Below are positions 1-64,000 of a stretch of 64,000 nucleotides of DNA, in pieces. Position 1 is the stretch's first letter. Each line of letters opens with the position of its first letter. The DNA lies in IMG/VR virus record IMGVR_UViG_3300026519_000239, positions 10,336 to 74,335 of that record; one strand, given 5' to 3'. Below the pieces are notes generated by a model. It saw nothing but the letters and a program-made list of their open reading frames with translations, searched no databases and was not told the DNA's origin. The translations under genes were made by a program, and so were the position numbers. This stretch comes from a virus.

Positions 1-2
1 GG

Positions 3-134
3 ACTGACCCCGGCCTGCCTCCAAAGGGCACGTCACCTGATGGCGACTGGTCTGAAGCCACAGCGCGGCATGGACAGTTCACCTTGAAGGGTGACCGTAG
101 GTTCATTGGGTTCAACGTAGATAGGGGGTATTGA
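3..134 (+). CDS. possible C-terminus of an upstream gene (partial)
   Basis: Frame 3 is open from the window edge (TDPGLPPKG...NVDRGY*) and stops immediately before the endolysin ATG. Confidence 0.3.
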   Translation, partial: TDPGLPPKGTSPDGDWSEATARHGQFTLKGDRRFIGFNVDRGY

Positions 135-135
135 G

Positions 136-630
136 ATGAAGCCGCATACACGTAAGCTGTACGATCATTTCCCCGGTAAGACGACACACAATCGGCTAAT
201 TGGAGTGAAGCCAAGATTGGTTGAGGTGGTTGTTCTTGGGATGCGCTATAGCACTTTGGACTTCGGTGTTAGTGAAGGCAAGAGGACACTAGAGAGGCAG
301 AAGCAGCTCTATCGTCAAGGGAAGTCTAGGACTATGAAATCTAGACACTTAGACGGCGAGGCAGTTGACATATACGTATCAAGAGGGAAAGACAACGGAT
401 ACAACTTCGAGCAACTCTGCGAGTGCATGAAGGGCATCTGGTACGCCGCTGAATACTTCGATGTGTTGGGTAAGATGCGGTGGGGAGGAGTATGGGACAG
501 GAGGCTGGATAAGCTCAATCCAGAGAAACTTCTGGATGAGCACAAAGCCTATGTGAAAAGGTTCAGGAGTGCGAAGGGTAGGAGTCCATTAGTTGACCTC
601 CCTCATATTGAGTTTGCTAGTAATACCTAG
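136..630 (+). CDS. endolysin, M15-family (L-Ala-D-Glu) peptidase
   Basis: EGxRT-x3-Q, SRHLDGEAVD (SxHxxGxAxD), WGG-W and DLPHIE zinc-peptidase motifs. Confidence 0.85.
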   Translation: MKPHTRKLYDHFPGKTTHNRLIGVKPRLVEVVVLGMRYSTLDFGVSEGKRTLERQKQLYRQGKSRTMKSRHLDGEAVDIYVSRGKDNGYNFEQLCECMKGIWYAAEYFDVLGKMRWGGVWDRRLDKLNPEKLLDEHKAYVKRFRSAKGRSPLVDLPHIEFASNT

Positions 631-768
631 TTATCTAATTCACTACGTATATCGACAATGACAAACAACCAACTTCCAACTGGTAGCAAGGAGAGCACCA
701 GTTGGGAGTAGTTTTTCCATGGAAGGAGGACTACAGGCCATAGCCACACAAAGACAATAATATCTACA

Positions 769-1506
769 CTATGCTTCCACTGCCCCGTTAATAAAATTAT
801 TAGCAAAGACATCACGCTCAATAGTTCGCGTGCGCGCCTTTTCCTCAACAGTGTTGGCATAATTATTTTCTTTCATTCTGTAACTCAGTTTGGCTACATT
901 AGCATTAATGATCCTCTTACTAAGTTCTATAGCAAATTCATGTGAAAGTATCTTTTCCTCATCATATTTATTAAACCAACGAAGGATATTTATATCTTCG
1001 TTATATATTTCAAGTATTGAATGATCTTTCTCCCCGGAGTCAATATCATTAATAAACTCCGCTAGATCATTTAGATTCATTACTACGCTACGTGTAAATA
1101 CACGGATACTTTCAATAACTAATAGTTGAAGCTTCTCAGTGAAATCGGTTGAAGTAACTAAGTATTCAACCCAGTTTGGTTTTAGATGTGCTTTTTTGAC
1201 CATATCCAATAGATCAATTGCGTACCCTTGTAGCGATGTATTGGTTTCTTTAGTGGCTTCAGTATCCCACTCAGATATTGCATCAATTGCGCTACTATCA
1301 TCTCCATAAATTGTGTTGTGAACTGCTTGTGTATAGAAGAACAGATCACCAAGTTCTTCAAGTGAGTTATAGATGCTTACTGATTCAAGCAATTCATGGG
1401 ACTCTGTAGCAACGCCCATAACTGCATGTAGGATGGCTTTCTCTTTGTCTGTAGCATCATGAGCAGGAATCATGAATTTATCATTTACGAAATTGCTGTA
1501 GTTCAT
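769..1506 (-). CDS. mazG: MazG-like nucleotide pyrophosphohydrolase
   Basis: LHAVMGVATESHELLE, EELGDLFFY and C-terminal NANVAKL..R motifs. Confidence 0.7.
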   Translation of the reverse strand: MNYSNFVNDKFMIPAHDATDKEKAILHAVMGVATESHELLESVSIYNSLEELGDLFFYTQAVHNTIYGDDSSAIDAISEWDTEATKETNTSLQGYAIDLLDMVKKAHLKPNWVEYLVTSTDFTEKLQLLVIESIRVFTRSVVMNLNDLAEFINDIDSGEKDHSILEIYNEDINILRWFNKYDEEKILSHEFAIELSKRIINANVAKLSYRMKENNYANTVEEKARTRTIERDVFANNFINGAVEA

Positions 1507-2095
1507 TGTTGTTTCCTTTTGGTTTGGGTTGGGCTAACTGTTGGAAGTCAGCATAGTGATGGTTTCCCATAGGGCTATTTTGAGTTGTGAGTACACCGAT
1601 AGGTACCCACTTTCCATTGAACACTCCAAATACTGGTGAGCCACTCATGCCACTTACTACTGGCTCCCCGTCCAATTGAATGATCCAAGTACCTTGGCTT
1701 ATATCCCTATCTACATACACTTTCCCTGTGCGGTGTACAACACAATGAGAGCCTTCTGGATAGCCCATGATGTGTATCTTTTGTCCTATTACTGGTTCAG
1801 GAAAGTCACCCTCCTGTATGTGATCGTTTGGATCAGCGAAGCGCACAATGTCATTTCCGAGGATTTCTACTACATAGCCTTTTGGGATGATACTTGGAAA
1901 TGTGTATTCTTGAGCTTTGAGTACGTGATATGCAGAATACCAGGCATCCTTGTACTTATAGTAAGTACCATATGCAGTACTCCTATCAGATTGATGATAG
2001 ACCCGTTCAACCCTTAATGGGAATAGTTCTGCTTGTGATTCTGCCGTCATACTTAGCAGCAGCAGTAGCGTAATGAGCTTTATAAGTGTGTTCAT
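1481..2095 (-). CDS. secreted trypsin-like serine protease
   Basis: Signal peptide from ATG 2095 (MNTLIKLITLLLLLSMTAESQA); triad SAYHV / NDIV / GMSGSP; ORF track starts it at 2158. Confidence 0.75.
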   Translation of the reverse strand: MNTLIKLITLLLLLSMTAESQAELFPLRVERVYHQSDRSTAYGTYYKYKDAWYSAYHVLKAQEYTFPSIIPKGYVVEILGNDIVRFADPNDHIQEGDFPEPVIGQKIHIMGYPEGSHCVVHRTGKVYVDRDISQGTWIIQLDGEPVVSGMSGSPVFGVFNGKWVPIGVLTTQNSPMGNHHYADFQQLAQPKPKGNNNELQQFRK

Positions 2096-2345
2096 GGTAT
2101 TCCGAAATCTCCGTGGAGGATATTGATGGCTTATATCCTGCTTCCTCCAATAGAGCAATTAAGGAACCAATTCTTATAGATAGATACACCGAACGGAACG
2201 ATAGAAGAGGGTACTCATGCTCTTCATTGGCTTGAATCACTTCATCATATGTTTTCTTTATGGCTCTGTTGAGTTTGTCAATTACTGCCGGTGTTAGGGT
2301 TGATACGCCTTGCACAACAGGCATAGGTGGGTTTTCTTCAAACAT
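2007..2345 (-). CDS. hypothetical protein
   Basis: 112-aa ORF with GAGG RBS, first gene of the antisense island; overlaps the protease start. Confidence 0.5.
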   Translation of the reverse strand: MFEENPPMPVVQGVSTLTPAVIDKLNRAIKKTYDEVIQANEEHEYPLLSFRSVYLSIRIGSLIALLEEAGYKPSISSTEISEYHEHTYKAHYATAAAKYDGRITSRTIPIKG

Positions 2346-2418
2346 GTAGTTTAGTACCTCGTAGTTAAAAGGAGTGGTATCCTACCACTTAACTTACCTA
2401 TACAGATGGTGTCCTCGA

Positions 2419-4419
2419 ATGTCTGAATATATCGATCATGGTGATGATCCAAGAATTGAGAAGTTGCAGCCTAAGTGGAAGAACCCACCTACACCAGAAG
2501 ACTTATCTAATGTTCTCAATTCTTCCAGTAGTGAGTACCACAGCAATAAAAAACGCATTGATGATTGGAAAGATCTGAGGCATGCAACTGGGAAGTACAA
2601 AATAAAGAAGTGCAATAACAAGCAACACTCTACTACTGTTCCCAAGTTAGCCCGTATCCACGCTGAATGGAGATACTCTTCACTTGCTGAGCCACTGCAT
2701 GCTTCCAAGAAGTTAGCTAGCATTAAAGCCAATGGTGTTGAAGATATAGCCTTGGCTCGCCAACAATCAGAAGTAGTTAACTACCATCTCAATAGGAATA
2801 TTCGAAGAGTTGCTTTTATTGACAAAGCAGTACGTAGGTATGTTAATGAAGCAACTCTCTGTATTCGTTCTGGCTGGGTTAGAGAGGAAACCAAACAGAA
2901 GGTACAGAAGGTTGTACTTGGGGCTACAGGAGAGCCTATTGGAGAGATAGAGCAAGAAGAGATGGTCGTTACCAAGAATCATCCAGTTCTTGAAGTCATC
3001 CCTATTGAGCGTATCCGGGTTGACCCAGATGCTATGGGAGATTACGACAAAGCTCAATTCATTGCTTATGACTATCTAAGTAATTTGGATGATTTAAGAA
3101 AGCGTGGATACAAGAATCTGGAGGCTGTGAAAATAGCTAGGGCATCGGCTATCAATGAAGGTGTAGCCACATATACCAACTCTTCTAATAACCAAGTGTG
3201 GGTTACTGAATATTGGGGCAAGTGGGACATTAATGATGATGGTTCATTGGTTCCTATTATTGCTTCCTATGTAGGTGGAGTAATGATTAAGCTCCGTAAG
3301 AATCCATTTCCAGATGGTTTCTACCCATTCTCATTTGCACAATACATGCCTGATCCAGATAGTAACTATGGGGAGGCTGATGCTGAATTATTACGTGACA
3401 GTCAGCTCATTAACGGTGCATTAATGAGAGGTGTATTGGATACCCTTGGTAAGTCAGCCGCAGGACAAAGAGGCCTCAGAGCACAAGCATTGTCTCCTAC
3501 TGAACGTAGGAAGTTTGAGAGGGGTGAGGACTACATGACTCGTGAAGGAGTCAACCCAGAGGATGCTGTGTATATTCATCAGTTCCCTGAAGTAAGCCAA
3601 ACCCCATTGGTTCTATTGGATCGTGAAAGTAACTACGCAGAAGCTCTCACAGGCGTTAAGACATTCGGACAAGGTATTAATTCTACTTCTGTTGGGGATG
3701 TAGCCAGTAATGGCGAGAGAGCCATGGATGCAGCTTCAAAGCGTGAATCAGGTATTCTCAGGAGACTTGCTGAATGCTTGTCTGATGCCTTCAAAAAGGT
3801 CAGCATGATGTGCTTGGCTTACCACACTCCTGATGAAGTAGAGCGCATTACAGGGCAGCCATACGTACCAGCAGAACCAGCAGGTATGCATGAAATGGAT
3901 TTGACTGTGAGTGTACGTACTCCTGAACAAGACCAAGCAGATGCAGATAGGTTGGCTTTCATATTACAAACAGTAGGTAATAACAGTGATCCAAAACTGG
4001 TTCAGCTTATATGGGGACAGTTGCTGAGATTGCAGAATCAGGACGACTTTGCTGACATTGTAGAACAGTATGAGCCACAGCCTGATCCTCTTGAGATTGA
4101 AAGACAGCAGCTTGAGATTGAGTTGCTTAAAGCTCAGATTACAGAACTTCAGTCACAAGCTATGGAAAATCAAGCCAGAGGACAGAACTACCAAGCACAG
4201 GCTCAGAAAGAACAGTCACATGCTCGTAAGCTTGAGGCTGAGGCTGATAAAGCTGCTCTTGAGTATGTGGAAGAAGAATCTGGTACTAACCATGAGAGAG
4301 AGAAAGAGTTGGCTTCAATTCAAGCTCAGAGCAATATTCAGCTAGCAGCTCTTAAAGGTAAACTGGAATTGCTTAAAGAGTCTGCTAAACCAAAACCAGC
4401 CCAAGGTAAGAGTAAATGA
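2419..4419 (+). CDS. portal protein (N4 gp59-like)
   Basis: W-K-N-P-P N-terminus, PKLAR..AEWRYSSL.EP, EYWG.WDI..DG, YGEADAELL motifs; coiled-coil C-terminus; synteny. ORF track starts at 2374. Confidence 0.9.
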   Translation: MSEYIDHGDDPRIEKLQPKWKNPPTPEDLSNVLNSSSSEYHSNKKRIDDWKDLRHATGKYKIKKCNNKQHSTTVPKLARIHAEWRYSSLAEPLHASKKLASIKANGVEDIALARQQSEVVNYHLNRNIRRVAFIDKAVRRYVNEATLCIRSGWVREETKQKVQKVVLGATGEPIGEIEQEEMVVTKNHPVLEVIPIERIRVDPDAMGDYDKAQFIAYDYLSNLDDLRKRGYKNLEAVKIARASAINEGVATYTNSSNNQVWVTEYWGKWDINDDGSLVPIIASYVGGVMIKLRKNPFPDGFYPFSFAQYMPDPDSNYGEADAELLRDSQLINGALMRGVLDTLGKSAAGQRGLRAQALSPTERRKFERGEDYMTREGVNPEDAVYIHQFPEVSQTPLVLLDRESNYAEALTGVKTFGQGINSTSVGDVASNGERAMDAASKRESGILRRLAECLSDAFKKVSMMCLAYHTPDEVERITGQPYVPAEPAGMHEMDLTVSVRTPEQDQADADRLAFILQTVGNNSDPKLVQLIWGQLLRLQNQDDFADIVEQYEPQPDPLEIERQQLEIELLKAQITELQSQAMENQARGQNYQAQAQKEQSHARKLEAEADKAALEYVEEESGTNHEREKELASIQAQSNIQLAALKGKLELLKESAKPKPAQGKSK

Positions 4420-4736
4420 CGCCTGAACAAGAAGCAGTAGATACACTTCAACAACTCAGACACGCAATGGATAGAGCACGTAAGCTACAAAGGCTTATGG
4501 ACTCTCCTGAGTGGGTTGAGTTGATCGAGGAAGGGTATCTTCTTCGAGATGTAATCCAAGCTAATAGACAGCGAATCACAGCTAAAGACCCGACTCCACA
4601 TGAATTGGTTCTGAATGGGGCTGCTGCTTTGGCTTTGTGGATTGACACTGTATTAAATGATGGTGTTAATGCAAGTGAAGCTATACCTGACTTACAAGAA
4701 GAAGTAAGTCAACTAACCCAACCTAGTGAGGATTGA
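4416..4736 (+). CDS. N4 gp58-like conserved protein
   Basis: LQRLMDSPEW.ELIEEGY motif; lies between portal and gp57-like gene. Confidence 0.7.
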   Translation: MTPEQEAVDTLQQLRHAMDRARKLQRLMDSPEWVELIEEGYLLRDVIQANRQRITAKDPTPHELVLNGAAALALWIDTVLNDGVNASEAIPDLQEEVSQLTQPSED

Positions 4737-5869
4737 TGATGAATGAGAATGAAGCCCAAGAGCAAACTCAAGATGAAGAAGTAGCTACCCCATTGGACAA
4801 TATGTCTGATGAAGAAATTTTAGCTATGGATGAAGCATTTAGTGCAGCATCTAAGCAAGAAGAAAATCCAGTTGATGAAGAGCAGGAGACAATTAAGGAG
4901 GAGACTGTAGATGACAGCTCTGAGAAGCAGGATGATGTTAAGCCAGAAGAAGACGAAGAATCTGATGGAGAAGCTGGTGATAGCGACGTTAACGATACTG
5001 TTGACACTAGCAGCTCTAATGATGATTCTTCCAGTAATGGGCCTGATGAAGATGACGATGGAGACCTTTTATTAAAGGTTAATATCAATGGTACTGAGGT
5101 GCCTATCAAAGATGTTGAAGAAGCTAGGATACTTATCGAGAAAGGAATTCAAGCACAGCAGAAGTATGAGAAATCACAAGATAAGTTATCTTTGGCGCAT
5201 ACACTGGAAGAGCAGGGAATTAAAGATCAAGCGCAGGTGAACCTGCTTATTGAAGCTGCTAAAGGTAAGCCAGAAGCTATTGTTGAGCTTCTCAAGCAGA
5301 ATGAATTGAGTATTGAGGATATTGAAGAGCTTACTGAGAAAGATACTGAGTACAAGCCAGATGACTATAGTGTTGATAAGAAACAACTGGCAGTAGGTGA
5401 AGTACTTAATGAACTTGCTGCTGACAATGAGTTTAACAAGACTGCTGATGTACTCCGTGGTCTGGATCAGGCTGATAAAGCATTGCTAGAAGAGAATCCA
5501 GAAGATATCCGTGTACTACATGATCACATTAAGAGTGGCGTATATAACCAAATTCAAGGATTGGTTCTGAAAGAGAAGATGCAAGGTAATTTGCAAGGAA
5601 TGACCCAGCTACAGGCATACCAAGCCATGGTTCAGAAAGTAATGGAGTCAGTACCTGATATAAGTACTTCCAATACTGCTACAAATAAAAAAGAAAAAGT
5701 TGATAAAACAGTAAGTACCAATGATAAAAGTAAAGCAGCAAGTGAAGCTGCTGATGCATCTTCTTCCGTAACTTCTGGTAAAGGAAGGAAGGATGATGCT
5801 AATGAAGGCTCGGTGGATTTGGATTCATTGTCAGATGAAGACATCCTCGCTATTGATTTCTACATATAA
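4733..5869 (+). CDS. N4 gp57-like acidic protein (probable scaffold)
   Basis: Very acidic; MSDEEILA motif at N-terminus echoed by LSDEDILA at C-terminus; directly upstream of capsid gene. Confidence 0.7.
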   Translation: MMMNENEAQEQTQDEEVATPLDNMSDEEILAMDEAFSAASKQEENPVDEEQETIKEETVDDSSEKQDDVKPEEDEESDGEAGDSDVNDTVDTSSSNDDSSSNGPDEDDDGDLLLKVNINGTEVPIKDVEEARILIEKGIQAQQKYEKSQDKLSLAHTLEEQGIKDQAQVNLLIEAAKGKPEAIVELLKQNELSIEDIEELTEKDTEYKPDDYSVDKKQLAVGEVLNELAADNEFNKTADVLRGLDQADKALLEENPEDIRVLHDHIKSGVYNQIQGLVLKEKMQGNLQGMTQLQAYQAMVQKVMESVPDISTSNTATNKKEKVDKTVSTNDKSKAASEAADASSSVTSGKGRKDDANEGSVDLDSLSDEDILAIDFYI

Positions 5870-5886
5870 CCGGAAGGGTGAAGTAA

Positions 5887-7359
5887 ATGGTAATGAAGTA
5901 TAACGCTCCTCATACCAATCCATCGACGATGGGTGAGCAGGAGTTTGTCCGTTGGTACAAGCGCAGAGCGTTGGTTGACGCTATGCAAAATGAGTTTTTC
6001 GGTCAATTCTCTACCCGTGAGGTGATGCCGAAACACTATGGTAAGAAGATTAGTCAGGATGTTATCCATCCTATTATCTCTGATCAGAACCTCACTTCTG
6101 AGGGTATTGATGCCAATGGATTGACTACTAATCGTAAAGTTACAATCACTATTGTAGCTGCCGGTAATACTGCTACCTACGCTATCCACAATCGCCTTCG
6201 TTCAGAGACACAGGCCACTCACTATGCTGTTGGTGAGGGTCCGGATGCTGCTACTGCACTAGCTAATGCAAAAGCGGATGCAGTCAATATCTTTAAGCAA
6301 CTCGGTGTATTCAATACTGACTACGACACTACCGTTGCTGAAGTAACCGATAACACTAAGTTCAACCCTGTATGGGTTGTCTCTGTAAGTCCTGATGTAC
6401 CGGCCACTGGTAATTTGTGGGCATCTTCTCGCAGCGTAGGTAACGTTACCCAAAAGATCCCGTACATCGGCGAAACTGGTGGACGTGTGAATCGTGTTGG
6501 CACTACTCGCCATAAGATCGAATCCACTCTGCGTAATGTAGGTATCTTCCGTGAATGGACTGCTGATTCTGTTGACTTTGATACAGACCGTGAACTGCAA
6601 GCTCACTGGGAACGTGAGATGCTACGTGCAGGAATGGAAATCAAGGAAACTCTCCTTCAACTAGATATCCTGAATTCTGCTGGTTTGGTTCGTTATTGCG
6701 GTGATGCTGTATCTACTGCCACTATGACTGGCGAAACAGGTGATGTGAAATCTGCTGTCACTTACGAAGACCTGATGCGGCTGGATATGGATCAGAATGC
6801 AGTAAGGACTCCAAAGAAGATTTCAGCTATCTACGGCACACGTAGGGTAGACACCCGTACTGTTCAGAATGCACGTGTACTGCTGGTTGGTTCTGAACTG
6901 GTGCCCATGTTGCGTAAGATGAAGGACTCTTTTGGAGATCGTGCCTTTATTGGTGTTGAGAAATATGGTGGCAATACTACTGGCTTGAAAGGTGAGATTG
7001 GTGCTGTCGGACCATATCGTATTGTTGAAGTACCTTCTATGCTGTACTGGGATGGTGCTGGTAAAGCAGTAGGTTCCAATGGTGGCAATGCTGGCTATCG
7101 TGAAACCAACGGCAAATACAACATCTATCCGATGATCTCCGTTGCTCCGGGTGCCTTTGCTGAAATTGGCTTTTATGGTGCGAATGGCGGTTCTGTTGGT
7201 TCTAAATGGCTACGTATGACTAAGAAGCCTGGTATGGAAACTATGGATCGTAACGATCCTTATGGCAAGCAGGGAATTGAATCTTTGCAATGGTGGTATG
7301 GCTATTTAGCTATGCGTCCTGAGTGGATTGCCATGATCAAAACAGTAGCAGAGCTGTAA
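5887..7359 (+). CDS. major capsid protein (N4 gp56-like)
   Basis: MPKHYGKKI, GIDANG, ETGGRVNRVG, DPYG..G..SLQWWYG...RPEW motifs. Confidence 0.93.
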   Translation: MVMKYNAPHTNPSTMGEQEFVRWYKRRALVDAMQNEFFGQFSTREVMPKHYGKKISQDVIHPIISDQNLTSEGIDANGLTTNRKVTITIVAAGNTATYAIHNRLRSETQATHYAVGEGPDAATALANAKADAVNIFKQLGVFNTDYDTTVAEVTDNTKFNPVWVVSVSPDVPATGNLWASSRSVGNVTQKIPYIGETGGRVNRVGTTRHKIESTLRNVGIFREWTADSVDFDTDRELQAHWEREMLRAGMEIKETLLQLDILNSAGLVRYCGDAVSTATMTGETGDVKSAVTYEDLMRLDMDQNAVRTPKKISAIYGTRRVDTRTVQNARVLLVGSELVPMLRKMKDSFGDRAFIGVEKYGGNTTGLKGEIGAVGPYRIVEVPSMLYWDGAGKAVGSNGGNAGYRETNGKYNIYPMISVAPGAFAEIGFYGANGGSVGSKWLRMTKKPGMETMDRNDPYGKQGIESLQWWYGYLAMRPEWIAMIKTVAEL

Positions 7360-7385
7360 GTCACTGACTTACTTGCTACACTTAT

Positions 7386-7414
7386 AAGGGACTGCTTCGG
7401 TAGTCCCTTTTTTT
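7386..7414 (+). terminator. intrinsic terminator after capsid gene
   Basis: AAGGGACTGC-TTCG-GTAGTCCCTT stem, UUCG loop, T7 tail. Confidence 0.9.
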
Positions 7415-7433
7415 ATGCGTATGAGGTAAACCC

Positions 7434-8165
7434 ATGACCAAGCAGAAACTCAGAAAACTTCTTCAAAATGAATTACGTGATGCAGGAGTTATTACCCGTG
7501 GTAATTACTCCATGGAAAAACTGCAAGACATGTATATTGGAAAGTATGGCATCAATGCTATGCATGAATTTTTAATGAAGCATGGCTACCCAGCAGGTGA
7601 CATTAAGGCACCAGAAGAAAATACGTCTACACCTATTCCAGAAGCAGAAGAAGCACCCCAAGCCAGTGCTAAGCAACCAACTGTTGTCGATGTACGAGAA
7701 GCTGCTGCTCTTATGGCTCAAGCTATTAAAGACGCTCAGCATGATAAGCAAACTCCTGTATATGACTCCCCTGATGCTGCTCCTGTTGGTTCTGATGTTG
7801 CTCGTATGCGTGCTATCAAAGATAGGGAAGCTAGTGCTTTGAGACGCGTTCAGGTTACCTGCCATGATCCACAGCTCATACAGCAAGAACGTCGTAACTA
7901 CACAGTTCAAGTAGGCAACAGCTATGTCAGTACTCAACGGTATGTAGTACCATTTGATGTACCTTGGCATGTTACTGAGTTGGTTTATAACGTTCTCAAG
8001 GAACGCACTCATACCGTACTTACAGAAACCAACCCACCAAAGACCAAAATCGTCAAATCATTCAGTATCGTTGATCTTCCACCACTTACTCCTGAAGAAG
8101 CTGAGAAATTAAAGAAGGCACAGGAAGTGTTGAAAGAAGCTGATGATATAGCTAGCGAAGGGTAA
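7434..8165 (+). CDS. N4 gp55-like protein
   Basis: LRRVQVTCHDP..VGNS..YVVPF..WHV motif; synteny. Confidence 0.75.
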   Translation: MTKQKLRKLLQNELRDAGVITRGNYSMEKLQDMYIGKYGINAMHEFLMKHGYPAGDIKAPEENTSTPIPEAEEAPQASAKQPTVVDVREAAALMAQAIKDAQHDKQTPVYDSPDAAPVGSDVARMRAIKDREASALRRVQVTCHDPQLIQQERRNYTVQVGNSYVSTQRYVVPFDVPWHVTELVYNVLKERTHTVLTETNPPKTKIVKSFSIVDLPPLTPEEAEKLKKAQEVLKEADDIASEG

Positions 8166-8170
8166 TTCTT

Positions 8171-8953
8171 ATGGCTAATGCTGATCCATTTACAAGTCAA
8201 CTATCGCAGATTGATACCCAAGGCACAGGGGTCATGGATGTCGTTATCCGTGGCTCTCTGGAATTTCTCAAGGAGGAGTATAAGGCACAGAGAATAATCC
8301 AGAAGGATTATGCTGCTATCGTTGCCCAGCTTCTCACTAAGTCAATGGATACTGCGTCTACGTATGTACTACAGAAAGCATTGGCAGATGCTCAAGTAGA
8401 ATCTGAGAAGAAAAAGAGTGAGAATCTCGCAGAAGAAGCAGCGCTATTGAGAGCCAAGACAGCCGCTACATTGGCTGATAAGGATTTAACTTTGGCTCGT
8501 ATTCCGGCGGCTCAGAAAGAAACTCAGCTAATGGACAAGAAGCTACAACAAGCAGACGCTGAGATTGCCTTGTCTCAGAAAGAGCTGGACATCAAAGAAC
8601 AGCAGAGACTGGTAATGATTCAGCAAGTGGCTGAGTCTATTGAGAAGGTCAAGTTGATGGCTGAGCAAGTCAATAGAATGACTGAAGAGGTAGAATTGTT
8701 GAAACAAAGAGTTATTACTGAGAGGGGACAAACGGATGGAACAGCATTTAATGCTACCTCTATTCTTGGTAGACAATCTGCTTTGTATGAAGAACAAAAG
8801 AATGGATACGTTAAGGATGCAAAAGTGAAGGGAGCTAAACCAGTACTGGATTTAGCAGGTACTACTATTGCCGCTACTGGCTTGAAGAATAATGCTTTTA
8901 CAGATGCAGAACTTACTGCTGCATTGGCTGCACTCGCTACTGTGAGAGCATAA
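8171..8953 (+). CDS. N4 gp54-like structural protein
   Basis: GTGVMD..EEYKAQRI..YA and LGRQ..LY..Q..GY..DA motifs; coiled coil. Confidence 0.75.
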   Translation: MANADPFTSQLSQIDTQGTGVMDVVIRGSLEFLKEEYKAQRIIQKDYAAIVAQLLTKSMDTASTYVLQKALADAQVESEKKKSENLAEEAALLRAKTAATLADKDLTLARIPAAQKETQLMDKKLQQADAEIALSQKELDIKEQQRLVMIQQVAESIEKVKLMAEQVNRMTEEVELLKQRVITERGQTDGTAFNATSILGRQSALYEEQKNGYVKDAKVKGAKPVLDLAGTTIAATGLKNNAFTDAELTAALAALATVRA

Positions 8954-8973
8954 TCCACTGAGAGGGTGTACTT

Positions 8974-10938
8974 GTGCCTACATTAACGTTCTTTGGGTTA
9001 AGTACATCCTCCCTATATGATCTGGATGCCCTATCCTCTAAAGAGCCATACAAAGACTATCTCATTAGTGGAATAAGCAATCATGCAACTGCTAATGAGA
9101 TAGTTAGAGCATGGGCAATGGCTTCTCCTACAAGTAAGCTAAGACGCTTATGGACTGCACCTCGTGCTTCTGGAAAGGCTGAGTACTCGAATACCTATTT
9201 CGATAATACACCAATAAGTAAGCAAGCTATTCTGGCCAATTATGTGAGACGCGAATACCGTCCAAGTAACCGCTTGCCTGTTACATGGCCTGGAGTACAA
9301 ATTAATAATCTAGACATTGATTCAATAGCCAAGACAATCTCATTTGATTTCACGTTCACTACTGGCATTGCTGGTCAGGGACATGTCGATTTGGATTTTA
9401 ATGATCCATACATCAGATACATCAAAGCACCTGATATAGCTGCAAGGATGCTTCCTACTGAGCTTAGAACTTACAAGATACCTTGGAATACTCCTATCGT
9501 TATCAGGCAGCAAGAAGCTTCTACATATATAGAAACCAAAGACTACATCCAGCAGTTTGAATCTATAACGAAAATCAAAACCAAGCCGTTACATGACGCT
9601 GTTCTGGATCAGCTTGATGCAGGTGTAACTATAGAGACAGCATGGATGATGCCTGTGCTAGAGCTAAACTCACTTAAAGATGACAGGCTATTAACTGCTG
9701 CTGGTATGGCTTTTCTACGTATCATGGAGGAGTTCAGTTCCAATGCAATATTTGTAGATAACTATCCTGTCACTGGGCATGGGCTTACTGATGATCAGAT
9801 TTATGACCTTGATTTTAGAAGAAAGTACAAGTTAGGGGGAGTTACTAATCTTGATACTACGACCGCTGGCACCCAATCTGAGTATGGGTGGCAGTTGTCC
9901 TTTAACAGCATAGGAGCAAGGGAAGTACCAGCAGGAACTGCTACTGGTTTCAAAGTAGTCAGCGATCCAATTACATTCACTGTTCCTGGAACAGCGCTGT
10001 ATTCAGATATATCTGATGAATATAACCCCGGTAAAATTAAGAAGTATGTGAACTCATACATTGAGCTTACATTCAAATGGAATGACAAGACCATTCGTCT
10101 ATGGGCCAAAGACTACGTATTTAGATTTATCTATAGAGATCCAGGAGATACTCAATACAGTATCTATGACACGCAAACTGGTACAGGTGACATCGGATAC
10201 TACGTTCCTTTCCCTGTAGAAGTAGCACAAAGTCTTAACGTATATGATCGTGACATAGCTGTGTATTCATCATGGCATATGATCATGTATGCCACCCAGA
10301 AGGTTAAGGTTAAGTGGTATCAAACCAAGCAATTTTCCAATCTGGTCAAAATTGCTGCTATTGCATCTTTGATTGTTACACTCGGGCAGGACGCTCCTCT
10401 TGTAGCTGCCGTAACTGCTGCTACAGGTGTTACTGGAGCTGCTGCTGTAGCTATCGCATTAAGTATCACTATTATTGCAGGGTACGCTGTAGGAGAACTT
10501 GCTAGGGTCCTTGTAGCCAAGTTCGGTGATATTGGTTACGTACTAGCTGTACTGCTTGCTATTGCGGCTGATAGCTTTTTAGGCACTGGCTCATTAGAAG
10601 GGGTACTGACTGCCGATATCGCTACCGCTGCTACAGCACTATTTAAGACATTTAACCTATACACACAAATAGAGACACAAGAAGTCCTTGAGGCGATGGA
10701 AGAGTTTGAGGAAAAATACGAAGAAAGAATTGAACTCATCAAGGAAGCCAAAGACAAAATGCCTGACATTAATGAATACTTGAGTACCAGTAGATGGAGG
10801 AATTTGGTTTCAAACCAAGACTTTGATACCAGTGCAGAAGAATTCCTGCACAAAACTACATCTATCTTTTCTCTCTTTGATATAGATAGCGCCATGATAC
10901 AGTCGTGGTATGACTTTAATTTAACACTCAAGGTATAA
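8974..10938 (+). CDS. N4 gp53-like structural protein
   Basis: KVKWYQT..F motif followed by hydrophobic helices; synteny. Confidence 0.75.
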   Translation: MPTLTFFGLSTSSLYDLDALSSKEPYKDYLISGISNHATANEIVRAWAMASPTSKLRRLWTAPRASGKAEYSNTYFDNTPISKQAILANYVRREYRPSNRLPVTWPGVQINNLDIDSIAKTISFDFTFTTGIAGQGHVDLDFNDPYIRYIKAPDIAARMLPTELRTYKIPWNTPIVIRQQEASTYIETKDYIQQFESITKIKTKPLHDAVLDQLDAGVTIETAWMMPVLELNSLKDDRLLTAAGMAFLRIMEEFSSNAIFVDNYPVTGHGLTDDQIYDLDFRRKYKLGGVTNLDTTTAGTQSEYGWQLSFNSIGAREVPAGTATGFKVVSDPITFTVPGTALYSDISDEYNPGKIKKYVNSYIELTFKWNDKTIRLWAKDYVFRFIYRDPGDTQYSIYDTQTGTGDIGYYVPFPVEVAQSLNVYDRDIAVYSSWHMIMYATQKVKVKWYQTKQFSNLVKIAAIASLIVTLGQDAPLVAAVTAATGVTGAAAVAIALSITIIAGYAVGELARVLVAKFGDIGYVLAVLLAIAADSFLGTGSLEGVLTADIATAATALFKTFNLYTQIETQEVLEAMEEFEEKYEERIELIKEAKDKMPDINEYLSTSRWRNLVSNQDFDTSAEEFLHKTTSIFSLFDIDSAMIQSWYDFNLTLKV

Positions 10939-10943
10939 GCGTA

Positions 10944-11375
10944 ATGGGCATCTTTAATGGCATTCAAGGAGCGGACATTCTGTCTCCTACCAATCAGCTA
11001 TCTCCTGTATCAGGAGCTGTAGGGGGAATTACTGATCCACAACAATCAGCTCAACTTGCGGCTGCTATTGAGAAACTAGGGACTGCTCAGAACTTCGGAG
11101 CTAACCTATCTACTGCTAAGTTTGGTTTAGGGGCATTAGGGGCTGGTTTTGATATCTACGCTGGATTGAAGAATCTTGGATTAGCTAAAAAACAATTTAA
11201 CTTTAACAGGAGCTTAGCTAATAGAAATCTAGCAAATCAAGCAGCAACTACAAATCTGGCTATTGATAAGTATGGCTACAATAAATTAGCTGGCACTGGT
11301 TTAAATGCTCAAGATTTGGCTAAAGCTGTGGAATCTTATGTTGCCAGAAATAAGGTAGATGGTAGCCCTATCTAA
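10944..11375 (+). CDS. N4 gp52-like ejection protein
   Basis: Gly-rich; LAKKQFNFNR..N..NQ...N motif. Confidence 0.75.
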   Translation: MGIFNGIQGADILSPTNQLSPVSGAVGGITDPQQSAQLAAAIEKLGTAQNFGANLSTAKFGLGALGAGFDIYAGLKNLGLAKKQFNFNRSLANRNLANQAATTNLAIDKYGYNKLAGTGLNAQDLAKAVESYVARNKVDGSPI

Positions 11376-11390
11376 TAGAGGTATTTTCTT

Positions 11391-12356
11391 ATGGGGACGA
11401 TCACATGGAGAACAGTTACATCTGCTAATAACGCAGCCAGTAATGCTCTACAACTAGCAGGCCAGAAGCAGATCAGCGGTGCCTTCGATAAGCTGTCTGG
11501 ATTGGTAGGGCAACGTCAACAAGATGCTGCTGCTATTGATCAAGCCAAGATAACAGGACAGCTACTCAACAGAGATGCAACACAAGAAGAAAGACAAGTA
11601 CTGGCTTCTTTATATGGTTCAGGTGTTACCGATCCAACTGCCCTGAAAAGTGCCCTAGATGCTTTCAAAGTATCCAGAGATGCTCAACGTGCACAAGTAG
11701 CTAAAGCTCGTGAAAATCAAGCTCAGAGAGCATTTGATGCACAGCTAGAGCAGTATAAGCAGGCAGGGCAGAACGCACGTACTAGGATGACTACAGGAGC
11801 CACTCTGGACGCTGCCAATGCTAGGGCACGGGCTGCATTGGAAGCCGCTGGCATCCGTGCTGATGCTGCGAAATACGGTGCAAGGCAAAGTGCGGCTGCA
11901 AGTAAATATGGAGCTGACACAAGAGCTGAGGCACAGTTACTTACTGCGTATTTGAATGGCTTGAATAAGAAAGGAAGCAGTAAAGGAGGCAGTGGAAAAA
12001 CTGCTAAAAAGAAGTACACACAAGAAGATGCTACAAAGCTAATTAAGGATGTGTATGGATTGTCTGGAACCAAGGTTGATCCAGATAAAACAGGTTCTCT
12101 TGTATCTGGTGTAATGGCTGCTCTTAATGGAGGAGCTACAGTAGATCAGGTTGGTTCAGCTATTGGATCTACTATCAATGATCCTTATTGGTTTAACCCC
12201 GCAGGATCTACCACTAACCTTCCATCTGATCCAGTAGCAGGGACTACTGAGTTTCTAAAGCTACTTGATACAGCTACTGCTAATGTAGGCGCATCTGGTG
12301 CTCCACAAGTAGATCCTGCTACAGTAGCTGCTGCACGGGCGTTGTTTAATAAGTAA
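11391..12356 (+). CDS. N4 gp51-like internal virion/ejection protein
   Basis: N-terminal ITWRTV motif, Ala/Gln-rich, upstream of vRNAP. Confidence 0.6.
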   Translation: MGTITWRTVTSANNAASNALQLAGQKQISGAFDKLSGLVGQRQQDAAAIDQAKITGQLLNRDATQEERQVLASLYGSGVTDPTALKSALDAFKVSRDAQRAQVAKARENQAQRAFDAQLEQYKQAGQNARTRMTTGATLDAANARARAALEAAGIRADAAKYGARQSAAASKYGADTRAEAQLLTAYLNGLNKKGSSKGGSGKTAKKKYTQEDATKLIKDVYGLSGTKVDPDKTGSLVSGVMAALNGGATVDQVGSAIGSTINDPYWFNPAGSTTNLPSDPVAGTTEFLKLLDTATANVGASGAPQVDPATVAAARALFNK

Positions 12357-12375
12357 CTATGAGGCAAGTATATAT

Positions 12376-12573
12376 ATGGCTACCAAGAAAGCTACTAAGA
12401 AGACTGATGAATTCACTGCCCTTTGTGAATCTATTCGATCCAAGATCAAGGCACTAGACAGTGATATTACAACTCTGGACTCTCAGTATAAGGGACGTGT
12501 GAGTTACGGTACTACTGCTGCTATGAGTCAGCTCGTAGACCGGCTTGGGTTTTTGGCCCAAGAAGTAAAGTAA
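12376..12573 (+). CDS. small hypothetical protein
   Basis: 65-aa ORF with GAGG RBS, followed by a terminator. Confidence 0.55.
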   Translation: MATKKATKKTDEFTALCESIRSKIKALDSDITTLDSQYKGRVSYGTTAAMSQLVDRLGFLAQEVK

Positions 12574-12602
12574 TCAGCAGCTACACTCATTTACGTTACA
12601 CT

Positions 12603-12626
12603 AGCCCGGACTATCCGGGCTTTTTT
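12603..12626 (+). terminator. intrinsic terminator upstream of vRNAP
   Basis: AGCCCGGA-CTA-TCCGGGCT stem plus T6. Confidence 0.85.
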
Positions 12627-12652
12627 GTGCCTATAACCTTTTGGAGATCGTA

Positions 12653-15600
12653 ATGAGTAAGCTAGACGATCTGTTGTCAGCTCTATCGACTACTGCTGAT
12701 CAGCGAGTAAACGCCGCAATGGATAAGTACACCAACATCTTTGGTGGTCCTTCTCCTGATCAACCAGTTCAAGTCCCAAAACAACAAGAGGCTGAAATTG
12801 CCTCACAGCGAGCGCAAACAACAGTAGAAGCACTGAATCCTCAACAACCTGCCCCTGAAGAAGCACCACTTACTCCTGAACAACGTTTGGCTCAGATCAG
12901 CGGTGTTACGGATATTGATCCAAAGAAGGAGTACATAGAGGTCAAGACACCTGACGGCAAATCCAAACTAGTTGATGCTACCAGTTCAGATGGAGATAAC
13001 ATCACCAGAGCTATCAGGAACACGTATAACAATACAACTGAGCGTGGGTATGCACTGGATACATGGGAAGTTCCTCATGGTGGCAAGAAGCAACAAGAAG
13101 CTTTCTTCAACAGTAACAAGGGACAGAAGCAGCGTGAAGCAGCGGCTCGTATCCTTGGTATTTCTCCTGAGCAGGTTACCGCTGAGCACATCTTCACACT
13201 TGGGCAGAATGCAGCCAAAGAAAGAGCCAGACTCATTGCTGAGCATGGTGGTTTAGTTGGTTCAGTAGAGCTTGGTGATGTACGTAATGATCCAACTACA
13301 GGCAATCGAGTACTGTCTTCTACCAAATTAGCGGATGGTACTGATCTTCGTGACTTATTGAATACGCCTCTACTAAATGCTGATTTCTACAGCAAATATA
13401 ATTCCAGAGGTAGAAGAGATTACGAACTTGGGTCAACTAAGAATCCAGATGGAGGGGCAGTTCTCAGTGACGCTGAAGCTGCTAATCCATCTGCTGTTGG
13501 TTCTTTGGTTCAGATTGGTACCAGTGCTATTGATGCCTTCTTGCGTACTGGTTTAGGTGGCGTAAATGCAGCCGCTAATACTGGTGTACAGATTGCGGCT
13601 GCTTTACAAGGCGAAGGTATTCAAGACCTTACACCAGAAGACAGGCAGATATTTGACAGGATTCGTGACACTGAGAAGAAGGGCAAGACGCTACTCAGTA
13701 AGATCGAAAAAGACCCTGTAGCTTCCAAAATAGATGTCATTGACCAAATGACAAACCAAGCCATTGAAGCTACTGGAGGTACGCCTGAGCAGCCTGTTGA
13801 TAAGCTGGATAAGTACATGCAGGAAGCACTTGCTCCTGAAGAATACGCTATTTGGAAGGGTACAGCTAAGAGACCTGATACTCCTATCCAGAACAATGCT
13901 TTGGACTCTCTCACTAAGAAACCAGAGGGTATTCTAGATACGCTATCTCAATCAGCGGGCTTAGCTGCTGGATTGATATTTGGTTTCGGTACTGTGAAAG
14001 CTGCTGCTAATCCATCTGCTGCTATTCAACAAGCCAGGCAGCAAGTTGAAGGTACTGGTTTAGTAGACAAGACAGATAAGACTAAGTTTCAAAGATACAG
14101 TGAGGTTAAACAGCAACAGGAAACTGCTGCTAAAGCCATTGCTAACCCAGTAGATACAGTACTAGGGACAGAAGGGCGTAACGATCAGCAAGACAGATTT
14201 AGAGTTAACGCCAAGACTGGCAGAGCTGAGTATGTGCCTATGCACAACGCATATGGTGACAAAGCAGCCATGGAGATTCTCGATGCTGGTGCTGAAAGGA
14301 TGGTTAAGGCTGGCGAGAAAGGAGATTACATAGGAGTAGTAAGTGAAGCTGCGTCTACATTATATGACGTAGTAACTAAAGAGAAGACAGCTACAGCCAG
14401 TGCGTTTGCTGATGTTATTGGTTTAGCAGCAGCAACGATGTTTAACAAGAAAGGTGCTGTTGAAGAAGGTACTGGTTTCGTAGGGAAACTTGCTGGATTC
14501 GTAAAGAATCTGCCTAAAGGAGCTAATGGTCCTCAAGCCCTTAATACTGCTTTCAAAGCAGCCAACATCGTTGGTTTACAGCAAGACAAGCTCACTGAAA
14601 TGGAAACCAAATTCACTGAGCTGAATAAAGGTGAAGCTCCTACCCCAGAAGAGTATGAAAAGATCAAAGATCTATCTGTAGTAGCTTCTGCTGTGGATTT
14701 ACTAGGCATTGCTATGTTTACTGGACCAGGCGGTAAGGCAATGTCTGAGATGCTCAGTAAAGCCACTACCAAAAAAGCTGGACAGTTTGCTAGCAAAGTA
14801 CTAGCTGAGATGGCAGGTACAGGTATTAATGGGTTGGATGAGGTAGCTGTAGAAGCCATTACTCAACTCGGTACTAGGCAGCGTCAAGGGGACTTCGATA
14901 AGAAAGCATGGGCAGTATCTTTTCTCCAAGGGGCGCAAGCAAAAGCTCCTGGGGCTGTGCTTGAAGTAGCTACTAAAGGTATTCCATCTATTCCCGGAGA
15001 TGTACTGGACGGCACTGTGAAAGCAGTGAAGATGTACCAGCGTGTCAATGACGTTGCGAAGGGGCACAAGTTCACTATTGATGAAGAAGGGAATGTTCAC
15101 TTCAAAGGGAAGGTGATGCCTGGAATGGTTCCTCCTGATCCAGAGACAGGTAAGTATCCTACTGAGGTTCCTAAGGATGTAGAGAAAGCTATCAAGCAGA
15201 TGATCTACAAAGGGCAGGGAGATGCTGTAGTTAAGCATATTGCCAATACGAGAGCAGTGCTTGAAGGAGAGTTTACTGAAGAAGATCTTCAGAAACGCAT
15301 CATTACTCCTTCTGTAGATATTGTTACAGAAGCCTCCATGGCTGCTGATCAGGCGTTCGTTGATACTGCGGAGGTAGAGTCTCCTGAGACCGGAGAAACC
15401 GTTCCTGCTGAACCTGCGGTGCCTCAAGAGCTTGATGTTACTAATCCAGAGGAAGTTATTGCTGTACTCAAGAACCAAGACATCCCGGTGGTTCAGAGAG
15501 CAGCTATTACACTGGCCGTGCAGTCTCGTATGCAGACTATTTATGGGCAGACTGTAGCTCAGATGCAAGAAGCAATGACTAAAGGAGAACTGGAAGGAGA

Positions 15601-18600
15601 CAAAGCTGAAGCAGCTATTGCTTTATTGGATCAGTATGAAGCTTGGATTGATGTACTGAGTACACAGGTTGATTCTCTGCCTAAGAATGAAAGGGTAGAG
15701 GCAGGCGTTATCTATCAGGAAAAAGGAGATCAATTACTTGCAGATATTATTCGTGGATCAGCACCTGAAGTAACCAAACAGGACACAGCCAAGAGTCCAT
15801 TGGTTCAGTCGTACAAAAAAGTACTGGATTACATCAACACTCGTGATGAGGAAGATAATAAGACTGCTGATGATGTACGAAAAGAGGTACTTCAAGACGG
15901 AGAGAATGCATCAGGTAAGAAAGGACTTATGACTCATATGAAGGCTTTGGCTGTCGCGGGTATCAGTAAGAACCCAGAGGCTTTGGCTTATGCAAGAGCT
16001 GAGGTTAATAGCTTTCTGGCTTCTCAAACTGACAAGCTAAATAAGCTGAAAGAGGCTGTAGATGCATATGAAGAAAGTGGCAATCCTGTACCTGTTTACT
16101 TCAAGAGCAACATAGCCAAGAAAGAACCAAACTTTGTTGTAGATAATCCAGGTAAGGTACGTAACTTTATCAAGGTCATTGAGCAAGAAGTTCAGATGAT
16201 TGGTGAAGTAGCTAAGATGGGAGATGAGCTACACAACAAGTTGAAGAACAATGAACCAATACTTGAGGATGCGTTGGAGAAGCAATTAAAAGAGACAGGT
16301 AAAAAAGTTTCTGATATTGCTAATGCTCCTAAGCAGAATCAGAAGAAGGAAGACAATGTTGCTACCCAGAAAGAAGATAAAGCACCTGTTAATGCTGAAG
16401 TACAGACCACAGATAAGGCTGATACTGCTCCTACTAAGACACAGGTGGATGCTAAGAAAGTTGAGGATAAGCCAAAAGAAAAGCCAGTAGCTAAGAAAGC
16501 CAAGAAGAAGAAAGAGAAGCCAAAGGTAGATGTACTCGGTGACGAGGTTAAAGCTGAGCCTACACCCGAAGAAATCAAAAAAGATACTGAGGATGCTAAA
16601 CAGCAACAAGAAAAAACCAAAGAGCAATGGCTTGAAGATCCTCTTGTAGCTGACATTAAAGCTGCATTTGAAGAAGCTCAGAATCAAGATCCAGAAGATA
16701 ATGCTGATATAGCTGATCTTAAGCCTGTTCTGGATCTCACGAAGACTGAGAAGGTAGCCAAGGAGACTTCCAAGGAAGCAACTCCTATGGTGAAAACAAT
16801 ACAGTCCCATACGAAGAACGTATCTATCCTGATGAAGCAGATAAGTTCTCGTAGGTATATGCCTCCGGGACTGAAGAAGCTGATGGAGTCGGGTAAACAA
16901 CTTACTACTGACTACTTCTTGAAGGGGAGGAAGAATCCTACTGGTTTGTTGGCTCTACCTTCACTGACTGCTATCGGTAATTATCTCAAGGATGTTGGAG
17001 ATACTGGCCTTGAAGCATTCAGGGCAGATTTGCTTGGTGAACTTGGTCCTGCAATGAAGAAGGAGCTATTCAAGCAATTCCAGAATTCAGCTAACTACGT
17101 GATAGGTAGAAAGCTATCTTTGGATAAGTTAGCTACCAGTCCTATTGGTTTGTTTCTAAATGAGAAGAATGAACTGGCTCCTCAGCTACGTAATGCAATG
17201 CTGCACACTGCTGTTGAATGGATTGCTGATAAAAGCGTAGCCAGTGTATTGAAGACTGACAAAGAGGTGTATGCATCTCTTGGATTAGACATCAAATCAG
17301 ACTTCATTACTCCTTCTGTACTGGATGCTCTTAGAGACATGGGAGAGCTGAGATCTAAGTTAGCTGAACAGTTGGGCAATCGTGTACTGGAAGGGCTTGG
17401 TATTGATCTTAACTCCGATGTACCTGATGCTGGATTCAGACAGAGGCTAGTTGGTTCTATTGGATTATCCATGCTGTCTGCTATGGCTAATATCAAGGAT
17501 AAGAAAGGAGAGCCAATCATTCACTTCAACAGAGTTCCCTCTGAGTTGATGGCTGAACTTACTGAGACTGCTTCTGTATCCATGGAAGCCAGTCCTGTGT
17601 ATGTCAGTCTCAATATTCAGAGAGATGAGTATCAACGTCCTGTAATGGATCAATCAGGTAGGGTACGTGTAAACAATCTATTGGCTTACAAGATCAGGAA
17701 GAAGACGAATCAATCTAAAGAAATATACAAGAAGTACATGGAGCTGGCTTTTGGTAAGAAACCAATAACTCGTACTACGAGCTATAAGCCATTCAAAATG
17801 CGTAAGCCAGAGGATATTAAGGATCGTCCTACTCGTAATAATAGCTATGGGCAACTAAGTGAAGCTGAGTTGGATCATGTGAACCAACTGCAACAAGTAG
17901 CTTTCAAAGCCAATCCACTGATCAAGATGATGGATCTTAAAGAAGGAAGGATGGCTATTGCCAAGATGTTCGGGTACGTAGAACCCACTAGAGATGGTGA
18001 TATTCCTTCTTTACCGCTTGATAAGGTGAAAGGTCAGCTAGCCAAGAATGAAGCGATTATCCGTGATCTGGATGCTGTACTGGATAAGCTTTCAGAGCAA
18101 GACCAAACCATAGAAGAACTCACTAAAGCTAGAGATGAGGCTACTGACCCTAAAGACAGGGAACGTTTACAACGTGAGTTAAATCAAGCCAGAAAGAAAG
18201 AAATCTATTTTCCATTCAAGATAAGTACATTTGGTCGTGCGTTGGATAACGCTCAAGATCTAAGTATTCAGAGAAGCAAGATACACAGGAATATCTTCAC
18301 TCCTGCTGAGTCCACTCATACATTCCCGATGAGCGATACCAAATCTATGGAGGCCATTATGAAATCCTTCATAGAGCCTCTTGGTTTGGATCGTGTGCGG
18401 ATGGAGAGTGATCCTACAGGAGAGTTCATGGATAGATTTGCTATCAAGAATGCCGATGGTACATACACTGCATCTGATCCTGTAATAGAGAAGGGAATAC
18501 AGGCTATGCAGGCATTTCTGAGAGATGACTTTTACAAGCCAGAAGACATTACAGCAGCAGTGGATGAGCTTGGTGAAGAAGGACACTCTTGGCTTGCTTT

Positions 18601-21600
18601 AATGGATGTAGCAAATATCCGTACTGCGCTTGAATCAGGCAACCCAGATGCATCGATAACAACTTATAGCTACATCGAAGTAGATGGTATATCAAACGGA
18701 ATTATGTCCATGTTAAGACAGGTGATGTCTGAATTTGATGCCAAAGAAGCAATTAATGATCCAAATAGTTTCAGTGCTGAAGTATTGGATTTTGCGAATG
18801 CAGGCGGTATGTACATTGAAGGAGGTAAGTACCAATCCTACGGAGAGTATCTAGCTGATGGTGGGTATGACGTATACCAGAAGGTGATTATCAAAACTGC
18901 TGATGCTATGGATAGAGCAGTTACAGCCGCTAACAAGATGACTCCCAAGGATGTTACCAATCTACGCATACGTCTTGAGAATGAGCAAGCCAAGTCAGCT
19001 AATAAACGGAACCAGTCGTTGATTGCTGAACTCAAGAGAGAGTTAGCTATTTATGCTGTTAAGGACATCATTCCTGAGTTCGTAGTAGAGGGGACTAATC
19101 AAGTAACCAAGGGCGCAAGGAAAATTGGTAAGTCCTACGTATTGCCTAAGAACTACATGTCAGGAGACAAGGCAGCAAAGGAAGGTGTTGCTAGAGATAT
19201 GTTGGATTCCATGAGAGCTGAGTTGGCTGAATTGGCATCAAAGGTGTCCCCTGTTGCTGTGATTAACAATGATTCGAATGATGCTGATCTTAGAGCATTC
19301 AAGACTGCTGCTAAGCGTATGAATGCATTTCTAAGGCAAGTTAACCCTGAGATACCTGCCTACACGTGGGACACAGCGAGAGAGCCTTTTAGTAAAGAAC
19401 ATGAAGCTCAAGCAATACAAGTCATAGTAGATGGTCTTGGTTCAATACTTGCTGATGGGTATTTTGAAGCAGCGGGTAAGTTTACAGAGACAGGAGGTAA
19501 GTCTCTGAACATTATTGGACAAGCTCAAGCCATTATTGTTAAGCACATTGCTCAGCAACGTATCAATGCTGCGATGGAGAAAAAAGGAGGTGCTGTACTC
19601 AGTGAGGGTGAGCGTCAAAAAATTATGCAGGAGCTTGCTGATGAAGGAATTTATGTAGGAGCCAAGACACCTGATAGTGATGCTGATAGGTCATCATTCA
19701 TTTTGGATGTAGTTGATCGTAAACCAATGGAAGATGCTCAAGGTGGGTACGTACAGAATGACTACTCAGGAGACAGTAGAAGGCCCGGATATACCGTTCC
19801 TGTACGTGAGTTTGGTTTCGTAGATGGAGAGCTTGTAGATACTGGCATCAAGCCAGTGAAGTCAGCTAAAGCCTCTATATACGTTAAGCAACCTAGTTCT
19901 AAGATTGGTTTGAGGATGGCTATTGGTTTGAATATCAACCAAGAGTCAGCTACTAACAGACAGCTTGAAGGTAGCTCATATGATCTATTCGATGCTCAGT
20001 TGAATGATCCAATGAAAGATGCTGAAGCGTCTAAGAAGATCAACAAAGTATGGGAGACTTATCAGCAAGACAACTCCATGATGGAGAATGCTGTTAACCA
20101 GCTTGAGAGACTCATAGAGGCTAGCAAAAAGTTTAATAGCCCTGAACTTACAGGTGAGATCAATAGGTTCCTTGAGGAGCTTAATGATCATCCTGATAGT
20201 CCTATTGTAGGTGATACGCTGGATAAGCTACTAGTTGATGCCAAGAGCATGTCCAATCGTATCAATCAAGCTAGAAGCCAATTCAATCAGGCTGTGAGTG
20301 TATCTGGTCAGTATGACTCTATAGGTAATGCTTATGAAGTCAAAGAATCCAATGTACATGGAAGCTCAGCTAGAAGGATTAATCTGGATACTTTCAAAAA
20401 AGGAGAGTCTGTTCCTGTAACCATGAGCAGTATTTCTATGCTGTGGGCGCAGACAAAGGCAGGGCAGAAGATTGGAGATACCAAGGAAGATGCAGCTTAC
20501 ATGGATGAAATATTCGGTAAGCATATTCTTCCAATGGTTCAGAGAGTACGTGGCCTCACAGTAGCTGTACAAAATAGTAGGTATGAAAGAGGTGGAGCAG
20601 CTAAGGGTAAGAATATTTTCATTAAGAGAAATTCTGCTGTACGTGAGTTAGCTACTGATATGAGTGATGCTGAGATCATGTTGCATGAGTTTACTCACCC
20701 GTTATGGGAAGAGGGATTCAGACAGGATTCATTGTCTTTGGATCAGGTCAGTAAGCTTATGGATGAAGCTATTGCTAGTGAGGAGTTCACTCCTGAAGCA
20801 TTAATGGATAAGAGTCATCCTGATCCAGAAGAAGCCTACAATGCAGCTAAACAGTTGTATGACTACATCACTTCTGATGTACATGAATTTGCTACTTTTG
20901 GTTTAACCAATGCTCGTGTACGAAGAGTGCTTAATCGCATTGAAACCAAGAAGACCAAGGGCAGACCAAAGACACTGTTGAATCTTCTCAGGAGCATATT
21001 TGAGGCTCTACTAGGTAGATGGAAGAGCTATGAGAGTAAGAGTCCTTCTACTATTGGTGTAGAACTTGAGAACATTGCAGGACGTTTCCAACAAGCAGCA
21101 GAAGCATCTAACAAGACTCTGTACAAGAGACTTGAGAATAAAGCATTCAAGGAGGTTAACAAGAAGATTGTAGAGCCAATAGTTGAGTGGCAAAAGAGTG
21201 TTACTGACAGAGCGCCTGATTGGAAGAAGGCTTTGGCTTTACCTGCTGGATTGCTTAGGAGTGAGTACACCACTCAGCTAGGCAAGTTAGGCGATCGGCT
21301 GGTTAAGGAACACCACGGAATATTGGCAGATGCAGCAAGGGAGATGCTTGGTCCTAATAAGGTAACCAGACCATTCCATAGAATGTTGAGTTATGTGAAT
21401 GAGCATGTGGACTCAGCAGCTATTAGAACCACTCAGGCAACCTCTCAAGTCATCACTGAATTGTTTAATAAGAAACTAACTAATAAGCAATGGAAAGCTC
21501 TTACAGATGGGTTACTGAGGACAGATGCGTATGTAGCTGAGCGAGCTATTGGTTTAGATGGATTGAAAGATATTGTATCTAACGATAAGTCAGATGAATA

Positions 21601-23602
21601 TCGGAGTAGTGCAGTAGAAGACATTCGTTCTAATGGAGTATCTAAAAAAGATGTGCATATTATTGAGCAGAAAGTAATAGATTTGGTTCGTGCTACTAAG
21701 GGACTGCCAGTTACTGGAGAGATTGAACCAAATATAGCTGCCATTGCTTATAGTACGCTTGGTAAAGATATTCTGAAGGACACTCCTACTCTGAATAGCA
21801 TTGTGAATCAAATAGGCGTCATGTACTTCGTAGAGTCCTATGGGTACTTGTCAGATAAAAAGAAAGGCATGATCAAAGACATGATGGAAGAAGAGAGTGT
21901 AGGCATTGAAGGGATGCTTGAAATCGTAGCTGCTAACAAGGAGAAAGAGATTGCAGGCAGATACGAGGGAGACCCTCTAAATATGATTGCTGGTGATATA
22001 GGGATCTTTGACCCAGAAGTAAGAATCATGGAAACCAGCAAGAAGAATAAGAATAATCATATTCTTCTGCGTGATCTTGGGAATGGATATGGAGTATTCA
22101 GAAATGGCTACGTAGCTTCTATGGATTATTCCAAGGGATTGTTTGGCTTGACTGATAAGAGTAGGAGACCAGGTACTTTCATATCTTTCGATGAAGCCAA
22201 TAAGATGAAATCCACTGATGGCTTATTTAAGAGATATCGTAACGGTAAATTGATTGGGTATGAGCTGAGGCTTACTGAAAAGGATCAGAACAAACATATA
22301 GACAAGAATCGGCAAGCACATGAGCTGATAGGCAGCGAAGCTGGAAGGATCATGCGTGAGGATAGGACAGAGAAGTACAACCTCGAAGCTATAGACATGG
22401 TTTACGCTGATTGGGAAAGGAAGTATGCCAAGAATCCAAAGCAATGGATCAAGGTATCTACTAATAGCAAGAATAGGCAGGTAGCTGAGTTTGCCCGTAC
22501 GATGCCTAAGCATATGAAGGATAAAGCCAACGAGTTGTTTCCTAATGGTGAGATGTATGTGAGGAAGGAGCAGCTCAATTTATTGCTTGGATTCAGGAAA
22601 CTTTCAGTGGCTCAAGAGATTGAGAGAGTTACCAAGAAGAAGTTACCAAGACCAGTAGTCAAGTCTATTGTTATCGGCCAAAAGCTATGGGAAACAGTTA
22701 TATCTGACGTTAAATCCAAAACTATTCTGTTTACCCCAGCAGTCGTACTAGGCAACCAAATGAGTAACATGCTGTTGCTGAAATTGAAGGGAGTTGACTT
22801 TGAAGATGCCATTAGAGGGCAGGTAGAAGGATTGCGGCAGATCAAGATTCACTTAAAGTTGCAAAAGGAGATTGCAGCTCTTGAGGCTAAGCAGATAGCT
22901 GGGGATGTAAGCCCTACAATACAGAGACAGATTGATCGTAAAAGGACTAGGATGGAAAGCTTGGGTATTCATCCATTGATCAATGAAGGAATCTTTCAGC
23001 CTATCGTAGAAGACCTGTCATCCAGTGAGTTTGGGGATGCTCCTGTTGGCGTAGAGACTCTCAAGCTAGTAAGTCCTAGGTTGGCTGATAAATTGAATGT
23101 AGCTGGTGAGAAAGCACCTGCATGGGCACGTAAGGCAGGTGCTTTAATGATGCTATCCCCTAGTACAAAACTAGGTAACAACATTAGGCTAGCAACATCC
23201 TACAGTGATGTACTGGCTCGGTATGTACTGTTTAATCATCTACGCAAGACTGAACCATCGAAAAGCCCCAGGGAGCATGTAGATGAAATTATGGATACAT
23301 TCGTAGACTATGCTCCCAATACATCTAGAGGTATCCAGTTCCTGAATGATTCTGGCTTGTATATGTACACTAAGTTCTTACTAAGGACTCAGAGAATTAT
23401 TGCAAGAACATTGGCTGATAGTCCTGATCGATTCATTGGGTTGCAGTTGGCTCAAGCAGTAGTTGGGGATTTGCCTGATATTGCGGATTCGCAAATGTTG
23501 ACTGGGATTTCATTGGGAGGAGGAAGGACAGTTACTCCAGATGAAGCTATAGATACAGTAACCCAGTTACCGTTGTTCTATGCACTGAAACAAGTATTTT
23601 GA
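12653..23602 (+). CDS. virion-encapsidated RNA polymerase (N4 gp50-like)
   Basis: ~3,650 aa with no Cys seen; TFGR, EVDGISNG (motif A), RKIGKSYVLPKNY (motif B), LFDA (motif C); GGAG RBS before ATG 12653. Confidence 0.93.
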   Translation: MSKLDDLLSALSTTADQRVNAAMDKYTNIFGGPSPDQPVQVPKQQEAEIASQRAQTTVEALNPQQPAPEEAPLTPEQRLAQISGVTDIDPKKEYIEVKTPDGKSKLVDATSSDGDNITRAIRNTYNNTTERGYALDTWEVPHGGKKQQEAFFNSNKGQKQREAAARILGISPEQVTAEHIFTLGQNAAKERARLIAEHGGLVGSVELGDVRNDPTTGNRVLSSTKLADGTDLRDLLNTPLLNADFYSKYNSRGRRDYELGSTKNPDGGAVLSDAEAANPSAVGSLVQIGTSAIDAFLRTGLGGVNAAANTGVQIAAALQGEGIQDLTPEDRQIFDRIRDTEKKGKTLLSKIEKDPVASKIDVIDQMTNQAIEATGGTPEQPVDKLDKYMQEALAPEEYAIWKGTAKRPDTPIQNNALDSLTKKPEGILDTLSQSAGLAAGLIFGFGTVKAAANPSAAIQQARQQVEGTGLVDKTDKTKFQRYSEVKQQQETAAKAIANPVDTVLGTEGRNDQQDRFRVNAKTGRAEYVPMHNAYGDKAAMEILDAGAERMVKAGEKGDYIGVVSEAASTLYDVVTKEKTATASAFADVIGLAAATMFNKKGAVEEGTGFVGKLAGFVKNLPKGANGPQALNTAFKAANIVGLQQDKLTEMETKFTELNKGEAPTPEEYEKIKDLSVVASAVDLLGIAMFTGPGGKAMSEMLSKATTKKAGQFASKVLAEMAGTGINGLDEVAVEAITQLGTRQRQGDFDKKAWAVSFLQGAQAKAPGAVLEVATKGIPSIPGDVLDGTVKAVKMYQRVNDVAKGHKFTIDEEGNVHFKGKVMPGMVPPDPETGKYPTEVPKDVEKAIKQMIYKGQGDAVVKHIANTRAVLEGEFTEEDLQKRIITPSVDIVTEASMAADQAFVDTAEVESPETGETVPAEPAVPQELDVTNPEEVIAVLKNQDIPVVQRAAITLAVQSRMQTIYGQTVAQMQEAMTKGELEGDKAEAAIALLDQYEAWIDVLSTQVDSLPKNERVEAGVIYQEKGDQLLADIIRGSAPEVTKQDTAKSPLVQSYKKVLDYINTRDEEDNKTADDVRKEVLQDGENASGKKGLMTHMKALAVAGISKNPEALAYARAEVNSFLASQTDKLNKLKEAVDAYEESGNPVPVYFKSNIAKKEPNFVVDNPGKVRNFIKVIEQEVQMIGEVAKMGDELHNKLKNNEPILEDALEKQLKETGKKVSDIANAPKQNQKKEDNVATQKEDKAPVNAEVQTTDKADTAPTKTQVDAKKVEDKPKEKPVAKKAKKKKEKPKVDVLGDEVKAEPTPEEIKKDTEDAKQQQEKTKEQWLEDPLVADIKAAFEEAQNQDPEDNADIADLKPVLDLTKTEKVAKETSKEATPMVKTIQSHTKNVSILMKQISSRRYMPPGLKKLMESGKQLTTDYFLKGRKNPTGLLALPSLTAIGNYLKDVGDTGLEAFRADLLGELGPAMKKELFKQFQNSANYVIGRKLSLDKLATSPIGLFLNEKNELAPQLRNAMLHTAVEWIADKSVASVLKTDKEVYASLGLDIKSDFITPSVLDALRDMGELRSKLAEQLGNRVLEGLGIDLNSDVPDAGFRQRLVGSIGLSMLSAMANIKDKKGEPIIHFNRVPSELMAELTETASVSMEASPVYVSLNIQRDEYQRPVMDQSGRVRVNNLLAYKIRKKTNQSKEIYKKYMELAFGKKPITRTTSYKPFKMRKPEDIKDRPTRNNSYGQLSEAELDHVNQLQQVAFKANPLIKMMDLKEGRMAIAKMFGYVEPTRDGDIPSLPLDKVKGQLAKNEAIIRDLDAVLDKLSEQDQTIEELTKARDEATDPKDRERLQRELNQARKKEIYFPFKISTFGRALDNAQDLSIQRSKIHRNIFTPAESTHTFPMSDTKSMEAIMKSFIEPLGLDRVRMESDPTGEFMDRFAIKNADGTYTASDPVIEKGIQAMQAFLRDDFYKPEDITAAVDELGEEGHSWLALMDVANIRTALESGNPDASITTYSYIEVDGISNGIMSMLRQVMSEFDAKEAINDPNSFSAEVLDFANAGGMYIEGGKYQSYGEYLADGGYDVYQKVIIKTADAMDRAVTAANKMTPKDVTNLRIRLENEQAKSANKRNQSLIAELKRELAIYAVKDIIPEFVVEGTNQVTKGARKIGKSYVLPKNYMSGDKAAKEGVARDMLDSMRAELAELASKVSPVAVINNDSNDADLRAFKTAAKRMNAFLRQVNPEIPAYTWDTAREPFSKEHEAQAIQVIVDGLGSILADGYFEAAGKFTETGGKSLNIIGQAQAIIVKHIAQQRINAAMEKKGGAVLSEGERQKIMQELADEGIYVGAKTPDSDADRSSFILDVVDRKPMEDAQGGYVQNDYSGDSRRPGYTVPVREFGFVDGELVDTGIKPVKSAKASIYVKQPSSKIGLRMAIGLNINQESATNRQLEGSSYDLFDAQLNDPMKDAEASKKINKVWETYQQDNSMMENAVNQLERLIEASKKFNSPELTGEINRFLEELNDHPDSPIVGDTLDKLLVDAKSMSNRINQARSQFNQAVSVSGQYDSIGNAYEVKESNVHGSSARRINLDTFKKGESVPVTMSSISMLWAQTKAGQKIGDTKEDAAYMDEIFGKHILPMVQRVRGLTVAVQNSRYERGGAAKGKNIFIKRNSAVRELATDMSDAEIMLHEFTHPLWEEGFRQDSLSLDQVSKLMDEAIASEEFTPEALMDKSHPDPEEAYNAAKQLYDYITSDVHEFATFGLTNARVRRVLNRIETKKTKGRPKTLLNLLRSIFEALLGRWKSYESKSPSTIGVELENIAGRFQQAAEASNKTLYKRLENKAFKEVNKKIVEPIVEWQKSVTDRAPDWKKALALPAGLLRSEYTTQLGKLGDRLVKEHHGILADAAREMLGPNKVTRPFHRMLSYVNEHVDSAAIRTTQATSQVITELFNKKLTNKQWKALTDGLLRTDAYVAERAIGLDGLKDIVSNDKSDEYRSSAVEDIRSNGVSKKDVHIIEQKVIDLVRATKGLPVTGEIEPNIAAIAYSTLGKDILKDTPTLNSIVNQIGVMYFVESYGYLSDKKKGMIKDMMEEESVGIEGMLEIVAANKEKEIAGRYEGDPLNMIAGDIGIFDPEVRIMETSKKNKNNHILLRDLGNGYGVFRNGYVASMDYSKGLFGLTDKSRRPGTFISFDEANKMKSTDGLFKRYRNGKLIGYELRLTEKDQNKHIDKNRQAHELIGSEAGRIMREDRTEKYNLEAIDMVYADWERKYAKNPKQWIKVSTNSKNRQVAEFARTMPKHMKDKANELFPNGEMYVRKEQLNLLLGFRKLSVAQEIERVTKKKLPRPVVKSIVIGQKLWETVISDVKSKTILFTPAVVLGNQMSNMLLLKLKGVDFEDAIRGQVEGLRQIKIHLKLQKEIAALEAKQIAGDVSPTIQRQIDRKRTRMESLGIHPLINEGIFQPIVEDLSSSEFGDAPVGVETLKLVSPRLADKLNVAGEKAPAWARKAGALMMLSPSTKLGNNIRLATSYSDVLARYVLFNHLRKTEPSKSPREHVDEIMDTFVDYAPNTSRGIQFLNDSGLYMYTKFLLRTQRIIARTLADSPDRFIGLQLAQAVVGDLPDIADSQMLTGISLGGGRTVTPDEAIDTVTQLPLFYALKQVF

Positions 23603-23611
23603 TAAGTAGGT

Positions 23612-23640
23612 AAGGGGGAGCTATCAAAACTCCCCCAGCA
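23612..23640. terminator. hairpin between convergent late and middle arms
   Basis: GGGGGAG-N9-CTCCCCC at the convergence point; weak U-tracts. Confidence 0.5.
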
Positions 23641-23644
23641 CCTT

Positions 23645-24043
23645 TCAAGAAGGAAATACACGCATGCCATTTACTGCGTGCAAACGATTGTGTTTGAAGA
23701 TGAGCGTGTCTTTGGCATACACACTTACGACTGATTCAGAGCCTCTTACAGGAAACAGTGCTTCTTCTGGTTTCTTAATCCATCTCCCATGAAGTTCATC
23801 GAATTTGGATTTAGATAATGTATTCAGGCTGCATACAAACATATTCGGATTTCGTTTCGCAAACATGACATATATCCTATTAGCACTTACAGAGTACACA
23901 ATGATGCAGCTAAGCATTACTCCTGCTACAAGTACTAACATTGCTACTAGAGCAATGCCAAATACTTGAAACCAAAGATTGAAGCTATAAGCCATTGCTG
24001 CTACAAATAGCAGCAGCAATAATACAATCAGCAGCAGAGTCAC
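23645..24043 (-). CDS. hypothetical membrane protein
   Basis: Two N-terminal hydrophobic helices. Confidence 0.55.
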   Translation of the reverse strand: MTLLLIVLLLLLFVAAMAYSFNLWFQVFGIALVAMLVLVAGVMLSCIIVYSVSANRIYVMFAKRNPNMFVCSLNTLSKSKFDELHGRWIKKPEEALFPVRGSESVVSVYAKDTLIFKHNRLHAVNGMRVFPS

Positions 24044-24696
24044 TATGAGAACATATCGTCTTCGTCGGTATCTTCCTCATTGCTATCTTCAGCGGTAGAA
24101 GTGGCCTCTATTAACTGAGAGACCGCATCTTCAGCAGAAGTAGCTAACAGGCTGTTATCATCGTCATCATCATCCAAGAATGGATTTTCAGGGGGTTCTT
24201 CCTGAGATTCTTGGAGAGCATCTAGTTCTGGCTCCTCAGAAGCTTCGTACTCATCAATGATGGCTTGTACTTCTTCCATAGACAGATGAACATCAATCTT
24301 CTTACCAGTCAGTTCTTCTGCTTTTTTTGCAAGTTCGATGTGAGCTTTGGTTCGTCGTATACGTTTTCTACTGGCTTCCTGTTTTTGCTCAGTAGATGTT
24401 TCATCCTTCTCCGATTTCTCAGTTTCATTTTCGTCGAATAAATCAAGTTGACTCTTAGTGGCCGAGTTTTCAGAAACATCAGCAGAAGTATCCTCACCAA
24501 AGTTAACAGGTACAGTAACCTCAATATAGACTGAAGTCTGGTCTTCACTGATCTCAGCCCTTATAGAGCTACTTTCACTGTTGATGTACTTCTGAAATTC
24601 AGGAATGCCGCTGAGAGCTAAAGATACTAGACTCTCAATAGACATTTCGGCGGACAGGGTTTGATGGATTGCTAAATCCATAGAATATCTCCTCAT
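24043..24696 (-). CDS. acidic hypothetical protein (position of N4 gp46)
   Basis: 217-aa acidic ORF directly downstream of SSB. Confidence 0.55.
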   Translation of the reverse strand: MRRYSMDLAIHQTLSAEMSIESLVSLALSGIPEFQKYINSESSSIRAEISEDQTSVYIEVTVPVNFGEDTSADVSENSATKSQLDLFDENETEKSEKDETSTEQKQEASRKRIRRTKAHIELAKKAEELTGKKIDVHLSMEEVQAIIDEYEASEEPELDALQESQEEPPENPFLDDDDDDNSLLATSAEDAVSQLIEATSTAEDSNEEDTDEDDMFS

Positions 24697-24746
24697 GGTT
24701 GATTGAATCCCACCCCTGAGAATTCAAGGATGGGCAGGTAGACGGG

Positions 24747-25496
24747 TTAGGTGAAATCGAATCCTTCGTCATCGTCTTCTACCAATTCAGAATTGGTAGA
24801 TGTGCTGGGTTCTTGAGGTGCTGGCTTGCTAGCTCCTTTCAGTGGTTTATACTGGTCCCAGTCTTTACCAGCATTAGCTTTTTCCCATTTTTCCAGCTCA
24901 GTACCCGGGTTGCTCGCATCATTCTCCAGCTCATATGGAGTTGCCTTATCCAGATTGGCAACAATGCTCAGAATGGCAGATGTTTTACGTTCTGCCTGTG
25001 CAACCATCTTTCCATCAATTTGCTTGTACTTATTACTGATGCGGCGGGTAATGCCTGCATATAGTTCGGTTCCTACTAGTGGACCGATCACAGGAAGTTT
25101 CTTTGGTACCTCAGCACCAGCATCGAAGTCATAAACTTGGATTACTGTCGGTTTGATGTCAGGGAACAATTCAGCCAGTGTCTTTCCTGTAGCTGCAATA
25201 CACACTTTATTGGCTTTCACGTAATCACGTAATAGAACCTTCTTCCCGTCCTTTACGGTGTATGGCTTCTTGTTCTCTAGGACAGTGAGGTAAAAGGTAA
25301 CTGTTGAGCCAGTATCAATCTCAAGCTCTAGTACCATTTCCTGCTTAGTATCGTCGTAAGCGTTCTTACGGATGTACGCTTTCTGTACAGTAGCCAGATA
25401 GACTCCTGTCTCAGGTACACCGAATGTCTTGGCGTCAGATGTCACTGCCTGTTTTGCGAGTGAGTCGTCTTCAATTGCAAATGGGTTTACTGCCAT
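24747..25496 (-). CDS. ssb: single-stranded DNA-binding protein (N4 gp45-like)
   Basis: ETGVY.ATV..AY and I.VYDFDAGAEVP..L.G motifs; acidic/aromatic tail; synteny. Confidence 0.8.
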   Translation of the reverse strand: MAVNPFAIEDDSLAKQAVTSDAKTFGVPETGVYLATVQKAYIRKNAYDDTKQEMVLELEIDTGSTVTFYLTVLENKKPYTVKDGKKVLLRDYVKANKVCIAATGKTLAELFPDIKPTVIQVYDFDAGAEVPKKLPVIGPLVGTELYAGITRRISNKYKQIDGKMVAQAERKTSAILSIVANLDKATPYELENDASNPGTELEKWEKANAGKDWDQYKPLKGASKPAPQEPSTSTNSELVEDDDEGFDFT

Positions 25497-25509
25497 TTTT
25501 TGAGTCTCC

Positions 25510-26346
25510 TTATTGGAATAGTTCTTGAATATGGTCGAATACCATATCTAGATCGTTGTTGATGAAAGTTACATTGGGGGGGAACATTCCCGCAGGTGAA
25601 CGGATAAGATGTGTATCCGCAGTGTCAGCATTTAGCTGTACTTGGAATACATGCCTACTGTTAGTAGCTGGGATGGTTTCCACTTTGTCGAGGAATTTGT
25701 GATCTTGATCCTCTAAAGCACCAAGAGGCATCAGGCTAGAATGCCAAGCTACTGTAAACAGCTTCTCTATTCCTACCTTACCTAGCCTACCTTGAAGGTT
25801 GCAGCGGTACTTGAATTCCTCTCCATCTTCGTCACCTTTGTAAGCCAGATGACCGAAGGCAACTACCTGCATACCACTCTTTTTAGCAGCAGAGATAGTA
25901 TCTTCTAGAAGTGCTGAGTAGTACCCCCAACCTGCCCTGGAATCTACAACTTCGTAAGGGTTGCCTTCCACATCAACTTTCTCAGTTGATGCTACGTACC
26001 GTTCATTGGTTTTCATCTTGCCATTTACTACCTTGCGTTGAGGTGTTTTGGCATTTATGAAATTACGTGCATACGTATCAGCTAGCGTGTTGATAGTGTC
26101 CAATACGGCCATATCAAACAATCCAGATTCACCTGCCTTTTTCAAGATGGTAGGTAGCTGAGTTACACAATCAGGTCGGATATCTTTGAAATGGGTTTTA
26201 CCAATCCAAGGAACATCCTTGTCATCGAGGTTAATGAGTAGAGTTCTTTTTGCCAGCTCTGGTTTCAGGGACATCAGAGACGATGTTTTTCCTGCTCCCG
26301 GTGGACCGCTGATCAGAATTGGTGGTTTGTACGTCATGGTTGTCAT
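25510..26346 (-). CDS. AAA_24/Sak4-like ATPase (N4 gp44-like)
   Basis: Walker A GPPGAGKT, VLDTI, WG.Y, G.E..F and IRSP.GMF..NND motifs; GAGG RBS before ATG 26346. Confidence 0.8.
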   Translation of the reverse strand: MTTMTYKPPILISGPPGAGKTSSLMSLKPELAKRTLLINLDDKDVPWIGKTHFKDIRPDCVTQLPTILKKAGESGLFDMAVLDTINTLADTYARNFINAKTPQRKVVNGKMKTNERYVASTEKVDVEGNPYEVVDSRAGWGYYSALLEDTISAAKKSGMQVVAFGHLAYKGDEDGEEFKYRCNLQGRLGKVGIEKLFTVAWHSSLMPLGALEDQDHKFLDKVETIPATNSRHVFQVQLNADTADTHLIRSPAGMFPPNVTFINNDLDMVFDHIQELFQ

Positions 26347-26432
26347 CTTGGTTCCTCGTGTTGTCGATGAAGTCATGTGTGTTTCCGATTGGGTGTACCG
26401 TCATCTCAATGCGGTACTTCTTTGGTTTCATG

Positions 26433-28595
26433 TCATACGGCACTCTTATTGGCTCCTTTAGATTTGATTGATTTGAAAATGGTAGATACAAGTTCCTTGT
26501 CACTTAGTGGACTTGGTAACTTGCTGTTAAGTTCTCGTACAGTAGCCTCAATATCTGCTACTGACATATTGCTATCATTCAACACAGCCGCGTATCTGAA
26601 TAGTGTGTTGTTTCTTGGCGCTCCCTTGATGATCTGACGTAAGAACCAATGCTCTAACCGTGTTGAGGCTTTCAGTGTCTTACGTTCATGTTCAAGGTTG
26701 GCTGCTGCTTCACTATCCGGAATAAACTCCAAGATATTGAATAGTTCAGTTCCTTTGTTGAGCTTGATATTCGAGTCATGTCCAAGCCACTTTCTTGATC
26801 TTTGGTTTGTAGCCCTATCAACTTGAAATGGAATGAAGTCATAAATCTTCTTCATCATCTCAGCGTAGGCTTCAGCATCCAGCTTCATGAAGTGGCTTGT
26901 AACTAATACAATTCTGTATCTTTCGTGGTTTGGTTTGCTGCTTTTGGTTTCATAGCTAATGAACATGTATTGCCCAAGCAGTTCTTCAGCTACCTTACGT
27001 GGTACATATGGTCCAGTAGAATCATTATCAATATCCAGTACTATGAAGTTGAATCCTGGAATACACGCTTTCTCAGAACGGCTCTCTTCACTGAGGTGAT
27101 GCGTAATCCAATGTAACCCTTGGGTAACTATTCGCTTTCCTATGGCTTTGAGTGATCCACGAATGTTCTTATAGCCGTAGGTATGGTGATTACTTATAGC
27201 TAAATGGAGGTTGTCCATATTTGTTTCAGTGATCTCTTCGGCTGAGTACACCACAATTCCATTTGGTTTCTTATGCTGACGTAGAATGATGTTGTTTGAT
27301 AGTCCCCACTCAGTAGCCAATTCTATGGTTTCCTTACGTACAGCCTCAGATCCTTTGAACCAAGGCAACGCAGACATAAGTTGAGCCATGGTCACTGGGT
27401 GAGATAGCTTGGCTAAGTAAGTAGCGATTAGTTCATGAGGCTGGGTTGAAGTATCTACATGTTGAACATGAGGAGTAGCTTCTTCAAGTAGTTTGATGAT
27501 GCTATCAACATGCTCACGCTCCATAGTACCTACGCCGTCATAAGCAGCAAGTACAGCAGCTCCTTTTACGATCCTCATGAGTCTATGTTGCATTTCTGTT
27601 TTGCGGTACTCAGAAGGCATATGAGCAGCTCTTTGAGCACATAGAGCGTCGTATTCAAAGATGTACTTCATTAAGTCATCTTCTATATAGATTGTTTTGC
27701 CGATATTTTGTGGATTAGTCATCGACTTCACATGCTTTGTCATGCTTTCCAGAGTAGCTGGATCTCCTGTGTCATAGAGAGCCTTCACACGTTCCTCAGG
27801 CGTCGTAGAAGGCCTATTAGCTTCTGCGTTGTACACAATATGTGCCCTACGCCCAAGACCTGCTGTAAGCGTATGCATGAAGCTAGAATGCGTATCTGGG
27901 TTTTGGAGGTGAGCACCAGTACCAAATAGTAGAAGGTTTACTGGCACTGGCTTGGATTGTGTGTTTACTCGTTCATTATCCTTTGTGTTCTTGATTAGCT
28001 TATCCTTCATATTGCCCTGATCATAGGCAATGATCAGTCTTTGTAAGAACTGCCCATCAGCCCCATTGACGCTGAATACTTCATCAATTGTTACGTTGAT
28101 AGAGCCATACCCTGTCATTGCACAAGCCATCTGGGCCTGTCTGATGCCTGTAGGAGTGGCTTCATCAGTAAACAGGGGTGGAATACCTAAAGAAGTTACT
28201 TCTTTTCTAGCTTTAGCTAAGGCTTCATCTTGAGGTGTTCCTTCTTTTTGCATAGCATTAGATCTGGCCTCTATCACATCTTCTGCGAAAGCTCTGAAGG
28301 TATTGGTATAGTTATTCTTCAAATCTTTCAGGATAGTGTCCTCCATTTCAGAAGTCATAATTCCTTTTCCTGAACCAGAAGGACTCAGGCAGACAGCAAA
28401 CATATTGACTGGAAACTTATGGTTCCCAGGCATACATACTTTCGTATTCACTACTGATGCTGCTACTGCTAGATAGAAATAGGTGACTGTTCTGGCAAAC
28501 AGCTCATCTTGTGAGTTGGCTTTCTTTAATAGATGTTGAACCAGTACCTCTGTTGGTTCATGGTATTTTAGCTTGTTAGCTGCGAATTCAGGCAT
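26433..28595 (-). CDS. DNA primase (N4 gp43-like)
   Basis: SPSGSGKG, IPGFNFIVLDID, RYRIV and C-terminal RNNTLFRYA (PriCT-like); AAGGAG RBS before ATG 28595. Confidence 0.85.
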   Translation of the reverse strand: MPEFAANKLKYHEPTEVLVQHLLKKANSQDELFARTVTYFYLAVAASVVNTKVCMPGNHKFPVNMFAVCLSPSGSGKGIMTSEMEDTILKDLKNNYTNTFRAFAEDVIEARSNAMQKEGTPQDEALAKARKEVTSLGIPPLFTDEATPTGIRQAQMACAMTGYGSINVTIDEVFSVNGADGQFLQRLIIAYDQGNMKDKLIKNTKDNERVNTQSKPVPVNLLLFGTGAHLQNPDTHSSFMHTLTAGLGRRAHIVYNAEANRPSTTPEERVKALYDTGDPATLESMTKHVKSMTNPQNIGKTIYIEDDLMKYIFEYDALCAQRAAHMPSEYRKTEMQHRLMRIVKGAAVLAAYDGVGTMEREHVDSIIKLLEEATPHVQHVDTSTQPHELIATYLAKLSHPVTMAQLMSALPWFKGSEAVRKETIELATEWGLSNNIILRQHKKPNGIVVYSAEEITETNMDNLHLAISNHHTYGYKNIRGSLKAIGKRIVTQGLHWITHHLSEESRSEKACIPGFNFIVLDIDNDSTGPYVPRKVAEELLGQYMFISYETKSSKPNHERYRIVLVTSHFMKLDAEAYAEMMKKIYDFIPFQVDRATNQRSRKWLGHDSNIKLNKGTELFNILEFIPDSEAAANLEHERKTLKASTRLEHWFLRQIIKGAPRNNTLFRYAAVLNDSNMSVADIEATVRELNSKLPSPLSDKELVSTIFKSIKSKGANKSAV

Positions 28596-29049
28596 TTGGT
28601 AATGCTCCTTTCTTGAAGATGTACAGATCGGCGTGCCCATGTTTAAGTGGGCTGCCTATTTTGCTTGAGATTGTGAAATGGATATCAGTCAGGTACTTGT
28701 AGTTGTCATCTTCCAAGTACCCCTCGTTAACCAAAATATCTAAAACAAACTTAGCTATCATTGTGCACATGTTATGCACGTCTGAGCGTCTATTGTTGGG
28801 CCTGTGATACACCACAAGACAGGTCACTACTCCTGTATATGGCTTATCTGGCTTAGGAGGCAGGTTGACACTGTACTTGTATTTTTGTTTCAGTGTGTTC
28901 TGAGTGAATCTGTTGTTGTAATTAGTAAAACCATTCAGATGGATTGGGTATAGTTTCCCTTTCTTAGACTTGCGAATCCAAATAGGTAGGTGTTTGATTT
29001 TATATAGTAGATTCTCTTTACAGTACACAAGATCATAAACACTACTCAC
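28588..29049 (-). CDS. RusA-like Holliday junction resolvase
   Basis: RRSDVHN..KFVLD.L...G.LEDDN pattern. Confidence 0.65.
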   Translation of the reverse strand: MSSVYDLVYCKENLLYKIKHLPIWIRKSKKGKLYPIHLNGFTNYNNRFTQNTLKQKYKYSVNLPPKPDKPYTGVVTCLVVYHRPNNRRSDVHNMCTMIAKFVLDILVNEGYLEDDNYKYLTDIHFTISSKIGSPLKHGHADLYIFKKGALPNA

Positions 29050-29915
29050 TTCCAGAATGGCTCCAGATGTTCTTTGATATGCGGATTAAATAAATCAACT
29101 TGTATCCGCTTATTCTTGATGACTAGCTGATGAGTACTAGCCATTCTCATTGTCCAGATAGCATGATCCATAGTAAGTCCCTTGGATTTGAATGCAGCTA
29201 CTACTCCATCCCAGTTTTCCTTTGGGGTGTTATTTACATTGACCCAATCGCCTACTTTTGCAGGGCCAATGCCTGGTACTCCTCCAAATCCATCAACAGG
29301 ATCTCCTGTAATGCATTGTTCAAAGTGGAAGTAGTTAGCAAACTCCTTGGTTTGCTGAGTCCACTCTTTCCTCTTGTCATATCTGAAGTTACGTACTGGA
29401 TTTGCTTTGTACACATCCTTATCGTTGGATGCGATAATGCAAGGCTTACCTTCTTTGTGAGCCGTCTTGGTGAGTAGCTGGATGACATCATCGGCTTCGT
29501 ATTTGTCATGGTAGAAGGAATAGCTATACCGTGAGAATGAAGCGTATAGCGGGATATACATCCTTGGTACAGGTCTGCTCTTCCTGTTGGATTTATACCC
29601 ACCAGTATCAATAGGGAGAGGCAAGCATTGTCTGAATTGGCTTGAAAGTTCGTATCCGAGTCTCTGGATAGCTACTCGTTTATTCTTTTCCCCTAGAGTG
29701 AAGTGCAGTTGTAGGTTATTTGAACCAAGCTCATCCATGAGCCTTTCGATAGCTGTATCTACTGTTTTATCAATGATTGCAGGGTAGTCTTCGGCATCCA
29801 TACAATCCTCATTCTCAGCAAAAGCTTCTATCTGATCCAAATACCAAGATAGCTGATATACGAGTGAATCAGCATCTACCAAGACTATTGGATTTTGTAT
29901 GGATACCTTTGACAT
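29046..29915 (-). CDS. 5'-3' exonuclease (T7 gp6/FEN-like)
   Basis: LVDADS, YKSNR, EADD, SNDKD and GDPVDGFGGVPGIGP (H3TH) motifs. Confidence 0.88.
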   Translation of the reverse strand: MSKVSIQNPIVLVDADSLVYQLSWYLDQIEAFAENEDCMDAEDYPAIIDKTVDTAIERLMDELGSNNLQLHFTLGEKNKRVAIQRLGYELSSQFRQCLPLPIDTGGYKSNRKSRPVPRMYIPLYASFSRYSYSFYHDKYEADDVIQLLTKTAHKEGKPCIIASNDKDVYKANPVRNFRYDKRKEWTQQTKEFANYFHFEQCITGDPVDGFGGVPGIGPAKVGDWVNVNNTPKENWDGVVAAFKSKGLTMDHAIWTMRMASTHQLVIKNKRIQVDLFNPHIKEHLEPFWK

Positions 29916-29963
29916 TATGTGGCTCTCCTCGGGCTACTTGATTACAAGAGTGGTTATATGATG

Positions 29964-31523
29964 CTACTGCTGGAACGTGACTGTGACATTCCTATTGAGT
30001 TCAGGATCATCAAGAGACAACTGCTCTCTTTCACCTACCGACACAAGAATCAGTCGATTCCTGTCAATGCCAAATGAAATCAACGCATCTGCCATTGCTT
30101 GTGCTCTGCGTTGTCCTAAGGCATCGTTGTATTCCTCACTACCTTCTTCTGAGCACATGCCAGTGATAACAATATTCTTGTTACTGTTCATTATCATAGG
30201 TAGGTAGTGTTTGATGGCTTCGTAATCCGCAGAGTCAAGTTCTGCATTGTCATAGTTGAATAGAACCAGTAGATGCAGCCCAGGAGTGAATTGCTCAGGC
30301 GTTGGTACTGGTTCCTCCACTTTTGCTTGAAACTGCACAGGCATAGTGGGAGGAGTATCCAGCACTATTTCTTTGGAGCTGTTGCGTACGTATTTGAAGT
30401 CGTAGGATAGGATTTGGAAATCCTGAGCAAGGTATGTGTACCGCACAGGACCAATCCCTGCTGAGTAGCCAATTCCTTTGGCTCCATCAATTACAAAATC
30501 TTCTCTTGATGTATCTACAAGTTGAGCATTGAATCCAGCAAATACACCTTTGATGTTATATCCCAGAACCAACCCAATGGCTTGGTAGCCAATATTGTCA
30601 TGGCCATTAATAGCAGCATCCATCAATGGTTTGTATGCTCTGATTTCGACACTAAAGTTGCTTTCAGATAAACCAATACCGGCTCCTATCATTGGAACGA
30701 TAGAGTCTTCCCCTGAGCCAGTTATATTGTTGATAGGAGCCAGCCTAGCTGCCCCTACAGAGCCAGTAACGAAGATGTCTGCCGCCCTAGTACTTTTCAA
30801 TGGAATCAGAGCAGCCAGGGCTAATAGAAACAGTACAGATGGACTACCCCCTCCAAACTGATTGACCCCGTACTCAGGAGTTACTTCAATTGGCTTAGGA
30901 GTTGTTGGATTGGGCGTAGGTACATTTGGTTCTCCTGGCTCTCCTGTAGGTGATTTCTCACAGATAACAGGAATACTTGTGTCTTTCGTTAAGCCAATGA
31001 CAAGTGGGATAGTACTCTCTCCAATATTGGAGTCTGATAGCGTAGAAGCAATTAGTAGTCCTCCCGCCCCATTATCTTGAATTGTCAGATCAAATGGTGT
31101 CCATGTGTTGTACTGGATTGTGTTTGTATCGATTGTGAATGTCTGAGGAGGGACGGACGCATCGTTACTTTGATAAGTAAGCTTCAGCACTTCCCCCTCT
31201 AAATATGATGCAGAAGGTTCCCAATGCCATGCGGCCTTGGTTTCATCACTTACTGGGTTATTAGCCCAGATACGTATCTTCTTATTGGTACCTTCAGGGC
31301 ATGCCTGTACTGGTTTTGTTACTACTATCTTGTCAGTTAGCGGAGTGTTGCAAATAGTGAATGCAGGGATGTCTGTGCTGGCTTCTATATACACTGGAAT
31401 GTCGTAATCTACTGTATCATTCAGATCACCTACATGCTCCCAACAGGTATTTTCAGTACCAGTGAGTGCGTATGCGCTGGGTACTAGCAGAGTAGCTGCC
31501 GTGAGTGTTAACAAGTGCTTCAT
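29964..31523 (-). CDS. OmpA-family envelope protein with internal GlyGly-CTERM-like segment
   Basis: Signal peptide; Pro-rich linker; GGGS plus hydrophobic helix; barrel-like strands; OmpA_C motifs (F.YDNAEL, G...EGSEEYN..LGQRRA, NRNV). Confidence 0.8.
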   Translation of the reverse strand: MKHLLTLTAATLLVPSAYALTGTENTCWEHVGDLNDTVDYDIPVYIEASTDIPAFTICNTPLTDKIVVTKPVQACPEGTNKKIRIWANNPVSDETKAAWHWEPSASYLEGEVLKLTYQSNDASVPPQTFTIDTNTIQYNTWTPFDLTIQDNGAGGLLIASTLSDSNIGESTIPLVIGLTKDTSIPVICEKSPTGEPGEPNVPTPNPTTPKPIEVTPEYGVNQFGGGSPSVLFLLALAALIPLKSTRAADIFVTGSVGAARLAPINNITGSGEDSIVPMIGAGIGLSESNFSVEIRAYKPLMDAAINGHDNIGYQAIGLVLGYNIKGVFAGFNAQLVDTSREDFVIDGAKGIGYSAGIGPVRYTYLAQDFQILSYDFKYVRNSSKEIVLDTPPTMPVQFQAKVEEPVPTPEQFTPGLHLLVLFNYDNAELDSADYEAIKHYLPMIMNSNKNIVITGMCSEEGSEEYNDALGQRRAQAMADALISFGIDRNRLILVSVGEREQLSLDDPELNRNVTVTFQQ

Positions 31524-31527
31524 AAGT

Positions 31528-32151
31528 TCATACCTCTCTTAGTATTAGATTGAAGGTTTTTAGTAATCTGTCCTGCCACCCAAAATCTTTACCTCTGAAT
31601 TGGGTGTAGTCCATTATGTTATGTCGGATATGGTTATGTGCCAGATGAGTTAGTAAAGTTTGGTTTAATTCCAAGAACTCACTCAAGTTATCTTCTGTTA
31701 TTCCACCTCTCCCTAGAAGCTCCATACGAACTGGATCTCCAAGAACTTCCTGTAACGTTGTAGAAGCCATAGGGACAATAAGATGCACAGCTCTTTGAGA
31801 GTTGTCTCGTGCGGCAAGTTCTAGCTCACGCTTAACTCCTGCCTGCGCAAGATCTGATGGTTTGTTACCTAGAGTTTCCCAAAACGCCAATGTTGTAGCT
31901 GCATAGTCCAGCCCACTACGATCAACGATAAGTACCTGATCATTACGCACTGGTCTATTAATAATGTTTCTCATCTCATCTATGGCATACATATATCGTT
32001 CATGCTGTGATTCCATAGATAGGGAAGCTATTCGTGGTACCAATTTACGTATAACGATTTTAGTAGTGCCTGAGTAGTACTCTTTGAATTTCCGTGCAAA
32101 GGAAGACTTACCTGTTGCAGGAACTCCAGATAGGAATATTGTGTCAATCAT
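31528..32151 (-). CDS. P-loop nucleotide kinase (dNMP kinase/AAA_28-like)
   Basis: LSGVPATGKS and IVDRS..D motifs. Confidence 0.65.
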   Translation of the reverse strand: MIDTIFLSGVPATGKSSFARKFKEYYSGTTKIVIRKLVPRIASLSMESQHERYMYAIDEMRNIINRPVRNDQVLIVDRSGLDYAATTLAFWETLGNKPSDLAQAGVKRELELAARDNSQRAVHLIVPMASTTLQEVLGDPVRMELLGRGGITEDNLSEFLELNQTLLTHLAHNHIRHNIMDYTQFRGKDFGWQDRLLKTFNLILREV

Positions 32152-34795
32152 CGTCTATTGTTTGTGGTGTTGCCCATGTTGGATACACCTCAAATTCGCC
32201 TCCAAGTTTGATTGTGGAATGTTTGAGTTCAGGCAAACCAGCCCAACTCATTACATCAGGGACATGCTTATTAAGCCAAGACAGCACTGATTTATCTGAG
32301 ACGCTGAAGAAATAATTGGCGTCATGGATAAATGCCGAAGGGTGAATATCATAACGATACTTACTAGTCCATACACGGTTGAATAGAGCTATAGCTGCTC
32401 GTTGGTTCAATTGGCCGTATGACTGGCCTATTGCATTGATAACAGTTCTTGCAACCTTGGCAGCATTGCTCTTGAGATTATCTACATCAGTACCTTGTAA
32501 CGCTGGTGTATCTACTCTCAAACCAAAAGCCAATACAACATACCCATGTTTTGATCCATGGCTGAGTACCTTCTTACCGTACTCTTTGTACACTCTGTAG
32601 GTGTCGTTGAATGCAGCTTCAAGTTCTTTGGCTTCATCTTCTTGAAAGCCAGAGTTATTCATCAGTGTGATGTAAGTACCTTCATAGAACAGTGCGAAGG
32701 TAACTGACTTGGAAGCCCCTCTTAGCTTGCTGTAGTCATCTTGGATTGAGTTGATTAGTTCCACTTTGTTTTCTGGATTGGCTTCAATCTTCTTAGCCAA
32801 TTCAGTCAGCTTATTGTGCTTCCAGTAGTGGAACGTATTGAAGCTATGAGAATCATACCCATCAGTATAGATAGCCAATAGGTTTGGGTCTCTGGTTCTT
32901 AAAGCTAGAGTTACTGCTTCGAGTGCATTGAAGTCTGCTCCTGAGAACATCTTGTCAGGAACTGTAGAACCAAAGCATTCCTTGATTGCTTTACCCCACT
33001 TAGAACCAGATGGGATGTTCTGTAGGTTAGGTTGGCTTGAGGATAGTCTTCCAGATGGGATAGTTCCTTGCCTAAAGTTACCAAATAACATCCACTGTCC
33101 ATCTACCTTGTATGAGTATTTGAGAAACGCTGAGATGAACGTACTGAGTATCTTTGTGATGCTTTGATGCTCTAGTACCTTGTGGATGAATTGAGCAGCT
33201 TCAGAGTCCTCTGAGAGTCGATTGAGATGCTTTTTCATTGTCTTCTCACCAATAGCTGGTTGCCCGGTCTTGGTGGTGTCAACAACATCCAACCCAAAGT
33301 GAACATGGAGAATCCAAATGATGGCTCTATCTGAACCAGTAGAGAAATCAAACAGCCCTTGTGGTTCTTTCCATGCAATGAAGTTTTCCAGTGTTCTACC
33401 TTTACCTTTGATACTGGCTTGGTACGCTTTATGTTCACGTACTTTCAACTCTTCAATCCAAAGCTGCACACATTCCATATCGCATAGGTCTCTGTACAGT
33501 GGTTCCACTGCATTTTCCATGCGCTGTTTCAGAGCTAGTACCTTGTCTCTATTGATAGGCATCCCTGTCAACTCTGCTTGGATTGCTACTCTGGAGAACG
33601 GCATCATTAGCTGGTTATAGATTCTGTCTTGCTTCCTTACTCGTACCTTAGGCAGCAACTTTTCGTATTGATAGTAGGTACAGCAAGTGTCAATTGCGTT
33701 GTACTCCAGTAGCTCTGCAAGTGGCTGTGTTGTGATGTCTTCAACATCTAATCCATAGTTACCAGCAAATTCTACTGACAGCTCCTTGAGGCTTAGAGAA
33801 CGTTTAGGGATAGCGTTGTAAGCTAGATAAGCCAAGTTCATGGTACATTGGGCATTGGTACACATGATCTCTGTGCCGTCTACTTTGGCTTTGTTATTAC
33901 TCAGCCTATTCTCCATGAACAAGTTGAATACTAGTTGCTTAACGTCATACTGAATGCCGTGATACAGCCATGTGATCTTGCCTTGGTTCGCTGTGAAGAA
34001 GTCTCTCAGCAGCGTTCTTACTGGGAGGTTACGTCTGATACGCTTTGAGACTGTTAGTGGCTTACAATGAAGCAGGGAGGATTTATCAGCCAGTTCAAAT
34101 GGAACTCCATTGAACAAGTCTCTTCCTCTGAGGATGTCTTCTGTGCCGTCTTGGTATACAACTTCGTACTCACTTTCAGCATCTACTGCAAATGCTATTG
34201 CTGAGTGTGCATCCCATGAGAATGAGATGGTGCCGATACCTGCTTGTCCCAGTGTTAAGCCAAAAGCCTCAATGTCTACAGCAAGCGTATCGTGCTGTGA
34301 GAGGCTCTCTAAGGCTTTTTTGATTGCTTCATACCCTACTGGGTAGCTCACATCTTTCAGTACGGCCTTATCAAGGCTCTGACCCAAATACGCACTAGCA
34401 ATAGCACTGATACTCAGGTTGTGTTCCTTGAGTAGTGCTGGATTGTGCTGCATGGCTCCAAAGTGGATGCCTTTGAATACTACTTGATTTCCGTATTGGG
34501 AGGCTAAAGGAACCCCAGCAAGTGCAGTTATTTTGGTGACTTTAGCGAATCTCTTGAAGTAATCAGATGAGCAGATAAGTAAGTGAGTAATGCCGTCTCT
34601 GTCTAACTGCTCTTGAAGTTCAGGGATGAACTCATTCATGATAGCAGCCGTAGCTTTACCTTTCTCATTGTGCTCTAAACCATAAAGCTTAACTTCTTCA
34701 GTAGTAACGCCAGCATTTTTAAGAGGCTCTATATAAGCTTCGAGTAGCTTTGTTCTCCAAGTTACTGCTTTTTGAGCTATCAGTATTCCAATCAT
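32144..34795 (-). CDS. DNA polymerase family A (N4 gp39-like)
   Basis: Exonuclease DIE and YNAID; SGRLSSSQPNLQNIP, DFNALE, R..SK..TFAL.Y, IHDA. Confidence 0.95.
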   Translation of the reverse strand: MIGILIAQKAVTWRTKLLEAYIEPLKNAGVTTEEVKLYGLEHNEKGKATAAIMNEFIPELQEQLDRDGITHLLICSSDYFKRFAKVTKITALAGVPLASQYGNQVVFKGIHFGAMQHNPALLKEHNLSISAIASAYLGQSLDKAVLKDVSYPVGYEAIKKALESLSQHDTLAVDIEAFGLTLGQAGIGTISFSWDAHSAIAFAVDAESEYEVVYQDGTEDILRGRDLFNGVPFELADKSSLLHCKPLTVSKRIRRNLPVRTLLRDFFTANQGKITWLYHGIQYDVKQLVFNLFMENRLSNNKAKVDGTEIMCTNAQCTMNLAYLAYNAIPKRSLSLKELSVEFAGNYGLDVEDITTQPLAELLEYNAIDTCCTYYQYEKLLPKVRVRKQDRIYNQLMMPFSRVAIQAELTGMPINRDKVLALKQRMENAVEPLYRDLCDMECVQLWIEELKVREHKAYQASIKGKGRTLENFIAWKEPQGLFDFSTGSDRAIIWILHVHFGLDVVDTTKTGQPAIGEKTMKKHLNRLSEDSEAAQFIHKVLEHQSITKILSTFISAFLKYSYKVDGQWMLFGNFRQGTIPSGRLSSSQPNLQNIPSGSKWGKAIKECFGSTVPDKMFSGADFNALEAVTLALRTRDPNLLAIYTDGYDSHSFNTFHYWKHNKLTELAKKIEANPENKVELINSIQDDYSKLRGASKSVTFALFYEGTYITLMNNSGFQEDEAKELEAAFNDTYRVYKEYGKKVLSHGSKHGYVVLAFGLRVDTPALQGTDVDNLKSNAAKVARTVINAIGQSYGQLNQRAAIALFNRVWTSKYRYDIHPSAFIHDANYFFSVSDKSVLSWLNKHVPDVMSWAGLPELKHSTIKLGGEFEVYPTWATPQTIDDD

Positions 34796-35190
34796 ATTTT
34801 GATTTCTCCACGATTTACAGCAGCTTGCATGAGTATATTTAACTGATCAGTTGAGCTACTGTTATTCAACAAATGAAAAAGAGTTGTAAATGATTCATGT
34901 GTTTCGTTATCAATTGGTGGTGGATAGATTATCCATATTCGTTTATTTTGAGTATCAAATCGGGAGTGAGCGTATATTTTTATAAATTCTTGTTTTGTTG
35001 TTACGTGAAAAGTTCCTGGCGGAATTACAGTAGGGCTGGTTTCATAAACAAGAAAGTCTTTTGGAACCTTGTGTATAAGCCATAGAAGTGCTTTAACTAT
35101 TAGATCATTGCGTTCTTCTTTTAAGCTTGATTTTATAATCCAATACTTGCAGTTCCCTTTTCCATAATGCATTGATACCAATTCGTACAT
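34792..35190 (-). CDS. hypothetical protein
   Basis: 132-aa ORF, GGAG RBS, coupled to polymerase start. Confidence 0.6.
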   Translation of the reverse strand: MYELVSMHYGKGNCKYWIIKSSLKEERNDLIVKALLWLIHKVPKDFLVYETSPTVIPPGTFHVTTKQEFIKIYAHSRFDTQNKRIWIIYPPPIDNETHESFTTLFHLLNNSSSTDQLNILMQAAVNRGEIKI

Positions 35191-35271
35191 TTGTTCATCT
35201 CCTGCTTGGATTATAAATACGCAGTGTACTTAGTTGAGTTATTGTTATCTGTGTTGCATACCGAAGTAGGT

Positions 35272-35679
35272 TTACACATTTTCCAACTCCTTTTTATAAG
35301 CTATCCCTACTAGTACAGAAAGAGTTGCTTCATTTTCTGATTGGCTTACCATCTTCGGCAGTAAATGTAATATTTTCCTTGCAGTATCGTAGGCTTTACC
35401 AAAATCTGTATCATTCATAGCTATTTCTTTCAAATCATGCACACTCCTATAAATGGTTCTTCTTTCATTTGGATTATTAGGAACTAGAGCTACTTCCATG
35501 TAGCTAGGAGAATATAATTTTGCAGTTATACGTAATTTGTTTGCAGTGGTGTCTATTTCTATATGCACATAATTAGTGTAATCGTATATGTAATCTTTGT
35601 AAGCCATGTGTAACAAGAAAAACAGTGGATCTATTGAGTTCGTATCAATAGATACTTCAACAATCTTTGTATTTTTCAT
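35272..35679 (-). CDS. hypothetical protein
   Basis: 135-aa ORF in the middle operon. Confidence 0.6.
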   Translation of the reverse strand: MKNTKIVEVSIDTNSIDPLFFLLHMAYKDYIYDYTNYVHIEIDTTANKLRITAKLYSPSYMEVALVPNNPNERRTIYRSVHDLKEIAMNDTDFGKAYDTARKILHLLPKMVSQSENEATLSVLVGIAYKKELENV

Positions 35680-35694
35680 GGACTTGATTCTCTG

Positions 35695-36969
35695 TTAAAT
35701 GAGTATTGTGATTCCGTGCTTGTGGCGCGTGAAACCAACTAACATCATCCGTTTCAGTACTTCTGTTTGAGGACAACCACGGATGTCTCGTAAATCCAAA
35801 AATGTATAATCCACTGATAGCCCCATACTAGAATGAGTGGTTCTGAATTCGTATGGGACTATTGTGACATTAATAGAGCCTAAAGCCAGTGGTTGCCTTT
35901 TTTGTGTTATTCCGGGGATGTAGCAGTTAATTCTGCAATTGTTCTGGTTCCGTAATGTCTTACACATAGAAGACACTGAATCTGTCAGCTCTCTTACTGA
36001 GTTACCTGTCTTGGTTTTGATGTTGCTGCATAGCGTTTTGATAGCACCTAAATTTCTTTGTTGAGTAGGACTCATCTGGTCGAAATTAGATATATACTTT
36101 GTTTTTGCATCAAGTACTCTCCCCTTGTGTGCTTCAGATACCCACCTTACGCTTGTATCTTTATTAGCTTGTGTGAATAGATACTCTAATCGTTTAATTC
36201 TCCATGCTTGTACTGACATGGAGTACTTGGACTTAGCGCAGCGATTTATCTGCTCAATGAATTTGGATTCATCAGTCAAGTATCTAACTGATTTGTTATT
36301 TGGTAGATCATTAATATCTCGCTTACCGCTAAACCAATCCAAAGTATGTAGAAATACTTCACGTACATTATCGTTAGCTGGTCTAAATAATGTACTTAGG
36401 TGAAGCTCTTTAAACCCTTTTGTGTACGCTGCTCCAGCACCATCTTCGTTGAAACTGAGTTGGTTTGGATCTCCAAAGAATATAAATCTGGTTTCTGGAT
36501 AGTACTCATCTATAAGTGCAAAGAAGTCTTCTGATATATAGTTCGCTTCATCTATCAGTACTATCGCTGATTTACTGTTTGCCACTCTGGTTGGTATTCT
36601 TGCTTCATAGATAGTAGATCTTTTATATCTGAGCTTGCCGCTATATGTCACTGTGAAGTTAAGTAAGCTGAATACAGTACACTTCTCGTGATTGATTTCT
36701 TCTTCGTCATATACATCTGACATGCTATTTATTGTGTACGTGTAGAAGATATCATTGTTGTGTAGTAGTGGTGTTTTTACTCCAAATGGATCATCTGATG
36801 TCATTGCACGATTACGTTCAATTTTTATAAGCGTATCCATATAGTCCTGTAGCTGTTTAATAAGTCGAGTTTTTCCAGCCCCTGGACCACCTGTGACTAC
36901 TAAGCCACGTTCATCTTCCTTATTCATAATCCAGTCATATATTTCAATAACCATTTCATTATGGTTCAT
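35695..36969 (-). CDS. SF1 (Dda/RecD-like) helicase (N4 gp37-like)
   Basis: GGPGAGKT, IDEA, GDPNQL, TTHSSMG, VGFTR. Confidence 0.8.
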   Translation of the reverse strand: MNHNEMVIEIYDWIMNKEDERGLVVTGGPGAGKTRLIKQLQDYMDTLIKIERNRAMTSDDPFGVKTPLLHNNDIFYTYTINSMSDVYDEEEINHEKCTVFSLLNFTVTYSGKLRYKRSTIYEARIPTRVANSKSAIVLIDEANYISEDFFALIDEYYPETRFIFFGDPNQLSFNEDGAGAAYTKGFKELHLSTLFRPANDNVREVFLHTLDWFSGKRDINDLPNNKSVRYLTDESKFIEQINRCAKSKYSMSVQAWRIKRLEYLFTQANKDTSVRWVSEAHKGRVLDAKTKYISNFDQMSPTQQRNLGAIKTLCSNIKTKTGNSVRELTDSVSSMCKTLRNQNNCRINCYIPGITQKRQPLALGSINVTIVPYEFRTTHSSMGLSVDYTFLDLRDIRGCPQTEVLKRMMLVGFTRHKHGITILI

Positions 36970-38165
36970 TTTGATTTCTCCAATTTGAGTATCTTTCCAA
37001 AGGAAGGCTTAAAATCTTGGTTGCAGTTTTGAGTCATAAGCCAGATAACATTTACTCTGGGCTGATGTATAGGCATAGTTACATATCCATCTGTGGCTAT
37101 GACTATGGTTCTTTTCTTGGATTTCATGTTTTCTCTAATCCATTGAAATACGAAATCCAACGAAGTTCCACCACCTCCAGTAATCTTGATGTCATTGAAG
37201 TCAGCAGTTTTATTAACATTGATAACTTGCTGTACTTTAACGTCCCAAGTAAGGAGAGTTATTTCTATTCCTATTCTTGGGAGCTTCTTAATGACATCAA
37301 GCATCATTCCAATGTCTTCTCCGCTAATAGAACCAGAAACATCCATTGCAAATACCATCTCTATATTTGGTACTTCGTACCTTGCAGGTATAAAACCATA
37401 GACAGCTCTTCGAGAAGGATATGGTGCAGGATACTTTCTAATCATTTTCTGTGCTGTTTTGGTAAGGTATCTGTCCCATTTAATCTTTTTAGTTCTGCTC
37501 TTTTGTATCTTTCTTAGCCATTTTCCTGACATGGTTCCCATGTTTTTATTTTGTATCTGGTCAGCTATTGCAGCAGCTTCAATGGCATTTTCTACATTGA
37601 ACGTAGCTGGATTACTGCCTGTGGTAGGAGTTGAGTCATCAGATTCATCATCACCATCACTTCCATTAGGGATAGGAGTCATTACGGCAAAGGCATCTAT
37701 CACAGCAGCAGGTGGTTGGTTCTGGATTAGCATTTCAAAAGTTTCTTCAAATGAATGACCCCTTAATTGCTTAATATTCGGAAAGCTACCCCACAGAGAA
37801 GAAGGGGCACCTGCTTCTTCTTGGAAATCCAGTAATGAAATATCCATTGCAATGTTCGTTATGTCTTTATTCTGCTCGTATTTCTCAACCCCTTCTGCTC
37901 TGTTCGTATGCTCATGTATGATATGTCCTAGTTCATGTACAAGAGTACGTAGTCGTTCTTCTGTTGAGTTTTTGAACCATTGGTCATACAGAATGATTGT
38001 GTTTCCGTTAGTAGCTCCAGAAATCTTAGGATCATTTTCATATGGGCCTCCTCCATATTTGATAGGCCACCTAGACAATGCATGGAATACGAACGGTACA
38101 TGGAATATTTCCAGCACCGTTTCTCCTACCATGTTTTCCAATGTATGTGTATCAATCGTTGTCAT
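36966..38165 (-). CDS. HEXXH metallopeptidase-vWA protein (N4 gp25-like)
   Basis: LVHELGH, NIAMD, MIDAS DVSGS, GGGGT, TDG. Confidence 0.85.
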   Translation of the reverse strand: MTTIDTHTLENMVGETVLEIFHVPFVFHALSRWPIKYGGGPYENDPKISGATNGNTIILYDQWFKNSTEERLRTLVHELGHIIHEHTNRAEGVEKYEQNKDITNIAMDISLLDFQEEAGAPSSLWGSFPNIKQLRGHSFEETFEMLIQNQPPAAVIDAFAVMTPIPNGSDGDDESDDSTPTTGSNPATFNVENAIEAAAIADQIQNKNMGTMSGKWLRKIQKSRTKKIKWDRYLTKTAQKMIRKYPAPYPSRRAVYGFIPARYEVPNIEMVFAMDVSGSISGEDIGMMLDVIKKLPRIGIEITLLTWDVKVQQVINVNKTADFNDIKITGGGGTSLDFVFQWIRENMKSKKRTIVIATDGYVTMPIHQPRVNVIWLMTQNCNQDFKPSFGKILKLEKSK

Positions 38166-38179
38166 GAGGCACTCTCCTA

Positions 38180-39235
38180 TTACAGTGTCTTCTTAATCCA
38201 CTTTGTGTTTTGGTTCACTACTTCCATGACTGTTTTGTTAGCCAATAGTGAGCTGAAATCCAGCGACTTCTTGCTTAGCAGTTGAGAAATAGTTACTGCT
38301 ATCAGCTCAGGTCTCTTAAAATTCTCTAAGCACTGGATCACCTTACCTGCATTGTCATTAGTGGCTGAATCAATTAATGCAGTAGCCAGTATCCACCTAG
38401 CACTTACAGACATGTCTGTAGTAAGAATTAGCTCTGGATCATTTATGGCTTGCTTCACAGTAAAGGGAGGAGCCTCTCTTACGAAGGTCAGGAAAGTGGA
38501 GCCAATAGTATTCCCAACTGTGGCTTGAACCAGAGCTTTTACCTTCTCTGAATACTTCACTGGCTTATGCATGAACAGTGTACTCAGGTTCTCCCACGCA
38601 CGTGGTGAAGGGAACGCTGGATCGCTCTCAATCGTGTCAGGATCGAACTTGTGGATTGCTTCAGGCATCATTGCAAGGAATGCTCTGATAGTGGCTGAGA
38701 GACCTTTATTTGAAGCATAAGCCAAGAAGTTATTTGTATCTGGCTCAACGTTGATATGCATCATCCTGTTCAGTAGGGGAGCAGGCAGGTCTTCGTCGAA
38801 TCCCCCGTCACTGTACGTATTCCGTGCTGCTACGAATCTTACAAATGGGTGGATTTGGTACGTATCAATTCTGCGCTCTTGAAGGATGCTGTAGACGCTC
38901 TTTTGTGTGCTTGGGTCCCCAGCTTGGATTTCATCGAAAAAGATGACACAAGGACGTTTGAGATCATCTGTGATGAGCGGAACGATAGCAGTAGGGTGGT
39001 ATTGTGTACGTCCCTCATCGTTCACTGAGAGCAGTCCTACAATATCTGTCCTCTCTTTGGTAGACAGTGCAAATGCTCTCATATCCCAGCCGTTCTCCCG
39101 GCACATCTCTTCAATGAGAGCAGTCTTACCAATACCTGATTTGCCAGTCAGCAATACAGGTACATTTTGCTTTACAGCATGTGCAGTAAGATCTAGTGTG
39201 TGTTCAAAGTTAAGCTTGATCATTGGTTTCTCCAA
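38180..39235 (-). CDS. MoxR-like AAA+ ATPase (N4 gp24-like)
   Basis: GKSGIGKT, FFDE, L.NR, FPSPRAWE; paired with the vWA gene. Confidence 0.88.
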   Translation of the reverse strand: MEKPMIKLNFEHTLDLTAHAVKQNVPVLLTGKSGIGKTALIEEMCRENGWDMRAFALSTKERTDIVGLLSVNDEGRTQYHPTAIVPLITDDLKRPCVIFFDEIQAGDPSTQKSVYSILQERRIDTYQIHPFVRFVAARNTYSDGGFDEDLPAPLLNRMMHINVEPDTNNFLAYASNKGLSATIRAFLAMMPEAIHKFDPDTIESDPAFPSPRAWENLSTLFMHKPVKYSEKVKALVQATVGNTIGSTFLTFVREAPPFTVKQAINDPELILTTDMSVSARWILATALIDSATNDNAGKVIQCLENFKRPELIAVTISQLLSKKSLDFSSLLANKTVMEVVNQNTKWIKKTL

Positions 39236-39256
39236 TTATGTTGTGTGTGTGTATAG

Positions 39257-39299
39257 AAAAAAAAAAAGCCCACCTAAACCAACTAAGGTTTAGGTGGGC
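39257..39299 (-). terminator. strong intrinsic terminator after RNAP gene
   Basis: Perfect 13-bp stem (GCCCACCTAAACC) plus 11 U on the - strand. Confidence 0.9.
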
Positions 39300-39326
39300 A
39301 ATGCCTACATTTATGTAGGTCAGAGG

Positions 39327-41429
39327 TTAAGTGATGAAACGGTGCATAGAGTTAATCATATGAGATGGAACCGATGACTTGTGTGCGTTTAGGCTACGTT
39401 CTTGTGAGCAAGGAACAGTTACCAAGTCAGGTCTATTCCATCTGTCCATGAAGAAACTCATGGCCATATCCCGGAATGTATTCAGATAGCCGGGAGGCAT
39501 CATGAAAGCATCATGGATGTCTATGAGTGCAGGGATGGTTACACCTATCCGTCGAGCCAAAGCACCATCCAGTGAATGGATAGTATTGGCTCCAGCAGCT
39601 AGATTCCTTCCATCTGGGTTGCCTACAGTAATCACCATAGACACCCCACTCTCCTCATCAATAACTACCTCCTTTTTCTGTGTACATACATAGAACGCCT
39701 TATATGTGCCACTGGTATAATCTGAGTGAATGTCAGGCATGCGCACTACACAGTCTTGATCAGTGAACTCTGCAAGTTTGCATTGGTTCAGATGTGTGTT
39801 AACAGCAGGAATTACTTTCTGTATCCCCATTTGCAAAGCCACTGCTGAACTAGCATCCACTCTCTCATACGCAGAAGTACTTCCATACATGATAGGCATG
39901 AGGAGTGTATTCTTGAGGAACTTACGATCATCAGGAGCGTTCCACATACCGGTCTCTTTGGCTGCTTCTAGTACTTCCATGTACACATCTACTGGAGGTG
40001 TATACAGTTCGTCATACCAGTTATCTGTTAGTAGATTGCTAACAGAAGCTGTTTGTACACATCCGTAGATAGCACCAATCCACTGAGTAGCATTGGAAGT
40101 GAAGTCAACAGTGATAAGCCTTCTGCTTACTTCATAAAGATTTCCTTTTCTAAGCAAGTCAATGGTCTTCTCAGCATACTTCCATGCATAGTACTCATTG
40201 TCTTTCTCAGGTGTTTCTACTGTTTTGCGGTTGCACACAATATCTAAGCCATATTGAAGCCTGTCCATGAAAGAAGCTTTCTCTTCCACGAACTTACCTA
40301 AGTACCACAACACACTAGGCACTACCTCAGCTCTTTCTGATTCCAGTCCTTGAAACATACAAATTGCAACATCCTCAGCATCTAGCGTAGGCAGTTGCTT
40401 GATAAGCAGTTCATCTGCTGTTCTTGTTATATTTATCTCCTTAATTATCTCAGGAGTTACAAGACAGTTTCTTAGATGATGGTATTGCTTAATTGCATTG
40501 TAGTTTCTACCGCGGGAATCCAGCTCAGGAATAAACCAAACATCGAAGCCAAGTTCATGATAGGTGTACATCAAATCACGGCATAGATTGTAGTGATAAA
40601 TCACTGACTCTCGCGTGGCTTCCTTGATGTAGTTACCATTTTTGTCTTCTGCTGTGGGTTCCCAGTGCTCAGACAGAATATCTACATCTATATCAAAAGT
40701 CTGCTCAGCCAATGAAAACAATATTTGCTTCTTTGGCTTTTCCATATACTTTGGTACAGATTTTGTATATCCAGTATATCTTCCGTCTTCTTTCAGCTTC
40801 GCAAATACAGCGTTGATAATGTTACGACTAGCAATTGCTGAGAGGCTTTTCGGAACACACATAGGAAGCAAGCCAGTATTGCATTGCTTATCTACGTTAA
40901 TTGCCTTTGGACAGTGAAGATCATGGATATCTATAATACTGCCCTTTACTGTGAAGAGTTTGGTTTCTTCTCCTATGCGTTTCAGCATTTGGTACAAAGT
41001 ATTGCCAGTTTTCTCTACCTCTTCTTCGTACTTCTCACCTGCGTTGAGGGCAGAGATACCATGATGACTTAATACCGTATGCAGCAATCCATGGATAAGC
41101 GTCTGTACAGCCATAGTCTTTGTAGGCTGCATGCTGAGCTTAACTAAGATGGCTGTATACAGTTTGCCAACGATGTCTAATGAATGGTTTGGAAATGCTT
41201 GCACCAGAATTTCTCTGACTTTTGTGAAAGCTAATTTATAGCCTTCATTGTTGTCATAGAGATCAGTCAAATATTCTTTAGCAAATTGCTTTCCTATATC
41301 GTTGCTATACCATTCAAGTATAAATTCATTTACCTTTATGGCTTTATCTGTGTTTGATAAGTCATCTTTATTTATATATCGGATGTAGGCTCCCATAACG
41401 GGAGCCAGTATCTGTGGTTTACGTTTCAT
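39327..41429 (-). CDS. T7-type single-subunit RNA polymerase (RNAPII, gp15+gp16 equivalent in one ORF)
   Basis: DSRGRNY, VDFTSNATQ, RKFLK..MPIMYG, ANTIHSLDG and IHDAF all in one 700-aa frame. Confidence 0.85.
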   Translation of the reverse strand: MKRKPQILAPVMGAYIRYINKDDLSNTDKAIKVNEFILEWYSNDIGKQFAKEYLTDLYDNNEGYKLAFTKVREILVQAFPNHSLDIVGKLYTAILVKLSMQPTKTMAVQTLIHGLLHTVLSHHGISALNAGEKYEEEVEKTGNTLYQMLKRIGEETKLFTVKGSIIDIHDLHCPKAINVDKQCNTGLLPMCVPKSLSAIASRNIINAVFAKLKEDGRYTGYTKSVPKYMEKPKKQILFSLAEQTFDIDVDILSEHWEPTAEDKNGNYIKEATRESVIYHYNLCRDLMYTYHELGFDVWFIPELDSRGRNYNAIKQYHHLRNCLVTPEIIKEINITRTADELLIKQLPTLDAEDVAICMFQGLESERAEVVPSVLWYLGKFVEEKASFMDRLQYGLDIVCNRKTVETPEKDNEYYAWKYAEKTIDLLRKGNLYEVSRRLITVDFTSNATQWIGAIYGCVQTASVSNLLTDNWYDELYTPPVDVYMEVLEAAKETGMWNAPDDRKFLKNTLLMPIMYGSTSAYERVDASSAVALQMGIQKVIPAVNTHLNQCKLAEFTDQDCVVRMPDIHSDYTSGTYKAFYVCTQKKEVVIDEESGVSMVITVGNPDGRNLAAGANTIHSLDGALARRIGVTIPALIDIHDAFMMPPGYLNTFRDMAMSFFMDRWNRPDLVTVPCSQERSLNAHKSSVPSHMINSMHRFIT

Positions 41430-41448
41430 TGTTTTTACCTTCTTTGGT

Positions 41449-41775
41449 TTAGAAGAATTTCAGGTTAGAGCCATTCTTCCTTTTAATAGCTCCAGCAATT
41501 TCACCGGGGTCAACTTGGGTGAACTTAGCTGTATCATGGGACTGCTTAGTAGCAGCCTCTGTGACGATCAATACTCCTTCCATCGTCACGTCCATGACGT
41601 CAATGTTATTATCAATACACCGATCCAGCACAGAGTCCCACAGGGCTGTTCCTGTATTGGATCCAGTAATGTATTTTGTGTTCACCAGTAGTGACAATGG
41701 GAGTTCCAAGTCATAAGTAACCCCTTCTTTGTCTTTCACAGTTGTTTTGATGGTTCCTTTCAAAATTGCACTCAT
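41449..41775 (-). CDS. hypothetical protein
   Basis: GGAG RBS before ATG 41775 (ORF track starts at 41907). Confidence 0.6.
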   Translation of the reverse strand: MSAILKGTIKTTVKDKEGVTYDLELPLSLLVNTKYITGSNTGTALWDSVLDRCIDNNIDVMDVTMEGVLIVTEAATKQSHDTAKFTQVDPGEIAGAIKRKNGSNLKFF

Positions 41776-41803
41776 AATAGTTTCTCCAGTGTGTGTGTGT
41801 AGT

Positions 41804-42139
41804 TCAGTTGTGTTGCGATGGTTTAGCGTTATTGATAGTAGCAGCCCATAGTTTCTGTGCTTCACCTGGGCTTTCTCCAACGTAACGTACCAATGTACGT
41901 GAGCCATAGTTCAGCTCAACGCATTGACGGGCTAATGATGCCCATATACATACATACCCAACCACCTCATCTTGCTGATCTTCTGAGTCAGTCTCATAGA
42001 TAGTTAGTTTGTCTTCCCCTTGGTTTTCAAATACAGGCACGGTGACCAGTACATCCTCTCCACCATGTAGTTCTTCCATGGCTTTGATAAATTTCTCTTT
42101 GGTTAATGGACGTTCATGTTTAGATACTCTGCGTGTCAT
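41804..42139 (-). CDS. hypothetical protein
   Basis: 111-aa ORF, GAGG RBS. Confidence 0.6.
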   Translation of the reverse strand: MTRRVSKHERPLTKEKFIKAMEELHGGEDVLVTVPVFENQGEDKLTIYETDSEDQQDEVVGYVCIWASLARQCVELNYGSRTLVRYVGESPGEAQKLWAATINNAKPSQHN

Positions 42140-42224
42140 TTTACTTTTTCCTCATGATTTCAATTAAAACCATAGCTACATAAGCCAATACAGCAAATGT
42201 AGTTATAACCAGCAGGTTCTGCAT
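42135..42224 (-). CDS. small membrane peptide (29 aa)
   Basis: MQNLLVITTFAVLAYVAMVLIENHEEKVK; stop codon overlaps the next start region; below ORF-track cutoff. Confidence 0.4.
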
Positions 42225-42228
42225 TTAT

Positions 42229-42330
42229 TCAATCCTTACCGTCGAAGTACCAGAATACTGTAAAGAACACTACTGATATAAAAACCAGCAGGTAAGTAGC
42301 TACTTCTCCATTCAAGATTTCGTTAGGCAT
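42229..42330 (-). CDS. small membrane peptide (33 aa)
   Basis: MPNEILNGEVATYLLVFISVVFFTVFWYFDGKD; GGAG RBS. Confidence 0.45.
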   Translation of the reverse strand: MPNEILNGEVATYLLVFISVVFFTVFWYFDGKD

Positions 42331-42344
42331 ATCTTTATCTCCAA

Positions 42345-42875
42345 TTAAAAGTTATATAAAAATCCAAATACAGCTCCTACACGGAGTTTTCTTTCTCCGT
42401 GATAGTACTCCACTATTTCCTGCTCGCATTGCATGAACTCGCCTACAGTACAGCTTGTATGAAGCTCTGTGCGCTTCTTTCTGTACCAGCCCCAGTTAGG
42501 TAGCATGTAGATAGAAACTCTCTTCACAGGCGAATACAGTAATCCAGGGAGTACACCAATTCTGCTGTCATACCTGGCTAATGAAAGCCTGAATGCTGTC
42601 TTCTGGCTTAGTTTGGTTTCCCAGCTTATGACAGGAGTCATTTGGCCAAATGAGTTTCTAAATACTCCTAAGCCAAAGCCAGAGTTATGGATAGCACCAA
42701 TACCTGGAGTGAAAGAGTGTAGCTTCTCCCCTCCTTTCTTCTCTGTGATGCCTACATGGTAAGCACCAACTATGGCTTGGTATCTCCACTCACTGTTATC
42801 TGCCTTGGCTTTGGCAGCCCAGAACCAAACAGCAAAGATAAGGGCTATGATGATTATCTGAGTTCCTGTATTCAT
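42345..42875 (-). CDS. putative small outer-membrane beta-barrel protein
   Basis: Signal peptide (AKA site), PGIG..G.G.FRNSFG, C-terminal FGFLYNF beta-signal. Confidence 0.55.
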   Translation of the reverse strand: MNTGTQIIIIALIFAVWFWAAKAKADNSEWRYQAIVGAYHVGITEKKGGEKLHSFTPGIGAIHNSGFGLGVFRNSFGQMTPVISWETKLSQKTAFRLSLARYDSRIGVLPGLLYSPVKRVSIYMLPNWGWYRKKRTELHTSCTVGEFMQCEQEIVEYYHGERKLRVGAVFGFLYNF

Positions 42876-42879
42876 CTGA

Positions 42880-43266
42880 TCACCCTCTCTGTTTGGTTTG
42901 GTGTTTCAGAGAGTTTACCCATTCAGCAAACACTTCATCTTCTCTAAGCAGAGTAGATAGCTTGCTGAATTGACGAACCAGATAAGGCAAGTCAGGGAGT
43001 GTTGGGAGCAGTACGCTCATATCATCCATATGAGCATTGATGCCTACTCCATAGGAGTACAAATCTTTTACATATTCATCCCAGATACGTTTTTCCTCAC
43101 CAGTTGCAGTAAGAGCTTGCTTTAACTGATACGCTCCTACTTCAACTAACGCATCCTGCATATTGTAAAGTTGGTTATCAGAAATCTGACCCAGAGCTGT
43201 AGAACAGATTCCGTTTACAGCAGTGGTGAGTTTAAGAGACATCCAGCCAAAATTGTTACTAATCAT
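42880..43266 (-). CDS. hypothetical early protein
   Basis: GAGG RBS before ATG 43266. Confidence 0.6.
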   Translation of the reverse strand: MISNNFGWMSLKLTTAVNGICSTALGQISDNQLYNMQDALVEVGAYQLKQALTATGEEKRIWDEYVKDLYSYGVGINAHMDDMSVLLPTLPDLPYLVRQFSKLSTLLREDEVFAEWVNSLKHQTKQRG

Positions 43267-43296
43267 TTTCAATTACCTCATGTGTGTGTTTTGGTT

Positions 43297-43342
43297 TAAG
43301 AGTTCAGGCAGTACTGAATACTACCCAAACCAAACACCCCCC
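43297..43342 (-). promoter_or_regulatory. conserved early promoter/leader module, copy 1
   Basis: + strand TAAG..GGCAGTA-CTGAA-TACTACC..AACCAAACACCC; one of four copies. Confidence 0.55.
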
Positions 43343-43396
43343 AAAACTCAGAAACACTCTATAAGTGGGTTTTGGTTTGCAGTTTACGGAGGGCAT

Positions 43397-43436
43397 AAAA
43401 AAAGCCCCAACAATCATTTTCAGACTATTGGGGCTT
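43397..43436 (-). terminator. intrinsic terminator
   Basis: 14-bp stem whose mismatches are G-U on the - strand, then U7. Confidence 0.7.
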
Positions 43437-43440
43437 CACT

Positions 43441-43666
43441 CTCTCAACACACACATTGGGAGTTCTTGAAATTAAAAGAGACACTATCCATCAATGGGTA
43501 ACTGGGTAGTGTCAATTCGGTTTTGGGAGAAACCAAGAAGGATTCTATCAAGTAGGTTTCTCCTGTCAACCAGAAATCTTAGTTTACATACTTCTATTCA
43601 CTTGATAAGTAAGCAGGAGTATGTAGACTAGGGTACTTCACTAAACCAACCCAATGGAGGGTTAGC
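43441..43666 (+). other. tandem hairpin array (structured leader or sRNA)
   Basis: Four to five consecutive stems (7, 11, 9, 17 bp), non-Watson-Crick pairs all G-U on the + strand. Confidence 0.5.
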
Positions 43667-43669
43667 ACT

Positions 43670-43927
43670 ATGGTAGATACACCTATGAAACGAGCACGTA
43701 GAGAGGTAGGGCAAGAGTTTGCAGATCGACTTGATCCTGATACCAAGTACACTATCAATCGCCTTGCTGAGCTGGTAGAAGAGCTTTCAGGATACTACAA
43801 CAAAGCCAAAGCCAAAGAGTTTCGTAAGCTCTTGGTTCAGCTCCGTAAGAGCGTTACTGCTACTCGTAGCTTTACTATGGAGTTGGATGCTAAGCTGCCT
43901 AAGCGCAGCGATTTCAACCCACAGTAG
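43670..43927 (+). CDS. small basic protein, antisense to the early region
   Basis: 85-aa ORF, GGAGG RBS, followed by a bidirectional terminator. Confidence 0.65.
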   Translation: MVDTPMKRARREVGQEFADRLDPDTKYTINRLAELVEELSGYYNKAKAKEFRKLLVQLRKSVTATRSFTMELDAKLPKRSDFNPQ

Positions 43928-43946
43928 CTCCTTTATCTCAGGCTGT

Positions 43947-44007
43947 AAAAAAAGTAGCCCCTAGAGCCTTGTATAACTTCTACAAGATACTCTAGGGGCT
44001 TTTCTTT
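43947..44007. terminator. bidirectional terminator
   Basis: AGCCCCTAGAG...CTCTAGGGGCT flanked by A7 and a T-tract, between convergent genes. Confidence 0.8.
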
Positions 44008-44013
44008 GGCTTC

Positions 44014-44511
44014 TTACTTAGTAGCTACGTATACCACCTCATCATCTACTTGACCGAGTTCAGCAGCATGACGTTCAGCCTGCTGAATGATCTCTTTGTC
44101 CTCACGCATCTCCTGCATGAGCTTCATAGCCTTCTCCTTGACCTTCTCAGCCGATTCTCCGTAGGATGCATCCACTTGATCCATCAAGTCTCGAAGTTGC
44201 TTTGTGGCTTCAATCTGACGCTTCGTGGCTTCTGTGTGTACTCGCAACTCCATGATCTCTAGATCAGTAGCTGCACAGAACTTGTCAGCCTTTGCCATGG
44301 ATTCAGCCAAGCGAACTTCAAGAGTTCTCTCGAACTCAATATTCATTCGTTTTTTCTTCAGCTCAGCCTCTTTCTTCCACTTATCCAAGTGGGCATCCAA
44401 GTGAGCAGTAAGACCGTTATGCACCTGGGTAGCGGGCTTGATTACATCCATGGTTCCTTTGGATACGGCGTCATAGGCTGTCTTGATTCCGTTGTAAATA
44501 GTGTTAAGCAT
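44014..44511 (-). CDS. early coiled-coil protein (N4 gp1-like)
   Basis: Amphipathic N-terminus then coiled coil; resembles 47804..48202. Confidence 0.55.
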   Translation of the reverse strand: MLNTIYNGIKTAYDAVSKGTMDVIKPATQVHNGLTAHLDAHLDKWKKEAELKKKRMNIEFERTLEVRLAESMAKADKFCAATDLEIMELRVHTEATKRQIEATKQLRDLMDQVDASYGESAEKVKEKAMKLMQEMREDKEIIQQAERHAAELGQVDDEVVYVATK

Positions 44512-44539
44512 TGGTTTCGTTCCTCTTTGTCTTGAGATT

Positions 44540-44578
44540 AAAAATAAGCCCTAATCCAGACGAATCCAGAAAAGGGCT
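44540..44578 (-). terminator. intrinsic terminator
   Basis: AGCCCT stem, inner helix with UUCG loop on the - strand, U-tract. Confidence 0.7.
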
Positions 44579-44628
44579 AACTGTAGGAGGGTGAGCAGTT
44601 TTAACCCATACTCAGGGGTAATCCAAAA

Positions 44629-45312
44629 TTATACGTCTACATCAGTTGAAGACGTACCGAAGTCTTTGAATACATCTTCAGCATCATTGGTATTGCTACT
44701 ATACGCCTCCATAGCAGCCTGGAGACGCTTTGTAGGTTGAATATTAGCTACTACTCGATTTCCATTCTGGTTCAGATACCGAACCAGAGCTTGGGCTACT
44801 GGCTTAGCCAGCGATGATCCAGCAAGGTTGATGGTACGAGAAGCATCTGATGGGTGGATCAGGTAGTAGTTGATCCAGCATTCGTGTGTTTTTGCTTTCA
44901 TGTCCCGTTTCTTCTTGCGCTCCATTTGCTGGGCCATGAAGATATCTTTGAATGCACTATCGGTATCCTGTGACCGTTCAGAAGCCACGAATTCAGGAGC
45001 AGTTGAATAAACAACTTCTCCTTCGATGTTGATGTCAAATACGACGTTCGGGATGATAGGAAAAGTATTGCTGCTAAGCACCTCATCTACGATTTGCTGA
45101 GTCAACGCTTTCGTCAAAGCATTACTGTCTTGGCGCACTTTCGCAAATGTGTAAGGTACGTTGTCTCCCACATTTACATCAGTAAGCCAACAAGTGGCGA
45201 TACCGCCTTGAGTCTCTTCGATGACTTCAGCAGGAGTTGGTACTGTATCTGAACCAGTGTTAGTCAGTTCTACGATTTTCTTCAGATCTTCAGCATTGAA
45301 ATACATGTTCAT
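44629..45312 (-). CDS. early protein (possible N4 gp2-like ssDNA-binding transcription factor)
   Basis: GAGG RBS, own upstream module and terminator; only weak W-I/L-N motif resemblance to gp2, so function is tentative. Confidence 0.45.
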   Translation of the reverse strand: MNMYFNAEDLKKIVELTNTGSDTVPTPAEVIEETQGGIATCWLTDVNVGDNVPYTFAKVRQDSNALTKALTQQIVDEVLSSNTFPIIPNVVFDINIEGEVVYSTAPEFVASERSQDTDSAFKDIFMAQQMERKKKRDMKAKTHECWINYYLIHPSDASRTINLAGSSLAKPVAQALVRYLNQNGNRVVANIQPTKRLQAAMEAYSSNTNDAEDVFKDFGTSSTDVDV

Positions 45313-45336
45313 TTCCTCTTTGATTAAGTTAATAAG

Positions 45337-45381
45337 TAAGTTCAGGATTAGCTTTCTCTAATCCCACAAACCAAACACCCC
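45337..45381 (-). promoter_or_regulatory. conserved early promoter/leader module, copy 2
   Basis: TAAGTTCA-GGATTAG-CTTTCT-CTAATCC..AACCAAACACCCC. Confidence 0.55.
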
Positions 45382-45532
45382 AAACCACACTCTGAAAACA
45401 CCTTCTACACCCCACACCAAACCACCACACTCTGACGACTACTACTACGATGACAAACCAAACCAACAACAACAACAACCAACCACTAAACCAAACGAAT
45501 GAAGGCTGGATAGTAGTTGGTTAGTTGGATTA

Positions 45533-45949
45533 CTAGTACTTGATGTTGTAATCCATAGACGACTGTGCGTATACGTTACCTTCCAGTAACTCAAGAATTA
45601 GATTACCCTGCTCCATGCACACATCAGTTGGAGCAATAGTAGTCTCCCCTTCTATTACGCAGTCTCTTAGGAATGTATCTAGTCCTTCCAAGACCATTTG
45701 TCGATATGTATACACATCAGTGTAGATGGTAACTTTCTCTTCTCCAGTCCTAGGAACTTGGATGTTATATTGTGTAATTGGGATGATTGTTTTGCTCGGA
45801 GCTTCAGCTACTCTGGTTCCTGAGTCAGATTAGATATCTGTTTGCGGCTTCGCCTGATCCAAAGATATTGGAGTATCTGCTTCTGTCTGACAGGCAGTTA
45901 GCATAACTAGGATGATTGTTGACATTATTGCTTGGATTGGTGTTTTCAT
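45533..45949 (-). pseudogene. lipoprotein gene interrupted by one in-frame TAA
   Basis: MKTPIQAIMSTIILVMLTAC lipobox; TAA at 45830-45832; same frame continues into ORF 45533..45715. Confidence 0.6.
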
Positions 45950-45980
45950 AGGTTTCTCTCTCTCTATTATCTATTGGTTT

Positions 45981-46015
45981 AAAAAATTAGGAGAACCAGC
46001 ATAAGCTAGCTCTCC
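45981..46015 (-). terminator. intrinsic terminator
   Basis: GGAGAGCTAGC-TTAT-GCTGGTTCTCC plus U-tract on the - strand. Confidence 0.65.
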
Positions 46016-46024
46016 GTAGGTTGG

Positions 46025-46201
46025 TTATATTGGCTGACCGCACCCAACGCATTCTGGGCCGTCGCCATCTCTATGGATAGTTCCACAGAATGGACACACC
46101 AGCTCTTTTACTGGTGCTATTCTGTCCAGTGTTTTGTTTACCTCTTCTGAGTCAGTATATGTAGCTGACTCATGGTCAGTTGCTGTGTCTTTGTCCATCA
46201 T
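46025..46201 (-). CDS. small zinc-ribbon protein (58 aa)
   Basis: CPFC...CVGC; GAGG RBS; below ORF-track cutoff. Confidence 0.6.
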   Translation of the reverse strand: MMDKDTATDHESATYTDSEEVNKTLDRIAPVKELVCPFCGTIHRDGDGPECVGCGQPI

Positions 46202-46216
46202 ATTTAGTTACCTCTC

Positions 46217-46435
46217 TTACATTATAAGTTGGAGTAGGAGCACTGTTTTAACCCCTGCTATAAAAGCCATCAGCAGCAACAATGCTGTCATTACTGCTTC
46301 TAGAGCCATTGTGATCCAATCGCCTTGCTTGAAGTCCCAGTACACTAACTTTTCGAATAAGACTGCAATCCATACAAATGCTGTTGCAGTAGTAGCTGCA
46401 ATTATCACTAGTGTGCCTACAATCAATTGTTCCAT
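46217..46435 (-). CDS. small two-TM membrane protein
   Basis: 72 aa, two hydrophobic helices, AGGA RBS. Confidence 0.55.
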   Translation of the reverse strand: MEQLIVGTLVIIAATTATAFVWIAVLFEKLVYWDFKQGDWITMALEAVMTALLLLMAFIAGVKTVLLLQLIM

Positions 46436-46460
46436 TTCCTTTTCCTCTATTAGTTAGATT

Positions 46461-46498
46461 AAAAATAAGGGACTGACATAAGCCAGTCCCTTATTTTT
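46461..46498. terminator. bidirectional terminator
   Basis: AAAAATAAGGGACTG-N8-CAGTCCCTTATTTTT perfect inverted repeat. Confidence 0.85.
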
Positions 46499-46505
46499 AT
46501 GGAGA

Positions 46506-46952
46506 TTAGAGTCCGTATACGAACCCTATGTGTTTAAACACCGAGGATTTCCGTACTGATCCATCCTCCTGTACCTCTTCTACGCTTTCTCTTCTTGAGA
46601 AAGCATAGACCGGCTGGATTCCATTCCTTAGTAGCTCCTCTTGTAAAGGAGCCATCAGAAATGGAGCTCCTCCTATCATTACTTGGATCGGTTGTTCTGA
46701 GTTTTGATCAAGCAACTTGGCGATGTTAGCTAGTTGCCTTGCACGATGGAGTGGCTCAAGATCGTACGGCAGCTCTTCAAAAGTAAGGATGTCTTCCAAT
46801 GTGCTGGGCATCCTTGTAAGAAAATCCTCTGTGTCTCCTCCTGTCTCCTCTAGATACTCCACGTACATCTGGAGTGCTTCATTGTAGTCTACAACTCCTT
46901 CTGCACGCTGTTCTTCTGTTGCTTTGTGTTGAGTGAAATTGATGATCATCAT
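46506..46952 (-). CDS. Csx20-like (CARF-related) protein, candidate ring nuclease
   Basis: N-terminal NFTQH..T.EQ and C-terminal G..PVYA...RE.VEE..EDGSV.K.SVFKH resemble Csx20 as recalled. Confidence 0.55.
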   Translation of the reverse strand: MMIINFTQHKATEEQRAEGVVDYNEALQMYVEYLEETGGDTEDFLTRMPSTLEDILTFEELPYDLEPLHRARQLANIAKLLDQNSEQPIQVMIGGAPFLMAPLQEELLRNGIQPVYAFSRRESVEEVQEDGSVRKSSVFKHIGFVYGL

Positions 46953-46975
46953 AGGTTTACCTCTTTGTTTTGGTT

Positions 46976-47011
46976 TAAGTTAGGTCTATGGAAGACCCCA
47001 ACCAAACACCC
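46976..47011 (-). promoter_or_regulatory. conserved early promoter/leader module, copy 3
   Basis: TAAGTTA-GGTCT-ATGGA-AGACC..AACCAAACACCC. Confidence 0.55.
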
Positions 47012-47291
47012 TAAGTTAAACTTAGATACAAGTAGCTATAGCAGGGATATAAGTGTAGTTATAAATAAGCGGAATAACCTTGTAAAGAGTGTGTGTAGGA
47101 GTATTGATAGAAATGGTAATGAAATCAATGATATAGGTGAGAATATAGGGAATAGGTACATAGTGAGGGTAAGTTATTGAAAAATAAGGAGAATTTCTTA
47201 TGTATGATGGGAAGGAAGTGTAATGAAATCAATGGGATATGGAGTATTCTTAAAGAGATAGTTGAATGGGAAATTGTGGAAAAATCGTTAA

Positions 47292-47331
47292 AAATCAATG
47301 ACTTACAGAACAAATCAATGACTTACAGAAC
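47292..47331. repeat. 20-bp tandem direct repeat, each with an IHF-consensus site
   Basis: AAATCAATGACTTACAGAAC x2; matches WATCAANNNNTTR. Confidence 0.75.
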
Positions 47332-47333
47332 AC

Positions 47334-47367
47334 GCTATGTCGATATAAGCATACGTATCGACATAGC
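47334..47367. repeat. 12-bp perfect inverted repeat
   Basis: GCTATGTCGATA-N10-TATCGACATAGC. Confidence 0.8.
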
Positions 47368-47385
47368 ATTTTTGCACCTAAAAAT

Positions 47386-47426
47386 AGCCTACATGACAGT
47401 GCATTACAGCCTACATGATAGTGCAT
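47386..47426. repeat. 22-bp-period direct repeat
   Basis: AGCCTACATGA(C/T)AGTGCAT x2. Confidence 0.75.
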
Positions 47427-47478
47427 GTAATGAATTTAATTCTCTTTGTAAATCAGTAACTTAGCTACTTATGGATTG

Positions 47479-47487
47479 TGTGGATAA
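47479..47487 (-). promoter_or_regulatory. DnaA-box consensus
   Basis: TGTGGATAA (TTATCCACA on the - strand); one-mismatch copy at 47275. Confidence 0.35.
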
Positions 47488-47758
47488 CTGAGCCAAAGAG
47501 TGTGATTTCAATTTGTTTAAAACTTACATGAGTAAAAATATACGTATGATGGTAAATAAATTATATTTTTAATTATAACTAAACCAAAGATAAGGGTTGA
47601 GATTGGGGTAAATATAATTTATTTATTAGGATTATTAATCCAATGGATTGGTGAGTTGGAGGAGTTGATTTAATTGTTGGTTAATTTAGTGAGAATTTCT
47701 CGTGGCTCTATTTAGCTGTGTGAGTGTGAGTGTGATGAGTGTGTGAGAGTGTGTGGTT

Positions 47759-47793
47759 AAAAAATAAGCCCCACTACCGTTAGGTAGCAGGGC
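47759..47793 (-). terminator. intrinsic terminator
   Basis: GCCCTGCTACC-TAAC-GGTAGTGGGGC plus U-tract on the - strand. Confidence 0.75.
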
Positions 47794-47803
47794 AATGAGG
47801 CTT

Positions 47804-48202
47804 TTAGAAGAACTTAATGTCTTCGGTCGCCTCAGAGATCCAGTCATCTGGGTTAAACTTAGGTTTATCCTTCTTCTCTGGAGTCGGCTTCTCTTCAGGG
47901 ATCTGTCCAGATGCTTTCAGCTCTTGTATCTTGAGCTGTAACTCCTTGGTATTTAGCTGAAGCTTTTCGATCTCATATTCCTTCTCGAGTTTATACACGG
48001 CAGTACGTGCTGCTGCTAGCTTAAGCTTAGACTTAAGCTTTTGTTCCAGTTGGAGTTTCTGCTTTGAAGCCCTGTACTGGGCCTTCATCTTTTCTCCCTC
48101 AAGGGCGGAACTCGTATACAGGCTTAGAATCTCATGGGCCTCAATTGCAGGCTTTACTGCTCTTTTGATTACAGTCATGGTCTTGTTTACTGCGTCTTTC
48201 AT
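47804..48202 (-). CDS. probable first early gene, coiled-coil (N4 gp1-like)
   Basis: AGGAGG RBS; own upstream module and terminator; resembles 44014..44511. Confidence 0.6.
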   Translation of the reverse strand: MKDAVNKTMTVIKRAVKPAIEAHEILSLYTSSALEGEKMKAQYRASKQKLQLEQKLKSKLKLAAARTAVYKLEKEYEIEKLQLNTKELQLKIQELKASGQIPEEKPTPEKKDKPKFNPDDWISEATEDIKFF

Positions 48203-48230
48203 TACTAATCCCTCCTACAGGCTAGTATGT

Positions 48231-48278
48231 TAAGTGACGGACTACGGTAGCCCCATGCTACCTAGAACCAAACACCCC
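48231..48278 (-). promoter_or_regulatory. conserved early promoter/leader module, copy 4
   Basis: TAAG..GGTAGC-CCCAT-GCTACC..AACCAAACACCCC. Confidence 0.55.
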
Positions 48279-48321
48279 GGGGGGCAGGTCGGATCCAGTC
48301 CACGTACAGACACCCCCTAAG

Positions 48322-48673
48322 CCACTGTCTGCTGCTAATATATTTTTGATGTCAGAAGTTTTTTCATACCACTGTCTATTAGTAGTATATTTTTGATGTC
48401 AAAAGTTTTTCTCCCTCACACCTAAGCTACCACTCTCTGCTAATGGTAGATTTTTTACCTCAAAACTTTTTCTTAGATATTTCTAAGCCACTCTCTGCTG
48501 ATGATATATTTTTTGTCCCAGAACTTTTTTTCATACTACCATCTGTTGCTAATAGATTTTTTATGCTGAAACTTTTTCCCTATACTGCTCTCTATTAGTA
48601 GTATGTTTTTTATCTCAAAAGTCTTCCTATACTGATCTCTATAATTAACAGATTGCTTATCTTAATAATCCTC
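48322..48673. repeat. array of 6-7 degenerate ~42-bp repeats
   Basis: CCACT(G/C)TCT-N8-TA(T/G)ATTTTT-N6-RRAASTTTTT at 48322, 48369, 48430, 48488, 48536, 48585, (48632). Confidence 0.8.
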
Positions 48674-49133
48674 TCAATCCAGTACTATTCCTCTTAAGTT
48701 GGTTTCTATCCTTAATCTTCTTAGTTGTTGTATCTCTTAATCTAAACCAATGGTTTAGCTATAGCTAACTTGTACTCTAATCCAATGGATCTCTACAGCT
48801 AGTTTGTATTTGGTTTCTGGTTTTACTGTTTAGCTAAATTTAGGTTTTATCTATATATACAAGATAGGTATATGTAGTAGTTAAATTCCGTTTCCTAAAA
48901 ATTTAGCTAGTATAAATTTATATCTGAAAGTTTTTCTAAGCCAATAGTTGATAGATTGAGTATAGAGTTAGTTGAATGATGTTGGTTTAGTTTGGATTGA
49001 ACCAATAGAAGAGAAGAGATAGATAGAGATAGCTGAATGAGAGTGAGATTTAGATTCTGGATTAGATATAGGGAGGGAGATATAGAGATGCAGAATGGTA
49101 GTAGAAAACTGAGGGTAGTAAATAGTAGAGATA

Positions 49134-49196
49134 CGCTACGCTGAACCAAAGATGATAGTGGAGACTATGGTCTATCTTTATTGGTTCAGCGAAGCG
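49134..49196. repeat. long inverted repeat with GCGNAGCG on both strands
   Basis: CGCTACGCTGAACCAA...TTGGTTCAGCGAAGCG (15/16 paired) with nested stems. Confidence 0.75.
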
Positions 49197-49221
49197 CAAT
49201 TAGAGATGAGAGTGTATTGGT

Positions 49222-49566
49222 TCAGTTAAGCTTATCAATAGTTATTGAACCAACAGCAGAAGCATTGAAAGTATCTGCTATAACGAAATGCTTAGCATAA
49301 GTATCATTCAACAGTTCCTTAACGTCCTTGATGCTCACTGCACCGTTTATGATAGGTACAGTATTTGAGTTCATGGATGTTCCGTATCTGATGTTTACAA
49401 GGAATGCTAAATTTCTATCACCAGGTGTTCTTGCTATCATATATACAAGATCATTTCTTGTATCTATAAGCTTGGTTCCAACTGCAAGTACTGTTGCTCT
49501 GTCATGTGTAATTGCTTCAACTGTGAGAGTTGTCTTTGTTACTAGGATGTTGGGTTGTTTAGTCAT
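49222..49566 (-). CDS. hypothetical protein
   Basis: AGGAG RBS before ATG 49566 (ORF track starts at 49614). Confidence 0.6.
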   Translation of the reverse strand: MTKQPNILVTKTTLTVEAITHDRATVLAVGTKLIDTRNDLVYMIARTPGDRNLAFLVNIRYGTSMNSNTVPIINGAVSIKDVKELLNDTYAKHFVIADTFNASAVGSITIDKLN

Positions 49567-49606
49567 CTGGTTTCTCCTGTTAAGTGTTGTGTTGATTTCT
49601 ACATTG

Positions 49607-49810
49607 CTAGCCATACATGGCTTTCTTGAGAATTCGTTTGATGACTCTTTCCCATTTGGATTGGGAGTAGTTAGGAATTGGCTTATCCCACATTGGTCCT
49701 TTACGAGTCAATGCATAGATTGCGTACAGAAGCCTTAGATCAGCATTCTTGGTATTGGCTCTATTGGATTCTAAGAAGTACTCCCTAAATGTCTTTGGTT
49801 TGGTTGTCAT
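49607..49810 (-). CDS. small basic hypothetical protein
   Basis: 67 aa, ATGA-coupled to the upstream ORF. Confidence 0.55.
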   Translation of the reverse strand: MTTKPKTFREYFLESNRANTKNADLRLLYAIYALTRKGPMWDKPIPNYSQSKWERVIKRILKKAMYG

Positions 49811-50094
49811 GTTCGTATCTGATCCATCAATTGCTCTAATCCATAGAGTTCAATGACTTTATTTAAGGAGTCAGTGATGATCCTACTCAACGGATAATCA
49901 AACTGGTAGGTAGTAGATAAATAGGACACTTTCTCTATGTGGAGAGGAGTATTCACCCTTACTACGAAACGATCATACTTATCCCATTTCAGTATGTCCA
50001 GTACTATTCCCAATGGAAGTTTTCTTTTGGTTTTATTGTCGTAATCTACAGTGAGTACATGTTCTAGTTTCTCTTTCGTAAAGTCAGTATTCAT
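49807..50094 (-). CDS. hypothetical protein
   Basis: 95 aa, AGGA RBS. Confidence 0.55.
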   Translation of the reverse strand: MNTDFTKEKLEHVLTVDYDNKTKRKLPLGIVLDILKWDKYDRFVVRVNTPLHIEKVSYLSTTYQFDYPLSRIITDSLNKVIELYGLEQLMDQIRT

Positions 50095-51419
50095 TGATTT
50101 TTCCTATTGCTGCTATTGATTCATTGACCCAATAAACCAAACCAAAGATAGCTCATTCTCACAGTATCTACTACAAGCTCACTAAGGCTTCCCACCAACC
50201 ACACCCCCAAAACACCACACACCAAACCAGCCCAACCAAACCACACCAAACAAACCAACCCAACCTACTATGCATGTTGCTGATTGAGAGAATTTATAGA
50301 ATTTAGAGATATCTGACTTAGCTTAGATAGCTAATTTATAGAGATAGGAATAGAGGAATAATTTAGTTAGCTGATGGAGCTGAGAATCCTACGGACATAA
50401 TACCCCATTACCAGTTAGGAGGAGGCCCAGGGGTTGATTTGCAGTCCCGTGGATTTCCTTCGAGAGGTTAACTAGCCTCCCTTACTGTATATATCTATAT
50501 ATTAGTTATATAGATTGGGTATATACAGTATCTAACTAATAATTCTACCAGACTCTCTTTGAGTCACTATTCAAGTTGTTATCTTGAATAGGTCAGTTAT
50601 ATAACCTAGTAATTATCTACTAGACTCCTAACTGCCAGGTTGTCAGGGGTTGGACATTGCCTGGATTAAAGTTATAAGGCTTCTTTGGGTTTAATAGCTC
50701 TGCGACCTTATAGCGCTTGCGATGGTATGTTGGATTGTTGTTGGGGTAGCTAATCCTACTCACCAACCCGCCCCCTGCGGATACACGCGTTATACAGAAA
50801 GTTATAGATAGATACAAGAGCTTTCTGTAAGAGAGATATAGAACCAACCCTAATTCAGCTATTCCTTTACTTTTTTGGTTCAGCGAACGAAGTGAGCGTT
50901 GCAAGCCGTTAAGGGGGGAAAGGAAGGGCTTACGTAGCGTAGCGTAGTAAGCCCTGACGTCCGGAGCGTAGCGGAGGCCCCCCAAGGCGCGCAGTGAGCG
51001 TAGCGAACGAAGTCTCTACCTTAGAAAGCCAATCTAGATATACCCAATCTTCTAGCCCTTTTTTATGGGCACAAAGCAATACTGTATTCCGCCATACAGA
51101 CCACTTCCGCTACCGATACCTCCCCTGAGAATTGATGCTCCATTCACTACGTTCATTCCGCATAAATTTCAGGGGGGCATCTCCGCTCACGTGGTCTTAC
51201 TGGCTCCATACAAAGAATCCCTGTCGGGAGGTGAGAATATGCCTCTAATTCTTCACTGAATGCGCTGTGAGTGGATTTCAGCTATTGAGATGATGATAGG
51301 TAGGGGTAGACGGGTTAGAACGCAATACAGAGAGGATTTTGGATTTGCAGATGTTGCTGGGCTGAGATGAGTGGGGATGGGTGTGAGCTAGAAGGTAAGA
51401 TTGATGGTGAGTTGAGTTA

Positions 51420-51945
51420 TTAGCGGGCAGGAGAGATCAAAGACCCCAAGGGGGAGAACCTGGGGAAAAAGACTGGTTACTGCGTAGCTTGTTCTTATCT
51501 GCCCGGTGAGATCAGTATTTGTGCGGTATTGGCCTTGCCGGGATTTCGTACTGACTACAACAGTAACCATTGTCAGTACAGCGCACGGGTCGAGGGAATC
51601 CATCACGTCAATCAGGCACCGGCTTCAACGGTAGTCTCGTTACAGACTGCTGCGTTATTGTCCTGACTGCACTGGCTTTGCAGACTCACTACGATGGGCA
51701 ATCAACTTTATCGAGTAACTGTACCGTCTACAGGTATCAGCATATTGGCTTATGTATGAGCATGCTAGTAGCTTTTAGCTCCACTCTCCGCCGGGGTCGT
51801 ACTCAAGGTATGGCATTGGTAACGTGCCGCCCTTGCTTGAACAGTTTACCGCTGAAACCACGGATTCTCTGAACAGTATCTAGCTATGAACGTCTCATGC
51901 TGATACTCAACGTCTGCCCCGCCCGGTTGTGATATTGGGCCTCTT
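51420..51945 (+). ncRNA. candidate large structured non-coding RNA
   Basis: Many nested stems, a 10-bp long-range helix, two perfect loop-loop complementarities, G-U pairs favouring the + strand, no credible ORF. Confidence 0.55.
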
Positions 51946-51966
51946 AAACGCTAACAAGCGATTGTG

Positions 51967-51995
51967 ATTCTACGTTGTGGGTTTTGACTTGTCCA
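51967..51995 (-). promoter_or_regulatory. sigma70-like promoter
   Basis: TGGACA-N17-TAGAAT on the - strand just past the thyX-operon terminator. Confidence 0.45.
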
Positions 51996-52012
51996 GTACA
52001 AAGTAGTGGCGT

Positions 52013-52048
52013 AAAAAAGCCCTGAATACCTCCTACAGCATTCAGGGC
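52013..52048 (-). terminator. intrinsic terminator of thyX operon
   Basis: GCCCTGAAT stem plus U6 on the - strand. Confidence 0.8.
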
Positions 52049-52079
52049 CGGGGTTGCCAGTAGAGGAACGGTTACTGGC

Positions 52080-52532
52080 TTATTTCGATAGAAAGGGGTT
52101 ACTCCCAACACTACCTTTCTGAATATTATGGAAGTTCAGATGTGCATGGAACTTCGGATGCTTCATTATCTTGTGTCTGATGAGCTTTCTGGCTTCTTTG
52201 CAGGTCTTCAGGTAGTTTGTATTGGCTCTGAGTCCTTGAAGCGTCCTGCGTTCATACAGAGCGTCTTTTGGATCAACATTCATGGCGTAGATATGCTCTG
52301 CCAGTTTGGTTAGAAGTGTTCTGTAGTGGATGTACTCTTTGTCCCTTTGAGATTCGTAGTGATACTCATCGTCCCTGCTGTTTTGAATAGTGCTGTCATA
52401 GTCAATCAGACATTTTCCTAGTGCTTTCACCAGATGATAATCAGTGAATGCAGGTGAGTTTTCAACCAGTGTCAGCGTGTAGTACATGATTTTCTGAGCG
52501 AGGGTTTCATTAGTTTTAATTTCAACTAGCAT
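52080..52532 (-). CDS. hypothetical protein
   Basis: 150 aa, AGGAG RBS. Confidence 0.6.
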   Translation of the reverse strand: MLVEIKTNETLAQKIMYYTLTLVENSPAFTDYHLVKALGKCLIDYDSTIQNSRDDEYHYESQRDKEYIHYRTLLTKLAEHIYAMNVDPKDALYERRTLQGLRANTNYLKTCKEARKLIRHKIMKHPKFHAHLNFHNIQKGSVGSNPFLSK

Positions 52533-52547
52533 AGATGTTTCTCCTAT

Positions 52548-53537
52548 CTATAGGTTATTGAATGCATTTTTCATGCCAAGTCGTTGGCATATTGCGTAAA
52601 GCAACTCCAAATCCAATTGGTTTGGTAGTAAGTTCTGTACCATTGTCTTTAAAGATGATGTTCCGTATTTACTGTATTTCTTGGTTCTACAGAAAGCTTT
52701 AAATTCATCCACCGAGAATGCATCCATTGGCGTAGGAAGAGTACGCAGCGCTCGTACTTTAACTAACTGTGATGGATGAAGTTCTGATATGGGAATCAAT
52801 GTCCAATACGTTCCTGTAGATCTGAACCAGTAGAACTTTCCCGTTGATGCTACATAGCGAATAGAACCTCCGGGAGCATCCGTCCACACTCTTGTTGTAT
52901 CGTCTTTTAGGTTTACTAAAGATTCAACCCACGAATGCCACCCAATATCTACAGCTAGCATATTAGCTATGTGTCCTGTATCCGGTTGCTGTAGGTGTTT
53001 TGGCTGCTTGATCGCAGTTAACCCATCCATGGTTGTGAAGTCAGTTAGGTACAGTCCTCCATAATCAACTGAGTTGTTGAGGATGTTGTCTCTGTACTCT
53101 TTTGGGCTGGTTAGTTTCAGTTTCTTGGATGATCTTGTTGGAAAGCTTAGAAGTCCCTTCGGAGCACCTATAGCAATGTTTCCTAGTCTAAGCATTGATT
53201 GAGTGCTTGTCTCTTCGTAGGATGCGTATGGAGGCGTTCTAGGCAGCATTTTGTGTATGACATTAGCCCATGCTGAGAACATTGCTCTATGGCGCGTAGG
53301 GAGGATTGAGTAAGACAACGCTGCTTCTACTGCACTGTTCCATAACATGATCTTGAACATACTGTCGTTGCGTTTCTCATACGCCAGTAGAATTGCTGCT
53401 ATCACATCCTTCTTCATCGTGAATGATGGGTACTTCGGAGGATATCTGTACACGTGATGGTAGTTGTACTCTGTATCCAATAGTGGATTCAGATACTCCT
53501 CCTGTGTCTTTGGTTTAGAGTGGAGTAGCGATGTCAC
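52548..53537 (-). CDS. hypothetical protein
   Basis: 329 aa, GTG start with AGGAG RBS, adjacent to thyX. Confidence 0.65.
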   Translation of the reverse strand: MTSLLHSKPKTQEEYLNPLLDTEYNYHHVYRYPPKYPSFTMKKDVIAAILLAYEKRNDSMFKIMLWNSAVEAALSYSILPTRHRAMFSAWANVIHKMLPRTPPYASYEETSTQSMLRLGNIAIGAPKGLLSFPTRSSKKLKLTSPKEYRDNILNNSVDYGGLYLTDFTTMDGLTAIKQPKHLQQPDTGHIANMLAVDIGWHSWVESLVNLKDDTTRVWTDAPGGSIRYVASTGKFYWFRSTGTYWTLIPISELHPSQLVKVRALRTLPTPMDAFSVDEFKAFCRTKKYSKYGTSSLKTMVQNLLPNQLDLELLYAICQRLGMKNAFNNL

Positions 53538-53539
53538 TG

Positions 53540-54754
53540 TTAGTCTCCTGTGTATACGATGGTTTCAGTTCCTCTCTTGTATGAAGGTACGTGGATTGTG
53601 CTTGCATCCTTTACTTTCAAGAATGCTGCTCTTAGCGTTGGGTGTACAGATCGACCGCACCGTAACTCTTGGATGTACCTGTAATTAGATGGACTTACAA
53701 CACCATGGAAAGCATCAGTCATGGCACCAAGTCTAGTTAGGATGTATGGCTTATTCTTTGCACTTTTTGGTACTTCAAGTGGTTCCATCTCTCGCTGCCC
53801 TGTTTCTACGTAGAACGGATGAGGGAATGCTTTTGGATTAGGTAGGATGAATGGAACATCTTGGATTGTTCTGTGTCTCATCAAGTCTCTGAGAGATCTG
53901 TAATCCAGAGCAGCAGAGAATGTGTGAGTCCTTCTGTTGTAGGTTACATGCGGCTCTGAGATGGCTTTTGGTGGAGCTGTTATTACTGGTGTAGCTTTGT
54001 TGTGGATCGGGAAATGAGCAGGTGCATATCCACGCTCTTCGATGGTTTGAGACCAGTGGATACCTGGGTACATCTCACAAGTAAGCTCGTATAGCGCCTT
54101 GGCTACATCTAGCGCAGGGTAGTGATGCTTGGTTCCTATGTATTCAGTTGTAGTGATGATGTCCTGCAATGTGCGTAGGCGGACTGAGAGGCTTAGCATC
54201 GTTTTGGTTGAAGTTGGTAGAAAGCCTCCTGCAATATCGAAAGCATAAGCATCAATACTGGCTTTGGTGATTTGATCTCTATTGAGATCACCTGCCCATC
54301 TGTGCATAGCTCTCTCAACTACGTTATGGAAGACTTCTGTAGCCAGATCATCTTGAGCTGTGAGTGCTGCTACATAGCGAGTACTTACCTCTGTACCTGC
54401 GTATAGAGGGTGATGTTGTAAGGCCTTTGCAGTGATGATGTCACAACCTTCTACGCATATCAGAGCAGTACCAGCATCGAGGATTGATGAGTGGTTGTAT
54501 TGGATTGCCCACTTGTTGAGGAAGTTTGCAGCAGGGCTTTTGGATCGTGTGTTGGCGTATGAAGGGCGGATCCGATACAGCTCATATCCATTTGATTCTG
54601 GTAGGAATTCAATAGTGAAATCCTTGAAGTGTTTATGGATGTGTTCCACTATGGATACAGCACTACGGCTATAGAGAGCCTGTATGTAGGCTTGAAAGTC
54701 TGCTGGAAGCTGGTCGCAGATGACGATACGTTTCTGTAGATTGGATTTATTCAT
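53540..54754 (-). CDS. thyX: flavin-dependent thymidylate synthase (long, two-domain type)
   Basis: ALYSRS, HSSI.D, E.STRYV, RDLMRHR and ELR....VHP motifs. Confidence 0.8.
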   Translation of the reverse strand: MNKSNLQKRIVICDQLPADFQAYIQALYSRSAVSIVEHIHKHFKDFTIEFLPESNGYELYRIRPSYANTRSKSPAANFLNKWAIQYNHSSILDAGTALICVEGCDIITAKALQHHPLYAGTEVSTRYVAALTAQDDLATEVFHNVVERAMHRWAGDLNRDQITKASIDAYAFDIAGGFLPTSTKTMLSLSVRLRTLQDIITTTEYIGTKHHYPALDVAKALYELTCEMYPGIHWSQTIEERGYAPAHFPIHNKATPVITAPPKAISEPHVTYNRRTHTFSAALDYRSLRDLMRHRTIQDVPFILPNPKAFPHPFYVETGQREMEPLEVPKSAKNKPYILTRLGAMTDAFHGVVSPSNYRYIQELRCGRSVHPTLRAAFLKVKDASTIHVPSYKRGTETIVYTGD

Positions 54755-54783
54755 ATTTTTCCTCTCATGTTAGGAGTTGATAG

Positions 54784-55683
54784 ATGGCGGCTACTCGGAA
54801 ACACAAACCCAAGAAACCGATTAAGCAAAAACGCATTGGTAGGAAGTACACAAAGGTCAATCCAATTGCTGAGGCAGTTGAGAATAGAGCTGTGAAAGAA
54901 GCACAGACAGCTATCAAACCAGTACGACTCAAACGTAGTACCCAGACAATTGCTAAAAATGTAGTAGTGGATCAAGTCACTGCTAATGATTTGAAGGAGA
55001 TCATTCCTGAACTCCAGAGGGTCAATAACAAGACTCTGGATCTGATCAATGAGTACCTGAGTGATGGTACTTATGGTACCCAGTTTGAACAGATGCTTAT
55101 GGATTATAGGCACTTGTTTAAGAACAAGGAAGGGGTGCAGCTACGGACATACGTGCAAAATATTCAGTTTATGGTACTGACTATGCAGGGACTTAGTGAT
55201 GTTGATGCATACGCCCGTATCTTCCCTGCTAAGTACAAGCAGATCATGACGTATAGCAAGAACCCTACTCTTGATTTGCGTACCAAGATAGGCATATTTA
55301 AGAACAATCCAACTATGCATCTGCTACAGCAGATGGTGATGGTTCCTACCTGTATTTCGCACAGACACCTATTCTACGACGCACTTAATGTTGCTGCTGA
55401 CATTATGAAAGATGAGGATGTGAGGGCTGGATCAAGGGTAGATGCTGCTGCTTTGGTTATGCAGTACACAGCCATTCCAGATCATATTCAGCGACACATG
55501 GAGGAACAGAGCAAGACTATTGACACTGAAGAAGCAGAAGATAAGAAAATGGATATTATTGCTCAACTTGTTGATGCTACCAATGCTTTGGCTCAAAAGC
55601 AGCAAGAGATGATTAAAAATAAAACTACTAATGTGAAAGATATAGCTACTGGGAGAATTATTGAGGTGAACGAAGATGAATAG
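54784..55683 (+). CDS. N4 gp69-like protein (putative terminase small subunit)
   Basis: YV..IQF..AYARIFP..Y and A..V.A..M..RVDAA motifs; directly upstream of TerL. Confidence 0.7.
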   Translation: MAATRKHKPKKPIKQKRIGRKYTKVNPIAEAVENRAVKEAQTAIKPVRLKRSTQTIAKNVVVDQVTANDLKEIIPELQRVNNKTLDLINEYLSDGTYGTQFEQMLMDYRHLFKNKEGVQLRTYVQNIQFMVLTMQGLSDVDAYARIFPAKYKQIMTYSKNPTLDLRTKIGIFKNNPTMHLLQQMVMVPTCISHRHLFYDALNVAADIMKDEDVRAGSRVDAAALVMQYTAIPDHIQRHMEEQSKTIDTEEAEDKKMDIIAQLVDATNALAQKQQEMIKNKTTNVKDIATGRIIEVNEDE

Positions 55684-57334
55684 TGAGCGTACTGTTGATG
55701 CTTATTTGGATCGTGTTAGCTATAAAGTAGATAAAAATTATGTACCAAGTACCTTTGCTATCAAGATGATCAACTTTATTAAGTTGGTTACTGATGGTAA
55801 AGGAGAATCATCACCATCACCAATTGCTCATTATAAAGTGCTGGATAAATTGGCAAATTCAGATGTTTATAATGCCAATCTTATTTTTCGTGGTTCAGCT
55901 AAATCTACTCTTAATGAATATCTTATTTTATTTTTAGCTGTATACGGGGAGATCGATGGATTCGGAAAAATAGATGGAGTGATCTTCATTGGAGACACAA
56001 TGGAGAATGGAGTTAAATCTTTCCAGCAATCTGTCAAAGAAAGATATAACAATTCAGAGTTTATGCAGCAATATGTTCCTGATGCTGTTATCAATCAGAG
56101 TGAGATGTTCTTTACCAATGTTAGAGGAGGTAAACTTGGTGTAAGGATGTTTGGTGCATCATCTGGTATTCGTGGTACTAAGATTTTTGCTAAGAGACCT
56201 CAGTTGTTATTAGCTGATGACTTATTATCTGACAAGAATGCTAAGTCTGATACCATATTAAAAGATATTAGCGATACTCTTAATAAGGGAGCCAAACACG
56301 CTCTAGACCCAACTCATAGAAAAGTTATATTAAACGGCACCCCATTCAATGAAGCAGATCCTTTATATGTAGCAATCAATAGTGGAAGTTGGAATTGCTC
56401 AGTATTTCCTGTCTGTGAGAAATGGCCTTGTACTAGAAAGGAATTTAGAGGAATGTGGCCTGAAAGATTTTCGTATGACTTCTTGCAGCGTGAGTGGGAA
56501 GTAGCTAGAGCAGAGGGGACTACTGATGGTTTTATGCAGGAATTGATGCTGAGAATTTCGGCTCCTGAGGACAGATTAATTCAAGATACAGATATTATGT
56601 GGTACTCACGTAATAGCTTGTTGAGAAATCCAGACTGGTACAACTGGTACATCACCACTGATTTTGCTACTACGAAGAAAGATACAGGCGACTATTCATC
56701 TATTAATGTGTGGGCTATCAATGCACAGAATAAGCGCTTCTGGGTTGATGGTGTATTGGCTCGACAATTGATGGATAAAAATATTGATGACTTGTTTTTC
56801 TTTGTAAGGAAGTACAAACCTCTTTCTGTGGGCATTGAGACTAATGGACAGCAAGGCGGATTCATATCGCTATTGAAGCGGGAGATGACTAACAGGAATC
56901 TGTACTTTGGCTTAGCGAAGCAATTGAAGGCTGATGGTACTCCTGGCACTGAGGGCATTCATAGAATTACTGATAAGCTATCTTCTGTAATTTCTGTGAT
57001 TCCTGAATGGAAGCAGGGGAACATACTCCTTCCAGAAGAGATCAATGATACTCCTATCTATAATGAGATTATGAGAGAGATTAGGGGAGTTACTAGGAAG
57101 GGACTGTTGTCTGCTCATGATGATTGGCTTGATGGGATGACACAGCTATTTATGATGGAGACATATCCGCCTATGGATGAAGGCGCAGATGAGATATCTG
57201 TGTCGGATGGGGTAGGTAATGAGGTTGTCAATGGTGCTTCTATGGAACCTACACAAGGTAGAGACCATCGAGTATGGGGAGAAGATCCATTTGATACTAT
57301 GGAAGAAGATGAGTCTGTTTCCTATTTTGTGTGA
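55676..57334 (+). CDS. terL: terminase large subunit (N4 gp68-like)
   Basis: FRGSAKST, RPQLLLADD, GTPFN..DPLY, FMQELMLRI, YITTDFA, HDD..D. Confidence 0.95.
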   Translation: MNSERTVDAYLDRVSYKVDKNYVPSTFAIKMINFIKLVTDGKGESSPSPIAHYKVLDKLANSDVYNANLIFRGSAKSTLNEYLILFLAVYGEIDGFGKIDGVIFIGDTMENGVKSFQQSVKERYNNSEFMQQYVPDAVINQSEMFFTNVRGGKLGVRMFGASSGIRGTKIFAKRPQLLLADDLLSDKNAKSDTILKDISDTLNKGAKHALDPTHRKVILNGTPFNEADPLYVAINSGSWNCSVFPVCEKWPCTRKEFRGMWPERFSYDFLQREWEVARAEGTTDGFMQELMLRISAPEDRLIQDTDIMWYSRNSLLRNPDWYNWYITTDFATTKKDTGDYSSINVWAINAQNKRFWVDGVLARQLMDKNIDDLFFFVRKYKPLSVGIETNGQQGGFISLLKREMTNRNLYFGLAKQLKADGTPGTEGIHRITDKLSSVISVIPEWKQGNILLPEEINDTPIYNEIMREIRGVTRKGLLSAHDDWLDGMTQLFMMETYPPMDEGADEISVSDGVGNEVVNGASMEPTQGRDHRVWGEDPFDTMEEDESVSYFV

Positions 57335-57340
57335 GGTGGT

Positions 57341-58048
57341 GTGATGCTGTTGAAGTCAATTATTGATGATCTGACTGCTGTTGAGTTGGCTGAATATTAT
57401 TCAGGCGGATATGACAATCCTGGACGTATTCCTGATGAGAGAATGCCTATGGTTCTGAGATTGATTTCCCGTGGTGTAAGGGCAGTCCATAAGGAGCTTG
57501 ACCTAAGCAAAGATGCTGTGAGCATCGTAATAACTCCAGGAGTAGCCCAGTATGTTTTGGACAGTAAGTATTCTATTGAGCTTGGTTCTGCTGAAACCAG
57601 GTACATTCTGGATTCAAAAGAAAATCCCTTCAAGGATGATGTTCTGAAGATTACTGATGTAATGAATAGCAGAGGAGTTCATTACACAATCAACGATGAG
57701 ACTTCTGGTTTGAATGTCATGGTTACGCAGAATAACGCCATAATCCCCGTTCACGGAGAGTTTGGGGAGATCCTGCATGTTACCTATGACAAGCAACCTA
57801 AACGGCTTCCTGACACGATTACGTATGCTGAGGCTGATCAATATGAGGTAGATATTCCTGAGTATGCCTCTCCTGCTTTGTACGCGTATATCGGATATTT
57901 GGCCGCTTCAGCTACATATAAAGAACCTGCTGAGCGTGAAAGCTTGTTAAAAGGGTTTCAGTATGAGATAGCTTTGTTGAAGGACACTAATCCAGTGCCT
58001 GAAGACACCGTGACCAACACACAATTTGATGGTCACGGATTCCCCTAA
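57341..58048 (+). CDS. N4 gp67-like virion adaptor protein
   Basis: L...EL, F.DDVLKI, ALYAYI and C-terminal NT.F...G.P; synteny. Confidence 0.75.
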   Translation: MMLLKSIIDDLTAVELAEYYSGGYDNPGRIPDERMPMVLRLISRGVRAVHKELDLSKDAVSIVITPGVAQYVLDSKYSIELGSAETRYILDSKENPFKDDVLKITDVMNSRGVHYTINDETSGLNVMVTQNNAIIPVHGEFGEILHVTYDKQPKRLPDTITYAEADQYEVDIPEYASPALYAYIGYLAASATYKEPAERESLLKGFQYEIALLKDTNPVPEDTVTNTQFDGHGFP

Positions 58049-58059
58049 TGAGGTGATCT

Positions 58060-58317
58060 ATGACCAAAATACAAACAGCTAAACAACTCACGAAGAGCTA
58101 TACTGTCCGCGCCTCAACTATTGGGGTAAGTGTTATCACAGCAATTGCAGCTTCTCCTGAGACTGTTCAATCAATACTGGTAGGGTATGGGTTGGCTCCT
58201 GAATTTGCGGACTCTCTGGTCAAAACATGCTTGTTTGGTACAAGCATCTTGACTGTCGCAGGTGTAAGTAAAGGACGGCTAGAAGCTGAGAATAAACCCA
58301 GTTTAGAGGAAAGGTAG
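58060..58317 (+). CDS. putative holin
   Basis: 85 aa, two hydrophobic segments, charged tail, precedes spanins. Confidence 0.5.
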   Translation: MTKIQTAKQLTKSYTVRASTIGVSVITAIAASPETVQSILVGYGLAPEFADSLVKTCLFGTSILTVAGVSKGRLEAENKPSLEER

Positions 58318-58320
58318 GAC

Positions 58321-58677
58321 ATGATGAAATACGGCATAGGGGCGCTTCTTGCGTCCCTTTTGGCTCTATATATTATTGGATTACAAGATAAGCTTAGTGA
58401 GTGTAATTCTGATGCTTTGGCTTTAGAAATAGAGCAGCTTAATAAATCCAATGAAGCACTCAAAAAACAGCTAGAGCAATCCAATAATACACTCCTCCAA
58501 TATGAAGAGTTCAATGAACAACTTGAGAAAACTTATGACAGCCGTATTCGTAAGCTCCGTAAAGCTCAAAAAGCTAGCAATAGTGAGTGTGGTAATCAGC
58601 GTGTTAGCGATGAGTTCTGGATGCAGCTCCAAAGTGAGGACGATTACCCAGTACGTCCCGGTACAAATCCCAACTGA
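58321..58677 (+). CDS. i-spanin (Rz-like)
   Basis: N-terminal TM, coiled coil, C-terminal Cys. Confidence 0.7.
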   Translation: MMKYGIGALLASLLALYIIGLQDKLSECNSDALALEIEQLNKSNEALKKQLEQSNNTLLQYEEFNEQLEKTYDSRIRKLRKAQKASNSECGNQRVSDEFWMQLQSEDDYPVRPGTNPN

Positions 58678-58840
58678 GCTTACACGAGACTGTAAGAAGC
58701 CAAAATGGAACAATGCTCTTCAGTTCACTTATAACGATCTGGAGGTTTATGCTTTGGCTCAAAAGAGATCAATATCTGAGTGTACTTATCGAATGAGACA
58801 GATACGGCAACTGTCAAATAGTAAATCTGCTAGTAAGTAA
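58502..58840 (+). CDS. o-spanin (Rz1-like lipoprotein)
   Basis: Overlaps the i-spanin in another frame; lipobox SSGC, IP.EL..C..P, second Cys; true start may be 58535. Confidence 0.7.
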   Translation: MKSSMNNLRKLMTAVFVSSVKLKKLAIVSVVISVLAMSSGCSSKVRTITQYVPVQIPTELTRDCKKPKWNNALQFTYNDLEVYALAQKRSISECTYRMRQIRQLSNSKSASK

Positions 58841-58896
58841 CTCATTAAGTACGCTTATATTCAAGCCTGTTAATTAACACTTGAACAGGCATTCCA

Positions 58897-61800
58897 ATGG
58901 CTACAGAAAAGAACATCCCTACCATCAGGGATAGCGATTACGATCCTCTTGATCCTAAGAAGTACTTTAAGTTCTTAGGTCCAAATCACCAACACCACAC
59001 TAAGATTCTTAAAGAGTCTTTCTACCAGCTAAGTACTGCTCAGCAAATTGAGTGGTTATACGTCAATATGGGTACTGGTGCTGTTGACCCATCTACTGTT
59101 AAGGACTTTCTCAAGAAGACAGATATTGAGCAGCTAATCAAGGCTGCTGATGATGATGATCTTGAGAGAGCTGCTTACGACACTGCTAATAATGCCATTA
59201 CCTTCACCAAAGGGGATGGTTCTACTGTGTCTGTACCTATCCCTGTTGGTTTGAGTGCTGCACAAGTAGCTGCTCTTATTACGGCTGCTATTAAGTTGCA
59301 TTTCAAAGACGTAGCCTATGACGCTACTACAGGGAAGATGACCTTTACACGCGAAGACGGTGCTACTAAGGACATTCAGCTTCCCACTGATATAGCTACT
59401 AAGACTGATCTTATTCGTTTGGGTCAGAAGGTAGCTGCGGTAGGTATGCTATCCACTGGTGGTACTGTTCTTTGGACTGGTTTAGAGTTGTCTGCTACCA
59501 AGAGTCTGATCGTCATTCCTGCTCAGAAGAAGACTGGCCATATCGTTATCAACATCGCGAATCCGATTACTGTGAATGAACCGTGGATGTTTGGCTACGT
59601 TGAGTTGACCGAGGCTCAGTGGGAGACTGATGGCGCTGTAGTATTCAATGAAACAGACATTCAGATCAAGCGATACAACGCGTACATCGACGATCCGAAT
59701 ATCCGACGGATTCCACTGTTCACAGTCAATGGTGATAATGGAAATGATCTGATCATCACCTTCGCCAACGGTGTAAGTCTACTGCCGAGCACCGAGCCGC
59801 AAAGACTGTCTATTCCGCTTCCTGACCCAACCAAGGTGACTAGGCAGGAGTTCGAGCAGAACATCCTGTTCAATACATATGCTCACCGTATGAGTGGTGG
59901 CGGTGATATCACGTGGAACCTGGGCAATCTGTCGTGGACGAAGCGTTTCATCTGGATGCATGTGAACGCCAAGGCTGGTCATATCTACATCAATCCAGTG
60001 ACTAATCTTACTATCCAAGCCTGGGAGATTGTCTACTTCGACCTGACAGACGCTGAATTGCAGAAAAGCAATGCAATACTCATCGATCCATCAAGGCTCA
60101 AGATTGAGCGGTACAGTGCCTATACTGAGACTAAGAAGACAGGGCGAATTGTCTTGGCTTTCCGTAATGGTGACGACAACACGCTCACATTTGGCAACGG
60201 TACTACGCTGAGCATGAGTGCTACTCCGCAGAAGCTGGCTCTACCACTGAACACTGGTGGCACTGCTGCTCCTGCTACAGGACGTATCGTTGCTGTAGCT
60301 GGGAATACTTCCGGCTTCCCTGCTGCTGGTTCCAACAAGGACAACTACGCTGTTACCAGTAACGGCGAGATGTATCTGTCTGATGGTACGAATTGGAACA
60401 AGGTAACCACCCTGACTGTTCCTAAGATTCCAATTACCTTCTCGTGGGAAGCTGCTGGATTGCCGGTCGATGGCGTGGTAGAGCAGCTTGGAGACAACAC
60501 CTCTGCTACGATCATCATGGCTCAGGACACTATTCCTGTGACAGTTGATCCTGCGAAGTATGCGGGCTTCTTCATCTGGGAAGATGGAGTCAAAGCCACA
60601 GTCCCGAATGTGAGCGGCAAGTACACGTACAATGCCAAGCGTGGGCAAGTCATTACCTTTGTGAAGACTGGTAATGCTATGCATGGTTACATTATTGAGA
60701 AGCCAGCAACACCAAGTTTGAATGCTGTGGCAGTTACTGCTGATCACACCATGAATGAACTGAATGGCTTGCCCAATGGAGCCAGTGTCACGTACACCGC
60801 ACATGGGGGTGACTTCACACTGCAAACATCTGCTGGCTTCGTCACGGTAGTAGATGGGCTTGGTAACCCGCTACAGGCTGGCTCTCTGAGACTGAAGGAG
60901 AATGATTCTCTGGTCATTTGGAAGACTGGCGCAACGGATTACCACGGCATCTACATCAAGAAGGTCATTGAGTATCCGACAAGCCGCTACCTTCACACCT
61001 TGGATGACTTCCGCAATAGACACCTGAAGAAGGGCAACAACTTCTTCTATGACTTCTCAGTAGCCTTCAAGGATGTCAATGGATTGCAGCCTTGCGCTAT
61101 TGGCGACAAGGTAATGTGTGTGAAGGACTTGAGCCCGAATAAGGAGGACTTGATTGCTCTGGCTGTTAACGCCGGTGACTACAAAGGAGACCGTGTATCG
61201 TTCCCCACCGGTGGTCAGAATGGCATGTTCACCCGTAGCCAGACTATCGGTCGGCCTTCGTATGTCGTTGCTGTTATCCGTAGCCATAATCCCACATGGC
61301 AAGGATACGGTGGTCTGTGGTGTGGCTTCTCTCCGAATGGCACTCGTATCGGCACACTGACCCTGCATGGCTCTACTGGACCACATTTCAACAAGTATCC
61401 AAAGGAGTGGAGGCAGAACAATATCGTCAGGGTAAATGACAGGACTGCTGGGCGAGGTATAGAAGCCCCGCATCTGTGGGCGATGGAGCTTAATCCCGCT
61501 GACGTGAATGTTCTGGATGCACAAACTCGTTACGGCATTGTTGCCTTTGATCAGTGGGCAGGGCAAGCAACTATGCCCAATACTTCCTATTCAGCGGCGA
61601 TGGATTTTTTTGGCTTGTTGGTATTGGATTACGTGCCGGATGAGACGCAGAAGAAAGAGATCTCTAACTATCTCATGCGGCATTTCAGACTGACTGAATC
61701 CCACCCGGCGTATCGAGTACACGGGGCAGGTGGAAGTACGACCTATGCGGTCAATGGTGCAATCTCGTTTGATGGCACTGTTACCCAGACCACTTCCACG

Positions 61801-62151
61801 TTGCCTGTTGGCGCTGAGGATACCAAGCAAGCCAACTTCCCACGTGCTGCATTCAAGGGGGTAGTTGACGTACTGTTCAACATCCACAATGTCAATCAGC
61901 CGTCTGGTGGTCGTACCCGACTGACTGTTATCCACCGGGACAAGAACGGAAACCAGCTTGTAGAGTATGGCCCACTAGGGTACTTGAACGCTGCAAGTTA
62001 TACTGATGTTAATGCTCAGTTTATCTTGCCCAACATCAGTGTTAATGTGGGAGACTATTTTGTACTCACAGTGAGGGACGCTGCGATGATTGCCTTTATG
62101 GGTACGAATATTTCGTATGCCGAAGTTACTTACCGAAAATTGGAGGTATAG
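58897..62151 (+). CDS. tail fibre/receptor-binding protein
   Basis: 1,084 aa, beta-rich repeated modules, lectin-like distal part, tail-gene position. Confidence 0.65.
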   Translation: MATEKNIPTIRDSDYDPLDPKKYFKFLGPNHQHHTKILKESFYQLSTAQQIEWLYVNMGTGAVDPSTVKDFLKKTDIEQLIKAADDDDLERAAYDTANNAITFTKGDGSTVSVPIPVGLSAAQVAALITAAIKLHFKDVAYDATTGKMTFTREDGATKDIQLPTDIATKTDLIRLGQKVAAVGMLSTGGTVLWTGLELSATKSLIVIPAQKKTGHIVINIANPITVNEPWMFGYVELTEAQWETDGAVVFNETDIQIKRYNAYIDDPNIRRIPLFTVNGDNGNDLIITFANGVSLLPSTEPQRLSIPLPDPTKVTRQEFEQNILFNTYAHRMSGGGDITWNLGNLSWTKRFIWMHVNAKAGHIYINPVTNLTIQAWEIVYFDLTDAELQKSNAILIDPSRLKIERYSAYTETKKTGRIVLAFRNGDDNTLTFGNGTTLSMSATPQKLALPLNTGGTAAPATGRIVAVAGNTSGFPAAGSNKDNYAVTSNGEMYLSDGTNWNKVTTLTVPKIPITFSWEAAGLPVDGVVEQLGDNTSATIIMAQDTIPVTVDPAKYAGFFIWEDGVKATVPNVSGKYTYNAKRGQVITFVKTGNAMHGYIIEKPATPSLNAVAVTADHTMNELNGLPNGASVTYTAHGGDFTLQTSAGFVTVVDGLGNPLQAGSLRLKENDSLVIWKTGATDYHGIYIKKVIEYPTSRYLHTLDDFRNRHLKKGNNFFYDFSVAFKDVNGLQPCAIGDKVMCVKDLSPNKEDLIALAVNAGDYKGDRVSFPTGGQNGMFTRSQTIGRPSYVVAVIRSHNPTWQGYGGLWCGFSPNGTRIGTLTLHGSTGPHFNKYPKEWRQNNIVRVNDRTAGRGIEAPHLWAMELNPADVNVLDAQTRYGIVAFDQWAGQATMPNTSYSAAMDFFGLLVLDYVPDETQKKEISNYLMRHFRLTESHPAYRVHGAGGSTTYAVNGAISFDGTVTQTTSTLPVGAEDTKQANFPRAAFKGVVDVLFNIHNVNQPSGGRTRLTVIHRDKNGNQLVEYGPLGYLNAASYTDVNAQFILPNISVNVGDYFVLTVRDAAMIAFMGTNISYAEVTYRKLEV

Positions 62152-62163
62152 CTGTTTGGCTTC

Positions 62164-62439
62164 GTGGTTTTTTCTTGGTTGCGTGATTGGTTCCGTAGCC
62201 ACCTACTGGATTATGAGGATGACGTGATGAAACGTGAATTGGCTTATGTATTGGCCTGTGGTGATGATGTCATTGAGTCTCTGAAGCAGATCGAACTGGA
62301 CCTGATCAAGCTCAATAACACAGAGGGCAGGAAAGTAGCCGAAGCTATGAGACCCGTTGTTGAAGCTGCTCCTGCTGCTCGTAAATGGAAGCTCACATTT
62401 GAGTGTTGTGGCTTCGTTATTTCTATTGAGAAGAAGTAG
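62164..62439 (+). CDS. hypothetical protein
   Basis: 91-aa ORF in the late operon. Confidence 0.5.
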   Translation: MVFSWLRDWFRSHLLDYEDDVMKRELAYVLACGDDVIESLKQIELDLIKLNNTEGRKVAEAMRPVVEAAPAARKWKLTFECCGFVISIEKK

Positions 62440-62451
62440 TGGAGATAGGTA

Positions 62452-62706
62452 ATGGATAAGCAGAAGATGTATATGATTGGCGGTGCTGTACTGGCTCTTG
62501 TTGTTCTTGGCGGCCTTGCTCTCACATTCTCAGGCGGTGGGCCGATTGAAAACACAGGCACACTAGACAACCGCAAGACTGTGGAGAGCAAGGTTCAGAA
62601 TGGAGATAACAATATCTCACTGGGCAATGTTGGCGGGAATATCGGGCAGATCGGGGATCGTAGCAGTAATGCTTCTTCCTCCTCCACGTCTCAGGAGGGC
62701 GACTAG
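62452..62706 (+). CDS. small single-TM protein
   Basis: Hydrophobic N-terminal helix, Gly/Asn/Ser-rich tail, RBS present. Confidence 0.55.
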   Translation: MDKQKMYMIGGAVLALVVLGGLALTFSGGGPIENTGTLDNRKTVESKVQNGDNNISLGNVGGNIGQIGDRSSNASSSSTSQEGD

Positions 62707-62747
62707 ACAAGATAGAGGGAGTATCTGCTGGTTTCGTAGAAGATAGG

Positions 62748-63827
62748 GTGGTGCATGAACGCACCATCCTTCATAGAGATATTGAACGTAATGAGAAAGA
62801 GATTGAGCGGCTGAAACGCCGCAATAATGAGCTAAAGGATGAGCTAGAACAAGCCGTTAAGCCAGAAGATATTGAGGCCATAAAGAAAGCTCTGAGCCAG
62901 ACACAAGCAGAGCTGAAGAGGAAGGAAGCTAGAGCAGCACAACAGCAGAGCCTATCCAGAATCTATACTGACGCTAGAGCATCTTCTCTGGCTCAGAGCA
63001 TTGAGTTGGCCAAGGTACAAGTAGAACGTATTGCAAGCCAAGCTATCGAGTCACTGGCAGCCTCTACCACTGTTGAGCTTGGGCGGGTACAGAAGAATGC
63101 TGACTTGGCTGTGAATGATCTGAGACTAGCCACTGAGGGCAATATCGCACTGTTGAAATCTGAGACCCAGAGCAGTATTGCATCACTTAGGGCTGAGACA
63201 CAGAGCAGTATTGATGCTCTTAGAATTGAGACGCAGGAATCTATAGAAGCTCTCAAGACTGAGACACAAAATAGCGTATCAGCCATATCCACTGAGCTGG
63301 CTCAGGCCAAAGTTGAGTTACAAAACTCCATTGATTTATTAAACCAGACGTTGACTACGGTGCTTGAAGGACATAAGGGGGAAGTCAGGTTTTATTTAGA
63401 TCAGCCACCTCAAGGATGTTTGCCTATGGACGGAGGTAGCTATACGGCCATTGATTATCCTAACTTGACTGGAGGTGAGTCGTGGCATCTTGGTATTTCA
63501 GGAGGGGTTGTTACTTCTTTGGATTTGGGTGGTAGATTCCCATATGCTGGTTTGCCTATGGCTTTGACTGATAGTTCTACTGCTATGCCGAATAATCCAT
63601 TCGTAGTGGACTACCAACCAGACCACCAACATACGTACACTGTGTATAGCTACTTCTCACGCAGCTTGCCTGGTGCATTCCCGTCCACAACTATCAATGA
63701 AATTGATACGATAGCTGAGTCTATTAAACAGACAACATTTGCAGGTGGGCATAGTCATCTATTGACCGGCGGGGATTCAGAGACACGTCCAAAAGGCTTT
63801 GGAGTTAAAGTATGTGTTCAATCGTAA
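62748..63827 (+). CDS. coiled-coil fibre protein with tail-collar domain
   Basis: GEVRF..PPQG.L..DG..Y....YP.L..DL.GRF collar motif, GGHSH/HQH, ETRPK end. Confidence 0.75.
   Translation: MVHERTILHRDIERNEKEIERLKRRNNELKDELEQAVKPEDIEAIKKALSQTQAELKRKEARAAQQQSLSRIYTDARASSLAQSIELAKVQVERIASQAIESLAASTTVELGRVQKNADLAVNDLRLATEGNIALLKSETQSSIASLRAETQSSIDALRIETQESIEALKTETQNSVSAISTELAQAKVELQNSIDLLNQTLTTVLEGHKGEVRFYLDQPPQGCLPMDGGSYTAIDYPNLTGGESWHLGISGGVVTSLDLGGRFPYAGLPMALTDSSTAMPNNPFVVDYQPDHQHTYTVYSYFSRSLPGAFPSTTINEIDTIAESIKQTTFAGGHSHLLTGGDSETRPKGFGVKVCVQS
63147..63278 (+). repeat. 4 x 33-bp coding repeat
   Basis: ALLKSETQSSI / ASLRAETQSSI / DALRIETQESI / EALKTETQNSV. Confidence 0.75.
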
Positions 63828-64000
63828 ACAAGTGTGTTCTTCCTTGGCTCATTAGCAGTATGATTTTGTTCTTTCATCTTGGGCTTTTAGCAGATGACTA
63901 TTTCTATAATGGAATGGGTACTACAATCATTCCTAGCAGCGATGTTGATGTTACTGCTGGCGATCATCCGATTGAAATAAAAAAAAAAAGCGCCCCTTAC
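63812..64000 (+). CDS. partial ORF with hydrophobic N-terminus
   Basis: GGAG RBS, MCSIVNKCVLPWLISSMILFFHLGLLA..., open to the window end. Confidence 0.35.
   Translation, partial: MCSIVNKCVLPWLISSMILFFHLGLLADDYFYNGMGTTIIPSSDVDVTAGDHPIEIKKKSAPY

Follow-up and report, generated by a model that had tools for sequence, protein, structure and literature searches.

The question raised by this locus is whether a phage that encodes an N4-type virion RNA polymerase (vRNAP) can carry its second RNA polymerase, RNAPII, as one chain where N4 has a gp15/gp16 heterodimer, and, if so, whether that state was retained from an ancestor or regained. In the 64,000-nt stretch analysed (hereafter the window), the minus strand of 39327..41429 encodes P0001, a 700-aa single-chain RNAPII-type (T7-family) RNA polymerase, assigned by its ORF and translation, by the profile phrog_2051 and by its predicted fold. 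The ORF begins with ATG, contains no internal stops and has a Shine-Dalgarno-like GAAGG 8 nt 5' of the ATG, which lies 19 nt from the stop of the upstream gene; the strand had been left unstated by the sequence-only reading of this DNA. The phage carrying P0001 is uncultured and comes from a hydrothermal-vent habitat. We read P0001, with a probability of roughly 0.85, as a one-chain homologue of N4 RNAPII in a vRNAP-encoding phage, in which a gp15-type part (truncated N-terminal domain, thumb and DxxGR) would be fused to a gp16-type part (palm, fingers and motifs A, B and C).

The sequence-only reading had located DxxGR and motifs A, B and C within one unbroken 700-aa ORF, and both the frame and the alignments agree with it. 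Residues were matched by local-pair MAFFT alignment of P0001, T7 RNAP, N4 gp15+gp16 and one-chain homologues, and the proposed comparison with gp15+gp16 and T7 RNAP found every motif collinear with its counterparts. DxxGR is present as DSRGR (residues 304-308; 40506..40520, minus strand), equivalent to T7 D421-R425 and N4 gp15 D236-R240; more specifically, D304, R306, G307, R308 and Y310 fall on T7 D421, R423, G424, R425 and Y427 and on N4 gp15 D236-Y242. By our own estimate, a five-residue DxRGRxY match would arise by chance in the plausible region with a probability of ~4e-5, and a chance hit at that place is not expected. Motif A (residues 438-449, LITVDFTSNATQ; 40083..40118, minus strand) carries the predicted catalytic D442, equivalent to T7 D537 and aligned with N4 gp16 D75. 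In motif B, the O-helix (residues 502-517; 39879..39926, minus strand), R502, K506, Y515 and G516 correspond to T7 R627, K631, Y639 and G640, and K506 and Y515 lie one residue further apart than their counterparts in T7 RNAP and in the one-chain relatives. Further along, an ANTIHSLDG block (39564..39593, minus strand) aligns H618 and D621 with T7 H784 and D787, the former of which we take to be the 2'-OH-sensing histidine, and motif C, IDIHDAF (residues 636-642; 39504..39524, minus strand), aligns H639/D640 with T7 H811/D812. The same catalytic and motif residues form invariant columns in a 36-sequence alignment.

Outside these motifs, P0001 is an extreme outlier by sequence, with 15-19% identity to its one-chain relatives. 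Its C-terminal half matches the gp16-type profile phrog_2051 (1.2e-14), and the T7-type profile phrog_414 reaches 0.0036 only. BLASTP gave 2e-13 against RNAP2 of VCO139 and motif-sized matches only against N4 gp15 and gp16, while tblastn returned only seven Vibrio phage RNAP2 matches, to residues 380-628. Among 1.8 billion representatives just two proteins matched (E ~1e-5), both of them one-chain gp15+gp16 proteins. A word-indexed protein search returned nothing beyond P0001 itself, phmmer found no significant match among PDB sequences, missing 6DT7, and the GenBank phages offered no megablast match to the 9-kb neighbourhood. Pfam, including PF00940, likewise gave no match at E <= 0.1 for a protein that phrog_2051 matches and whose one-chain relatives carry PF00940, a silence that reflects the limit of sensitivity on so divergent a protein. 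Sequence comparison barely recognises the N-terminal half: the gp15 profile phrog_2166 does not match it, hhalign against the one-chain family aligned only C-terminal residues 419-676, and the matches that were seen are weak, collinear and end at DxxGR (HMM E 0.001 in a two-sequence search; BLASTP E 0.06).

Structure prediction reached further than sequence. The AF2 model of P0001, of moderate confidence (pLDDT 61, pTM 0.66), has a right-hand polymerase fold of the T7/mitochondrial RNAP type, and Foldseek matched it to T7 and mitochondrial RNAPs with probability 1.0 (E 1e-9 to 1e-11). With VIA-align, model residues 191-700 superimposed on T7 RNAP 267-883 (Z 20.4, rmsd 3.7, 429 residues) and residues 365-700 on N4 gp16 (6dt7_B) 2-404 (Z 19.6, rmsd 3.3, 311 residues); longer T7 alignments of the whole-protein model extend to model residue ~55. 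The N-terminal 370 residues modelled alone (pTM 0.38) gave helical-bundle noise with Z <= 6.3 in a wide PDB search and are uninformative on the fold.

The genome around P0001 is, as judged from its gene content, that of an N4-like (Schitoviridae-type) phage. An N4-type vRNAP, portal, capsid, primase and DNA polymerase are all present in the contig (phrog_2206, 1216, 1357, 2135 and 17, at 1e-92 to 1e-173). The giant vRNAP, of 3653 aa (12641..23602, plus strand; phrog_2206, 1.3e-173), bears out the claim that a one-chain RNAPII co-exists with a vRNAP. Directly downstream of the P0001 gene lie a gene for an N4 gp24-like AAA ATPase (38180..39235, minus strand; phrog_1297 at 9e-65, PF07728) and the synteny marker for an N4 gp25-like vWA/DUF2201 protein (36966..38165, minus strand; phrog_1314 at 1.4e-51, PF09967), so that P0001 occupies the gp15/16 place of the N4 gene order. 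No separate gp15-like gene was found in the 74-kb record. Homologues of gp1, gp2 and Drc were not detected, and none of ten early-region ORFs had a PHROG match (early-region ORFs lie at 41449-54754), a result that says little, because cofactors of the gp2/Drc type are poorly conserved (PMC7145618).

In N4 the two halves are separate genes. The end of N4 gp15 and the start of gp16 correspond to P0001 residues 355/356 (about 40362-40367 in the window), within the continuous frame, and gp16 residue 2 is structurally equivalent to about P0001 residue 365; P0001 also has an in-frame ATG at M358. This point lies in a linker (residues 312-368; 40326..40496, minus strand), delimited by alignment and pLDDT, of ~55 poorly conserved residues with a ~16-aa insertion following DxxGR; pLDDT is below 50 at residues 312-340 and 351-368. 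A single ORF at such a place might be an artefact, two adjacent genes joined by an indel error or by a chimeric join at the 40358-40387 k-mer, which also occurs in a CRISPR spacer, and indeed the breaks between the Logan contigs of the source sample coincide exactly with 39967-39996 and 40358-40387, adjoining the N4-equivalent split. These breaks are explained, however, by 30-mers that also occur in CRISPR arrays, as contigs across repeat-spacer junctions show. The first (39967..39996) is a protospacer with its first 30 nt visible, which a 59-nt contig and a loose end of X1, the probable source metagenome, join to a CRISPR repeat; the second (40358..40387) is a protospacer whose last 30 nt are seen in X1 contigs, followed by the same repeat. 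Depths are even (26.2, 24.7 and 27.9).

The junction itself was tested at the contig level in two samples. The sequence-only reading had named a stop or frameshift there as the observation to look for; contigs of X1 show no differences from P0001, and a 1079-nt contig from X2, the sample of an independent study, ~97% identical and spanning 39566-40600, crosses the split-equivalent point and both 30-mer break nodes with 24 substitutions and no gaps. Twenty-one of the 29 ORF substitutions listed for X2 fall at the third codon position, the codon changes in the ORF comprise 20 synonymous and eight residue-changing ones with no stops, and the third-position bias in the P0001 frame holds on either side of the junction. 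An independent contig with no indels and mostly synonymous substitutions thus shows that the fusion did not arise in assembly and that the gene is not decaying, and this codon pattern shows the gene to be under purifying selection. The same one-ORF architecture recurs in many relatives, and the artefact explanation, which we regard as scarcely credible, is largely refuted. The same CRISPR repeat also precedes a protospacer at 41425..41454 in X2, where a further protospacer begins at 39566; in a gammaproteobacterial MAG the repeat adjoins Cas1/Cas2/RT, and the spacers against the P0001 gene point to a gammaproteobacterial host.

One-chain RNAPII is common in metagenomic N4-like phages, and P0001 is not unique. 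Public data hold dozens of one-chain RNAPII clusters of 550-645 aa, with phrog_2166 and phrog_2051 within one ORF. An alignment-based scan of IMG/VR found the one-ORF state in 14 of 27 related loci, and four of the five one-ORF records tested also encode a vRNAP; searches for related IMG/VR loci with the single protein P0001 or P0003 found nothing. Three of these uncultured one-chain proteins (P0003, P0035 and P0042) are annotated 'N4 gp15-like protein / MAG TPA DNA directed RNA polymerase [Caudoviricetes sp.]'. Among the N4-like phages in the databases, most of them cultured, two genes encode RNAPII in every top match inspected, and the top matches inspected for three one-chain queries (out of ~430 matches) include no GenBank phage whose RNAPII is a single ORF. 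The length of phrog_2166, 505 positions, is a hint of a possible longer version in some deposited phage. Published work takes the gp15/gp16 heterodimer to be inherited together with the vRNAP, and according to one review only two of the species that have a vRNAP homologue lack a heterodimeric RNAP (PMC4496689); we found no description of an unsplit RNAPII in vRNAP phages in the literature, although one may exist. The split that the sequence-only reading took as a hallmark of the family thus marks the characterised phages and not the whole group, because the deposited top matches inspected are split and uncultured vRNAP contigs are often unsplit. Its question whether unsplit RNAPII is already common has a correspondingly divided answer: yes among uncultured vRNAP-encoding contigs, no among the inspected matches from deposited phages. 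As one-chain versions are this common, P0001 is an informative variant and not a new kind of enzyme.

Two explanations would accept the intact gene and deny that it is an RNAPII. By non-orthologous replacement, a single-subunit RNAP foreign to the N4 RNAPII lineage, for example of Autographiviridae, plasmid or mitochondrial type, would have been acquired horizontally and taken over the locus, and the extreme divergence with empty Pfam and PDB sequence searches, the N-terminal half without a gp15 profile match and a fold that resembles T7 and mitochondrial RNAPs with scores as high as those for N4 gp16 are all compatible with such an acquisition. Yet the best profile is the gp16-type one, 11 orders of magnitude ahead of the T7-type, the only database matches are one-chain RNAPII proteins, the 700-aa size and the genome position are RNAPII-like, and the RNAPII clade including P0001 is set apart from T7-like outgroups with 100% support; we consider a replacement quite unlikely. 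Less credible still is that P0001 has kept the polymerase fold but been altered in catalysis or given another task, such as a primase-like or regulatory one, and is no longer a middle-gene transcriptase. The extra O-helix residue between K506 and Y515, the very fast sequence evolution and the undetected cofactor homologues could be taken that way, but all the catalytic and NTP-/2'-OH-contacting residues checked are kept, including Y515 (T7 Y639) and H618 (T7 H784), the selection acting on the gene is purifying, and a primase and a DNA polymerase are encoded elsewhere in the genome.

For a genuine one-chain RNAPII, what is left to decide is whether the single chain was retained or regained. When the RNAPII tree is rooted on T7-like RNAPs, 18 all-fused members form a clade (SH-aLRT 99) that is sister to the remaining RNAPIIs, among which the split forms are nested. 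Because this all-fused clade is basal and the T7-like outgroups are themselves one-chain, the one-chain state is probably ancestral: the topology favours, short of proof, a single chain retained from the family's single-chain ancestor, not re-fused. Of the two origins that the sequence-only reading had offered, fused or ancestral, this is the one towards which the tree leans. Secondary re-fusion, in which the gp15 and gp16 genes of a split ancestor were rejoined by loss of the stop and the intergenic region, is a possible though less probable history. P0001 falls outside the basal clade, in a mixed sub-clade with N4, VCO139 and other split forms (SH-aLRT 87); its linker is unusually long, unconserved and of low model confidence, which would suit an intergenic spacer that came to be translated; and few changes would be needed, RNAP1 and RNAP2 of some cultured phages being in the same frame with only two stops between them. 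However, the branch of P0001 is 5.9 long, ~20x the median, which makes its position, and hence the choice between ancestral and re-fused for its lineage, unreliable. Its nearest neighbour in the tree (L011) and several further members of the sub-clade are also one-chain, and retention calls for no additional event. A reduced LG+G4 test did not reject a single origin of all split forms (p-AU 0.114), which also speaks against re-fusion and is the reason that we do not claim several independent splits.

Taken as a retained or regained single chain alike, P0001 and N4 RNAPII (gp15 of 269 aa and gp16 of 404 aa, PDB 6DT7) appear to belong to the same T7-like sub-branch, by phrog_2051, the gp16 Z score and the collinear motifs. 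They share a small size (673 aa in N4) with a reduced N-terminal domain, and the same genome place in a vRNAP phage, upstream of gp24 and gp25 homologues. They differ in chain number, the N4 break falling at residues 355/356 of the single P0001 polypeptide, in very low identity, in the extra P0001 segments at ~170-232 and 312-340, in the motif B longer by one residue and in the gp1/gp2 homologues, which were not found in the P0001 phage. The uncultured one-chain RNAPIIs (the three annotated above and L011, L017 and L025 of IMG/VR) have the same fused gp15+gp16 architecture, and P0001 is longer than these by 50-150 aa. With T7 RNAP (PDB 1CEZ, 1S76, 8DH5) it shares the single chain, the predicted right-hand fold and counterparts of D421/R425, D537, R627, K631, Y639, H784 and H811/D812; as the sequence-only reading had noted of this T7-type polymerase, it is the shorter of the two, by 183 aa (700 against 883), with a reduced N-terminal promoter-binding domain, and it belongs to a three-polymerase N4-type programme, not to a T7-type one.

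On the N4 model, transcription of the early region, the P0001 gene included, would fall to the injected vRNAP, and P0001 would then transcribe the middle (replication) genes, from promoters that are probably melted or single-stranded, AT-rich and used with a phage cofactor. That P0001 is an active polymerase, serves the middle genes and needs a cofactor is inferred. A more far-reaching scenario, which we hold to be improbable, is that a vRNAP and a one-chain RNAPII are ancestral in N4-like phages, the heterodimer being a later, possibly repeated split, and that P0001 stands for a deeply diverged one-chain lineage of its own, in which the extra segments and the altered O-helix allow promoter recognition without a gp2-type recruiter; if so, P0001 would be a self-sufficient minimal RNAP.

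Published proposals have the ancestor as a single chain that was later split, perhaps through insertion of a homing endonuclease (PMC5418858, PMC7145618). Natural one-chain RNAPIIs in vRNAP phages are the intermediates that such hypotheses predict, and they make the questions of when, how often and why the split took place testable, by comparative phylogeny and by the biochemistry of matched one- and two-chain enzymes. The gain from P0001 itself is incremental, because the architecture is already abundant in public metagenomes; what it adds to the one-chain RNAPIIs of N4-like phages is a hydrothermal-vent habitat and the example that, so far, diverges furthest.

The 700-codon ORF at window positions 39327-41429 lies on the minus strand, a point left unstated in the sequence-only reading; it starts with ATG, has no internal stop, carries a Shine-Dalgarno-like GAAGG 8 nt 5' of the ATG and begins 19 nt after the end of the upstream gene. 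In its product, P0001, the DxxGR motif is read directly as DSRGR at residues 304-308. We mapped further residues by a local-pair alignment of P0001 with T7 RNAP, N4 gp15+gp16, Vibrio phage VCO139 RNAP1+RNAP2 and twenty one-chain or T7-like homologues. The DxxGR block of T7 (D421/R423/G424/R425/Y427) corresponds to P0001 D304/R306/G307/R308/Y310 and N4 gp15 D236-Y242; T7 D537 to P0001 D442 and N4 gp16 D75; T7 R627/K631/Y639/G640 to P0001 R502/K506/Y515/G516 and gp16 R134/K138/Y146/G147; T7 H784/D787 to P0001 H618/D621 and gp16 H245/D248; and T7 H811/D812 to P0001 H639/D640 and gp16 H341/D342. All mapped P0001 residues fall in invariant columns of a MAFFT alignment of 36 sequences, the sole irregularity being one additional residue between K506 and Y515. 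Because these residues map collinearly and are invariant, the observation that DxxGR and motifs A, B and C share one uninterrupted ORF at these positions is correct. Conservation of the active site and of the residues that sense the 2'-OH speaks for P0001 being an RNA polymerase.

By sequence, P0001 is an extreme outlier. Searches of Pfam and of PDB sequences gave no match, and an exhaustive phmmer search of 1.8 billion representatives returned just two proteins, at E 8e-6 and 3e-5. In both, P0002 (560 aa) and P0003 (649 aa), one chain matches phrog_2166, the gp15-type profile, as well as phrog_2051, the gp16-type one. The C-terminal half of P0001 matches phrog_2051 at 1.2e-14, versus 0.0036 for the T7-type phrog_414, and P0001 matches VCO139 RNAP2 at 2e-13. 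From the alignment we built an AlphaFold2 model (pLDDT 61, pTM 0.66), which matched single-subunit RNAPs with a Foldseek probability of 1.0. More specifically, VIA-align placed model residues 191-700 on T7 RNAP 267-883 (Z 20.4, rmsd 3.7, 429 residues) and 365-700 on N4 gp16 (6dt7_B) 2-404 (Z 19.6, rmsd 3.3, 311 residues); with T7 and mitochondrial RNAPs there are also longer alignments, which begin at about model residue 55.

The case for homology is weakest for the N-terminal half. That half has no phrog_2166 match, hhalign aligned P0001 residues 419-676 and nothing else, and a model of the half by itself gave no usable structural match. When just two sequences were searched, an HMM of the gp15-equivalent part matched residues 235-311 (E 0.001), and BLASTP against VCO139 RNAP1 was collinear but weak (E 0.06). 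Equivalence to gp15 is nevertheless a reasonable reading, based on the DxxGR block, collinearity and the predicted whole-protein fold. The N4 gp15 end and gp16 start correspond to P0001 residues 355/356 by sequence and to about 365 by structure, both within a linker (312-368) that is poorly conserved, has low model confidence and includes an insertion of ~16 residues directly after DxxGR. At M358 (window 40356-40358) there is an in-frame ATG with GAGGA (about 40369-40373) about 11 nt upstream; it lies at most three codons from the N4 gp16 start position, and a Met that close has roughly a one-in-four chance. An internal start there could yield a gp16-like product.

We considered whether the single frame might reflect an assembly artefact or a decaying gene. 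The gene is present in two public runs, X1, a hydrothermal-vent metagenome that is probably the source, and X2, from a different study. X1 contigs over the gene region show 0 differences and break at 39967-39996 and 40358-40387, because these 30-mers occur also in CRISPR arrays. A single X2 contig (39566-40600) spans both break nodes and the N4-type junction with 24 substitutions and no gaps; a stop or frameshift at the junction was found in neither run. Within the ORF, 29 X2 substitutions are listed, 21 of them at third codon positions, giving twenty synonymous and eight residue-changing codon changes and zero stops; among the codons changed synonymously are 357, 373 and 380, which lie in or beside the linker. 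Purifying selection has therefore kept this frame in both samples, and artefact or decay is very unlikely.

Short metagenome contigs link phage 30-mers to foreign sequence, which assembles into a 36-nt repeat, GTTCGACCGACGCCCTGACGAAAAAGGGATTAAGAC, that is absent within the phage. These 30-mers are CRISPR spacers against this phage. Four protospacers fall within about 2 kb in the two samples, at window 39967-39996 and 40358-40387 in X1 and at 39566 onward and 41425-41454 in X2. The repeat occurs once in GTDB genomes, at the end of contig JALSHZ010000015.1 (locus L034:1-2400) of a Gammaproteobacteria MAG, adjoining Cas2, Cas1 and a reverse transcriptase; the spacers give a likely gammaproteobacterial host. 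All four repeat-spacer junctions share one orientation, which is suggestive only, as chance would give this in 1/16. Transcription of the array towards ...ATTAAGAC, a typical 8-nt crRNA tag, would yield crRNAs complementary to the minus-strand mRNAs of the polymerase gene and of the gene upstream of it; the shared orientation is suggestive of an RNA-targeting type III system with RT-Cas1.

The split had been taken as a family hallmark. Heterodimeric RNAPs are reported in all but two vRNAP-bearing species, the two features being linked (PMC4496689), and each of the best GenBank phage matches of three one-chain queries consists of two genes, by annotation or by reading. Among 27 related IMG/VR loci found by an alignment-guided scan, however, 14 hold both halves in one ORF (520-641 aa), and in 11 the gp16-like ORF is short and a gp15-like ORF lies separately upstream. 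Characterised phages thus typically have the split, but the group as a whole does not. A vRNAP was present in 4/5 one-ORF records examined (3/3 of near-complete ones) and in 5/5 split-form records. A search with P0003 gave 73 protein clusters, about 55 of length 550-645 aa and several on contigs of 64-86 kb. Some of these proteins stand in NCBI or JGI under generic names, such as 'N4 gp15-like protein / MAG TPA: DNA directed RNA polymerase [Caudoviricetes sp.]' and 'DNA-directed RNA polymerase [Campylobacter hyointestinalis]'. Our literature search found no published description of an unsplit RNAPII in vRNAP phages; the novelty is modest, since the one-chain architecture is widespread in uncultured N4-like phages. 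In the cultured schitoviruses Erwinia phage MIF8 (L032:1341-1460) and Delftia phage RG-2014 (L033:948-1070), RNAP1 and RNAP2 share one reading frame, parted by just two stop codons within 4-8 codons, and the tblastn alignment runs through as one piece; these RNAPs are a few mutations short of the one-chain form.

Other arrangements were also observed. In an IMG/VR N4-like phage (L019:1761-2622), the gp15-like part lies in two ORFs (183 + 126 aa) 5' of a 330-aa gp16-like ORF, either a three-piece arrangement or a frameshift. Three proteins of 497-536 aa (P0058, P0059, P0061) join gp16-like halves to a DUF4326 domain (PF14216), N4 gp12 being likewise a DUF4326 protein; one, named from Moraxella bovoculi, is on a 2.3-Mb contig and so probably belongs to an N4-like provirus. 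The vRNAP match in G003, the record of L025, is broken by TAA stops, 1 in one segment and 4 in another, and open frames with a vRNAP match reach 4823 aa in G002 (record of L017) and 6651 aa in G007 (record of L022), whereas the N4 vRNAP, at ~3500 aa, is far shorter.

Splitting of a single-unit ancestor has been proposed (PMC5418858, PMC7145618). We inferred a phylogeny (87 rows, LG+C20 PMSF) from the gp16-equivalent region and rooted it with T7-like RNAPs. The RNAPII clade separated from this outgroup with SH-aLRT 100%, and an all-one-chain clade of 18 rows (99%) was the sister group of a mixed clade, with the split forms nested inside the latter. As the outgroup is single-chain, one-chain is ancestral by parsimony. 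A single origin of all split forms was 45 lnL units worse yet not rejected (p-AU 0.114; reduced set, LG+G4), and we therefore do not claim several splits. P0001 falls beside the one-chain L011 within the mixed clade, an unreliable placement because its branch is 5.9 versus a median of 0.28.

The source contig is 74,335 bp long in IMG/VR, with an estimated completeness of 85%; megablast with the 9-kb neighbourhood of the gene found no nucleotide-level relative among GenBank phages. The contig codes for a 3653-aa vRNAP (phrog_2206, 1.3e-173), an N4-type portal, major capsid protein, primase and a family-A DNA polymerase. Immediately 3' of the P0001 gene are a gp24-like AAA ATPase and a gp25-like vWA/DUF2201 protein, matching the N4 order gp15/16 ... 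gp24, gp25, and a separate gene of gp15 type could not be detected in any part of the 74,335-bp record. The intact ORF, the phrog_2051 match, the fold and the vRNAP on the contig support the proposal of a one-chain N4-type RNAPII beside a vRNAP.

In conclusion, this N4-like vent phage has a genuine and intact gene for a one-chain RNAPII of high sequence divergence. In N4, injected vRNAP transcribes early genes, and RNAPII, brought by ssDNA-binding cofactors to melted AT-rich promoters, transcribes middle genes (PMC4496689). Any gp1-, gp2- or Drc-like cofactor of this phage would be among ten minus-strand ORFs of 121-404 aa 5' of the P0001 gene (window 41449-54754, presumed early or middle region); none of the ten has a PHROG match at E <= 0.001, which says nothing on a cofactor because such proteins are poorly conserved (PMC7145618). 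By analogy with N4, we infer a middle-transcription role and a cofactor need for P0001: the injected vRNAP of this phage would transcribe early genes, and P0001, recruited by a cofactor to melted AT-rich promoters, would then transcribe middle genes.
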